DNA of 64,000 bases from Macrostomum lignano (taxonomy: Eukaryota): assembly GCA_002269645.1 (NCBI GenBank), contig NIVC01000652.1, positions 310,001 to 374,000 of the forward strand. The letters are read 5' to 3'. A model generated the notes under the pieces. The model was not told the DNA's origin. It made no database searches and saw only the letters and a program-made list of their open reading frames with translations. This document shows positions 1 to 64,000 of the stretch, piece after piece. The translations under genes and the position numbers were made by a program. Every line of letters starts with the position of its first letter. The first letter of the stretch is position 1.

Positions 1-276
1 GTTAAAACTTTTAATTCTGAATTTTTAAAGCGTTTTTGGTAAAACTTTAAAGATTAATTTCGTAAAATGCACCAATGGTTAATGGAATGCGGATAATTCA
101 TGCAATGCAGATCAGCAAAGCTCTTTCAATTCTTGTAATTCATTTTTCAACAAAAGCTACTCACTATTTAAGCAACGAGTTGAGGTATTTTGAAAAGCTA
201 AATTAGAGTTAAGATATTTTTTCAAAAATAGAAAAGCAATTTAGAGCGTCTTTGAATTCAAACAAAGTCAGTCAAA

Positions 277-3200
277 ATGAACCTCAAATACCTGGTGCTG
301 CTGGCCATGATGCTTGCAGCTTCACCGTGTGAGGCTGCATCAACTGCCCGATCCGAGCCGCCCAAAGCTTCTAAAACAAACAGCACTGCACCGCGCATCA
401 AGCAGCTACTCGGTAGCATTGCGAACTCGGTGATCAAAGACTTCAGCAACCTGATGGAAGGCCTGAAGAACCAGAACCTGCTAGCCAACGGCAAAAAGAC
501 TGGGAAGTCAGCCCACAAGTATCGGGCCAACGGCAGGAGTTCCGAATTCTCCTACTTCAATTTCGACGCCACCAAGGACAGAAAGTCGGCAACGTTCGTG
601 AATTTTCAAGTGCACAATGGTTCGACAACGGAGCCGAAGAACAACCAGCTGAAAGGAACGGCGGATAAGTGCGACAAAGTGCGAATCGCGTGCACCACTT
701 CCACCTGCAAAAGTGCGCAGTGCTTCTCCGAGTGTCCGAAAGGCTACCAGCCTAGCGACAAAGATAAAACACTGTGCGTTCCATGCAGCGCTGGCAACGC
801 AAAAAGCTTTGAAGGTAACAGAAAATGCCGCGTCTGTATGGCAGGAACTTTCAGCGCATTCTCGCCGGAAGGATCCACTGGCTGCACTCCGTGTCCGACA
901 GGCAGCTCGAGTGGACCAGGTGCAGCGCGTTGTACCAGCTGCAAGCCCGGGACATTCGCCTCAGCAACCGGATCATCGACCTGCACCCCGTGTTCAGCTG
1001 GATACTTTGCCAGTGAAGCCGGAGCAACAGGTTGCAGCAAGTGTTCCGCTGGCAGCTCGAGTGTCGAAGGTGCGGTAAAGTGCACCAGCTGCAAGGCCGG
1101 ATTCTCTGCGACCGCTGGCGCCGCGACCTGTGCTCCGTGCTCCTCTGGTAGCTTCGCCTCTCAGGCCGGTCAAGCCAACTGCAAAAAATGTCCTGCTGGA
1201 AGCTCGAGTGGACCAGGTGCGGAGAAGTGCACCAGCTGCATGGCCGGAACATTTGCGTCGTCAACTGGAGCATCGAAATGTACCGAATGTCCTGCTGGTA
1301 GCTCGAGCGGACCAGGTGCGAAGAAGTGCACCAGCTGCAAGGCCGGAACATTCGCGTCGTCAACTGGAGCATCGAAATGTACCGAATGTCCTGCTGGTAG
1401 CTCGAGTGAACCTGGTGCAGAGAAGTGTACCAGCTGCAAAGCCGGAACATTTGCGTCGTCAACTGGAGCATCGAAATGTACCGAATGTCCTGCTGGTAGC
1501 TCGAGCGGATCAGGTGCGAAGAAGTGCACCAGCTGCAAGTCCGGAACATTTGCGTCGTCAACTGGAGCATCGAAATGTACCGAATGTCCTGCTGGTAGCT
1601 CGAGCGGATCAGGTGCGAAGAAGTGCACCAGCTGCAAGTCCGGAACATTCGCGTCGTCAACTGGAGCATCGAAATGCACCGAATGTCCTGCTGGTAGCTC
1701 AAGTGGACCAGGTGCGAAGAAGTGCACCAGCTGCAAGGCCGGAACATTTGCGTCGTCAACTGGAGCATCGAAATGTACCGAATGTCCTGCTGGTAGCTCG
1801 AGCGGATCAGGTGCGAAGAAGTGCACCAGCTGCAAGTCCGGAACATTTGCGTCGTCAACTGGAGCATCGAAATGTACCGAATGTCCTGCTGGTAGCTCGA
1901 GCGGACCAGGTGCGAAGAAGTGCACCAGCTGCAAGTCCGGAACATTCGCGTCGTCAACTGGAGCATCGAAATGTACCGAATGTCCTGCTGGTAGCTCAAG
2001 TGGACCAGGTGCGAAGAAGTGCACCAGCTGCAAGGCCGGAACATTTGCGTCGTCAACTGGAGCATCGAAATGTACCGAATGTCCTGCTGGTAGCTCGAGC
2101 GGATCAGGTGCGAAGAAGTGCACCAGCTGCAAGTGGCCGGAACATTCGCGTCGTCAACTGGAGCATCGAAATGTACCGAATGTCCTGCTGGTAGCTCGAG
2201 CGGATCAGGTGCGAAGAAGTGCACCAGCTGCAAGTCCGGAACATTCGCGTCGTCAACTGGAGCATCGAAATGTACCGAATGTCCTGCTGGTAGCTCGAGC
2301 GGACCAGGTGCGAAGAAGTGCACCAGCTGCAAGGCCGGAACATTTGCGTCGTCAACTGGAGCATCGAAATGTACCGAATGTCCTGCTGGTAGCTCGAGCG
2401 GATCAGGTGCGAAGAAGTGCACCAGCTGCATGGCCGGAACATTCGCGTCGTCAACTGGAGCATCGAAATGCACCGAATGTCCTGCTGGTAGCTCGAGCGG
2501 ACCAGGTGCGAAGAAGTGCACCAGCTGCATGGCCGGACATTCGCGTCGTCAACTGGAGCATCGAAATGTACCGAATGTCCTGCTGGTAGCTCGAGTGGCG
2601 AAGGTGCGAAGAAGTGTACCAGCTGCAAGTCCGGAACATTTGCGTTGTCAACTGGAGCATCGAAATGTACCGAATGTCCTGCTGGTAGCTCGAGCGGACC
2701 AGGTGCGAAGAAGTGTACCAGCTGCAAGTCCGGAACATTTGCGTCGTCAACTGGAGCATCGAAATGTACCGAATGTCCTGCTGGTAGCTCGAGCGGACCA
2801 GGTGCGAAGAAGTGCACCAGCTGCATGGCCGGGACATTCGCGTCAACTGGAGCATCAAAGTGTATCGCATGTCCTGCTGGTAGCTCGAGCGGACCAGGTG
2901 CGAAGAAGTGCACCAGCTGCAAGGCCGGAACATTCGCGTCGTCAACTGGAGCATCCAAATGTACCGCATGTCCTGCTGGTAGCTCAAGTGGACCAGGTGC
3001 GAAGAAGTGTACCAGCTGCAAGGCCGGGACATTCGCGTCAACTGGAGCATCGAAATGTACCGCATGTCCTGCTGGTAGCTCGAGTGAACCTGGTGCAGAG
3101 AAGTGCACCCGCGATGTGTGCCCCGATTCCGAAGTCGCTCTCAAGGGCAGCAAGTGCCTGAGTAAGTCATGGCAGCTGTGTTTCACTAGTCGAACGCGTC

Positions 3201-3668
3201 AAGTTAAATAACTCCATCCGATCCTTTTCAGAAAGGGTTGCAGACGTAACCTGCGAAAATCCTTTGAGGCGTTTTGGAGAAACGGCAGTGAAGATGTGCC
3301 GCCAAACAATCGATAACGACCTGAAAACGAGCGGCGACTCGGGCAATTTGGAGTTCCAAGTCAAGCACCGGTTGTATAATCCGCGCACCTTTCTCCAATA
3401 CGCCTTCCGAGTGCCAGTCAACGTGCGCAGAGTAGTGATTTGGAACAAAGTCGGATCGCCAATTGATAAGCTGTATGACATAAAACTCACCTTCCATCCC
3501 AATGCTTTTGAATGCGCCATCGACTCCAAAAGGGGCAAGAAGGCCACCAAAAACAACTACCTGCTGATTGACTTCTGCGTCGCCAATGGGGTAAAAAAAG
3601 CCGAGCTGAGTTTCTGGAAGAAGCGCCAATTCATCTCTATTAGCGAGATCGCCTTCTATACCAACTGA
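277..3668 (+). CDS. Secreted CxxC-repeat protein (GCC2/GCC3, Ephrin_rec_like-type repeats) with an uncharacterised C-terminal globular domain; 2 exons, 2 apparent frameshifts
   Basis: Signal peptide MNLKYLVLLAMMLAASPCEA, then ~19 copies of a 99-bp/33-aa unit (CTSCKAGTFASSTGASKCTECPAGSSSGPGAKK). Frameshifts at ~2133 (+2) and ~2536 (-1). Intron 3162-3231 (A|GTAAGT...TTTTCAG|AA, phase 1) joins in frame to the 3264-3668 ORF. No TM segment seen. Confidence 0.8.
1228..3108 (+). repeat. 99-bp coding tandem repeat (~19 units)
   Basis: TGCACCAGCTGC recurs at 1228, 1327 and onward; units differ at only a few codons (K/M, A/S, P/S, E/A). Confidence 0.95.
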
Positions 3669-4506
3669 GGCTGTCATTCAAATAAACTGATGAAGCGCTA
3701 AATTCACACTTAGAATTCGCGCACAATTTCAATCTTTCTCGAAAAAAAAAAGAAATCGCTTGCACACGTACCTGATTCGCAGTGAGAATGAGCGGTGAGA
3801 ACAGTCTTGTGCAGTAGTGTAGTGAGGTTCGTGACAAATGACGTCTGGACTGTAATGACTCTGCACTCGGACAAAATAGATGGTTGGGTGAAAAATGAGT
3901 TAGGGGACTCAAATTAGGGGACCGATTAGGTCAGTAGCGCGTCTGATTAGCTGGCAGCGCCAAAGTACCTGGCTTACACTAAACTGAAGTACCTTAAGGC
4001 GAGCGAACTGTCAGATTGCTGAAAATAGAGTTTACCTACGCATGCATTGGATGGCAACGTCGCACGGTTGCTGCATCCATCACCACCTATAAGATGGGAG
4101 AATTTATAAGATATACGACGAGCACTCATGGCGGTCTTGGCTGTGAGTGACCAACTGTCAGGCGCCGCCCATTCAATCATTACTACTCTATGCAGAATCT
4201 ATGAAGAACAAAACGCTTGAACCACGTGTGTTAGGACACGCATGGATTTTACAGTAAATAAATCTGCACTTCTGTCAGTTGTACTTGGTGTAAAGTGGAG
4301 CAAAAGATGATTCAGGAATCATGTAGGCATTAATATAAATCAGCAGTTTCAGCATTTGTTCTGCAAAGATAAGATTGCAGGAATTGATTTTTAACTCTAC
4401 TGAGCAGTGAACGAAAAGTTTTTTTCTGAAGGCGTCTCTCAGCCCACGAAGTCGAATCTGTACATCAGCAAATTCCAGTGAGTCATCAGGCTTTAGGAGA
4501 CTGCCG

Positions 4507-5973
4507 TTAGTCAAAGGGCCAACTGTCGCCGCCGCCGCCGCCGCCACGGCCGGTCTGGAGTTCATCGTCGCTGACAAAATCACCGGAGTCGTCGAGCTCC
4601 TCCTCGGAGGCGATGGAAGTTCGGTGCATGGACTCGGAAGTGTCAGGTCGGAACCGGCCGCGCCCGCCTGACCCGCCCGGAGCCGGCGCCGCAGCCGTGG
4701 CGTACTGGCTCATGAGGGCCTGGTACATCTGGCGGGTCGAGTCCAGGTTGGCGATGATCTGACCGTGGCGCTGGACCGTCGCTGTCACGCCGAAAATGTT
4801 CACCGCTTTCTCTGCACGGTTTGGGGTGCAAGCGGGCCACTTAAAAATGTGCTCTAAACTTTTCATCGGACTCAAAACTATATAGAAGCAAAATATAGTT
4901 CTGGATAGAACAAAAACGGGAAGGCCAATCAAAGATTGATCATAGGAAATCAGAATTTTAGCAACTCACGAGGCAGAATTCCGCAGCACTGCTGCATGGA
5001 GGGCCCGTGCACTCGAGCCAGCCGCATTGGTTGTAGACTGAAAGCGAAAATGGAGTATAATTGCAGATATTGCAGATCGAAAATAGCGCAACGACATCTT
5101 TAGTTGGAAACTACATGTACAGCCAGTGGAAGGCGTTCTTCTGTCTTCCACCACACTACCACGGGATTTACGGCAGCTATATCTTTTCCATGAATTGACC
5201 AAGGACCACTGTATATACAGTGGTCCTCGGAATTGACATGGCTTGAATCATGCATACTATCGAGCTTGACATTCATAGGCATTGACTAGTGGCAACAAGC
5301 AAGAGATCTAAGATAAAATTGTTGCCACGACTGACTGTTTCGCCCGGGATAACAATGCTGTACCACTCTGCCATGCTTCCCTTTTAGTACTCACTGTCCC
5401 TTTTGAAGTCGACCTGAAGATTTTCGGCTTCCAGGGTTTGTAGGCTCTTCGTCTTGCAAGATTTGCTTCCTGACCCGGTCTACCGAAATCTCGGTCTTGG
5501 CCATCAAGCCCTCGCCAGGATGCATCGGTGGCTTCTCTGACTGAATAAGGAATTAAGTTGAGCCAATCGTTTCCACTGAGCTTTGAGTATTTCAATCGGA
5601 CCAATCTGCCGGACTCACCTGCCCGCGACTCTCCTTCCTGACCTGCAGCCGGGAGCCTTGCACTGCCTGTTTAAACGGTGAGGCGCGCTTCAATTGGAGG
5701 ATAGAGGAATCCGGCACCAGCTGGTTGCGGCGACCAGGGTGGCCAGAAAATAATGACGGTTCTTGCTTGCCTAGCTGTCCAATGGCGCTGTAGTCTCGGG
5801 GAGTCTCTCTACTCGGGGAGAAGGGCAATTAGCTGATAAATTACGTGTTTATGGTACATAAGTCGTTATTATACAATTCTAACACATAAAATCAAGACTT
5901 ACGACATCATAATGTACATCGCTTTTGGACTACGTGTAGAGCTTCTGGACGAAGCTCTTGATTGCTGGTTCAT
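4507..5973 (-). CDS. Uncharacterised 259-aa protein, 5 exons
   Basis: Exons 5973-5903, 5808-5619, 5540-5395, 5037-4970, 4811-4507. All donors are GTAAGT/GTGAGT, all acceptors YAG; phases 2,0,2,1 match; total 780 nt open. Acidic, Gly-rich C-terminus. Confidence 0.7.
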
Positions 5974-7535
5974 TAATAAACCTGTATAGTTTTTACAACT
6001 GAAAATTGAGGTCGGAGTTTTGGCTCGTAATAGCAAGATTTTTCGAAAACTGAAGATCTGAAATGCGATGTAATGAGAATTAAATTTTATGAACATGCAA
6101 ACAGATGGAAATGCAAAAATGCAACAATAATAAATCTTATTCAAGCCCTATTAACAGTGTTTCGAAATAAAAATTACCTATTGAGCAAAGCAAATGAGGC
6201 TGGGCAAAAGCAAAAGGCCGTCCGTCGTTAGGTCTGTGATCGACATACACGAAACTTTGCGTTATTTAAAAATGATCTTGCTTTTGGATGTTAAAAATAT
6301 CGCAGCAGCGAAATACTATCTTTATAGTAGTTGCTTTAATATATATTATGAAATTAAAGCACTGCACCATTCCTTAAAGTCCTATTTGTGAGCGTTATTA
6401 TTAGTGCTATATAATTTATACATAGAATTTTGTTAGAATGAAGCACACATTTAAAAAAGGATGTCTTTTCACAGAAATTTTTTGCATGGTCCATTAGCTC
6501 GTATTTACTCTACTCTACTCAATTCCCAAACCCCAGCCAGCTCACTCGTCACTCTGAGCCTTCCAAACTAGACTACTAGGGTTACGGTCCAGTATGCGTT
6601 TAGTATACCTAGGTCTAGTCACCAATAACAGTGCATTTAGCTAAACTAGAATTTAGGACACAATTTAATGACTTTAATTTAGCGGTTAAAACCACTCGCA
6701 CCCGCACGGCGCACCAAGGCCTCAGCCACAATGTGTGTCGGAGGATAAGACTTAAGCCATAACCAAAGGCTAGTACAATGACCAGTGCCTATAAACCGAC
6801 TTTATTTTATATTTTCTTGTGTAATTCGATTGATACCATTTTATTAATTTATTATAGCATTTGATTTGATTTGATCGCTATAAATGAATAATAACTAGCT
6901 TAAACTTACTAACTAGGCAGCTAGGTCTACACTACACTCATAGTCTACATTTAAAAACCCCGAGTTCCCAAAATGCCATAGATAGGATAAGACAGATATC
7001 TAAGATTCTAATAATGTGAGAAATGGGTTTTTCTGATTTTAATAAATTAAAGTTTTTTAGACCATTATTAGTAATACAAATTCAAGTACTTTTTTGGCAT
7101 TCTTTCGTCTTACAATGCCTGCTATGCATTTCAATGGGACGGCCCCTGTTCGTTTTATGATGGCTGATGCCCTTAGAAAGCATATGGCATAGGCGTGATA
7201 GTGTAGTTTCTGTATAATTTTTGTTTTATGACTATACACGTATTTTGTATTTCGTATACTTGACAGATTGTTGTTCGTTAATGAAAGTCAAGCTATATAT
7301 TCCATTTTGTTTTACGATGCCGCAAGTGTTAGAATTATACACTGGGCATCGTAAGACGAAAGTGAGAAGGGGGTTTCTTCAAGTCCTTAAATTGGTTTAT
7401 CGCTTCTTTAGCCATGGCTACAAAGCGCCCACTAGGATCATTCTTATAATCACCCAACCCACCAGGCCTATAAATATACTATCCGTTTTGTTTTGCGATG
7501 CCCCAGATGTTGTAATTATTCATAGGCCCTAAGGC

Positions 7536-8088
7536 CCATAGTCAGGAAGGTGGCCTTTTTCGTCGAAAATTCCGGCGTGCATAGGCATAGCCAAAGATAT
7601 TCGGCGTACATTCGGCGTACATTTGGTCTGCCTTGCAACAGTTGGCGTACATTCAGCATATGCCATGTACGCTGCAAATATGTGGCATGATATGGGATAT
7701 AAGGTTGGCATATGAGGCAGTGCTAATTCTCTATTATGTCTACCGTATATTCTTATTCAAATCTCTGCCAAAACTTTACAGTAATTTAAAATGGTCATTT
7801 TAATTTTAACATCTTCAGTTAAACAAATTAAAAAAGACTAAACTTGTTGGTATAGTACAACAACCAAACTTGTCGAATATTCGTTGCAACGGAAGGTTTT
7901 TACTTCATTCAGCGTCCTAATAAGCTGATAAACAATTAACTAATCGGCGTGCATGGGTGCATTACAGTAGGGCCTATATTCGGCGTGCATTACGGTATAT
8001 TTGGCGTACATATGGTTACATTTGGCGTACATAGGTAGCCCTGCCCGAATTTCATTCCGGCGTACACATGCCACCTTCCTGACTATGG
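7536..8088. mobile_element. Non-autonomous hAT-like MITE
   Basis: 19-bp TIR CCATAGTCAGGAAGGTGGC / GCCACCTTCCTGACTATGG; 8-bp TSD CCTAAGGC on both sides; many internal GGCGTAC subterminal repeats. Confidence 0.85.
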
Positions 8089-9134
8089 CCTAAGGCATTA
8101 TAAAATGAAATGGATTATAATGGCTCGACAGCTTCAATTGCTAATGAGGGCGGACACAATGTTAAAGCGCGTGAGTTGAGACATTTCCATGGAAATATAG
8201 TCAGAAGTACAAACCAACTGTGTGACTCAATTTAAGACCTTTGAAACACTGCACTCTTCTGTCATAAAGTATACATTTTTAAAGCCTTCTTGCTTATTTA
8301 ACATGGGCATCGTAAGACAAAACAGATACAATTTTGGGCATTGTAAGACGAAACAGATATAATTTTGGGCATCGTAAGACAAAAGAATGCCCTTTTTTAA
8401 TGCAAATGTAGCAAAAAAAATACAAAAAGTAACTTTTTTTATTGTGATTAACATTTCAGACCAGTTATCCATTCATTTCAAAATCTTAACTATGCCATTA
8501 GATCAAATCTATCTAGTGTGCACCAATAGACTAGACTAGTAGACCAACAAGAGAGGGGTTGCAAAACCTGCATGTAAGCTAGGCTATGGTAGGTCCTCAA
8601 TGTTAGAAAAAGTAAAGTATTCAAAACTTGTAAACTAAAGAATGCATATCTAAAAACACAAATAAATGCTTGAATTTTGTAGTAACTTGAATAAAGTTAT
8701 ACTTTTTTACCTTACATTAATGAAAACAATGTATTTTTTATGTTATCATAAAATATTTATATACAAATGAAAATATCATCATAAACAAAACTCAAAAATT
8801 CCCATGTGACATAGTATATAATTCTAATAATAATGATGGCATCTTAAAAAAATTTAGTATGCACTGCTATAAGTAGCACATTAAAACTTTGCTAGCTCCA
8901 TGATATATGCTATGCATATAGTACTAAACTACCTAGGACCTTGCTACATAAAAGAATTTTCATTGTAATAATATCTGGGAATATAGTGCTTATTCAATAT
9001 TACACTTTAGGATCATACTAGGCCTACTTGAACCAGACATTTCTGGCATAAATTTGTGATACCTAGTTATAGTACATTATTATAGCATAGGCCTATATTA
9101 TATGGAAGTGCTTATCCACATGGTCCTATGCCGA

Positions 9135-11023
9135 TAATTCTAATTTCAGGGGTGGATTTAGGAGGGTTGGGAGGGTGGCTGCCCCCTTTGCCAAAATAGC
9201 TTGACAAAACATATTGCGTCCCTTAAAAAAACCTGGGTTTGTACCTCCTATACTTGATTTTTCACCTCCTTTTTTGCACCTTTATGTTTGACTTTTTGCC
9301 CTTTAAATGCATTTTTTGTGCCCCTAAACTTGATTTTTCGCCCTCTAAAGACATTGTTTGTGCCTTTAAGCTTGATTTTTTGCGCACTATATGTATTTTA
9401 GCACCCCTAAGCTTGACTTTTTGCCCCATACACACATTTTTGGTGCCCCTTATACTTGTATTGATGCCCCAAACTTGGATTGCCCCCTACCTCAAAATGA
9501 AACTCTAGATCCACCATTGTCTAATTTTATCTACACAAATCCATGTCAATAATTTTCAGCTTATCCTCATGGCAGCTTATTGAAATAGTTGCAACCATTC
9601 AAGTCTATAGGCCATGTCAATAATTCCAATTTTATCCCATGGATCCATGTCAATAATTTTCAGCTTATCCCCATGGCTAAGATTGTGTAGTTGTTTGTGT
9701 TTAGTTCTATGTACTGACATTAAATCAATATTGTCATTATTATTAGTAATATTATCATTATTATTAAATTTTGAATTTTGAATTTTGCAAGTCTTATTTG
9801 CCTTGATCTTTTGGTCATTTGGTCATTCTAAGCAAAGCTGGCAGCTAAGCAAATATTTAAAATTAACCTTTTAATGACAAAAAGTTTTAATAAAGTACTC
9901 AATACTATTTAGTACTTAGTACATGTAGTTTATTTGGAAGATTTGTAAAACAGTGAAAACAAAAAGATAGTTTTTGAACAGATTCATTTTAAGGTTCTTT
10001 ACTTCAATAAGCTGCCATGGGGACATACATGCGCAACAGTTGGCTAAGTCGGCCAATCTGGCCAACTGATTTGGTGGCCAACCAAGGAAGTTGCAAAAAC
10101 GCTTACCCAAAAAATACCAAAGTAGTAATACTAAGTAGCTGATGAGGCATTTTGGCTTAATAAGACAGTCATATTACTCCTGCCGGTTACTAAACCAAAA
10201 GTTGCATTAAATTTGCTTTATGGTTTTTTTACATGTAAGTCGCATTTTTGGCCAAAAACTACATCTCATTTTGTTAAAACTAAGTCACACAGCCAACCGA
10301 ATTTTGGAGGTTGCGCATGTATGCATGGGGATCAGTGCTCCCACTCTGGCGCAAATTCGCACCATGACTGAAAATGAGGCAATATGGCACAAATGTGCAA
10401 TTAATAAGGTTTGGCGCAAATCTGAAAATGTGGAAAATTGGCACCTAAATTGTAACCCTTTTCCATGTTTTTGTATGCTTTTTGTATGCTTCTTATATAA
10501 ATTCTCTTAACATACTTTTTATGTACCATTAGAATAACAAAGCCAACCCTGATAGTGTCAGATAGAAACTATTATGTTTTATAATTGCAGTATTGATTTG
10601 GAAAAATTAATGTCTCATGCGCATGCTATTGTTGCCATTTTTACCCATTTTTTGCCAAGTTGTAGTGTTTTATCTCGTCCAAAACTGGATGATTTATGAT
10701 TGAGGTCCCTGGATGTTAGGTTTTGAGATTTTTTTAATATCTCAATAGGCATCATACTGCATTAGAGCCTTAGAGATAGAGTGATAATGGCACAAAAAAT
10801 ATCCATGGAGCAAAAATGAATAGCTTGGCACAAAAAATGAAAGTTGCTGAGTGGGAACACTAGTGGGGATAAGCTAGAAATTATCAACACAGATCTATAT
10901 GGATAAAATTGGAATTATTGACACAGCCTATAGACTTGAATGGTGGCAGCTATTTCAATAAGCTGCCATGGGGATAAGCTATAAATTATTGACATGGATC
11001 TGTGTGGATTAAATTGGAATTAC
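9135..11023. mobile_element. Foldback/MITE-like element with ~150-bp degenerate inverted arms (left arm interrupted by the 9147-9519 MITE)
   Basis: ~9525-9678 is the reverse complement of ~10861-11020 (e.g. CAGCTTATTGAAATAG..CCATTCAAGTCTATAGG vs CCTATAGACTTGAATGG..CTATTTCAATAAGCTG). Confidence 0.65.
9147..9519. mobile_element. hAT-like MITE
   Basis: Imperfect TIR CAGGGGTGGATTTAG / CTAGATCCACCATTG; 8-bp TSD TCTAATTT on both sides. Confidence 0.75.
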
Positions 11024-11717
11024 TCTTTACTCTTTAGAGCTGATACTCTTTATAGTGGGAAGTCAATATATGCCAAGATTTCTTTCATTCTTTCAAAATA
11101 ACTACTTTCCATTTAAATTTACTTTTATTTCACAATTTGATTCTGCAACTGCAGGAACATGTATGCCACTTTTTCACTATCCATTTTTATATGCCAGATA
11201 GTATGCCAGATTTAAAAAAAATTGTATGTAAAGTGTACCATGTATGCCAAAAGTCATGATTATATGCTGCATTAATCTGGCATACCACCTTTCTTCCAGA
11301 CTATGGTCTAGCTAGGAATTAAGGGGCTAATTGTCACCACACTTTTAAACTGTTGAATCACAATAATGGTGATTAATAGGTTAATAGGTTAATTCTATTA
11401 TTATGCTGCACTAGCCATTGAGTATTACCTTGAGATGGTCTAATAGAGTGAGGCTAATATTTCTTGATATACTGTATACCCCAATGCTAATAACAATTAT
11501 AAGATATAATACAAAATATAGCTTGCTGCCACCAAACAAAGGTATGATCAAATGACAAAGCAATCAAAGACAAATTGCTTAGCTTAAGGTTTACATTAAT
11601 TGAATATAAGTAATTTTTAATGGCCTTATAATAGGTAATTATCAATCAGGTAAAGTGGCTCGCTTGATGAAGAGTAGATAAATAAAGGTAAATATCAACA
11701 TGAAGTATTATTTGAGT

Positions 11718-11761
11718 TGCCGATGCATTTCGTCCATTTGCATTAGGACATCGTCAGGGTC
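11718..11761 (-). ncRNA. Minimal type I hammerhead ribozyme motif (inverted copy)
   Basis: Reverse complement GATGCATTTCGTCCATTTGCATTAGGACATCGTCAGGG. Confidence 0.7.
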
Positions 11762-11945
11762 TTTTTATTGAGAAACAATTTGAACGAATATTCAGTATAT
11801 ATAGATAGTTGAGAGTAACAAGAGTAGTTGAATTGAGTTTTTAATTGATGGTTTAAAACTTGTACATAGTAATCAATTTTTGATACAGTATTGGTTGGGT
11901 AAAGTGCATATCAGTTTCAAGCCAGTCCGGTCATTGACAAATCAG

Positions 11946-12919
11946 CTAAAAAATTCTGAGTTGACGGCTAGCCCCACCCATCGCAAGTTGGTTATTTAAC
12001 GTGGGCTGTTTGGTCTTAATGTACAGGGCTTCTAATAGGCAGAGCATGTGATCTCTATTACAAAAATCAATAGCCTTTATCATTTCGTGTGGTTCAGCCT
12101 CACAACAAGAATTGCAGGTTAGCAGGTGTTCGTTAATAGCAGAGTTTTTTAGCCAGTGCTCTCTGACCCTCGTGTATAAGTGTCGTTTAGTTTTTCCTAT
12201 GTAGGAGATGCTCTGGTCCTCAGAGCAAACAAATTTATACACGACACCAGCCGCGAGAGGACGTGGAACACTGGATTTCAACTTGCAGACAAACTTAGCA
12301 ATCTTTTCGGTGCGAAACACAACACGGATTTGAGTGTTTAAGTCTTTACGGAGCAGCTTTTCTAACTTCTTTTTAAACTCTATAGAACAAACACCAAAGT
12401 AAGGCAAAGTGATCAAGGGACATTCAGAGGTGGAATCACGAACTTTCATCCGATTAGGTTCAGTCAGTTTGTCATTGAGAAAAGAGTTGACAATTTTCAT
12501 CACAAAGTTCTTAGGATAGCCATTGTAGCTGAGCAGATTGGTGAGGATTTCAACTTCGTTGTGGAAAAGTCTCCAAGAGCTGCAAGTGGAAAAAGCCCGG
12601 TGAAGAAAGCAACGAATCAATCCGGTTTTCCATTGTCTAGGGCACAAGGCGTCAAACCTAAGCATAAGCCCGGTAAAGCTAGGTTTCCTATACACGCTGG
12701 TCGAAATAGTTTCATCGGTGGCGTCAACGTCAATGTCTAAGAAAGGAAGTCTCCTGCCTCCCCCCTCCGCCGTGAATTTGATATTCTCATGAGTAGAATT
12801 GATTAACTTAAAAAACTCGTCCTTCTTAGCTTCGTCCTCAAAGATCGCAAACGTGTCATCGACGTAGCGTTTGTAGAAGTGAGGCGCACAAGGGAGGGCC
12901 ATCCAGTCCTTCTCCCAGT
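11946..12919 (-). pseudogene. Inverted 5'-truncated Penelope RT/GIY-YIG copy
   Basis: 11644-12919 is the reverse complement of 13055-14330. Confidence 0.9.
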
Positions 12920-12936
12920 TTGAGCATTTTAAGAAG

Positions 12937-14028
12937 ATGCTCAAATTCGCCACCTCCGGCATCTTTCTTTTTCGGGACAAATATTACAGACAGATTGATG
13001 GGTGTGCCATGGGCAGCCCTCTCGCCCCAACCCTCGCTAATTTATGCATGGCCCACTGGGAGAAGGACTGGATGGCCCTCCCTTGTGCGCCTCACTTCTA
13101 CAAACGCTACGTCGATGACACGTTTGCGATCTTTGAGGACGAAGCTAAGAAGGACGAGTTTTTTAAGTTAATCAATTCTACTCATGAGAATATCAAATTC
13201 ACGGCGGAGGGGGGAGGCAGGAGACTTCCTTTCTTAGACATTGACGTTGACGCCACCGATGAAACTATTTCGACCAGCGTGTATAGGAAACCTAGCTTTA
13301 CCGGGCTTATGCTTAGGTTTGACGCCTTGTGCCCTAGACAATGGAAAACCGGATTGATTCGTTGCTTTCTTCACCGGGCTTTTTCCACTTGCAGCTCTTG
13401 GAGACTTTTCCACAACGAAGTTGAAATCCTCACCAATCTGCTCAGCTACAATGGCTATCCTAAGAACTTTGTGATGAAAATTGTCAACTCTTTTCTCAAT
13501 GACAAACTGACTGAACCTAATCGGATGAAAGTTCGTGATTCCACCTCTGAATGTCCCTTGATCACTTTGCCTTACTTTGGTGTTTGTTCTATAGAGTTTA
13601 AAAAGAAGTTAGAAAAGCTGCTCCGTAAAGACTTAAACACTCAAATCCGTGTTGTGTTTCGCACCGAAAAGATTGCTAAGTTTGTCTGCAAGTTGAAATC
13701 CAGTGTTCCACGTCCTCTCGCGGCTGGTGTCGTGTATAAATTTGTTTGCTCTGAGGACCAGAGCATCTCCTACATAGGAAAAACTAAACGACACTTATAC
13801 ACGAGGGTCAGAGAGCACTGGCTAAAAAACTCTGCTATTAACGAACACCTGCTAACCTGCAATTCTTGTTGTGAGGCTGAACCACACGAAATGATAAAGG
13901 CTATTGATTTTTGTAATAGAGATCACATGCTCTGCCTATTAGAAGCCCTGTACATTAAGACCAAACAGCCCACGTTAAATAACCAACTTGCGATGGGTGG
14001 GGCTAGCCGTCAACTCAGAATTTTTTAG
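12937..14028 (+). pseudogene. 5'-truncated Penelope RT/GIY-YIG copy (pseudo-LTR part)
   Basis: Same sequence as 15655-16746, offset 2718 nt. Confidence 0.9.
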
Positions 14029-14212
14029 CTGATTTGTCAATGACCGGACTGGCTTGAAACTGATATGCACTTTACCCAACCAATACTGTATCAAAAATTG
14101 ATTACTATGTACAAGTTTTAAACCATCAATTAAAAACTCAATTCAACTACTCTTGTTACTCTCAACTATCTATATATACTGAATATTCGTTCAAATTGTT
14201 TCTCAATAAAAA

Positions 14213-14256
14213 GACCCTGACGATGTCCTAATGCAAATGGACGAAATGCATCGGCA
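14213..14256 (+). ncRNA. Minimal type I hammerhead ribozyme motif
   Basis: CTGACGA-t-GTCC(loop)GGAC-GAAA-TGC-ATC; palindromic ATGCAT stem III; predicted cleavage after C14252. Stem I is short. Confidence 0.7.
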
Positions 14257-14272
14257 ACTCAAATAATACTTC

Positions 14273-16746
14273 ATGTTGATATTTACCTTTATTTATCTAC
14301 TCTTCATCAAGCGAGCCACTTTACCTGATTTCTATTTTGATATCAACCGTCGCTACCCGGACGTCACTGTTCCATTTCTTCGGAGATTTGAGCGCTACGC
14401 CACTGCCCTTGGCAAGTGCCAGGTGGACAGTTGGTTCCTTCAGCAATGTATTGAACTACAGGTTGCACCCAAGTTTGTCCAGTTCAAGAAACCGAACACA
14501 CCTGTTTTTCGTGATCTATCCAACGTTCACAATGCATTGATTCAACAAGAACTTCGAGCTAACCAACGGAAGACTCATCAACTACGGAATCGAGTCCAAG
14601 AACTTAAGTCAAACTTAAGAAATCAGCTGGGTTTGATCTCCTATGCAGTCCTATGGCATCTAGTGAGCAAGTCAACGCAAGAAAAACTTCGAGCGGACCG
14701 CCTGAGACTCGGAAAGAAGCTTCGCAACCTCTGGACCGAGCAGAAGCATCAGACCCATGGAGCCAATACCATCACCAACCTGTCTCGTCACCAACTCACG
14801 GTCACCGAGCTCAACTGTTTGCAACATGGTCTGCGCAACCCGACGCTACCAAAACGCATCAACAAGCTTAAAATCGCTGCTGAAATTGAATCTGGCCTGA
14901 GTAAGTGTCTAAAAACGGACAATTTGCGAGTTGACGGCGCTGTTCCACCCGATAAGCTTAAACACCGTATCATTGCTGAATTTGAAAAGTTTATCTGTAG
15001 AGCTCAAGGATACGTTAACAAGAAAAGCAATAGGCTTATGCACCAGACTATGAACGGTCTCAAGAACAATGACAACATCAAGATCGTTGGTTACGATAAA
15101 GGCTATGGCGTTGCTGTCTTAGACAGTAATGATTATTTCGAGAAACTTGAGAAAGTGATCCAGGACAAACTCAAGTTTCAATGCCTTGGTACGCCGATAA
15201 AGTCACTATGACCCACCCGATTCTGAAAAATGAAAGATCTCTTCAGAATTTTTTGAGAACTTATGTCAAGCCGCATGTGAGCCCTGAGATTTTTAAGGTG
15301 ATTGTCCCAAATGGTAGCCAACCTGGACAACTGTATGGTCTGTGCAAAGTTCATAAGGATGGTCATCCTTTAAGACCAATTGTTTCGATGATCAACACTT
15401 CAGAGTATGAGCTAGCCAAATTCCTTGACAATTTAATTAAACCTGTTATTCCTTCTGAGCACTGTGTGGGATCCAATAAACAGTTTATTGAGAGCCTCAG
15501 CAATACCACGATTAATCAAACTGACAGGCTTTATAGCTTTGATGTTGTTTCACTGTTCACCAACATCCCTCTCGATTTCACCATTGAGCTGGCTGCTGAT
15601 CTTGTGTATGAAAAAACCGATCCACCTCCTTTCTCCAAAGCCACTTTTAAGAAGATGCTCAAATTCGCCACCTCCGGCATCTTTCTTTTTCGGGACAAAT
15701 ATTACAGACAGATTGATGGGTGTGCCATGGGCAGCCCTCTCGCCCCAACCCTCGCTAATTTATGCATGGCCCACTGGGAGAAGGACTGGATGGCCCTCCC
15801 TTGTGCGCCTCACTTCTACAAACGCTACGTCGATGACACGTTTGCGATCTTTGAGGACGAAGCTAAGAAGGACGAGTTTTTTAAGTTAATCAATTCTACT
15901 CATGAGAATATCAAATTCACGGCGGAGGGGGGAGGCAGGAGACTTCCTTTCTTAGACATTGACGTTGACGCCACCGATGAAACTATTTCGACCAGCGTGT
16001 ATAGGAAACCTAGCTTTACCGGGCTTATGCTTAGGTTTGACGCCTTGTGCCCTAGACAATGGAAAACCGGATTGATTCGTTGCTTTCTTCACCGGGCTTT
16101 TTCCACTTGCAGCTCTTGGAGACTTTTCCACAACGAAGTTGAAATCCTCACCAATCTGCTCAGCTACAATGGCTATCCTAAGAACTTTGTGATGAAAATT
16201 GTCAACTCTTTTCTCAATGACAAACTGACTGAACCTAATCGGATGAAAGTTCGTGATTCCACCTCTGAATGTCCCTTGATCACTTTGCCTTACTTTGGTG
16301 TTTGTTCTATAGAGTTTAAAAAGAAGTTAGAAAAGCTGCTCCGTAAAGACTTAAACACTCAAATCCGTGTTGTGTTTCGCACCGAAAAGATTGCTAAGTT
16401 TGTCTGCAAGTTGAAATCCAGTGTTCCACGTCCTCTCGCGGCTGGTGTCGTGTATAAATTTGTTTGCTCTGAGGACCAGAGCATCTCCTACATAGGAAAA
16501 ACTAAACGACACTTATACACGAGGGTCAGAGAGCACTGGCTAAAAAACTCTGCTATTAACGAACACCTGCTAACCTGCAATTCTTGTTGTGAGGCTGAAC
16601 CACACGAAATGATAAAGGCTATTGATTTTTGTAATAGAGATCACATGCTCTGCCTATTAGAAGCCCTGTACATTAAGACCAAACAGCCCACGTTAAATAA
16701 CCAACTTGCGATGGGTGGGGCTAGCCGTCAACTCAGAATTTTTTAG
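14273..16746 (+). CDS. Penelope-like RT-GIY-YIG endonuclease polyprotein, split by a -1 frameshift at ~15180-15210
   Basis: RT motifs QIDGCAMGSPLAPTLANL and YKRYVDDTF; GIY-YIG VVYKFVC...SYIGKTKRHLYTRVREH; N-terminal FLQQCIELQVAPKFVQFK segment. Confidence 0.9.
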
Positions 16747-16930
16747 CTGATTTGTCAATGACCGGACTGGCTTGAAACTGATATGCACTTTACCCAACCA
16801 ATACTGTATCAAAAATTGATTACTATGTACAAGTTTTAAACCATCAATTAAAAACTCAATTCAACTACTCTTGTTACTCTCAACTATCTATATATACTGA
16901 ATATTCGTTCAAATTGTTTCTCAATAAAAA

Positions 16931-16974
16931 GACCCTGACGATGTCCTAATGCAAATGGACGAAATGCATCGGCA
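16931..16974 (+). ncRNA. Minimal type I hammerhead ribozyme motif (3' copy)
   Basis: Identical motif; predicted cleavage after C16970. Confidence 0.7.
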
Positions 16975-17548
16975 ACTCAAATAATACTTCATGTTGATAT
17001 TTACCTTTATTTAGGTAATTATCAATTTTTAATTGTTAGGAATAGTTAGCTTATGTTACAATTAACAAATATTTAACACCAAACTAAATGACAAAACAAA
17101 TATATTAGGTAATCAGCCTCCTAGACCCTTACTAGCATAGTCTTAAAGTATAATAATATTTAATATTTATTTAATATTTTAATATTTAGACTTAGAAACT
17201 TTATCTTATTCTGATATTTCAATGTTTAACACTATCCATGATCATTGATTTCAATTAGCTACATGCTCTATACTAACATAATATATGTTTAGTAATCTAA
17301 CACATAAGGCTAGGCTATGTAAGAGCCAATACAAAACTGGGAAAAGCACAATTGAGAGTTCCAGGCAAGAAAGGAGCATGGAATTTGAATTCAATTCATG
17401 CAGTATTTAGAGTGAATATTTGAGTGCATTAAAACAAACTTAGTATAGTATTCATAACTTAATGATTGCATATTAGTAGTTGGTGCTTCTAGGAATTATG
17501 AAGCAAGTTATTAATTAATATTTAAATATTAGTCACAATGTTATAATA

Positions 17549-18900
17549 CTTCGCCTGTCCGGAAAGTCGTGAGAATGTGTCAGTCAAGCAAGAAAGCAGC
17601 AAGCTGATGACATGGCACACATAAAATTTCAATAATAGACTTATATATGTCTATGGTGAAAATTTTTGTTATTCTAGCAGCAAAATTGGGGGCAGGGGCG
17701 AGCTCAGCATAAAGTGCTCAATAACCAATGCAACGCAGTGATCAAGCTTGAAAAATTTAATAGCAAGTTCGTCAAAATGGAAGATTTCCAGGCTTATGCC
17801 TATGCTAGATACTGTCTTGGAATCTCTGCTATTAGTTGTTATGACGAACTACTTAAAGTTTATGGAGATGCCGCACCAGGTCAGTCAACGGTTTACAGAT
17901 GGTACTCAAAGTTCCGTGATGAAGCATTTCCCCTGGCCTCAGCTCCTCGGACTGGCCGGCCACAGTCAACAAGGACAACGGAACTGATCGAAACCTGCCG
18001 AGCTCTCGTTGAAGAGGATTCAAAAGTTAGTGTCCGAGACCTCGCCGACTTTTTGGAAGTTGGTAAAACAACAGTGCACAAAATTTTGACCGAGGATTTG
18101 CACCTTCGAAACGTTTCTGCCATCTGGGTTCCTCATGCTCTATCCGAGGAGAACAAGACTGCTCGCATCAATTGTGCCAAGCAAATCCGCAGGCTTTTTT
18201 ACAACGAGGGGGTGGAAAACTTTTGCGACAAGTATGTGGTGGAAGATGAGACGTGGGTGTACCTGAACAACACTGGCACAAAGCAAAACAACAGGTGCTG
18301 GCTTGGCCAAGGAGATCATTGGCCCCAGGTTGTCAGGCACTCGGTTGGGAATGCAAAGACAATGCTTCTGGTTGCTTTCACTCCAAGCAAGTGCTTCTCC
18401 ATTAAATCCACAGCCCCGAAGCAAACTGTTGATGCAGATGGCATAGTTGAATTCATTCGGCACATGGGAGACCGATGGCGTACTCTGAGGTCAAAGCCAA
18501 TTCACCTGTCGGATGTTCTTTGGCAGTGGGACAATGCGCGACCTCACGTAGCCCGTTCTGTGCAGCAGTACATGGAGTCCCATGGAGTTCAGCTGGTGTT
18601 TCAGAGTCCCTACAGCCCAGACTTCAATCTGTGCGACCGTTTTTTGTTCAGTTGGATGAAGAATGATTTCTCCAGGTGAGTATTCAGCGACCACAATGAA
18701 GTTCGAGAAGCTGCGTTGCAGTGGGCAAGAAGCCTTGACGAAGATTGTTTAAAAAGAGAGGTTCAGCAACTCGTTGACCATTGCCAAGCTGTAATCAATG
18801 CAAGGGGAGATTACATTACCAACTAGTGCTGTTGTCGTGTTTTTTGATAGTTCTGACTGGTTTTTTAAATACATTCTCGCGACTTTCCGGACAGCCGAAG
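17549..18900 (+). mobile_element. Mariner (Tc1/mariner, DD34D) DNA transposon
   Basis: 30-bp TIR CTTCGCCTGTCCGGAAAGTCGTGAGAATGT with a 2-mismatch inverse at 18871-18900; TA on both flanks. Confidence 0.95.
17777..18826 (+). pseudogene. Mariner transposase (~349 codons) with one in-frame TGA at 18677-18679
   Basis: WVPHAL, EDETW, DNARPH, YSPDFNLCD (34 residues between the 2nd and 3rd D). The frame continues past the TGA to ...ARGDYITN*. Confidence 0.9.
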
Positions 18901-20398
18901 TATATCTGAGGGGCCATACCACACTAGTACATTTGATATATTAATGAGTATATTTTGTCTAGCATAAACTACTGAATATAGCATATAATCAAAATATTTT
19001 TTGAAAATTTCTTGTGCATGTATTAACATAATCCTGACTATGGATTTAATGTAGATTAAAATAAAATATAAATATTGATTCCTGCCATATTGAATAAATC
19101 TTTGGTTAGTTACTTATTTATCAAAATTAGTCATTTTTTGTCAGAATCAATCTCAAACTAACATAGATACTGACAAACCATTTTAGTATATGGATGTATA
19201 TTTGTATATTAGTTCAAAGCTACAGTTATAAACAAGTTCCTAGAAGCTTTAAAAGTTTGTTGAAAATGTTTATATAATAATAGTAATTTTATATTTTCTG
19301 TAACCATAATATTGTATTTTCAGCTTCCATCCATATGGACTGCAGATGGGGTGATTGGGGATTTGAATACTAGACTGCCTACAGCTTGTTGTGTATGATA
19401 GGTAAGAGAATGATGACCTCCAAGGTGTATGGACACTTTGAGATAGAAGTAGAAAGGCTAGGAGTGTACAGACACTCATCCAGCTCTACAGCAAGAGGTA
19501 GATATAGATAAGGAGGCTGTGAGCAAGTAGCTATAGCAGCAGCAAAGGTGAGCACAGGTCTAGAGGCATATAGACACTTTGTAGACCCAAATGAAGATAG
19601 TGGTGAGAAAAGTGTATAATAAAGATAGGAGAAATGAATGAAAGCAAATACTGTCTTATTAGGAGGGGTCACTTGATGTGCTCATATAGGCCTGGCCTCT
19701 ATATTTTATTCTGCTCAACTGTTGCTGACTTGCACAAGCACAAAGTACGTAGTAGTAGAGAGAGAGCAGGGCAGGATAGAGCCAGGCATGGGCCATGTAT
19801 GCAAATAAATACTGGTTGAAAACAGGAGGCTAGGTGGGGCTAAGCCACACAAGGCTAGGGGATGGGGGCAAAACTCAAAGAGTTAAAGGGTAAGAGAGAA
19901 AGAAAAAGGAAGGCCAGCCAATCAGGTGCCTCTGTGGTAGAGAGTGCAGGGTTTAGGACAAGGACATTGCAAGGCATAGCTCACAACATATTGCTTACCT
20001 ATTTTTCGAAAGAATGTAGCTAATTTGCATTTTTTGTATTTATTAATATTTAAGTTTAATATTTAATTAAACTATCTAAAATTTAGCTTAATTGGTATTT
20101 TGTCAATTTGCCCTCTATTTCTAATTTAGATGTAGTGATTGATGCTTTTTAGCACCAGTGCAACTAGTTGGTGGCCAATATTCATCAACAATGATTAGTT
20201 TTTCTTCTTTTTCCCCATCAGCATCCAAACCAATATTAGCATCAGAACTGTTTCTTTTTAGAGAAGTACTCATTTTAATGTTTTTGCCTTTCATTTCAAT
20301 GCAATGTTGTTCACCAACTGGTTCCCGTGAAACAAAGTCATTGTCACTATTTTAAGCATCATTGATACCCGCAATTAACCAGCTTAGCAACTCACAAG

Positions 20399-21292
20399 CA
20401 GTGTTGGGCATAGGTCTGATACTCCAATACTCCGATAGTATTGCGGATACCATTTGAGTATCGGAGTATTGGACCTAGTTACTTTTTTCTCAGTATTGGA
20501 CCTTGGTATTGCCGATACATTTTCTTAAGTACAATAATCCAATACATTTAATCAAACTAATAGTAATAAATTTGACTAAAAAGCCTAGAAAGTATTAAAG
20601 AAAGTAACAAAAATACAAATAGATGGTAATCTTTTCATCTTGATGTACTAGGTAGGTACAAATTCTAATATAAATATAATGAAAGTTCTCCATGCTAAGC
20701 GCGCTCCACTGGCCAATTCGACCCTCATGATGATAAGGCTGGTACTTCTCTGGGGCAATCAGCATATCCCGCTCGAGCCACTCTGACTTGAATTCTGAAA
20801 TGATATTAGCTATTAGGCAAGTAGGTTCCTGTTAAAAATTGTTCATAAATGTAATTTAATGAAAGCCAAGTAACATCTAATTTCTAATTAATGAGTTGGA
20901 GTTTTTACATATCATGTGCATTATTATTTTTGTATCATCTATCATGTAGTCTTTTCATCTTAATGTACTATGTAGGTGAAAATGCTAATATAAAAATATT
21001 GAAAATTTATAACAATATTTTGCCCATTTAATTGGTCAGCCACATCTCACTAGAGTCTTTAGTGTCTAAAAATTAAGTAGCTAAGAGCTTTTTCTTCATT
21101 TTTGGCTTGATAGATGCAGAAAAGTGAGAAAACGCAAAAAAATGATGTATCGGACCAAGTATCGGAATAAAGTATTGCGCAATACTCAAATTTTGGTATT
21201 GGACCAACAAATATCGCCAATACCTTTTAGAGTATCGGTATTGGAGTATCGCTTTCAAACGATACTTTTTTAAAGTATCGGGCCCAACACTG
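20399..21292. mobile_element. Non-autonomous hAT-like element
   Basis: TIR CAGTGTTGGG / CCCAACACTG; 8-bp TSD CTCACAAG / CTCATAAG; GATAC/GTATC subterminal repeats. Confidence 0.8.
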
Positions 21293-22530
21293 CTCATAAG
21301 TGACCTACCTATTCATTGGCTGCCAGCTTCTGAGCATTCTGCATCACAATCTGCTTGAAGTTGTACATGCCATTATCATTACTAGGCAGTTGTAGATGAC
21401 CACAGTGGGTCCTGAGTCTTCTCACCTTGGTTGTGTTCTTTTTGATCATTGCACATTGCCAACAGTCTAGCCATGAACTTCTTCCACTATAGCTATCATT
21501 TTGGGCCATTAGCTGACCCAAGTTGTTGCAGGTCAGAAAAATGTCAAATTGAGCAGAGCTAATGCTTTCTGTTTTCATTTTAGGCAATAACTTTTAATTT
21601 AAGTTACAAGTATTTAAGACAATTTATTGCTATGCGTATGGTCTAAACATCAAACAGAGACAATAAGTGTTAGAAAAAAACAATGTTTAAAAATGTATAT
21701 TATAGACTAATTAATGTCTGATGACAATAATTCTAGCATTGAATCTTCTTTGTAATAAGTTTTGCTAAGTGTACTAAATTCTAGGTCTAGTAAAAGTTGC
21801 AATTCTAAAAGGTATAAATGAAAGCTAAATATTAAACTAGAGTTGTTATAACTACAAATGCTAATTACTATGGAACTAGTAAAGAATGCTAGAACCATAA
21901 TAAATGTAGCAACATTAGATCTAAAAGCTGAGTAGTCATATTGATTTGCTAGTTATTAGGACTGCATTGTTCTTTCTCTTGACTAGTGATTAGCAATAAT
22001 GTCACTCAAGCTGTCTTGCAATCTCTATATTGTATATTCTAGTGATCTTGAATATATCTATGAAAATTGATAATTTTGTATAACTAACATTAAAATTAAG
22101 AATGTACAACTTAGATATAAAGCAACTCGGATGCCAAATAAAATGATTGGTATAGGAGCTCTTTTTATCAAGCCAAGCCAAATGTGATTGGGTTGAATAA
22201 ACCCAAAGAATGAAGCTAATTCTTTGTCATACAATATAAATACAAGCTATAGTTGATGTATTGCATACACTCATGTACTGAGGTTCCCACAGTCACAAGT
22301 AGCAGTTTGTCAAGATGCCAACTTCAATAGGTGAGGACCTTGAGGTGCTCATTGATGCGAGTAAAAAAATTAATATCATTTTTATCTTAGGTAACCATCT
22401 TATTAACTTATTGACTACCTTTATTAACAATGCAGTTATTCATGTAAAGTCGCATTGGAGATGGTGCTCACGGCCGTATTGATAGCTGCTAAAAAATCTT
22501 CAATATATTCTGCTCCAAAGGCAGTCAGCA

Positions 22531-24866
22531 ATGCACCACGGTCACAGTCACGATCACGATCACGGCCACAGCCACGGAGGCCACGACCCGTTCGCCGGCA
22601 TGACACCCGGCGCCATGGCCGCCGCAGCCGCAGCTGCCGCAGCTCCGATCCCCATGGACTCGGAGGGCAAGGCCTATCCTGTGGACCCGGCCTACCGGAT
22701 GCAGACCCAGCAGCAACAACAGCAGCAGCAGCAGGTACAACAGGACACCAGCAACTGGGACATGGTCAAGGCCTGTCAGTACGGAGTTGTGCCAAGAGTT
22801 CGCGAGCTGCTTAACAGCGGCTTCGATGCCAACACGCTGGACAGTCAGGGCGTTTCGCCGCTGCACTGGGCCGCCATCAACAACAGGCTGGAGATCATGC
22901 AGATGCTGGTCAACCACGGTGCCATTGTTGACCGTCCCGGTGGCGATCTGCAGGTCTGGATAGTGAAGGAGAGGGGGTCTGGGGCAGCGGGTCGTGAGAG
23001 ATATGGGAATTACTCATTCATAATCTGTCTTAGCTATTATAGTCTCAGATACGACTCAACGGCCCAAGAGTCATTACAGAAGTGCTCAGAGTCACTTGCG
23101 TCGCCCCAGAGTCGGTTCTGAGTCGCAGACAGTAAAAAACGCCTTACGACTTAGGCGACTTGTACCGGCCGTGACATCTCGTATTCCTATTTTACCTGTG
23201 TTACCTGCAGCGACTCTGAGGTGACGCAAGTGACTCTGGGCTGCTTTCTTGGCCTTGGTGCCGTTTGCATCGGGTAATTTCCGTAGTTGTTCTTCACGCT
23301 TCTTATCTGAAATGCCATTGATGATCGCAGGGCACCCCTCTGCACTGGGCCTGTCGCCAAGGCAACCTGTCTGCCTGCTGCTTGCTGATGCGGATGGGCG
23401 CCAATCCGCTGCTGACAGACGCTGAGGGCCTCGCCTGCCTGCACCTGGCTGCCCAGTTCGGCTACACGCACATCCTGGCCTACCTGCTGGCCAAGGGCGC
23501 CGACCCCAACCTGCGCGACTGCAAAGGCATGACGGCCCTCATGTGGACGGCGCTGAGGGTGCTGCAGCCCGACGCCACCCGGGTGCTGCTGGCCTTTGAC
23601 GCCAACCCGAACGCGTCCGAGCCGAACAGCGGCAACACGCCGGCGCACTTTGCTGCTCTGGGCGGCAACCAGATCGTCCTCGGCTGCCTGGACCGCGCCG
23701 GCGTCGACTGGACGGCCATCAACGCCAACGGCGAGACGCCCGTGCAGATTCTGCAGCAGAAGAAAATGCGCTGGCTGGCCGAACGGCTCAAGGAGATGAT
23801 GTCGGACCGGGGGATACTGCGCGACTCGTCGGCTAGCGCTGGCGGCTTCTTCCGGTCGTTGGCCACCAGGGAGAACCGGCGCTGGTGCATGCTGGCGGTG
23901 CCCAGCCTCCTGCTGGCCTGCGCCGGCCTCATCTTCCACGCCGCCATCTCCTACGTGCTGAAGCTGGCGCTACTAGTCGGCCTGGCCGTGTTCTTCCGCC
24001 TGGTGTTCAGCCGGAAGTGCCTGGACCTGCGCTACCCCATGCTGCTGCCGTTCGGGCTGGCCGTGGGCTCCGAGGTGATCCTGACGTCTACCTGCGTGCT
24101 GCTGATGTTCCCCTACAATAGCTATGGGGACATTGTGCTGTTCACCACCGTCATATCCGGCATGTTCTACTTTCATTGGCGCTGCGCTGTGCGGGACCCC
24201 GGCTTCCTGAAGATCGACAAGACCGCCCGCGTGCAGTCCATCGTGCGCACCTGCGAGGATCCATCGGCCAGTTTCGATAACTTCTGCTCCACCTGCCTCA
24301 TCCAGAAGCCGCTCCGGTCCAAGCACTGCGACATGTGCGGCCGCTGTGTGGCCCGCATGGACCACCACTGCCCCTGGGTGTACAACTGCGTGGGCGTGGC
24401 CAACCACCGCACCTTCGTTGGCTACCTCACCGGCGTGGTGCTCGGCACCTCCATGTTCCTGAAGATGTTCCTGTCCTACGTGTACCACCCGGACAGCTCC
24501 TGCAGCCTGGACTGGGACACCGTGGGGCTCAAAGCTCTGTTCACCAGGACTCCAATCTGCTCAACCTGGGCATTCTTCTGCGCTTGCCTCGACTCGCTGT
24601 ACCTATTCTGGGTTGCTATGCTGTTGCTAAGCCAGCTGTGGCAGATGCTGTGCGTCAACATGACAACCAACGAGCGATTCAATTCTTTCCGCTACGCTCA
24701 CTTCCAGACCAGCATGCCGAAAGTGCTCAAGAGCCCCTTCAACCAGGGCGTCTTCAAGAATTTCAAGGATTATTTCCTCACGCACAGCAGCGCCTCGCCC
24801 TGGTTCCACGTCTACGATGTCGACGACTTGAAGAGTCCACCGAAGCCCCCAACTCAGTCAGTGTAG
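22531..24866 (+). CDS. ZDHHC17: Ankyrin-repeat DHHC palmitoyltransferase (HIP14/Akr1 family)
   Basis: Exons 22531-22953 and 23331-24866. Ankyrin repeats (SPLHWAAINN, TPLHWAC), TM helices, CRD CSTCLIQKPLRSKHCDMCGRCVARMDHHCPWV, NMTTNE motif. Confidence 0.92.
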
Positions 24867-24939
24867 GAGACTTGATATCTAGCCCAGCATGCCAATGGCG
24901 ATTTTGCCGACTGAGTCTCGCTGGTGATATCCATTAATG

Positions 24940-25170
24940 TCTACTTGCAGTAGAAATGTGAGAATATTGCACTTATAAAATTAATAATAAAAATAGAATT
25001 GTATCCACTATTCTACTTGCAGTAGAAATATGAAAATATTGCACTTATAAAATTGATGATAAAAATAGAATTTTACTATTCTACTTGCAGTAGAAATATA
25101 AGAATATTGCGCGTATAAAAAGAATAATAATAATAGAGTTTTATCAACTTTTCTACTTGAAGTAGAAATA
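24940..25170. repeat. Short ~63-bp tandem repeat with internal hairpin (TTCTACTTGCAGTAGAA)
   Basis: 3-4 degenerate copies downstream of the ZDHHC17 stop, containing AATAAA-like signals. Confidence 0.6.
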
Positions 25171-25714
25171 CAAGATTTTTTTTAGACCGATTTTTCTTCA
25201 TCTGGAGAAAAACCGAAGGAACTGCAATGTCACTTTTTGAATTGAAGAACTTTTGAAGTGATTGGGTATGTTTTTTTATTCACCTGCGGTCGATGGGGTC
25301 GGGGGTTATTCACCTGTGAAATCAATCTGTTTTCATTGCTCAGCTGAGCTGACGGCTATTGTATAATTTGCTGTAATGTAAACTGCTTTCGTCATTTTGT
25401 AGCCCATTTGCTTTTTATACTGAAATTCCAAATCTAAGAGACTGTCTTTGCATTGCAAATGCTTTTTACTGTTTATTTGTACGTGTTTGTAACTCTCCCT
25501 AATCCCTTTGCTTAATGCCTACGAGTTCCGCTATGGAACCACTTCGGTGGCTGATCCTTTATCCTTGTACTTTTGTCTTAATTGCGCGTTTAATTTGATT
25601 GTTACCTTTGGTGATTAATTATTGACTTCCATGGGTAGCCTGACTCTGTGAGCCCTTGAATAAGTTCTTGAAGTTCTTGGATTGGTCTTTTTGTGGGGAG
25701 TTATTGATACTTTA

Positions 25715-27934
25715 GGATCTGTCAGACTGCAGGGGATAATTCTACTAATTGGGATCTGTCAGACTGCAGGGGATAATTCTACTTTGGGATCTCTCAGACT
25801 GCAGGGGATAATTCTACTTTGGGATCTCTCAGACTGCAGGGGATAATTCTACTTTGGGATCTCTCAGACTGCAGGGGATAATAATTCTACTTTGGGATCT
25901 GTCAGACTGCAGGGGATAATAATTCTACTTTGGGATCTGTCAGACTGCAGGGGATAATTCTACTAATTGGGATCTGTCAGACTGCAGGGGATAATTCTAC
26001 TAACTGGGATCTGTCAGACTGTAGGGGATAATTCTACTTTGGGATCTGTCAGACTGCAGGGGATAATTCTACTAATTGGGATTTGTCAGACTGCAGGGGA
26101 TAATTCTACTAACTGGGATCTGTCAGACTGCAGGGGATAATCCTACTAATTGGGATCTGTCAGACTGCAGGGGATAATTCTACTAACTGGGATCTGTCAG
26201 ACTGCAGGGGATAATCCTACTAATTGGGATCTGTCAGACTGCAGGGGATAATCCTACTAATTGGGATCTGTCAGACTGCAGGGGATAATTCTACTAATTG
26301 GGATCTGTCAGACTGCAGGGGATAATTCTACTTTGGGATCTGTCAGACTGCAGGGGATAATCCTACTAATTGGGATCTGTCAGACTGCAGGGGATAATCC
26401 TACTAATTGGGATCTGTCAGACTGCAGGGGATAATCCTACTAACTGGGATCTGTCAGACTGCAGGGGATAATCCTACTAATTGGGATCTGTCAGACTGCA
26501 GGGGATAATTCTACTAACTGGGATCTGTCAGACTGCAGGGGATAATCCTACTAATTGGGATCTGTCAGACTGCAGGGGATAATCCTACTAATTGGGATCT
26601 GTCAGACTGCAGGGGATAATTCTACTTTGGGATCTGTCAGACTGCAGGGGATAATCCTACTAATTGGGATCTGTCAGACTGCAGGGGATAATCCTACTAA
26701 TTGGGATCTGTCAGACTGCAGGGGATAATTCTACTAATTGGGATCTGTCAGACTGCAGGGAATAATCCTACTAATTGGGATCTGTCAGACTGCAGGGGAT
26801 AATTCTACTAATTGGGATCTGTCAGACTGCAGGGGATAATTCTACTAATTGGGATCTGTCAGACTGCAGGGGATAATTCTACTAATTGGGATCTGTCAGA
26901 CTGCAGGGGATAATTCTACTTTGGGATCTGTCAGACTGCAGGGATAATTCTACTAATTGGGATCTGTCAGACTGCAGGGGATAATTCTACTTTGGGATCT
27001 CTCAGACTGCAGGGGATAATTCTACTTTGGGATCTCTCAGACTGCAGGGGATAATTCTACTTTGGGATCTCTCAGACTGCAGGGGATAATAATTCTACTT
27101 TGGGATCTGTCAGACTGCAGGGGATAATTCTACTAATTGGGATCTGTCGGACTGCAGGGGATAATTCTACTAATTGGGATCTGTCAGACTGCAGGGGATA
27201 ATTCTACTAACTGGGATCTGTCAGACTGCAGGGGATAATTCTACTAACTGGGATCTGTCAGACTGCAGGGATAATTCTACTAATTGGGATCTGTCAGACT
27301 GCAGGGGATAATTCTACTTTGGGATCTCTCAGACTGCAGGGGATAATTCTACTTTGGGATCTCTCAGACTGCAGGGGATAATTCTACTTTGGGATCTCTC
27401 AGACTGCAGGGGATAATAATTCTACTTTGGGATCTGTCAGACTGCAGGGGATAATTCTACTAATTGGGATCTGTCAGACTGCAGGGGATAATCCTACTAA
27501 TTGGGATCTGTCAGACTGCAGGGGATAATTCTACTAACTGGGATCTGTCAGACTGCAGGGGATAATCCTACTAATTGGGATCTGTCAGACTGCAGGGGAT
27601 AATTCTACTAATTGGGATCTGTCAGACTGCAGGGGATAATTCTACTAATTGGGATCTGTCAGACTGCAGGGGATAATTCTACTAATTGGGATCTGTCAGA
27701 CTGCAGGGGATAATTCTACTAATTGGGATCTGTCAGACTGCAGGGGATAATTCTACTAATTGGGATCTGTCAGACTGCAGGGGATAATTCTACTAATTGG
27801 GATCTGTCAGACTGCAGGGGATAATTCTACTAATTGGGATCTGTCGGACTGCAGGGGATAATTCTACTAATTGGGATCTGTCAGACTGCAGGGGATAATT
27901 CTACTAACTGGGATCTGTCAGACTGCAGGGGATA
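25715..27934. repeat. 35-37-bp minisatellite (~60 copies)
   Basis: Unit GGGATCTGTCAGACTGCAGGGGATAATTCTACTAATT. Confidence 0.97.
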
Positions 27935-28811
27935 TACAATACAATATATAATTTCTCTCAATTCTTTGCACTATCATGTGGGGTGAAGTTGGAACAGACT
28001 GAGAGCGATTCGAGCCTAGGACCACACGCGACAGACTGTTACTCATGTTACTATATTAGCAGTTATTTCGCATATATTGAAGCCCTGTTTGAGCGCTGGC
28101 AAGCTTATATACGAGTTTAAGGTCTGTAGTCTCATAAGCTCAGCGCCAGACAGAAGGCTGTTCTATTTTTTGCTGCTCCCATGTCGATGAATCTGAGCTG
28201 CAAGGCTCAGATTACATGATTGTTCCATGTTATTTCCATAAATTACCCTATCATATTCTCCGCCAATAAACAGTTTGATGTCCTGCTTCCCGGATTCGCT
28301 GATTGGTTGGCACATTTTGGCACCAGAGATATGAGAGCTCAGCACCGACTGCACTCGAGGTTAAACAGCCCCAATCAGCTTACTAAACTTTCCATTACCT
28401 GCGCACATCAGTTTGGGATACTTGCTGCCTTAATCTGTTTATAAACTAAATGTATTGTATACGTCTTGAGATATGATGCTTTTAATTAGGCTTAATCCTT
28501 TACCTGTAATCCGCTGTTGGCGCACACACTATTGCTGACTCTGGCTCTCTCTCATGATCAGCTGACTGCCGGATTCTGCAAACCGATTGGAAAGCTGCAT
28601 CCGCCGCCAGTTGGTTTCCCCAATGCTGCGTCTGCTTATTTTGCTAATTAAATATTTTATTTCATTTCTTTTCCTGCTCTTGCATACGAGTTTAGCTTTT
28701 AGTATCTTGGAATATATTCAGACAGATTGGCACCAACTCTTGCACCTTGCTGGGCTCTGCGTTTTTTATTGTTCTGCAACTTTAGCTAAGTATTGGACAA
28801 TATCACTGATG

Positions 28812-29787
28812 AGATTGTAGTGGTGAAAGGGACAGTATGAGACAAGATGGATTGTAGCGGTGGACAGGACAGTATGAGACAAGAAGGATTGTAGCAGTGG
28901 ACAGGACAGTATGAGACAAGAAGGATTGTAGCAGTGGACAGGACAGTATGAGACAAGAAGGATTGTAGCGGTGGACAGGACAGTATGAGACAAAAAGGAT
29001 TGTAGCGGTGGACAGGACAGTATGAGACAAGATGGATTGTAGCAGTGGACAGGACAGTATGAGACAAGAAGGATTGTAGCAGTCGACAGGACAGTATGAG
29101 ACAAGAAGAATTGTAGCGGTGGACAGGACAGTATGAGACAAGATGGATTGTAGCAGTGGACAGGACAGTATGAGACAAGAAGGATTGTAGCAGTGGACAG
29201 GACAGTATGAGACAAGAAGGATTGTAGCGGTGGACAGGACAGTATGAGACAGGAAGGCATGTAGCGGTGGACAGGAAAGTATGAGACAGGAAGGCATGTA
29301 GCGGTGGACAGGACATTATGGGACAGGAAGGCATGTAGCGGTGGACAGGACAGTATGAGACAGGAAGGCATGTAGCGGTGGACAGGACATTATGGGACAG
29401 GAAGGCATGTAGCGGTGGACAGGACATTATGGGACAGGAAGGCATGTAGCGGTGGACAGGACATTATGAGACAGAAATTGCCGCAGTGGAAAAGGCAGGG
29501 CACAGGACAGTATGGCACAGAAATTGCCGCAGTGGAAAAGGCAGGGCACAGGACAGTATGGGACAGAAATTGCCGCAGTGGAAAAGGCAGGGCACAGGAC
29601 AGTATGAGACAGAAATTGCCGCAGAGGAAAAGGCAGGGCACAGGACAGTATGGCACAGAAATTGCCGCAGTGGAAAAGGCAGGGCACAGGACAGTATGGC
29701 ACAGAAATTGCCGCAGTGGAAAAGGCAGGGCACAGGACAGTATGGGACAGAAATTGCCGCAGTGGAAAAGGCAGGGCACAGGACAGT
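28812..29787. repeat. Compound minisatellite: 37-bp unit changing to a 46-bp unit
   Basis: GGACAGGACAGTATGAGACAAGAAGGATTGTAGCAGT changes to GGGCACAGGACAGTATGGCACAGAAATTGCCGCAGTGGAAAAGGCA at ~29470. Confidence 0.95.
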
Positions 29788-29901
29788 GAATGCTCAGTTG
29801 CCAAGTAGATTTAAATTAAGCACCGAAATTCAGCGGATTCGAAATCGGGAGTCTCCAAATCTCTGCTCAGTCCGCAGCTCCGCAACAGCCTTTTCACCTC
29901 G

Positions 29902-31072
29902 ATGGAGCACTACAACATTGGCGAGACGGTGCACATCAGCGAGCCACCGGACATTCCCGGCCAGCTGCCGGTGCTGAGTTCGGACAGCGGCGTGGCCGAT
30001 TCAGCCGACAGCGGGCGGCGCTTCTGCCTGCTGATGCAGGTGAAGCCCGGCAGCAAGGCTGGCCGTCTGGTCGACTACGCGGTGGCTCAGTTGCTAGGCA
30101 ACGCTGACGCGGATGTCAAGTCCAAGCCGAAGCTGCACCCGATCGACCAGGTGCTGTGGACTGGGGACGGAGACGCCTTGGAGAAGGCGATCTCCTGCTC
30201 GGAGATGACCAAGCGAAGGTGCGACAGCCGCGGCCTGCAGCTGCACCAGGCGAACTGCCTGTTCTACCAGAAGATGCGCCAGTTCTACGAGCCGAAGCTG
30301 CCGGGGCTGGACCGGCTGCAGGTCGGTTGCGTCTGTCCGTTGTTCGTTTGTATCGTCCATTTCAAGTCATTTCATGTCATGTCAAGTCATTATTTCTCCT
30401 TTGTTGTCAACTTCAATACCTTTAGATTCGAAAAATGGGCAGTAACTACCCTTTGAGCACGAGTGAGCGATAAATACCCTTTGGACACGAGTGAGCGATA
30501 GATACCCTTTGGACACGAGTGAGCGATAGATACCCTTTGGACACGAGTGAGCGATAGATACCCTTTGGACACGAGTGAGCGATAGATACCCTTTGGACAC
30601 GAGTGAGCGATAGATACCCTTTGGACACGAGTGAGCGATAGATACCCTTTGGACACGAGTGAGCGATACATACCCTTTGGACACGAGTGAGCATTACTCT
30701 TTAAACTCGATTGAGCAATACAACACAAGCATTGGCGAGCAATATCTGATACCCCTGTCCAGTCAACAATGGCAAGTTACACAGCCAGCCACATGTTGCT
30801 ATTCGTCACCACCGCAGGCAGTCCGCGAGGTCCCGGCAATTCGCTGCCTGCTGTCCCGCCTGGAGCTGCCCGCCTCGGCCAGTCCGCTGCCGGCCGGCTC
30901 GGACTTTGCCGCTCACTTCGTGAGCAGCGTGCTGCCAGCTGAGGCCGGCCGGCAGCGCGCCGCGCCGGTCAGCAATCCGGCAAAGCGTCACGTGACCAAG
31001 GTCAAGGCCAGGAAGGGCGCCAAGCTGCTACTGAGCGCCAAGCGGGAGGCGCCAAGCGGCGAGGAGAAATAA
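29902..31072 (+). CDS. RPP25L: Alba-domain RNase P/MRP subunit p25-like protein
   Basis: Exons 29902-30321 and 30818-31072. MEHY start, MQVKPGSK, KAISCSEMTKRR, LDRLQ|AVREVPAIRCLLSR resemble RPP25/RPP25L. Confidence 0.8.
30455..30692. repeat. 28-bp minisatellite in the RPP25L intron
   Basis: Unit GATAGATACCCTTTGGACACGAGTGAGC, ~8 copies. Confidence 0.95.
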
Positions 31073-31142
31073 TTGGAAATCATGGATGACTCACCGAGCT
31101 TGCTTGGGTCTATCTAAATCGCTAAATCGGAGTTATTCACAA

Positions 31143-31581
31143 AGACAGACAGGTAGATGGACAGACAGAGAGACAGGTAGATAGACAGACAGAGAGACAG
31201 GTAGATAGACAGACAGAGAGACAGGTAGATAGACAGACAGAGAGACAGGTAGATAGACAGACAGAGAGACAGAGAGACAGGTAGATGGACAGACAGAAAG
31301 ACAGATAGATAGACAGGTAGAGAGACAGGTAGATAAACAGACAGAGAGACAGGTAGATATACAGAGAGACAGGTAGATAGACAGACAGAGAGACAGGTAG
31401 ATATACAGAGAGACAGGTAGATAGACAGACAGAGAGACAGACAGAGAGACAGGTAGAGAGACAGGTAGATAAACAGACAGAGAGACAGGTAGATATACAG
31501 AGAGACAGGTAGATAGACAGACAGAGAGACAGACAGAGAGACAGGTAGATAAACAGACAGAGAGACAGGTAGATAGACAGG

Positions 31582-31670
<89 letters not shown>

Positions 31671-31730
31671 CGACCGACCGACAGGTAGACAGATAGGCGG
31701 ACAGACAGGTAGAGGGACAGACAAACAGAT
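31143..31730. repeat. GACA/GATA compound microsatellite
   Basis: Direct reading. Confidence 0.95.
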
Positions 31731-32318
31731 ATATCGCGCCGAAGGTCCTGGAGGTCTGTCGGTGACATTTGAGCGACAAAAATCAGTTAAAGTTTTGGAA
31801 TTTTGCAATTCTCGAGCTGGAATGGCTGACATTCTTGAAGTCTATATTTATAAAGAAATTCAACGAAAGCATCGTTAAACATCTCGATGGTCTTGCATGC
31901 TCAGAGTTTCATGACCAAAGATAATAAAGACTAGAAGATATAAACTATATTTCGTCAAGTGATGTAGATAAAGTTAACGTCATTTTTAAACCCAACCCAG
32001 TCATGCTATGACCCTTCAACCCTTATTCTCAGCTTATCGTAGTTCAATAACGTACAAACTGCTTCGGAATTGTGTGGCCCAATAGTTTTCTTTCTTTGCA
32101 TTTCTTGTCACCTCCAAAATGTTTCAGTGAATGAAGTTTAATTGAAAGCATTTGTCTTGCATATATATACTGTTAATCTTCGATACGCTTGTGTGCTACA
32201 GTTAAATACAGGTGTTATGATTATATAGGAGCCTTGGTGTTATTCCTGAACAACGTCAAAATTGCCTTTATGTCGCTGAACTATTTTTTCGTAGAGAAGC
32301 AATAGTAGACACTAAGGC

Positions 32319-32319
<1 letters not shown>

Positions 32320-32398
<79 letters not shown>

Positions 32399-32400
32399 TC

Positions 32401-32483
<83 letters not shown>

Positions 32484-32523
32484 TAGACAATCAGACAGAC
32501 AGGCAGATAGACAGACAGACAGG
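32320..32523. repeat. (GACA)n microsatellite just upstream of GBE1
   Basis: Direct reading. Confidence 0.95.
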
Positions 32524-32564
32524 CAGCCGCTCATGCCCCAGAGTCCTGCAGTTGCAGCCCCGTC

Positions 32565-34059
32565 ATGGAAGCGCCGCCCGAGAATCCGCAGCTCGAGGAG
32601 CTGTTCAAGTTCGATCCCTACCTGCGAGGCTACGAAACCGAGCTGCGCCGGCGCTACAACTGCCTGCGCAGTGAATGGCGTCGAATTGAAGAGGCCGATG
32701 GCATCGAGCGCCTGTCGCACGGCTACCGCGAGTTCGGCGTCCGCGTGGACCCGGACGGCACGGTGCGCTGCCAGGAGTGGGCGCCGAACGCACAGGCCGT
32801 CTACCTGCGCGGCGACTTCAACAACTGGCGCGAGGACCAGTACCCGTTCGAGAAGCAGCCCTTCGGCAAGTGGACGCTGGTCATTCCGCCCAAGCCGGAT
32901 GGCAAGCCAGCCATTGAGCACAACTCGGTGATCAAGCTGCTCATCATCGGGCCGCAGGGCCAGCGGCTCGACCGGCTGTCGCCGTGGGCGCCCTACGTGA
33001 CCCGGCCGCCAAAGGGAGCGCCCAGCGGCACCGTCTATGAGCAGCGGCTGTGGAATCCGCCGAAGCCGTACAAGTGAGCTGCGCACAGTTTGGCCTGCTC
33101 AGCTGAGCGGGTTAGGGCATCGTGTACTTTGGCCGCGCTGGAGGATTCAGTCTGCCTTCTGTGCACCTGCAAATCTAAATGCATTTTGACCATGCCATAG
33201 CACTTCTCCCGGAGTTAATATGTGACAGGAAGGCACTTAATCTGTCGTTTTTTGTGCGCACTCATTGTTTATTGAAGTCACGTGGTTGTGTGTCACACAA
33301 CCGGCGAGAGGCATTGCTGCCCATTCCGCCCAAGCAGACCCAAGCCGAGATTCCAGTTTAGCCCCAAATTAATGTGACTGCACTTGGAATCGAACCTGGG
33401 CCGCTGGCACATAGACCAATAGGTTGGCGCTCACTTGTACCCAAGTTGAATGAATGCACTTAGTAAGAACTCTACCAATTGCCATGCATGGGACTTTTGA
33501 ATGCAAGTACATTGTACACACTAGAGTTTTTGGAGTCATGGCCAAAACATGCTTTTTGTTTGTCTCAATAGCAACCGCACTCTGTTCACCCGCCGCAGGC
33601 TGAACGTGCCCAGACCGCCGGTGCCAGCCAGCCTGCGCATCTACGAGGCCCACGTAGGCATCAGCTCGCCCGAGGAGCGCGTGGCCACCTACGACTACTT
33701 CAGGGAGAGCGTGCTTCCCAGGGTGCGGGACCTCGGCTACAACTGCATCCAGCTCATGGCCGTGATGGAGCACGCCTACTATGCCAGCTTCGGCTACCAG
33801 ATCACCTCTTTCTTCGCCGCCTCCAGCCGCTACGGCACCCCCTGCGAGCTCAAGCAGCTCATCGATGCCGCACACAGCATGGGCATCATCGTGCTGCTGG
33901 ACATTGTGCACAGCCACGCCTCCAACAACACCATCGACGGGCTCAACCAGTTCGACGGCAGCAACAACTGCTACTTTCATGACGGGCCGCGCGGCCGGCA
34001 CGACCTCTGGGACAGCCGGCTTTTCAACTACACCAGTCTGGAGGTGGGCTGATCCACGT

Positions 34060-34096
<37 letters not shown>

Positions 34097-34378
34097 TGTC
34101 TGTGTGTCTGTCTGTGTGTGTGTGTGTCTGTCTGTGTGTCTGTGTGTGTGTCTGTCTGTGTGTGTGTCTGTCTGTGTGTCTGTGTGTCTGTCTGTGTGTC
34201 TGTGTGTGTGTCTGTGTGTGTCTGTCTGTGTGTCTGTGTGTGTCTGTCTGTGTGTGTCTGTCTGTGTATCTGTGTGTGTGTGTCTGTGTGTGTGTGTCTG
34301 TGTGTCTGTGTGTGTCTGTCTGTGTGTATGTGTGTGTCTGTCTGTGTCTGTGTGTGTCTGTCTGTCTGTGTGTGTGTG

Positions 34379-34419
<41 letters not shown>

Positions 34420-34421
34420 GA

Positions 34422-34461
<40 letters not shown>

Positions 34462-34534
34462 GTGTATGTGTGTGTCTGTGTGTGTCTGTCTGTGTCTGTG
34501 TGTGTGTGTCTGTCTGTCTGTGTGTGTGTGTGTG

Positions 34535-34567
<33 letters not shown>

Positions 34568-34569
34568 GA

Positions 34570-34605
<36 letters not shown>

Positions 34606-36307
34606 GTGTATGTGTGTGTCTGTGTGTGTCTGTCTGTGTCTGTGTGTGTGTGTCTGTCTGTCTGTGTGTGTGTGTGTGTGTGTCTGTCTGTCTGTCTGTC
34701 TGTCTGTCTGATTGTCTGTCTGTCTGTCTGTCTGTCTGATTGTCTGTCTGTCTGTCTGTCTGTCTGGCTCTCTGTGTCCTAGTGTCTATTCGTCTAACAG
34801 TTTTCAGTATTTTAATCCTCATTTCGACGTACATGTACGATACGTATGATACAGGTGTACTAGCGCTTTGTGAGAGAGATCAGTTACTGAAAGCAGTAAT
34901 GCAAGGTTTGTACATGTGCCAACATTCACAATTGGCAGGTGCTCCGCTTCCTGCTGTCCAACCTGACCTGGTGGATCGAGGAGTACGGCTTCGACGGATT
35001 CCGCTTCGACGGCTGCATGTCCATGCTGTACCACCACCACGGCCTCAACCACAACTTCTCCGGCCACTACGACGAGTACTTCGGCATGAGCGTGGACACC
35101 GAGTCCCTCACGTACTTGGCCCTGGCCAACTGGCTGCTGCACAAGGCGCACCCCTTTGTCATCACCGTGGCCGAGGAGGTCAGCGGCCTGCCCGGCCTCT
35201 GCCGGCCAGTTGAGCACGGCGGCTACGGCTTCGACTACCGGCTGGCCATGGCCGTGCCCGACCTGTGGATCAAGCTGCTCAAGGGCGTCCCCGACCAGGA
35301 CTGGGACGTGGCCAAGATCTGCTTCGAGCTGGAGAACCGGCGCTACGGCGAGAAGGCCATCGCCTACGCCGAGTCGCACGATCAGGCTCTGGTCGGTGAC
35401 AAAACCATCGCCTTCTGGCTGATGGACAAGGAGATGTACACCCACATGTCCACCCTGTCCGATCCGTCCCTCATCATCGACCGGGGCATCGCCCTGCACA
35501 AGATGATCCGCCTGATCACGCACGCTCTTGGCGGTGAGGGCTACCTGAACTTCATTGGCAACGAGTTCGGGCACCCCGAGTGGCTGGACTTCCCCCGGCT
35601 TGGCAACGGCGAGTCTTACTATTATGCCAGGCGGCAGTTCAACCTGGTTGACGACAAACTGCTGCGCTATCAGCATCTCAACAATTTTGATGCGGCTATG
35701 AACCTGGCCGAGGCCCGGTTCGGCTGGCTGCACCGGGGTCCCGGTTACATTACCAGGTGAATGGGCGGCGATTCAGTGAGATGCGTCTAATATGGAAATT
35801 CCGAAAAAGGCCGCATTATAGCACCAAAACAGGCCGCATTAGAGCACCAAAACAGGCCTCATTAGAGCACCAAAGCAGGCCGCATTAGAGCACCAAAGCA
35901 GGCCGCATTAGAGCACCAAAACAGGCCGCATTAGAGCACTTTGAACAGACTAATTTAGGTTAAAAATGCGCCAAAGGTTGCAATTTTGCGCCAAAACGAA
36001 CTTTGCGCCCAGGAAGCACAACGGCGATAAGGTGGTGGCCTTCGAGCGGGGCGGCCTGCTGTTCGCCTTCAACTGGCACTGGGCCAGCAGCTTCACGGAC
36101 TATCGGCTGGGCGTGGCCGAGCCCGGACGCTACCGGATTGTGCTCAACACCGACCGGCCGGAGTTCGGCGGACACAACCGAGTGGACGAGAATACGCAAT
36201 TCTTCACCCAGCCTGGCGACTTTGACGGCCGCGGCAACTCGCTGCAGCTGTACCTGCCCTGCCGCTGCGCCGTGGTTCTGGCCAGGGAGGACGGAGCCGC
36301 CGCTTGA
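32565..36307 (+). CDS. GBE1: 1,4-alpha-glucan (glycogen) branching enzyme, GH13
   Basis: Exons 32565-33073, 33599-34043, 34939-35756, 36013-36307, phases consistent. Motifs [55 protein letters not shown]. Confidence 0.97.
34056..34770. repeat. (GT)n/(GTCT)n microsatellite in GBE1 intron 2
   Basis: Direct reading. Confidence 0.95.
35805..35940. repeat. 23-bp minisatellite in GBE1 intron 3
   Basis: AGGCCGCATTAGAGCACCAAAAC, ~6 copies. Confidence 0.9.
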
Positions 36308-36849
36308 TGGTCATGGACTATCAGTGTTTGGATTGGACTGGAAAGGTCTTGCAAGGACCGCTAGAAGTAGATAAACTAAACGCATAGTTTCTTAGAAAAT
36401 AAGTGTTTTTGAAGGCCTGCTCTGTTTTGTGTGCTAAGGATTTTCAAAGTGAAATAATTTGTTTAAATTGAGATATTGAATACAATTGTGTGAGGAGGTA
36501 CACGTCTAAGAAACCAAGTGTGGATGCCTTACTGCATCTGCTGGTTCTTGGAATTCGCAACAGAGGCACTGAAGCCCGATCGTGGCATGCGCCCGAGTCC
36601 CATCGCTCTCGATCATCTTCGTAGTGCATTTTTTCGGCCAAAATAATCGGCATTCAGATTGATTTGCCGTCAATTGTTGAAATACCGGCACCCGAGCTGC
36701 GCTTTTTGTAGTAACCTTTGATTTAATTGGTCCACTAGCCTATCGCCATTGCTATTCACCTTGATTAATTTTGCTTTTTTCACGATCATCAATTATCCTC
36801 TTTGCAGTCATTGCTTGTTAATCTTGTGAGGTGTTTTCATTATTCCTCT

Positions 36850-37935
36850 AGGTGAGTTATCCCATCTCTGCCACAGTGAGTTATCCCATCTCTGCCACAG
36901 TGAATTATCCCATCTCTGCCACCGTGAGTTATCCCATCTCTGCCACAATGAGTTATCCCATCTCTGCCACACTGAGTTATCCCATCTCTGCCACACTGAG
37001 TTATCCCATCTCTGCCTCAGTGAGTTATCCCATCTCTGCCTCAGTGAGTTATCCCATCTCTGCCACACTGAGTTATCCCATCTCTGCCTCAGTGAGTTAT
37101 CCCATCTCTGCCTCAGTGAGTTATCCCATCTCTGCCTCAGTGAGTTATCCCATCTCTGCCTCAGTGAGTTATCCCATCTCTGCCTCAGTGAGTTATCCCA
37201 TCTCTGCCACAGTGAGTTATCCCATCTCTGCCACAGTGAGTTATCCCATCTGTGCCACAGTGAGTTATCCTATCTCTGCCACAGTGAATTATCCCATCTC
37301 TGCCACAGTGAGTTATCCCATCTGTGCCACAGTGAGTTATCCCATCTCTGCCACAGTGAGTTATCCCATCTCTGCCACAGTGAGTTATCCCATCTGTGCC
37401 ACAGTGAGTTATCCTATCTCTGCCACAGTGAATTATCCCATCTCTGCCACAGTGAGTTATCCCATCTGTGCCACAGTGAATTATCCCATCTCTGCCTCAC
37501 TGAGTTATCCCATCTCTGCCTCACTGAGTTATCCCATCTCTGCCTCACTGAGTTATCCCAGCTCTGCCTCACTGAGTTATCCCATCTCTGCCACAGTGAG
37601 TTATCCCATCTGTGCCACAGTGAGTTATCCCATCTCTGCCACAGTGAGTTATCCCATCTCTGCCACAGTGAGTTATCCCATCTGTGCCACAGTGAGTTAT
37701 CCTATCTCTGCCACAGTGAATTATCCCATCTCTGCCACAGTGAGTTATCCCATCTGTGCCACAGTGAATTATCCCATCTCTGCCTCACTGAGTTATCCCA
37801 TCTCTGCCTCACTGAGTTATCCCATCTCTGCCTCACTGAGTTATCCCAGCTCTGCCTCACTGAGTTATCCCATCTCTGCCACAGTGAATTATCCCATCTC
37901 TGCCTCACTGAGTTATCCCATCTCTGCCTCACCGA
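36850..37935. repeat. 24-bp minisatellite (~45 copies)
   Basis: GTGAGTTATCCCATCTCTGCCACA. Confidence 0.97.
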
Positions 37936-38749
37936 GCCCAATAATGACTGGCGATGAATTTTTGTCGTTAACAAATTGTCTTAAAATAACAAATATTTTA
38001 TCTTTTTGCGCTTAATTTTTCCCATATTTTGCTTGAAGAGCAACAGCACCGCATCCCTTGCCCAGCATCACTAACGTCAGCCAGGAAATCCCGGTACTCC
38101 GCCATCATCACTTCTAGCTAGTTATTAGACGTTTTGCTATTTTTGAGCATTCTCATTTCAATCTTTCTGAGCATGTTGTTTCGTCTTTGAGCAGTCGCTT
38201 CTGTAATCGATTTTCTGTTCTAAAAATAGATTTCTGTTAGTCTGCAATCATTATGGCGCCACGATTCCCACTTTGATATGCTGTGTTTTCTTAGCGATTC
38301 GGTAGCTTAGCAGCGGTTGGACAAATTTTTGTTTTCAAATTTGACTGTTTGTCTTCCCTTTGACCTTTTTTGTTATAAGCCAGCAGATCGACCCGGTCTC
38401 TGGCTTTTTCAACGCTAATTTTAGTTGCCAGTTGCGATGGGAAAGGCGGGATTGGAATTGATTTTTTGTGCTTTAGAAACCGCGCGAGTCAAGTAGTGAT
38501 TTAGTTTAACTAGCTATCGTATCTTTATTCGATACGAATTTTCAATTAGCTATAGATAAATATATATTTAACAACTGTCATCATATCTTTCGTTATTAAT
38601 AACTAATTCAATCGAATTGGACTTTATTTTAACTTTTCGAACTCCTAGCAAAATGGGGTCGCCAATTGTCCATTGAGAATCGTCTTTTATCCCTTGAAAC
38701 TTTTGGCGTGAAAAATCGCTCATTTATTATCCCATGATAATCAACCCGT

Positions 38750-39295
38750 ACGAGTATTCCATGAGAACCACCCTCTATCCCTATCCCATCAGGATCACCC
38801 GTTATCCCATGAGAATCACCCGTTATCCCATGAGGAGCACCCCTTATCCCTTATCCCATAAGGATCACCCCTTATCCCTTATCCCATGAGAGTCACGAAT
38901 TACCCCATGAGCAACCCCCCTTACCCCATGAGCAACCCCCCTTACCCCATGAGCAACCCCCCTTATCCCATGAGAATCACCTGTTATCCCATGAGGAGCA
39001 CCCCTTGTCCCATGAGAATCACCCCTTATACCATGAGAATCACCCCTTATACCATGAGGATCACCCATTATCCCATGAGAATCACCCCTTGTCCCATGAG
39101 AATCACCCCTTGTCCCATGAGAATCACCCCTTATACCATGAGAATCACCCTTATCCCTTATCCCATGAGAGTCACGAATTACCCCATGAGCAACCTCCCT
39201 TACCCCATGAGCAACCCCCCCCCCTTACCCCATGAGCAACCCCCCCTTATCCCATGAGAATCACCCCTTGTCCCATGAGAATCACCCTTATCCCT
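38750..39295. repeat. ~21-bp degenerate minisatellite
   Basis: CCCATGAGAATCACCCCTTAT and variants. Confidence 0.9.
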
Positions 39296-39345
39296 TGACG
39301 ATTGCCCGTAACGTTCGCCATTCGCCCACCGCCCCTCAACTTCAG

Positions 39346-39762
39346 GCCGGCTTATTTGTCGCTGAGCTGGCGCAATCTGACAGGCGGCAGTTTCTGCTGT
39401 GCCTGGCAGGCTTTGCGGTGAGTTCACTGCTCAAGTGCGCTGTAGCGTGGCTCATCGGCCTTATCTTACCTTTCATTTACTCATAATTTGCTCAGGACCT
39501 GTTCTGCGTCAGCATGGTCATCACCTGCCTGCCCATTCACCTGAAACAAATCGGCATGGCTCCGTTCTATATGGGATTGTTCCGTAAGCCAGTAAACTAC
39601 TCGAATATTTTACTACTATCAGTAGTATTCGTGTTGCTTCAGTCTTAGTGAGACATTACTGGGAAATTTTGATTTTCCAGAGTCCGAGTACGGAGCTGTG
39701 CAGATTTTTTCAAGCTCGATTTGTGTGAGTTTTTTGTTGTGTACTGTCTGTCTGTCTGTCTA

Positions 39763-39799
<37 letters not shown>

Positions 39800-39836
39800 G
39801 CCTGTCTGTCTGTCTGTCTGACTGTCTGTCTGTCTG

Positions 39837-39923
<87 letters not shown>

Positions 39924-39926
39924 GAC

Positions 39927-39957
<31 letters not shown>

Positions 39958-40002
39958 GCCTGTCTGTCTGTCTGTCTGTCTGACTGTCTGTCTGTCTGTC
40001 TG

Positions 40003-40043
<41 letters not shown>

Positions 40044-40046
40044 GAC

Positions 40047-40077
<31 letters not shown>

Positions 40078-40106
40078 GTCTGTCTGACTGTCTGTCTGTC
40101 TGTCTG

Positions 40107-40143
<37 letters not shown>

Positions 40144-40146
40144 GAC

Positions 40147-40197
<51 letters not shown>

Positions 40198-41442
40198 GCC
40201 TGTCTGTCTGTCTGTCTGTCTGTGCCTGTCTGTCTGTCTGTCTGTGTCTGCTGGTTTCTCTTGAGTCTGTCAGTCTTGGTCTCAGTTTCCCATTCCCAGC
40301 CCAGCTCAGTTAGGCTTCCCAATTCGCGCCCTCCCTCCTCCCAGGGCCGCCTGGTTCGCCGGTTCGGCGCCCGCAACGCCCACAGCCTTTGCTGCGTGGC
40401 CTCCGCCGCGGGCTACCTGGCGTTGGGCCTCGGGCCGCCCGACTTCCCCAGCCTAGCCAGCCTCCGCCTCATCACGGCTCTGTTCAAGCACACCCAGACT
40501 CTGCAGCGGACGCAGCTCGCCTCGTCGCCTGACGTCAGCGAAAGTCGCTGGATCCGCCTGCTCGGCTCGCACTCGACGCTGTCCTCCCTCGGCTTCATCG
40601 TCGGGCCCATGGTCGGCGGGGTCGCCTTCGACTTTGGCGGCTTCCGCCTGGTGACCGGCCTCGCCTGCGTCGGCTTTTTGGCTGTCGGCATCGCGACCGC
40701 GGTGTCGGCAGCAGCGCCAGCTGCCGAGGTGGCGCCGAAGTCATCCGGTCGGAGTTCTAGGCCGACTCCGACCTCCTCGGCGCTGTCCGCTGCGCTGGCC
40801 GTGGCCGACCTGCTGGCGCTGCAGCTGCCGATGTCGCTGGCCGCTCAGCTGTTCCGGCACAACTTCGCCCTGGCGCTGAACTCGCGCTTCTCTGCCTCGT
40901 CCGCCGGCGCGGGCCTCGCCACCTCGCTGGGCGCCGTCTCCGGCCTGCTGTCCGGCCTGGCCGTCGGGCCGCTGCAGTCGGCCACTGGCCTCGGCCCCGA
41001 CCGCCTGGTGCTGCTGGCAGCCGCCGGCCAGGCCGCCTGCCTCTCACTGGCCGCCTCGGGTCTCGTCACCAGCCTGGCGCAGTTCGCCGCCGCCCAGGCC
41101 CCGCTGAGCTTCTTCAACGGCCTGGCCAGGGACGCCTACCCGACCCTGCTGCGCTGCCGGCTTGTCAGCTCGTCCTTCGCCTGTCCCGAGGCCGCCCTGA
41201 CCGACGCGATGGCCGCCTCGCAGTCGGTGAACTCCCTGGCCCGCCTGCTCGCTCCGCTGCTCGGCGGCTGCGTCGAAGCCGCGCTGCCCGGCCACGAAGC
41301 TCCGAGCCAGCCAGCTGCAGCGCTGATCTCCGTCTGCCTGGCCTGCCCGCTGGCCGCCGCAGCTCCCGCGGTTAACTGGCTGCAGAGCCGGCGAGGACGG
41401 CTGGCCGCTGGCTGTCCGGATGCGGATCGGAAGTCGCGCTGA
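39346..41442 (+). CDS. MFSD9: Major facilitator superfamily transporter, MFSD9-like; first coding exon has no ATG
   Basis: Exons 39346-39417, 39496-39583, 39681-39724, 40345-41442, phases 0,1,0. FLLCLAGFA|[22 protein letters not shown] and [10 protein letters not shown] match the MFSD9/SLC22A18 group. Confidence 0.8.
39745..40250. repeat. (GTCT)n microsatellite in MFSD9 intron 3
   Basis: Direct reading. Confidence 0.95.
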
Positions 41443-41909
41443 CGAATCTTCACCCCAGTTTTTATCTGAAATTTTAAGCTATAAAATTTGCTACCTGCCT
41501 ACTGCATTGCAGGCGCAAGTAGTCTGTATAGATTTTTTAATCGTAATTTTCTGTTAGCATAATTTTAATTAACCACCAGGAACGGCAGGAAGGGATGCGA
41601 TCCAACTTTGAGTTCCTGATTTTCAGTAGTTCCCAGTATGAGCATTATTCCATGTGCCAAGCGCCTTGCCCGCACTTCCAGCTGTCTTTCCTGATCTGAT
41701 TTTGCACAGAATCGCACAAAATCTACAAAATCACAATGTTCCGTTGTTTATCTTTCGTTGTGACAAAAATATAAACAAACATACTCAGAAATGTTTTTTA
41801 CTTCTTGTTTTTTATTACTTTGCTGCCCACCTTCTTTCCTGGCAAGGTACAGTACGGTCTCTTGAGCGTAGATGCCAATGTGTAGTAAAAATAATATTCC
41901 ACTACAAAT

Positions 41910-41963
41910 AGTACTACTACTACTGCTACTACTGCTACTAATACTACTACTACTGATACAACA

Positions 41964-42020
<57 letters not shown>

Positions 42021-42022
42021 GC
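41910..42022. repeat. (ACT)n trinucleotide repeat
   Basis: Direct reading. Confidence 0.9.
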
Positions 42023-42159
42023 TATATTCACTGTAATACTGTTAAATGATGCTAAAACATTCTAAAGAATTTTGCCTAGCAATTTTTTTTCTGGAACCCA
42101 AGACAGTTGCATACTTGATAAAGAAGTACATTCTCAAGCACTCCCCGGACACTTCAGCC

Positions 42160-45100
42160 ATGTCTCAGCAGCCGCCGCAGATCAGCCAGCAGGCTGTGCT
42201 GATGCAGTCCGGCCAGCTGCCAGAAGACGTGGACACGCCGGTCAAGGGTCACGACTTCAATGCGCCTGACGGGCTGTCACTGGAAGCACTGATGAAATCA
42301 TTTGCCACCACAGGCTTTCAGGTAAGTCTTCATGTTTACCTTTTCTGCTTATTTACCCTGTAGGTGCTGCAGTTCAGTAGTTAGATGCTGCAGATCAGTA
42401 GTTAGATGCTGCAGATCAATAGTTAGATGCTGCAGTTCAGTAGTTAGATGCTGCAGATCAGTAGTTAGATGCTGCAGTTCAGTAGTTAGATGCTCCAGAT
42501 CAGTAGTTAGATGCTGCAGTTCAGTAGTTAGATGCTGCAGATCAGTAGTTAGATGCTGCAGATCAGTAGTTAGATGCTGCAGATCTGTAAGAACTGTAGA
42601 TCAATTAGATTCGATAAAACAGTATAGAAGGAAACTTTAGATAGATCGTCAGTTGGATACTGTAGAAGATAAAGTAGATCAGCATTTAGATGCTGTATAT
42701 ATCTTCAGTTGCATATTGTAGATAGATCGGCAGTTAGATACCGTAGATCGGCAGTTAGATACAGTAGATCGGCAGTTAGATACTGTAGATCGGCAGTTAG
42801 ATACTGTAGATAGATCGGCAGTTAGATACTGTAGATTGGCAGTTAGATACTGTAGATAGATCGGCAGTTAGATACTGTAGATTGGCAGTTAGATACTGTA
42901 AATAGATCGGCAGGTAGATACTGTAGATCGGCAGGTAGATACTGTAGATCGGCAGTTAGATACTGTAGATCGGCAGTTAGATACTGTAGATTGGCAGTTA
43001 GATACTGTAAATAGATCGGCAGGTAGATACTGTAGATCGGCAGGTAGATACTGTAGATCGGCAGTTAGATACTGTAGATCGGCAGTTAGATACTGTAGAT
43101 AGATCGGCAGTTAGATACCGTAGATCGGCAGGTAGATACTGTAGATCGGCAGTTAGATACTGTAGATAGATCGGCAGTTAGATACTGTAAATAGATCGGC
43201 AGGTAGATACTGTAGATCAGCAGGTAGATACTGTAGATCGGCAGGTAGATACTGTAGATCGGCAGTTAGATACTGTAGATAGATCGGCAGTTAGATACCG
43301 TAGATCGGCAGGTAGATACTGTAGATCGGCAGGTAGATACTGTAGATCGGCAGTTAGATACTGTAGTTTGGCAGTTAGATACTGTAAATAGATCGGCAGG
43401 TAGATACTGTAGATCAGCAGGTAGATACTGTAGATCGGCAGGTAGATACTGTAGATCGGCAGGTAGATACTGTAGATAGATCGGCAGTTAGATACTGTAG
43501 AGTGGCAGTTAGATACTGTAGATAGATCGGCAGTTAGATACTGTAGATAGATCGGCAGTTAGATACTGTAGATTGGCAGTTAGATACTGTAAATAGATCG
43601 GCAGGTAGATACTGTAGATCGGCAGGTAGATACGGTTGATTCACCCCGCAGGGCACCAACCTGTCGCTGGCCATAGACGAAATCAACCGAATGCTCGACT
43701 GCAAGTTCGCCAAGCCGGAGGAAGCCGCGGGTGCCGCAACCGCCAATGGAGACTTGGAGGTGTCCAACCCGAATCCATACGGCCGGGCCCGCACGAACTG
43801 CACCATATTCTTGGCCTTCACGTCCAACATGATCTCCAGCGGCGTGCGCGAGTCAATTCGCTACCTGGTCGAGCACAACCTGGTTGACGTGCTCGTCACC
43901 ACCGGCGGCGCCGTGGAGGAGGACCTCATCAAGTGCATGCACCCAACCTACATCGGCGACTTCCATCGCTGGCCGGGCGCGCAGCTGCGTCAGGCCGGCA
44001 TCAACCGGATCGGCAACCTGCTGGTGCCGAACAAGAACTACTGCGCGTTCGAGTCGTGGCTGGTGCCCATCCTTGACGCCATGCTGGCTGAGCAGAATGA
44101 GCAGAAAATCAACTGGACTCCATCTAAGCTCATTCACCGCCTAGGCAGGTGGGGCTCTTCTTAACTGAGACTTGCGTGCGTTCCTGTCCTGAGTCCTCCA
44201 TGCATTCCTGTCCTGAGTCCTTATGCATTCCTGTCCTGAGTCCTCCATGCATTCCTGTCCTGAGTCCGTTATGCATTCCTGTCCTGAGTCCGTTATGCAT
44301 TCCTGTCCTGAGTCCGTTATGCATTCCTGTCCTGAGTCCTTTATGCATTCCTGTCCTGAGTCCTCCATGCATTCCTGTCCTGAGTCCTCCATGCATTCCT
44401 GTCCTGAGTCCGTTATGCATTCCTGTCCTGAGTCCGTTATGCATTCCTGTCCTGAGTCCGTTATGCATTCCTGTCCTGAGTCCTTTATGCATTCCTGTCC
44501 TGAGTCCTTTATGCATTCCTGTCCTGAGTCCTCCATGCATTCCTGTCCTGAGTCCTTCATGCATTCCTGTCCTGAGTCCTTTATGCATTCCTGTCCTGAG
44601 TCCTCCATGCATTCCTGTCCTGAGTCCTTCATGCATTCCTGTCCTGAGTCCTCCATGCATTCCTGTCCTGGGTCCTTTATGCATTCCTGTCCTGAGTCCT
44701 TTATGCATTCCTGTCCTGAGTCCTCCATGCATTCCTGTCCTGAGTCCGTTATGCATTCCTGTCCTGAGTCCGTTATGCATTCCTGTCCTGAGTCCGTTAT
44801 GCATTCCTGTCCTGAGTCCTTTATGCATTCCTGTCCTGAGTCCTTTATGCATTCCTGTCCTGAGTCCGTTATGCATTCCTGTCCTGAGTCCTTTATGCAT
44901 TCCTGTCCTGAGTCCTTTATGCATTCCTGTCCTGAGTCCTCCATACATTCCTGTCCTGAGTCCTTTATGCATTCCTGTCCTGAGTCCTTTATGCATTCCT
45001 GTCCTGAGTCCTCCATGCATTCCTGTCCTGAGTCCGTTATGCATTCCTGTCCTGAGTCCTTTATGCATTCCTGTCCTGAGTCCTCCATGCATTCCTGTCC

Positions 45101-46571
45101 TGAGTCCTCCATGCATTCCTGTCCTGAGTCCGTTATGCATTCCTGTCCTGAGTCCTTTATGTATTCCTGTCCTGAGTCCTTTATGCATTCCTGTGCTGAG
45201 TCCTTTATGCATTCCTGTCCTCTGATCTCTATTTATTTCTACCCCATGCGTGAGAATATTGATTGTCTCATGGGTGAGACTTTTGAGTGTGGGTGAGAAT
45301 ATTGTGTCTTATGGGTGAGCCTATTGATTGTCTCATGGGTGAGACTTTTGAGTGTGGGTGAGAATATTGTGTCTTATGGGTGAGCCTATTGATTGTCTCA
45401 TGGGTGAGACTATTGAGTGGCTCATGGGTCAGACTATTGAGTGTCTCATGGGTGAGACTATTGATTGTCTTATGGGTGAGACTATTGAGTGTCTCATGGG
45501 TGAGACTAGTGAGCGACTCATGGGTGAGACTATTGAGTGTCTCATGGGTGAGACTTTTGAGTGTGGGTGAGAATATTGTGTCTTATGGGTGAGACTATTG
45601 ATTGTCTTATGGGTGAGACTATTGAGTGGCTCATGGGTCAGACTATTGAGTGTCTCATGGGTGAGACTATTGATTGTCTTATGGATGAGACTATTGAGTG
45701 TCTCATGGGTGAGACTAATGAGTGACTCATGGGTGAGACTAATGAGTGACTCATGGGTGAGACTATTGAGTGACTCATGGGTGAGACTATTGAGTGACTC
45801 ATGGGTGAGACTATTGAGTGACTCATGGGTGAGACTATTGAGTGACTCATGGGTGAGACTATTGAGTGACTCATGGGTGAGACTATTGAGTGACTCATGG
45901 GTGAGACTATTAATTGACTCATGGGTGAGACTATTGAGTGTCTCATGGGTGAGACTAATGAGTGACTCATGGGTGAGACTAATGAGTGACTCATGGGTGA
46001 GACTATTGAGTGACTCATGGGTGAGACTATTAATTGACTCATGGTGATTAGTGCTATCGAACTACTGTTTAAGTAGCCAAAACGCAAAATGTCAATATAT
46101 TCTTCCAGAGAGATCAACAACCCCGAGTCGGTGCTCTACTGGTGCCACCGAAACGGCATCCCTGTGTTCTGCCCTTCCATCACAGACGGCGCGTGCGGTG
46201 ACGTGCTGTACTTTCACAGCTACCGCTGTCCCGGCCTCGTCCTGGACGCCATCGAGGACATCCGGCTGGTGAACAGCCAGGCGGTGTTCGCCCGCAACAC
46301 CGGCATGATAGTTCTGGGCGGCGGGGTCGTGAAGCACCACACCTGCAATGCCAACCTCATGCGCAACGGGGCCAACTTTGCCGTGTTCGTCAACACCGGC
46401 CAGGAGTTCGATGGCAGCGACTCCGGCGCCAGGCCCGACGAGGCCGTCAGCTGGGGCAAAATCCGGCTGGACGCGCGGCCTGTGAAGGTCTACTCGGACG
46501 CCACGCTGGCCTTCCCGCTCATCGTGGCGCAGACCTTCGCTAAGCGGCTGGCTGGCAGGGCAGACAAATGA
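42160..46571 (+). CDS. DHPS: Deoxyhypusine synthase
   Basis: Exons 42160-42321, 43652-44148, 46109-46571. TGFQ|[44 protein letters not shown] (catalytic Lys). Confidence 0.97.
42365..43632. repeat. 21/25-bp minisatellite filling DHPS intron 1
   Basis: GCAGATCAGTAGTTAGATGCT grading into TAGATCGGCAGTTAGATACTG. Confidence 0.95.
44180..45220. repeat. 24-bp minisatellite in DHPS intron 2
   Basis: TCCTGTCCTGAGTCC(GTT/TCC/TTT)ATGCAT. Confidence 0.97.
45250..46045. repeat. 24-bp minisatellite in DHPS intron 2
   Basis: CTCATGGGTGAGACTATTGAGTGT. Confidence 0.95.
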
Positions 46572-46734
46572 CCTCTTAGAACTGCTCACTGACCTGGCTT
46601 TCATGTAGCTGGCCTTCTGGCTGGGTCGCTGCACAGTGCCGAGTGACCTTTGTTTATATCGGAGAGATTTGCGCGAAGCATTTTGCAACTTCAGAGGCTT
46701 GATGTGTCAGTCATTCAGTATCCCAAAACCTCGA

Positions 46735-47320
46735 TGATGGGATATTGAATAGGGATTGATACCTGGATGATGGGTATTGAATAGGGATTGATACCTGGAT
46801 GATGGGATCTGTAATTAGGGATTTAACACCTGGATGATGGGATCTGTAATTAGGGATTTAACACCTGGATGATGGGATCTGTAATTAGGGATATAACACC
46901 TGAATGATGGGATCTGTAATTAGGGATTTAAGACCTGGATGATGGGATCTGTAATTAGGGATTTAACACCTGGATGATGGGATCTGTAATTAGGGATATA
47001 ACACCTGGATGATGGGATCTGTAATTAGGGATTTAACACCTGGATGATGGGATATTCAATTAGGGATTAAGACCTGGAGTATAGGATATTTAATTAAGGT
47101 GTTTAACACCTGGATTATGAGATCTGTAATTACTGATTTAGCACCCATATGATAGGATAGTCAACTAGGGATTAACACCTGGACTATGGGATATTCAATT
47201 AGAGATTTAGACCTGGACCATTTTTAGTATATGGATGATGGGATATTCCATTAGGGATTAACACCTGGATAATGGGATCTCGATATATGGATTAAAGAAC
47301 TGGATGATGTTATCTCTAAT
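46735..47320. repeat. ~35-bp degenerate minisatellite
   Basis: ACACCTGGATGATGGGATCTGTAATTAGGGATTTA. Confidence 0.9.
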
Positions 47321-47384
47321 TAGGAAGTTAAGTTTAGACATTGTTAAAATTTTGGCATTCCGATCCAATTGAAGAAAAAGAAAA

Positions 47385-47750
47385 GTGCTTCCTGCTCAGA
47401 GGGCCGAGCATCTCGGCTGCAACGCCTCCGACTCCCGTGTAAAGGTTACCCGGGTTCGAGTCCGCACACGGCCTTATTAAGTTGGCGTTCGTTCTCTTGG
47501 AAATAAGTAGTCGGCAGGGGGCGCTGTACACTCTGTGTGAGCTTGAGCCTGTGTAGATGCCCGTGTGGGGCACGCCTGCCTCCTGGCTGTCTCATGGGCA
47601 AGCCGAGGCTCCCACGGTCACGCGTATCCGCGAGTCAGTGCTTTGATTGCAGAAAACTCCTGTTATGCGCCAGCTACAGGCGAGAGCCTTGGCGTGCATT
47701 TCCACCCTGTTTGACCCCCTTTGTCTCCTTAGCAAGTTTTGTTTTATTTA
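47385..47750 (+). mobile_element. Candidate tRNA-derived SINE
   Basis: A-box-like TGCTCAGAGG, B box GGTTCGAGTCC at 47453-47463, GC-rich body, T-rich end. One copy only in the window. Confidence 0.45.
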
Positions 47751-48126
47751 AATTGCAATCGCAGCAGCTTCTGGGCTTCTCGTAATTAAAGCTTCATCAA
47801 GTCAGTTTGGAGTCTGACTAATATTGAGATGATTCATATTTTTGAAAGCTGCGTAGACTTATTAGAATTTTTTATATGGGGTTGTTAGTCATGCAGGGTA
47901 GGGAAAGGCTTAGTCACTGAGCACGTCTGTGCTATTATTAGAATCAGAATAGACCAGTATTTCGTATAGAGGTTGTTTGCAGAGATATTCTGGAGACAGA
48001 GGGCAATGTACACTAGCGGGGGCTACCGCAGTTCTGGTGTGAGCCTACTTTTAAAGCAGAGATATTTGCTGGCAGAGCCCCCATAGTTTTCTCTCCTGCC
48101 GCCATTTGCAGCGACAAGCTGTAGGA

Positions 48127-51100
48127 ATGTCTGACAGCAGAAACCCGTTCTACACAGAGGATAAAAATCCCTTTAGTCTTGGCGGCGGCGGCGGCCGGAA
48201 CCCGTTCGAGACTGGGCAGGACCGGCAGGCTGGCAGCTTCGGCTCCTACAATCCTGGCGGCGGCTACGGCTATGAAGGCCGGTCGACTGTGCAGCAGCAG
48301 GTGCAGGTGAGCGGCTGCTGTCACCGCGGAGGATGGGGTGGGGGGAGTCTGGGGCAGATGGGGTGGAGGGAGTCTGGGGCAGATGGGTGGAGGGAGTCTG
48401 GGGCAGATGGGGTGGAGGGAGTCTGGGGCAGATGGGGTAGAGGGAGACTGGGGCAGATGGGGTGAAGGGAGACTGGGCAGATGGGGTGGAGGGAGACTGG
48501 GGCAGATGGGGTGGAGGGAGACTGGGGCAGATGGGGTGGAGGGAGACTGGGGCAGATGGGGTGGAGGGAGACTGGGGCAGATGGGGTGGAGGGAGTCTGG
48601 GGCAGATGGGGTGGAGGGAGTCTGGGGCAGATGGGGTGGAGGGAGACTGGGGCAGATGGGGTGAAGGGAGACTGGGCAGATGGGGTGGAGGGAGACTGGG
48701 GCAGATGGGGTGAAGGGAGACTGGGCAGATGGGGTGGAGGGAGACTGGGGCAGATGGGGTGGAGGGAGACTGGGGCAGATGGGGTGGAGGGAGACTGGGG
48801 CAGATGGGGTGGAGGGAGTCTGGGGCAGATAGGGTGGAGGGAGTCTGGGGCAGATGGGGTGGAGGGAGTCTGGGGCAGATGGGGCGGAGGGAGTCTGGAA
48901 GTAGATAAGACTAGGAGAGGGACAGGCAAGGGACAAAAATAAGAGTTGAGACGAGTTTTAAATCGACAGAGAATAAGACGACCGGAGCGAAGGGAGGAAA
49001 AGACTGGGGGAGGCTTCTGTGATTGGGGAATGTATCAGTATGGGAGACTAGGAGAAGTTAAACACTGCAGACTCAAATTACATGTGCTTGTGCACCTTTG
49101 ATGCCGGCTTGCAGGCCTCGCAGAGCCGGCAGCTGGAGACGCAACGGCGGGCTCTTCAGTCAATGTACAGCAGCGAGAGCATGGGCGTGGACACCGCCCA
49201 AGAGCTGGTCAGGCAGGGCGAGGTGCTGAACCGAACAGAGGAGAAGCTGGACCACATCGAGGCCGTCCAGAAGGAATCGCAGGGCCACATCAATAGCCTG
49301 AGCTCGATGTTCGGCGGCGTCAAGAACTGGTTCCGCGGCGACTCGGCCAAGAAGCGCCAGCAGCCAGCGCAGCAGTACGAGCCCGCCGGCGCCAGCCTGG
49401 ACAAGGCCATGGCCGTCAGCTCCACCGCCGAGGCCAGGAGAGTCGCTGCCCAGGTGAATTTTGGGGACTTTGAGATTTTGGGTTTCCTGTGTCTCTAATT
49501 GAAATTTATTAGTGTCCCAGGTGAGATTTGGGTTTCTGGCGAGACTGCTGAGTGTCTATGGGGGTGAGAATGCTGAGTGTCCCTGTGGTGAGACTGCTGA
49601 GTGTCTATGGGGGTGAGAATGCTGAGTGTCCCTGTGGTGAGACTGCTGAGTGTCTCAATGGTGAGACTGCTGAGTGTCTCAATGGGGAGACTGCTGAGTG
49701 TCTCAATGGGGAGACTGCTGAGTGTCTCAATGGGGAGACTGCTGAGTGTCTCAATGGTGAGACTGCTGAGTGTCTCAATGGGGAGACTGCCGAGTGTCTC
49801 AATGGTGAGACTGCTGAGTGTCTCAATGGGGAGACTGCTGAGTGTCTCAATGGTGAGACTGCTGAGTGTCTCAATGGGGAGACTGCCGAGTGTCTCAATG
49901 GTGAGACTGCTGAGTGTCTCAATGGGGAGACTGCTGAGTGTCTCAATGATAAGACTGCTGAGTGTCTCAATGGGGAGACTGCTGAGTGTCTCAATGGGGA
50001 GACTGCTGAGTGTCTCAATGGGGAGACTGCTGAGTGTCTCAATGGGGAGACTGCTGAGTGTCTCAATGGGGAGACTGCTGAGTGTCTCAATGGGGAGACT
50101 GCTGAGTGTCTCAATGGTGAGACTGCTGAGTGTCTCAATGGGGAGACTGCTGAGTGTCTCAATGATAAGACTGCTGAGTGTCTCATTGGGGAGACTGCTG
50201 AGTGTCTCAATGGGAGACTGCTGAGTGTCTCAATGATAAGACTGCTGAGTGTCTCAATGGGGAGACTGCCGAGTGTCTCAATGGTGAGACTGCTGAGTGT
50301 CTCAATGGTGAGACTGCTGAGTGTCTCAATGGGGAGACTGCTGAGTGTCTCAATGGTGAGACTGCTGAGTGTCTCAATGGGGAGACTGCTGAGTGTCTCA
50401 ATGGGGAGACTGCTGAGTGTCTCAATGATAAGACTGCTGAGTGTCTCAATGGGGAGACTGCGAGTGTCTCAATGGGAGACTGCTGAGTGTCTCAATGGTG
50501 AGACTGCTGAGTGTCTCAATGGGGAGACTGCTGAGTGTCTCAATGATAAGACTGCTGAGTGTCTCAATGGGGAGACTGCCGACTGTCTCAATGGGGAGAC
50601 TGCTGAGTGTCTCAATGGGGAGACTGCTGAGTGTCTCAATGGGGAGACTGCTGAGTGTCTCAATGGGGAGACTGCTGAGTGTCTCAATGGGGAGACTGCC
50701 GACTGTCTCAATGGGGAGACTGCTGAGTGTCTCAATGGGGAGACTGCCGAGTGTCTCAATGGGGAGACTGCTGAGTGTCTCAATGGTGAGACTGCTGAGT
50801 GTCTCAATGGGGAGACTGCTGAGAGTCTCAATGGTGAGACTGCTGAGTGTCTCAATGATAAGACTGCTGAGTGTCTCAATGGGGAGACTGCCGAGTGTCT
50901 CAATGGGGAGACTGCTGAGTGTCTCAATGATAAGACTGCTGAGTGTCTCAATGGGGAGACTGCCGACTGTCTCAATGGTGAGAATGCTGAGTGTCTCCAG
51001 TCTCACAGCAGCTGTTCCATTCCACGTTCGCCGCCAGGAGCCCGCGGCATCCTTTGGCGCCGCAGCCACGGGGGCCGCCGGCTACCAGCAGCAGCAGCAG

Positions 51101-51343
51101 CGGCAGCAGCCGCAGACCTCCTACGACAGGGCGTTCAGCGAAAACCTGGGCGAGATGGAGCATGGCATGGGCCGGCTGAAGCAGCTGGCCATGGGGCTGG
51201 GCGGCGAGATCGACAGGCAGAACTCGCAGCTGGAGCGAATGTCGGTGAAGACAGACAAGACGAACGCCAAGATGGACGAGCAGAACACGCAGATGAACCG
51301 CATTCTCTATGGCAGCAAGGCGCCGCCGGCGGCTAAGAAGTGA
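48127..51343 (+). CDS. SNAP29: Qbc-SNARE SNAP-29
   Basis: Exons 48127-48306, 49115-49453, 51038-51343. N-terminal NPF motifs; two SNARE motifs (ELVRQGEVL..., EIDRQNSQL...); no TM segment or Cys cluster. Confidence 0.88.
48330..48895. repeat. G-rich minisatellite in SNAP29 intron 1
   Basis: GGGGCAGATGGGGTGGAGGGAGACT units. Confidence 0.95.
49540..50998. repeat. 24-bp minisatellite in SNAP29 intron 2
   Basis: GAGACTGCTGAGTGTCTCAATGGG, ~60 copies. Confidence 0.97.
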
Positions 51344-52296
51344 GCCCGGCCCGATGCTGCCCGAGAATTCCCGCACGAGTATGACGCAATTCCTTGTCGC
51401 TGTGTCTTATTAGCAGTCGCGGGTATAAGCTGTGCAGGCAACTCTGACCTGTGTGCCCCAAACCTGCTTACTCAGAACTTGCGTTCGATTATTGATTTTT
51501 TGGATTGGATTGGATTCTCTCTATAAAAAACAAATTAATCAAATTCTGCCTGCTCTCTTCACTTTATTTCTTTCATGTAAAAGTAATTTATGATTACATA
51601 TGCGTCTGTATTTAAAAAGCTAAACTTCACATTAGTTGATTGAATAGATGATTTATATGCTTACTCGGGACTCGTGTTGAATGGTTTTTTACCTCACTAA
51701 CACTCCAGACGTCAATGGGATGCTTTCACCCGGATATCTTAAATTAATAAAACTCCGGAACCGAAATATCATTTCTGATTCAAATTATTTGAAAGACCAA
51801 GCAAAATTGGCATTGAAACCGTCTCAATTGAGCCTCCTGATACACGGCTTTTGCATTTATCCAGTTAGCCAGAAGGCAACGAGGGAGAGAGATAAGAAGA
51901 ACGAGACTGAACTGGCCAGACCACAGATAATAGAATTAGATGGGCCACTCAGCACATTTGCGTGTAATCTACTTTCAGTTCAGTAGTAAGTTAAACAAGC
52001 ATTTTGATGTATTTTAAAGCCAAGGCTCAATTTATTGGCTCTTACCCACCAGCTTCAACCTTCCAACCGCGCCTTTCCACACCACACTACCCCTCGCCCG
52101 CCCCCCCCACCAATTTTATTTCCGTTCTCGGAATTCCAGCCTAAAGCTGCCATGTACATTCCAGTGGCCCATGTACATTATGGGTGAACCAATTAGCAAG
52201 TTGTTTACGTCTTCTGTGGGCTTCTAAACTTATCAGTCATTTTAAACTGCCTTTTTATAAAATTTTTATAAAGTGTCTATATTATTCTTTGCTACT

Positions 52297-55265
52297 CACG
52301 CCTATGCAGAAGCTGAAAAATGGGGAAAGAAAATTCCCTAAGAAACTAATGCTTTTCCCAGCCCCAAGGACCTATGCAGATTTCAAAAACAGTGTCAGAC
52401 AAATCTAATCGCCTTGTCAAAAATGGTAATATGAATTTTTATATTATATGCAAATTACATGTAAGATGATAGATATTTAAGGCGAAACCCATCGATAATA
52501 TTAATGTTAATATAAGTTCGTAGTTTTAATATTATTTTTAATCATTAAAGGAACGTGCAAATGTATTAGTATTAATATTATAAAATGAGAACCATGCACT
52601 TATTATTGCTAATGTCCGTATGGAATAAAGTGCGCATGGATATTAAGTACACAAGCTAAATCCTAGAAATCTTGGCAGGCATGAAAATGCTTGACATCAA
52701 ATATGGCTGGAATTGTAGCTAACAACTGCGCGCAGCAGGCATTCTGCATACTGCAAATGCCCCAGAGGCCTGCAAAACCGCTGCCACGTCGAACGAAAGT
52801 CGCTGTGTGCAGACTCGACTGCCTGCTCACTGAAGGTCCCAAGGCCTGAGTTGAATCGCTCGCAGAACTCCGGAACATGGTGGAAAAGGGCGTGCATCTT
52901 AGGTGTCGGCACCAGCTTCAGTTCAGCGCAGCAGGATTCCAGCTGGGCAATCTTCTGGCAAAAGTCGCTCATCAGCTGTTGCCCAAAGCATGCTTGGCGA
53001 ACAGCATCGAATGCCATGAGAGCAGACGCATAGCCCTGGAGCCTTGATGGCAGGTTGCTCTTGAGCTCTTGAGCTTTAAGCAGCAATCTGACACACGCAG
53101 GGCCTTCCAGACACCCGCCGTGGTACTGCTCGCGACAGATTCCAGCTGAATGCGCCCACTTGTATGCCTTGTCGTCGCCTCAAGCTGAGTTCAGCTGATC
53201 GAGCAGTTTGTTGGTCACACCAAGCATGATGTGCAGCTCTGGTGGTGGCACGAGGTCCAGCATTGGCGTAGAATCAGCCCCAGGGAGAAGAGGCTGTCTG
53301 ACACAGCTTGCGTAGTTTCTTGCCAGTCGCTGGCAGCTACCAGCAGCCTCGAATGCCGTGGCCATCCGACGAATGGATCCAAGGGTTCTTATGGAACCGG
53401 CAACTTGCCACGGCGCCTGCCCCTCACAGTAGAGACAAGGATGAGCTGCGGCATGACTTTGAAGGCCACACAGGATGTTGGCTAGCTTGAAGTCGCAAGC
53501 GACTGTGAACTTAATCGATGTCAAGTCTAGCTCATCTAGAAGTGCTCGCACATTTGCATAGTTCTCCTGGACATCCTCAGCAATCGCGATGATAAACAGT
53601 TTTTTTACGCCAAAGTTGCTTATTCGCGACTCCCTGCTCAGCTTCTTAGGTGTGGACTCTGCCTGTGGTTCGGTAGGCAGTACTGGGGCGACACTAAGGC
53701 AGATTTTTAGCGAGCCACCACCTCCGTCCATCCCCAGCTTCAATCTCACATCGAACTCACTAAATCCTCGCTTTGAGCAAATGAAGCTCAGCAGTCCCTG
53801 CAGATCGGGGCATATGACGGAACATCTTGTGGTATCAGTAAAGCTGCCACCTGAGGACTTTTGAGTGAATTTGAGCTGCCGCATCTCAAAAAAACTCTCC
53901 GCGATGCTGCCTGCGGCTGCCAGAGCTGCCCGCAGTCCGGGTTGCACGGCCTTACGACTGCCCTCCGCCTGCCTGATAATTGTGGCTGCCATGTTTGTCT
54001 GCCGGTCACTCAGATTGAGAGATGTCTTTAACGTTACTAGTGTCTCGGTCCTCAGCGCTCTCTGCTCATTTGAATCACTTGCATGCCTCAGCTGCATTGG
54101 TGGGCCACCGGTGGCGCTGGAAATAGAAGCCGTTGATCCATGTCCTGATGCTGCTGCTGCTCTTAGCTTTTCACGCATCACGTCATGAGCGATGTGCTCT
54201 TTTGATGTAGGGCTGAGCGTGCGCAGGTACTGCAACTTGCTGGAGACGCTGCACTCGTGCCTTAGGCCTTTGCCCACAAGTGAGTGGCACCTAGTGCAGC
54301 GCTTCTCCGAGTCTCTGTCCTGGCTTCGAGTTGTTTCTGCAGGTCGTCCTTGGGGCAATTTATGGTTGGCCCGGCTGCTGTCAGACATGTATGGGTGCCA
54401 GACCGCCACCCGCTTGTTTGATGGGCTGGAAACTACCTGGCAGATACAGCAGGAGCAGTGCGGATGCTCACGTGTGAGTTGTGGCAAAACCTCCAAATCT
54501 GCAACAATTTGAAGGTATGGCAGTCGAGCAGGCAGTTCTTGCGGTACAGGTGACGTCTGTGACTGCAATTTCTTGATGCAGCAGCTGCACATGCCTCCTG
54601 GCAGAGTATTACGGATGTAGGCATGACAGAATTCTGACAGGATAAATTGCTCGATGAGTTCTGCCTGAGCAGCTGAAATAACGCGATCGGCTTTGCGGAA
54701 GCAGAGGATGCAGCACCAGATACGATTCTCTTCATGTGTGCGTCGAAAGTTTGGCATCGCGAGGCCAGAGAACTGATTTGAGTACTGAGGGTAATTGTTT
54801 CAATTGACTGCAACTTTATTTTCAAAGGAAGTCTGCGTGTTAGCAAACTTGTGATAAGAGGCATGTTCTACTTTATGAATGTACATAGTCTGTTCATTGT
54901 TTCTCAATCCCTTAATCACAATAGATCTCAATAAATATGTACATTTGAGTTGTCTGCCAAAATTTCTATCTAATAATGTACAGCATTATATAACGCCCTT
55001 AAATTTATGCTCTAAACTTTGCAATTGATGCCTGCTCTTGTTACGCAATTGTTTTCAGTACTTGCAATGGCGCAACTGACGAATCTAATACTGAACATGC
55101 AGCTGAGAACACATAATTTCAATTTTCCATTCTATTATTTTTGGACAAGGCGATTAGATTTGTCTGACACTGTTTTTGGAATCTGCATGGGTCCTTGGGG
55201 CTGGGAAAAGCATTAGTTTCTTAGGGAATTTTCTTTCCCCATTTTTCAGCTTCTGCATAGGCGTG
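52297..55265 (-). mobile_element. Chapaev-like (CMC superfamily) DNA transposon
   Basis: 122-bp TIRs starting CACGCCTATGCAG (52297-52418 / 55144-55265, 2 mismatches); 4-bp TSD TACT. Confidence 0.85.
52697..54757 (-). pseudogene. Chapaev-like DDE transposase (~686 aa) with one in-frame TGA at 53180-53182
   Basis: N-terminal H-x7-C-x2-C...P-x3-C-x2-C Zn motif; GMDGGGG, CDFKLAN, PPPELH, YHGG, TPKMH, SEQAVESAH. The ORFs 53180-54757 and 52697-53086 are in the same frame. Confidence 0.8.
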
Positions 55266-55644
55266 TACTGAACTGAAAGTAGAAAGCTGTTTTGCTAAGT
55301 ATATATGCCTGAGTGGCCCATCTAGTTATTGTATCTGTGGCCTAGACAGGGAGAGAAAACAGAGTAAACAGAGACAACGAAGGCATGCACACGGAAGGCC
55401 TGTGACGGAATTGTAGAGTAAAGTAAGCCAGCCTGCATCAAACCAATTTTAACAATACGCATGTGCTATTGTGAGAGACGTCAGTGAAACCTTGGAGGTA
55501 ATCCACCTATACTAAAAATATAATTAAAACTTCATAAACTGGACAATCGATAACAAGAAGTGGCAAACGGACTCGAGATCCACCGGCCACACCCATGTTC
55601 GCATGAAAAAATGGCAGGTGTTAGCAGACGTGACGAGCGCATTG

Positions 55645-56602
55645 GGGCCTAAAGTGTCCAACACGCCGGTTTTTCTGCCTTTGAGGCTCTCCAGCATGCA
55701 TGAATTCTACGCGTGCGGAATTGTTCAGAAGCTTTGCAAATAATTTTCATGATTTTCTGATGGGGCCTGAAGTGTCCAACACGCCGATTTCTTGTGCCTT
55801 GGGGCTCTCGACCATGAATGAATTATTCTACGCGTGCAGTGTTCAGAAGCTTTGCAAATAATTTTCATGATTTTCTGATGGGGCCTGAAGTGTCCAACAC
55901 GCCGATTTCTTGTGCCTTGGGGCTCTCGACCATGAATGAATTATTCTACGCGTGCGGAATTGTTCAGAAGCTTTGCAAATAATTTTAATGATTTTCTGAT
56001 GGGGCCTGAAGTGTCCAACACGCCGATTTCTTGTGCCTTGGGCTCTCGACCATGAATGAATTATTCTACGCGTGCGGAATTGTTCAGAAGCTTTGCAAAT
56101 AATTTTCATGATTTTCTGATGGGGCCTGAAGTGTCCAACACGCCGATTTCTTGTGCCTTGGGGCTCTCGACCATGAATGAATTATTCTACGCGTGCAGAA
56201 GTGTTCAGAAGCTTTGCAAATAATTTTCATGATTTTCTGATGGGGCCTGAAGTGTCCAACACGCCGATTTCTTGTGCCTTGGGGCTCTCGACCATGAATG
56301 AATTATTCTACGCGTGCAGAAGTGTTCAGAAGCTTTGCAAATAATTTTCATGATTTTCTGATGGGGCCTGAAGTGTCCAACACGCCGATTTCTTGTGCCT
56401 TGGGCTCTCGACCATGAATGAATTATTCTACGCGTGCAGAAGTGTTCAGAAGCTTTGCAAATAATTTTCATGATTTTCTGATGGGGCCTGAAGTGTCCAA
56501 CACGCCGATTTCTTGTGCCTTGGGGCTCTCGACCATGAATGAATTATTCTACGCGTGCAGAAGTGTTCAGAAGCTTTGCAAATAATTTTCATGATTTTCT
56601 GA
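55645..56602. repeat. ~121-bp satellite, ~8 copies
   Basis: GGGGCCTGAAGTGTCCAACACGCC...CAGAAGCTTTGCAAATAATTTTCATG repeats at 120-121-bp spacing. Confidence 0.95.
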
Positions 56603-56874
56603 GGATCTACATGTCGTGGGATTTGCTCGTGTGCAAACGTACTGTCGGGATCCTCGATGAACTGTTTCACCACTAAACGCTTTCACATTAAATGTCCCCA
56701 CGAATGTGCAAGCTATAAACCAAATCTGTAAGTTGTATGACCTTGGTGGTCGTTAGCAGCACAGTATAAAATGCGAGTGACTCACTCGAAAGGCAAAATC
56801 TAAATTTTGATTATACATTCAAGTCTTGTGTATTTTATTAATCCAGCGCATACTCAGTTTCGCACGGCGTTTGC

Positions 56875-59800
56875 CTACTCTTTATAGAAAAACGCCAACT
56901 CAATAATGATGACCTTGTGATATGGCTTCGGCGTGACCTCCATTGCTTGCGCATTCGCGCATTCAAAGTTATTGTACCGCCTGAACGTTGGGAAGTGTTT
57001 CTCCTTGCCGGATGGCAGGCATCGGAAATTCAAGTTCTCTGCGCTGCTTCTGGCGTTTGACTTTGCCATTAAAAGAAACTTTTTATATCAACTGTCTTCG
57101 AAAACGTGTAAAACAGAAAGTCACGCCCGGGACCATCAGCGTAAGCGACTCCGTACGACCACACATTCAAGTCTATAGAATACCTGCACGTTTTCGATAT
57201 GCCGTCTTTAGAAGAGCACTCGATATTAACTCGATCTAAATGTCGGTGGGAAAGTGGATATAATTTTTATTCACGTTTTTATAAGTTCCAATATAAGTAA
57301 ATTATGAGTACCGTCCCGAACAGATGTCTAAAAATAGCTCCAAAGCTGGTATCCCGTCCTACTGGCACAGGGACTGCCTCAGGCCACAACTTGTGACGCT
57401 CGATTAGCAATAAACTCCTGTCAGGTCAAGTCGTTGACAATGTCCCCAAAAAGCTAACTACAAAAAATAAAACGGAAAATAAATTATAAAATCAGCTCAC
57501 CATAACATTTATATTTTGTGAGTGTCGGGGTGAACTCGGGGCACTCGTCGCATATGCTCATACCAGATCGATATGACAAATTGTTCTCCAAGTTGCACTG
57601 TATGCATTCGGTAGCCCGCTGAATACTGGATCGCGTGCCAGGGGGGCAGGGCGTGCAGGTGCTACTACCAGTTTTGTTCGTGAAGTAGCCAGGGAAACAA
57701 TCAAAGCATTTGTCTGAACCAGGGCTTGGCGCGTATTGCCCTACCCGGCAAAGACTGCAACGCGTAGAGCCAGGCTCCTCAGCCACGCTGCCAGGGGGCA
57801 CATCGTGCAGCTAGAGGTGCCCTCCCGATCTGCAAAATGCCCCCCGAACATTGAATGCAGTGCCTTGATCCAGCAGGCGAAAAATGACCCTTGGGGCACA
57901 AGCGGCAGGACAAAGCACCCGAACGGCTCCAGCTGCCTGCATTGCATAACTCGCACAAAGAGGCACCGCTATGGCCGCTGTATCTGCCAGGCGACAAGGT
58001 TTGCACTCACTTGAGCCGTTAGAATTAGCAAAAGTTCCAGAGAACATCGCCTGCAAGAAGAAGATCCAGCAGACGAGGAAAATGATCCAGGGATGCAGGC
58101 AGTACACGCACTTGAACCAAGTCCACTCCAGGTGCCTACGGGACAAGGATTATAGGAGGTCGAACCGACTCCATTTATAAAATAGCCAGCAGGACTAGGG
58201 GTGCATTCTATTGAATTCAAAGTCGAAGAAAAATATCCAGCAGGACACTTGGTGCATTCCTTGGACCCTTCTTGTTGGCGAAGCTACCCGTGGACACTTA
58301 GTGCAGGCGCTTAACCCGGCTCGGTCAGCAATGCTTCCTGCCGGGCACTGGGTGCATGCCGAAGAGCCGACAGTTAGATTGTTCCAGGCTCGCAGTTCGT
58401 ACACGCGGCCGCGCCTTTACCGCTCCACGTGCCTGCAGGACACGGTTTAGCGCTTGTCGAGCCAGTCTTGTCGACGAATGATCCCGGTGGACTCGGTGTA
58501 CACTTGCTAGATCCGGCGATCGCAAACGTTCCCGCCTTGCACTTGGTCGGCTCGGAGGCGCCGTTGGTACACACGCTTCCAGCAGGACACTTGGTGCATT
58601 CCTTGGACCCCTTCTTGTTGGCGAAGCTACCCGGTGGACACTTAGTGCAGGCGCTTAACCCGGCTCGGTCAGCAATGCTTCCTGCCGGGCACTGGGTGCA
58701 TGCCGAAGAGCCGACAGTTGAGATTGTTCCAGGCTCGCAGTTCGTACACGCGGCCGCGCCTTTACCGCTCCACGTGCCTGCAGGACACGGTTTAGCGCTT
58801 GTCGAGCCAGTCTTGTCGACGAATGATCCCGGTGGACTCGGTGTACACTTGCTAGATCCGGCGATCGCAAACGTTCCCGCCTTGCACTTGGTCGGCTCGG
58901 AGGCGCCGTTGGTACACACGCTTCCAGCAGGACACTTGGTGCATTCCTTGGACCCCTTCTTGTTGGCGAAGCTACCCGGTGGACACTTAGTGCAGGCGCT
59001 TAACCCGGCTCGGTCAGCAATGCTTCCTGCCGGGCACTGGGTGCATGCCGAAGAGCCGACAGTTGAGATTGTTCCAGGCTCGCAGTTCGTACACGCGGCC
59101 GCGCCTTTACCGCTCCACGTGCCTGCAGGACACGGTTTAGCGCTTGTCGAGCCAGTCTTGTCGACGAATGATCCCGGTGGACTCGGTGTACACTTGCTAG
59201 ATCCGGCGATCGCAAACGTTCCCGCCTTGCACTTGGTCGGCTCGGAGGCGCCGTTGGTACACACGCTTCCAGCAGGACACTTGGTGCATTCCTTGGACCC
59301 CTTCTTGTTGGCGAAGCTACCCGGTGGACACTTAGTGCAGGCGCTTAACCCGGCTCGTCAGCAATGCTTCCTGCCGGGCACTGGGTGCATGCCGAAGAGC
59401 CGACAGTTGAGATTGTTCCAGGCTCGCAGTTCGTACACGCGGCCGCGCCTTTACCGCTCCACGTGCCTGCAGGACACGGTTTAGCGCTTGTCGAGCCAGT
59501 CTTGTCGACGAATGATCCCGGTGGACTCGGTGTACACTTGCTAGATCCGGCGATCGCAAACGTTCCCGCCTTGCACTTGGTCGGCTCGGAGGCGCCGTTG
59601 GTACACACGCTTCCAGCAGGACACTTGGTGCATTCCTTGGACCCCTTCTTGTTGGCGAAGCTACCCGGTGGACACTTAGTGCAGGCGCTTAACCCGGCTC
59701 GGTCAGCAATGCTTCCTGCCGGGCACTGGGTGCATGCCGAAGAGCCGACAGTTGAGATTGTTCCAGGCTCGCAGTTCGTACACGCGGCCGCGCCTTTACC

Positions 59801-62800
59801 GCTCCACGTGCCTGCAGGACACGGTTTAGCGCTTGTCGAGCCAGTCTTGTCGACGAATGATCCCGGTGGACTCGGTGTACACTTGCTAGATCCGGCGATC
59901 GCAAACGTTCCCGCCTTGCACTTGGTCGGCTCGGAGGCGCCGTTGGTACACACGCTTCCAGCAGGACACTTGGTGCATTCCTTGGACCCCTTCTTGTTGG
60001 CGAAGCTACCCGGTGGACACTTAGTGCAGGCGCTTAACCCGGCTCGGTCAGCAATGCTTCCTGCCGGGCACTGGGTGCATGCCGAAGAGCCGACAGTTGA
60101 GATTGTTCCAGGCTCGCAGTTCGTACACGCGGCCGCGCCTTTACCGCTCCACGTGCCTGCAGGACACGGTTTAGCGCTTGTCGAGCCAGTCTTGTCGACG
60201 AATGATCCCGGTGGACTCGGTGTACACTTGCTAGATCCGGCGATCGCAAACGTTCCCGCCTTGCACTTGGTCGGCTCGGAGGCGCCGTTGGTACACACGC
60301 TTCCAGCAGGACACTTGGTGCATTCCTTGGACCCCTTCTTGTTGGCGAAGCTACCCGGTGGACACTTAGTGCAGGCGCTTAACCCGGCTCGGTCAGCAAT
60401 GCTTCCTGCCGGGCACTGGGTGCATGCCGAAGAGCCGACAGTTGAGATTGTTCCAGGCTCGCAGTTCGTACACGCGGCCGCGCCTTTACCGCTCCACGTG
60501 CCTGCAGGACACGGTTTAGCGCTTGTCGAGCCAGTCTTGTCGACGAATGATCCCGGTGGACTCGGTGTACACTTGCTAGATCCGGCGATCGCAAACGTTC
60601 CCGCCTTGCACTTGGTCGGCTCGGAGGCGCCGTTGGTACACACGCTTCCAGCAGGACACTTGGTGCATTCCTTGGACCCCTTCTTGTTGGCGAAGCTACC
60701 CGGTGGACACTTAGTGCAGGCGCTTAACCCGGCTCGGTCAGCAATGCTTCCTGCCGGGCACTGGGTGCATGCCGAAGAGCCGACAGTTGAGATTGTTCCA
60801 GGCTCGCAGTTCGTACACGCGGCCGCGCCTTTACCGCTCCACGTGCCTGCAGGACACGGTTTAGCGCTTGTCGAGCCAGTCTTGTCGACGAATGATCCCG
60901 GTGGACTCGGTGTACACTTGCTAGATCCGGCGATCGCAAACGTTCCCGCCTTGCACTTGGTCGGCTCGGAGGCGCCGTTGGTACACACGCTTCCAGCAGG
61001 ACACTTGGTGCATTCCTTGGACCCCTTCTTGTTGGCGAAGCTACCCGGTGGACACTTAGTGCAGGCGCTTAACCCGGCTCGGTCAGCAATGCTTCCTGCC
61101 GGGCACTGGGTGCATGCCGAAGAGCCGACAGTTGAGATTGTTCCAGGCTCGCAGTTCGTACACGCGGCCGCGCCTTTACCGCTCCACGTGCCTGCAGGAC
61201 ACGGTTTAGCGCTTGTCGAGCCAGTCTTGTCGACGAATGATCCCGGTGGACTCGGTGTACACTTGCTAGATCCGGCGATCGCAAACGTTCCCGCCTTGCA
61301 CTTGGTCGGCTCGGAGGCGCCGTGGTACACACGCTTCCAGCAGGACACTTGGTGCATTCCTTGGACCCCTTCTTGTTGGCGAAGCTACCCGGTGGACACT
61401 TAGTGCAGGCGCTTAACCCGGCTCGGTCAGCAATGCTTCCTGCCGGGCACTGGGTGCATGCCGAAGAGCCGACAGTTGAGATTGTTCCAGGCTCGCAGTT
61501 CGTACACGCGGCCGCGCCTTTACCGCTCCACGTGCCTGCAGGACACGGTTTAGCGCTTGTCGAGCCAGTCTTGTCGACGAATGATCCCGGTGGACTCGGT
61601 GTACACTTGCTAGATCCGGCGATCGCAAACGTTCCCGCCTTGCACTTGGTCGGCTCGGAGGCGCCGTTGGTACACACGCTTCCAGCAGGACACTTGGTGC
61701 ATTCCTTGGACCCCTTCTTGTTGGCGAAGCTACCCGGTGGACACTTAGTGCAGGCGCTTAACCCGGCTCGGTCAGCAATGCTTCCTGCCGGGCACTGGGT
61801 GCATGCCGAAGAGCCGACAGTTGAGATTGTTCCAGGCTCGCAGTTCGTACACGCGGCCGCGCCTTTACCGCTCCACGTGCCTGCAGGACACGGTTTAGCG
61901 CTTGTCGAGCCAGTCTTGTCGACGAATGATCCCGGTGGACTCGGTGTACACTTGCTAGATCCGGCGATCGCAAACGTTCCCGCCTTGCACTTGGTCGGCT
62001 CGGAGGCGCCGTTGGTACACACGCTTCCAGCAGGACACTTGGTGCATTCCTTGGACCCCTTCTTGTTGGCGAAGCTACCCGGTGGACACTTAGTGCAGGC
62101 GCTTAACCCGGCTCGGTCAGCAATGCTTCCTGCCGGGCACTGGGTGCATGCCGAAGAGCCGACAGTTGAGATTGTTCCAGGCTCGCAGTTCGTACACGCG
62201 GCCGCGCCTTTACCGCTCCACGTGCCTGCAGGACACGGTTTAGCGCTTGTCGAGCCAGTCTTGTCGACGAATGATCCCGGTGGACTCGGTGTACACTTGC
62301 TAGATCCGGCGATCGCAAACGTTCCCGCCTTGCACTTGGTCGGCTCGGAGGCGCCGTTGGTACACACGCTTCCAGCAGGACACTTGGTGCATTCCTTGGA
62401 CCCCTTCTTGTTGGCGAAGCTACCCGGTGGACACTTAGTGCAGGCGCTTAACCCGGCTCGGTCAGCAATGCTTCCTGCCGGGCACTGGGTGCATGCCGAA
62501 GAGCCGACAGTTGAGATTGTTCCAGGCTCGCAGTTCGTACACGCGGCCGCGCCTTTACCGCTCCACGTGCCTGCAGGACACGGTTTAGCGCTTGTCGAGC
62601 CAGTCTTGTCGACGAATGATCCCGGTGGACTCGGTGTACACTTGCTAGATCCGGCGATCGCAAACGTTCCCGCCTTGCACTTGGTCGGCTCGGAGGCGCC
62701 GTTGGTACACACGCTTCCAGCAGGACACTTGGTGCATTCCTTGGACCCCTTCTTGTTGGCGAAGCTACCCGGTGGACACTTAGTGCAGGCGCTTAACCCG

Positions 62801-64000
62801 GCTCGGTCAGCAATGCTTCCTGCCGGGCACTGGGTGCATGCCGAAGAGCCGACAGTTGAGATTGTTCCAGGCTCGCAGTTCGTACACGCGGCCGCGCCTT
62901 TACCGCTCCACGTGCCTGCAGGACACGGTTTAGCGCTTGTCGAGCCAGTCTTGTCGACGAATGATCCCGGTGGACTCGGTGTACACTTGCTAGATCCGGC
63001 GATCGCAAACGTTCCCGCCTTGCACTTGGTCGGCTCGGAGGCGCCGTTGGTACACACGCTTCCAGCAGGACACTTGGTGCATTCCTTGGACCCCTTCTTG
63101 TTGGCGAAGCTACCCGGTGGACACTTAGTGCAGGCGCTTAACCGGCTCGGTCAGCAATGCTTCCTGCCGGGCACTGGGTGCATGCCGAAGAGCCGACAGT
63201 TGAGATTGTTCCAGGCTCGCAGTTCGTACACGCGGCCGCGCCTTTACCGCTCCACGTGCCTGCAGGACACGGTTTAGCGCTTGTCGAGCCAGTCTTGTCG
63301 ACGAATGATCCCGGTGGACTCGGTGTACACTTGCTAGATCCGGCGATCGCAAACGTTCCCGCCTTGCACTTGGTCGGCTCGGAGGCGCCGTTGGTACACA
63401 CGCTTCCAGCAGGACACTTGGTGCATTCCTTGGACCCCTTCTTGTTGGCGAAGCTACCCGGTGGACACTTAGTGCAGGCGCTTAACCCGGCTCGGTCAGC
63501 AATGCTTCCTGCCGGGCACTGGGTGCATGCCGAAGAGCCGACAGTTGAGATTGTTCCAGGCTCGCAGTTCGTACACGCGGCCGCGCCTTTACCGCTCCAC
63601 GTGCCTGCAGGACACGGTTTAGCGCTTGTCGAGCCAGTCTTGTCGACGAATGATCCCGGTGGACTCGGTGTACACTTGCTAGATCCGGCGATCGCAAACG
63701 TTCCCGCCTTGCACTTGGTCGGCTCGGAGGCGCCGTTGGTACACACGCTTCCAGCAGGACACTTGGTGCATTCCTTGGACCCCTTCTTGTTGGCGAAGCT
63801 ACCCGGTGGACACTTAGTGCAGGCGCTTAACCCGGCTCGGTCAGCAATGCTTCCTGCCGGGCACTGGGTGCATGCCGAAGAGCCGACAGTTGAGATTGTT
63901 CCAGGCTCGCAGTTCGTACACGCGGCCGCGCCTTTACCGCTCCACGTGCCTGCAGGACACGGTTTAGCGCTTGTCGAGCCAGTCTTGTCGACGAATGATC
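56875..64000 (-). CDS. Second CxxC-repeat protein with the homologous C-terminal domain; 5' end outside the window; several frameshifts
   Basis: 115-aa repeats, then degenerate CxxC units (57500-58400, many indels), phase-1 intron 57236-57500 (G|GTGAG...TTTAG|AT), last exon 57235-56875 with a 1-nt deficit at ~57072. Confidence 0.72.
58210..64000 (-). repeat. 345-bp near-perfect coding tandem repeat (at least 16 units)
   Basis: The same short ORF recurs at 58655, 59000, 59689, 60034, 60379, 60724...; single-base indels at ~59355, ~61322, ~63140. Confidence 0.97.

Follow-up and report, generated by a model that had tools for sequence, protein, structure and literature searches.

The gene at positions 277-3668 of the DNA analysed here, a 64,000-nucleotide stretch of Macrostomum lignano contig NIVC01000652.1 that we call the window, probably belongs to a family of secreted prostate proteins, putative components of the seminal fluid, that combine a cysteine-rich stalk with a galactose-binding-like docking head. 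Members of this family have a signal peptide, a conserved first Cys-rich module, a stalk of GCC2/GCC3 repeats, a phase-1 intron and a separate exon for the C-terminal tail. A second member (gene 2) lies at the far end of the window, on the reverse strand. The earlier note had presented these genes as a candidate undescribed family; the genes themselves are already catalogued, but the tail domain and the unity of the family appear to be undescribed, and, as far as we found, the unifying architecture and the tail are what is new here. The features on which the analysis is based are as follows.

277-3668, forward strand: gene 1, the locus of Mlig-pro17; two exons, with signal peptide, Cys-rich stalk and tail exon
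277-3161, forward strand: exon 1 of gene 1, with ATG at 277; signal peptide, unique N-terminal region and stalk
277-336, forward strand: region coding for the putative signal peptide of gene 1 (MNLKYLVLLAMMLAASPCEA/AS), assigned by eye
667-810, forward strand: first stalk module (C.VR...QC..ECP.GYQ.SD...LCVPC), identified by BLASTP and conserved across the family
755-1162, forward strand: amplicon of the in situ probe for Mlig-pro17 (RNA815_2976.a), with primers at 755-777 and 1142-1162
1187-3109, forward strand: tandem array of gene 1 (units 1189..3064), 19 units of 99 nt (33 aa)
2133-2134, forward strand: frame break of +2 in exon 1 of gene 1, two bases beyond the repeat consensus
2537, forward strand: frame break of -1 in exon 1 of gene 1, GGAC where the consensus has GGAAC
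3162-3231, forward strand: intron of gene 1, 70 nt, phase 1, GTAAGT...TTTTCAG, canonical, read from the sequence
3232-3668, forward strand: exon 2 of gene 1, a 144-aa C-terminal tail domain and TGA (3666-3668)
3681-3686, forward strand: AATAAA polyadenylation signal of gene 1, starting 13 nt past the stop codon
56875-57235, reverse strand: exon 2 of gene 2, a homologous tail ending ...KVIIIELAFFYKE
57236-57500, reverse strand: intron of gene 2, 265 nt, phase 1, GTGAGC...TTTAG, at a position homologous to the gene 1 intron
57501-64000, reverse strand: exon 1 of gene 2, partial, leaving the window; locus of Mlig-pro50, Mlig-pro62 and RNA815_7654.1

A zDHHC17 exon in the window, 100% identical to M. 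lignano BOX15_Mlig003792g1, assigns the DNA to this free-living flatworm and rules out the dipteran genome to which the 70-nt introns might point. Judged from its sequence, gene 1 is a real two-exon gene. The splice proposed earlier, which joins the repeats to the tail by removal of 3162-3231, is borne out at this level: the donor A/GTAAGT at 3161/3162 and the acceptor TTTTCAG/A at 3231/3232 enclose 70 nt in phase 1, and exon 2 then translates as KRVADVTCENPL...ISISEIAFYTN before the TGA. On inspection, the N-terminus (MNLKYLVLLAMMLAASPCEA/AS) shows a hydrophobic core and, after it, a cleavage site of the AxA-like (small-x-small) type; inspection of the corrected product revealed no hydrophobic segment after this putative signal peptide, and at the C-terminus, where the tail domain lies, there is no hydrophobic membrane anchor. 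The layout of coordinates and splice put forward in the earlier note thus stands, but exon 1 is broken by the +2 at 2133-2134 and the -1 at 2537, such that the tail as assembled shares its reading frame with no more than the final segment of exon 1, and translation from ATG to tail is not possible in the assembled sequence. Mending both indels gives a corrected CDS of 3321 nt and a conceptual product of 1106 aa, of which 9.8% are Cys; the CxxC motif occurs in it 47 times, and the tail corresponds to residues 962-1106. At 2133-2134 gene 1 reads AAGTGGCCGG, where other units read AAGTCCGG or AAGGCCGG; the insertion resembles a merged consensus of two repeat variants and is probably an assembly artefact. 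The M. lignano assembly is PacBio/Canu-based (PMC5730564), and the frame breaks are most likely long-read assembly or consensus errors rather than signs of gene decay. The sixteen units of gene 2, which differ only by one-base deletions in short homopolymers and show zero substitutions, carry the signature expected of PacBio consensus error.

The CxxC/GxF units had been likened to GCC2/GCC3 repeats, and the likeness proved well founded: they match Pfam Ephrin_rec_like (GCC2/GCC3, PF07699) in gene 1 at 172 bits and E=1.8e-51 (cutoff 23.1 bits), with 10 stretches within the first 509 aa, and in gene 2 at 92.6 bits and E=1.2e-26. The Giardia VSP-like family (PF03302) scores 13.2 bits against gene 1, below its cutoff of 31.4. 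In gene 1, TRF reports 19.5 copies of 99 nt at 94% identity, each unit (CPAGSSSGPGAKKCTSCKAGTFASSTGASKCTE) holding two CxxC half-units; a unit-by-unit alignment counts 16/11/33 substitutions at codon positions 1/2/3, with 33 synonymous and 27 non-synonymous changes, which is a synonymous excess. In exon 1 of gene 2 the unit is 345 nt long (115 aa) and recurs more than 16 times (TRF 16.7 copies, 99% identity). The view that these are secreted proteins whose CxxC stalk varies in length is supported. Recent tandem amplification has altered the number of stalk modules, with 19 units of 33 aa in gene 1 and more than 16 of 115 aa in gene 2. The first stalk module is shared beyond the two genes of the window; that of gene 1 matches the equivalent parts of two further M. 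lignano proteins, which we refer to as P0004 (PAA66978.1; E=2e-15) and P0202 (PAA91672.1; E=4e-14), in BLASTP. Among other proteins with many GCC2/GCC3 units, the 78 matches share just the repeats with gene 1, at identities of 25-50%.

The earlier note also held that the gene at the far end has an alignable tail, preceded by an intron that matches in phase and position. The intron indeed matches in both, and the two genes have in common the exon-junction motif KC[LY] / [KD]RV..[VI].C, but the tails taken by themselves align only weakly (BLASTP over 53 aa, E=0.005; shuffle z ~2.5). The gene 2 intron is in phase 1 as expected but measures 265 nt (57500-57236) rather than ~70 nt, and the gene 2 tail contains a one-base frameshift inside an A-run at 57080-57084. 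What makes the homology of the tails secure is the addition of two further M. lignano paralogues. The tail is present in P0004, P0005 (PAA54418.1) and P0202, the last being an intact version of the frameshifted P0005 tail; its carriers thus comprise four loci and one near-identical copy, and a phase-1 intron precedes the tail at identical phase and position in all four loci (70 nt in P0004, 68 nt in P0005). Leave-one-out profile HMMs recover every member at E=1e-6 to 5e-11 (3.3e-10 for the gene 1 tail, 1.1e-6 for the gene 2 tail), and 0 of 2000 shuffles reached the real tail score; significant profile alignment, the test that had been suggested for the two tails, is obtained. On this evidence the tail is a real family, a shared C-terminal head carried on its own exon. 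It is 120-145 aa long and keeps the motifs C..C..[ST]ID.[ND] and I.I.E[IL]A.Y at an identity of 21-32%. Isolated indels of a similar kind occur in gene 2, P0005 and the P0004 gene model. Splicing in a paralogue is supported by the P0004 primer pair RNA815_14562.b, which spans the stalk-tail intron and has a listed probe length of 766 nt, compared to 761 nt spliced and 831 nt unspliced.

Among 202 fetched proteins, the tail profile matches the three M. lignano proteins only. A word-indexed homologue search with the gene 1 tail gave no match, and for two ORF versions of the tail no identical protein was on record. An exhaustive phmmer search of the same tail against 1.84 billion representative proteins returned three matches and no genuine relative; the three are repetitive proteins in which a chance match of ~30 aa is summed over 6-10 repeats, and we rejected them as spurious. 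Since the true paralogue P0004 escaped this search, searching with a single sequence is too weak a basis for claiming that the tail is restricted to the lineage.

The fold of the tail is less certain. A discoidin, F5/8 or F-type lectin fold had been suggested from the terminal strand, and a discoidin/F-type-lectin-like (galactose-binding-like) head is plausible and the best current reading. Pfam searches (E≤1 and E≤10) assigned no family to the tails of gene 1 or P0004, and detected neither discoidin (PF00754) nor F-type lectin (PF22633) in the gene 1, gene 2 or P0004 tails or in the whole of P0005. Searches of PDB sequences gave only noise for the gene 1 and P0005 tails and nothing for the P0004 tail, and the sole PDB match of the tail sequence profile is the F-type lectin 2j22 (E=0.89, with the register as expected). 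For the P0004 tail, AF2 run on a 4-sequence alignment produced an all-beta model (pLDDT 54, pTM 0.54), and nearly all of the best 50 Foldseek matches of this model in the PDB are galactose-binding-domain-like, the remainder being left unclassified. The best match is the F5/8 type C domain 3nng (E=1.3e-3, TM 0.55), followed by CBM32, APC10 and F-type lectins; 3nng, 4a42, 2v72, 3lei and 1k12 lie at E 1e-3 to 2e-2 and TM 0.45-0.6. The outcome of AlphaFold and Foldseek, which the earlier note had recommended for the gene 1 tail, is therefore divided: the P0004 model leads to galactose-binding-like folds, while the gene 1 tail (pLDDT 39) returns immunoglobulin-like noise at E≥0.5, usable as a negative control. 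Given that gene 1's own tail modelled poorly, the fold reading derives from one paralogue's marginal model and its four-sequence alignment. Inspection of the four-tail and 2j22 alignments indicated that the fucose triad of F-type lectins (His, then Arg-x-Asp-x4-Arg/Lys) is not conserved, the matching positions in the tails being K, G or other residues.

Further comparison with known domains yields both likenesses and differences. F5/8 type C domains, CBM32 and F-type lectins are of similar size (~130-150 aa) to the tail, which is likewise predicted to be all-beta, and the order of motifs in the tail resembles that of bacterial discoidins, with '..ID.N..T.G' first, then a discoidin-like hydrophobic strand pair 'W/F-x-x-Y-x-L...V..V.I.W' and a terminal 'I.I.E.A.Y' strand; in place of the first-to-last Cys pair of discoidins, however, the tail has an N-terminal C-x(10-18)-C pair. 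The combination of repeat and lectin occurs elsewhere, in a protein (P0057) that has Ephrin_rec_like together with PF00754 and PF22633. The lectin domains of P0057 are detected by Pfam and sit amid the repeats, whereas the head of the gene 1 family is C-terminal, and comparison of the tail profile by hhalign with one discoidin/F-lectin segment of P0057 gave a probability of 0.1. An elongated spacer with a terminal carbohydrate-recognition module is also the general plan of collectins, ficolins and lectin-targeted pore formers such as lectinolysin, the lectin domain of the last being among the fold matches of the P0004 tail model. This is an analogy only; unlike collectins and ficolins, the gene family has no collagen or coiled-coil stalk. 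Closer in body region are Mlig-ap1 and Mlig-ap2 (Wunderer et al. 2019, PMC6410801), from the tail of the same animal, which resemble the gene family as large, secreted, Cys-rich proteins built from long tandem repeats that are almost identical, together with domains for interaction with carbohydrates. Their site of expression is the adhesive glands and not the prostate, and they contain vWD, C8, TIL, EGF, TSP1, C-type lectin and LDL domains; since vWD, TIL, EGF and TSP1 are absent from the Pfam scan of gene 1, we rejected membership of this adhesive group.

Exact primer matches identify gene 1 and gene 2 with known prostate-limited transcripts of putative seminal fluid proteins, a link between gene and transcript that comes from supplementary primer tables. 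Both Mlig-pro17 primers match gene 1 exactly and once each, and the resulting amplicon of 408 nt equals the listed probe length. Primers for Mlig-pro50, Mlig-pro62 and RNA815_7654.1 match gene 2 exactly and are found in every unit, and exact matches for Mlig-pro42/44/58/60/69 fall in P0004. The Mlig-pro transcripts have prostate-limited in situ patterns and are regarded as putative seminal fluid proteins (Weber et al. 2018, PMC5977470). With gene 1 as the Mlig-pro17 locus and the far gene as the Mlig-pro50/62 locus, the biological setting points to seminal fluid instead of the mucus, adhesion, egg coat or immune recognition suggested earlier. According to published data, positional RNA-seq confines the transcripts to the tail region of the worm, and their level rises when worms live in groups. 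The transcript Mlig000890.g6 has positional counts of 3/0/0/9350 and is of class Tail (supplements of PMC7336406); its level in octets exceeds that in isolated worms (log2FC 2.69, adjusted p 1e-16; PMC7336406). RNAi of Mlig-pro60 and Mlig-pro69 caused no significant change in fertility or paternity share (PMC6953679). Both are fragments of the paralogue P0004, so the RNAi hit a single paralogue, and redundancy within the family could mask an effect. In literature searches, we found no main-text mention of ephrin in Macrostomum, of the GenBank locus tags or of the Mlig-pro names.

One explanation for these results, and the one we consider probable as a whole, is that of a secreted prostate protein with a stalk and a docking head. 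The protein would be delivered with the ejaculate, perhaps via the stylet; its C-terminal domain, a predicted divergent galactose-binding-like beta sandwich of the discoidin, CBM32 or F-type lectin kind, may attach it to a glycan or glycoprotein, be it of sperm, of the antrum wall of the partner or of another ejaculate component, and the rigid Ser/Thr-rich stalk would serve as a spacer or scaffold of evolvable length. A bolder version, which we regard as doubtful, takes the tail for a lineage-restricted, fast-evolving lectin-like module that docks proteins, rods of this type and one MACPF paralogue among them, to glycans of sperm or of the partner's reproductive tract, with rod length set through repeat amplification. 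The MACPF paralogue refers to a locus of the RNA815_324/P0005 type where an ORF for a MACPF (perforin-like) domain lies just upstream of the stalk-and-tail module; that the two form a single transcript is putative.

One may postulate alternative scenarios, the most serious of which, although on the unlikely side, is that of a structural protein of the ejaculate or matrix that lacks lectin activity. The stalk would then be the functional part, acting as a mucin-like gel, plug, or sperm or stylet coating, and the role of the tail would lie in folding, oligomerisation or contact with other proteins, not in the binding of sugars. The composition of the protein is in keeping with such a role, the stalk making up ~75% of it, with 28% Ser+Thr and 9.8% Cys, as are the massive differences in repeat number between paralogues and the lack of conservation of the canonical fucose-binding residues in the tails; many galactose-binding-like domains, moreover, bind proteins, including APC10 and XRCC1-N, which are both among the Foldseek matches. 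Yet the tail is the non-repeat part most consistently kept across paralogues, and retention of its motifs at only 21-32% identity suggests a specific function for it. It is much less probable that the product serves in the seminal fluid as a pattern-recognition protein for immune or antimicrobial defence, its head binding microbial glycans so as to protect the ejaculate or the partner's antrum rather than to act on partner or sperm. The closest folds do include modules that bind microbial or host glycans as well as F-type lectins, which often serve immunity in animals; the MACPF ORF upstream of the module at one paralogous locus and the appearance of 'fungistatic metabolite' among the Blast2GO labels of prostate transcripts could be read in the same sense. 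Up-regulation with group size, however, fits sperm competition at least equally well.

We consider it similarly improbable that gene 1 of the window is a decaying pseudogene and that Mlig-pro17 is expressed from another, intact copy. In such a case the two frame-breaking indels in exon 1 would be genuine lesions; the genome is partly duplicated, with ~180 Mb in duplicated blocks (PMC5730564), two transcripts specific to the tail region of the worm, Mlig000890.g6 and Mlig000890.g30, are annotated in one cluster, and the published transcript of 2494-2628 nt is shorter than the corrected CDS of 3321 nt. Short transcripts are to be expected, however, as Illumina assemblies collapse repeats, and the N-terminal region, splice sites and tail of gene 1 contain no stop codons or other lesions. 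The synonymous excess among its repeats also argues against decay, as does the occurrence of isolated indels in gene 2 (where the repeats show indels without a single substitution), in P0005 and in the P0004 model; for the frameshifted P0005 tail, an intact form exists in P0202.

Seminal fluid proteins have a central place in research on sexual selection in the hermaphrodite model M. lignano, where the 76 'Mlig-pro' candidates are mostly unannotated fragments. At least eight of these (Mlig-pro17, 42, 44, 50, 58, 60, 62 and 69) fall in three genes of one family, which leaves fewer independent seminal fluid candidates. The Mlig-pro set (PMC5977470) includes the same genes as gene 1, gene 2 and P0004, published as separate transcript fragments and here joined into one family; we found no account in the Mlig-pro literature of the complete gene structure, of an architecture common to the genes or of the C-terminal domain that they share. 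Published labels are 'serine threonine [kinase]', 'GCC2 and GCC3 domain containing' or 'No Blast Hit'. A kinase domain is absent from these genes, and the architecture of the family explains why the first and last of these labels mislead. It also suggests a function that is open to test, namely glycan docking by a putative discoidin-like head on a stalk of variable length. Beyond this field the finding is an ordinary one, a divergent member of a very common fold joined to a common repeat.

Re-reading of the window gave the following features for gene 1 and for gene 2, the minus-strand gene at its far end.

Features of genes 1 and 2 (window coordinates, strand)
277, +: ATG of gene 1, followed by a signal-peptide-like N-terminus and then a long cysteine-rich region (sequence)
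3161/3162, +: intron donor of gene 1, A/GTAAGT (sequence)
3231/3232, +: intron acceptor of gene 1, TTTTCAG/A (sequence)
3666-3668, +: TGA ending the gene 1 tail frame, which reads KRVADVTCENPL...QFISISEIAFYTN
3681-3686, +: polyadenylation signal AATAAA of gene 1 (sequence)
Far window end, continuing past its edge, -: gene 2 array of 345-nt (115-aa) units, Ephrin_rec_like by Pfam
57500-57236, -: gene 2 intron, 265 nt, phase-1, after KYKCYG/gtgagc
57235-56875, -: gene 2 tail exon, ending ...KVIIIELAFFYKE

The intron coordinates and tail peptide read for gene 1 in an earlier note proved exact, and its view of the repeats as GCC2/GCC3 (Ephrin_rec_like) units was borne out by Pfam (E=1.8e-51). The stalk includes a 99-nt tandem array (19.5 copies, 94% identity) and was amplified by recent tandem duplication. 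That sequence-only account missed two frame changes in the assembled exon 1, 2 extra bases at 2133-2134 and 1 base absent at 2537, so that only the last third of this exon shares the frame of the tail. With both indels corrected, gene 1 reads as a single open frame; its 1106 aa include 47 CxxC motifs and are 9.8% Cys.

The tails of genes 1 and 2 do align, as the earlier note had seen, but the pair is not significant by itself: BLASTP returned 26% identity over 53 aa (E=0.005), a score ~2.5 SD above shuffles. A search whose query joined the gene 1 N-terminus to some repeats and the tail recovered 78 proteins with only repeats in common, headed by the M. lignano hypothetical proteins P0004 (PAA66978.1) and P0005 (PAA54418.1). 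The C-termini of these two share with the window tails the motifs C..C..[ST]ID.[ND].[..][ST][YS]G, [FWY]..Y.[FL]......V[KR] and I.I.E[IL]A.Y. The phase-1 intron that precedes the tail in both window genes, the phase agreement having been noticed earlier, recurs at the P0004 and P0005 loci (70 and 68 nt), right after KC[YH] and just before the tail. The annotated P0005 tail is shortened by a frameshift; its true end, ...IYIAEIALYAE, was found in another frame and is carried intact by P0202 (PAA91672.1), a 90%-identical copy of P0005. Leave-one-out profiles, in which three tails were used to find the fourth (E at Z=1; 2000 shuffles per target), gave E = 3e-10, 1e-6, 4e-9 and 5e-11 for the four tails, with 0/2000 shuffles per target reaching the real profile score, and the proposed tail family is upheld by this test at pairwise identities of 21–32%. 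Of 202 fetched proteins, none but the three from M. lignano matched the tail profile. Conservation extends to the first stalk module, shared between gene 1 and P0004 or P0202 (E=2e-15 and 4e-14, respectively). Together, tail profiles and this conserved module show that the family is real, with a defining part on either side of the stalk; between members, the main difference is which repeat units were amplified and how many of them there are.

The P0005 locus (L002) carries a MACPF (perforin-like) ORF at 627-3274 (+; PF01823, E=2.5e-13), on the same strand as, and just upstream of, the stalk-and-tail part at 4553-5898; primers of three prostate transcripts, RNA815_324.1 (Mlig-pro14), RNA815_324.2 and RNA815_324.3, have near-exact sites alongside it. 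Genes of the P0005 type may thus join a MACPF domain to the stalk and tail. The MACPF ORFs are separated from the P0005 part by a mariner-type transposase ORF (HTH_48, Transposase_1) at L002:3377-4372 (-), which is either within an intron or disrupting this copy. The motif VYVYPMGVGP[LV]LMN[EG]C is common to the P0004 N-terminus (residues ~113-128) and the ORF before the MACPF part (L002:627-1088), and is absent from gene 1. P0004 looks like the same gene type as L002 minus the MACPF block.

Three of these genes could be matched to catalogued prostate transcripts by means of Supplementary Table S11 in Brand et al. 2020 (PMC7336406), where the primers behind the in situ probes of Weber et al. 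2018 are given.

Genes matched to prostate transcripts by primer sites
Gene 1, 755-777 and 1142-1162: Mlig-pro17 (RNA815_2976); one match each, 408-nt amplicon equal to the listed probe length
Gene 2, each repeat unit: Mlig-pro50, Mlig-pro62 and RNA815_7654.1; exact primer matches
P0004 locus: Mlig-pro42, 44, 58, 60 and 69; primers match

At P0004, primer pair RNA815_14562.b straddles the stalk-tail intron, and its listed probe of 766 nt is close to the spliced length of 761 nt, as opposed to 831 nt in the genome. All matched Mlig-pro transcripts are recorded as prostate-limited, and hence as putative seminal fluid proteins (PMC5977470). The transcript given the Mlig-pro17 primers, Mlig000890.g6, has positional RNA-seq counts of 3/0/0/9350 (class 'Tail') and is up in groups of eight relative to isolated worms (log2FC 2.69, adjusted p 1e-16; PMC7336406 supplements). 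A second tail-specific, group-induced transcript of the same annotation cluster, Mlig000890.g30 (2826 nt; counts 0/0/0/5791; PMC7336406 supplement), could represent either a duplicate or an alternative model of gene 1.

Both window genes already figure in the catalogue of seminal fluid candidates, so gene 1 is not an undescribed gene. Two things are new here: at least eight 'Mlig-pro' fragments are brought together as three genes of a single family, and the family's C-terminal domain has no Pfam entry. The list of 76 candidates accordingly overcounts genes, with pro50/pro62/RNA815_7654.1 falling into gene 2 and pro42/44/58/60/69 into P0004, as its authors already suspected. Blast2GO labelled two P0004 fragments 'GCC2 and GCC3 domain containing', gene 2 fragments 'No Blast Hit', and RNA815_2976 'serine threonine [kinase]', via a Galdieria 'protein kinase, putative' (PMC5977470 supplement); gene 1 has no kinase domain, and this last label therefore stems from repeat-only (GCC2/GCC3) matches. 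RNAi of Mlig-pro60 and Mlig-pro69, both P0004 fragments, left fertility and paternity share without significant change (PMC6953679).

The frame changes in gene 1 could mean that the window copy is a decaying pseudogene, which we consider improbable. The reference assembly is PacBio/Canu-based, with 15% simple and tandem repeats (PMC5730564). In gene 2, the 16 complete 345-nt units at 58236-64000 (-) show zero substitutions between them, the only differences being one-base deletions within short homopolymers (63143, 61323, 59357, plus three that fall in the last unit); the tail exon has a one-base frameshift within the A-run 57080-57084. Mutation would not give indels without substitutions, whereas long-read consensus error would, and is the most likely source of these breaks; the uniformity of the units reflects either extremely recent homogenisation or variation collapsed by the assembler. 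The published gene 2 transcript (Mlig000334.g11) is tail-limited and 12.3 kb long (PMC7336406 supplements), and the array therefore reaches well past the window. In gene 1, the -1 indel is AA -> A and the +2 indel has the look of two unit variants, AAGTCCGG and AAGGCCGG, merged into one. Substitutions among its units fall 16/11/33 on codon positions 1/2/3, with 33/60 synonymous, which indicates purifying selection in the CxxC frame. Given these indel types, this selection and the substitution-free units of gene 2, gene 1 is treated as intact in vivo.

For the tail itself, Pfam returned no family for any copy, single-sequence PDB searches gave no meaningful match, and an exhaustive search of 1.84 billion representatives with tail 1 yielded only spurious repeat-summed matches. 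A four-tail profile against the PDB found one match, the F-type lectin domain 2j22, in the expected register but not significant (E=0.89). AF2, given the alignment of four sequences, produced no usable model of tail 1 (pLDDT 39) and a marginal, all-beta one of the P0004 tail (pLDDT 54, pTM 0.54). Foldseek matches to the latter fell nearly uniformly in the galactose-binding-domain-like superfamily: the F5/8 type C domain 3nng (E=1.3e-3, TM 0.55), CBM32 modules, APC10, F-type lectins including lectinolysin and eel agglutinin, and fucosidase C-terminal domains. From the poor model of tail 1, taken as a control, Foldseek gave unrelated matches only (E>=0.5). A galactose-binding-domain-like jelly roll is thus the best-supported fold and, on these models, a fairly likely one. 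The discoidin or F-type-lectin head suggested previously gains from the P0004 model but not from tail 1 or Pfam, and the domain probably adopts a discoidin-like fold, in very divergent form. Unlike in F-type lectins, the fucose triad is not conserved in the family tails, in either the tail alignment or that with 2j22.

The gene structure, signal peptide, disulfide-module stalk, family-wide tail and Mlig-pro identity are shown here; prostate-limited expression and induction in grouped worms come from the literature (PMC5977470; PMC7336406). The reading we favour is that the protein would be secreted into seminal fluid and then transferred via the stylet. The tail would be a putative module that docks it to a glycan or glycoprotein of sperm, the antrum or another ejaculate component, and the stalk a rigid spacer, possibly O-glycosylated, with a length that may evolve by unequal exchange. 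Rival readings would give the protein a purely structural role in the ejaculate matrix, or a role as an immune lectin.

Between genes 1 and 2, at 22500-51400 (+), lie five housekeeping-type genes, named by reading ORF translations as zDHHC17-like, glucan branching enzyme-like, MFS-like, deoxyhypusine synthase-like and SNAP29-like; the database search covered the zDHHC17-like gene only. Its exon at 23382-24866 shows 100% identity to a protein of Macrostomum lignano, which assigns the window to this free-living flatworm. Minisatellites crowd the introns of the five genes (e.g., 37 nt x 60 at 25715-27934, 24 nt x 45 at 36852-37928, 24 nt x 44 at 44177-45221 and 24 nt x 61 at 49537-50997). By eye, ORF translations at 11946-16746 reveal a reverse-transcriptase-bearing element whose 3' part occurs twice in inverted orientation, with 11946-12980 (-) mirroring the end of its ORFs at 12937-14028 (+) and 15181-16746 (+), and a 321-aa ORF at 17714-18679 (+) is mariner-type transposase-like. 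A 525-aa cysteine-rich ORF at 53180-54757 (-) is possibly from another mobile element, and a 121-nt satellite (8 copies, 96% identical) occupies 55643-56602, ~270 nt downstream of the gene 2 stop codon.
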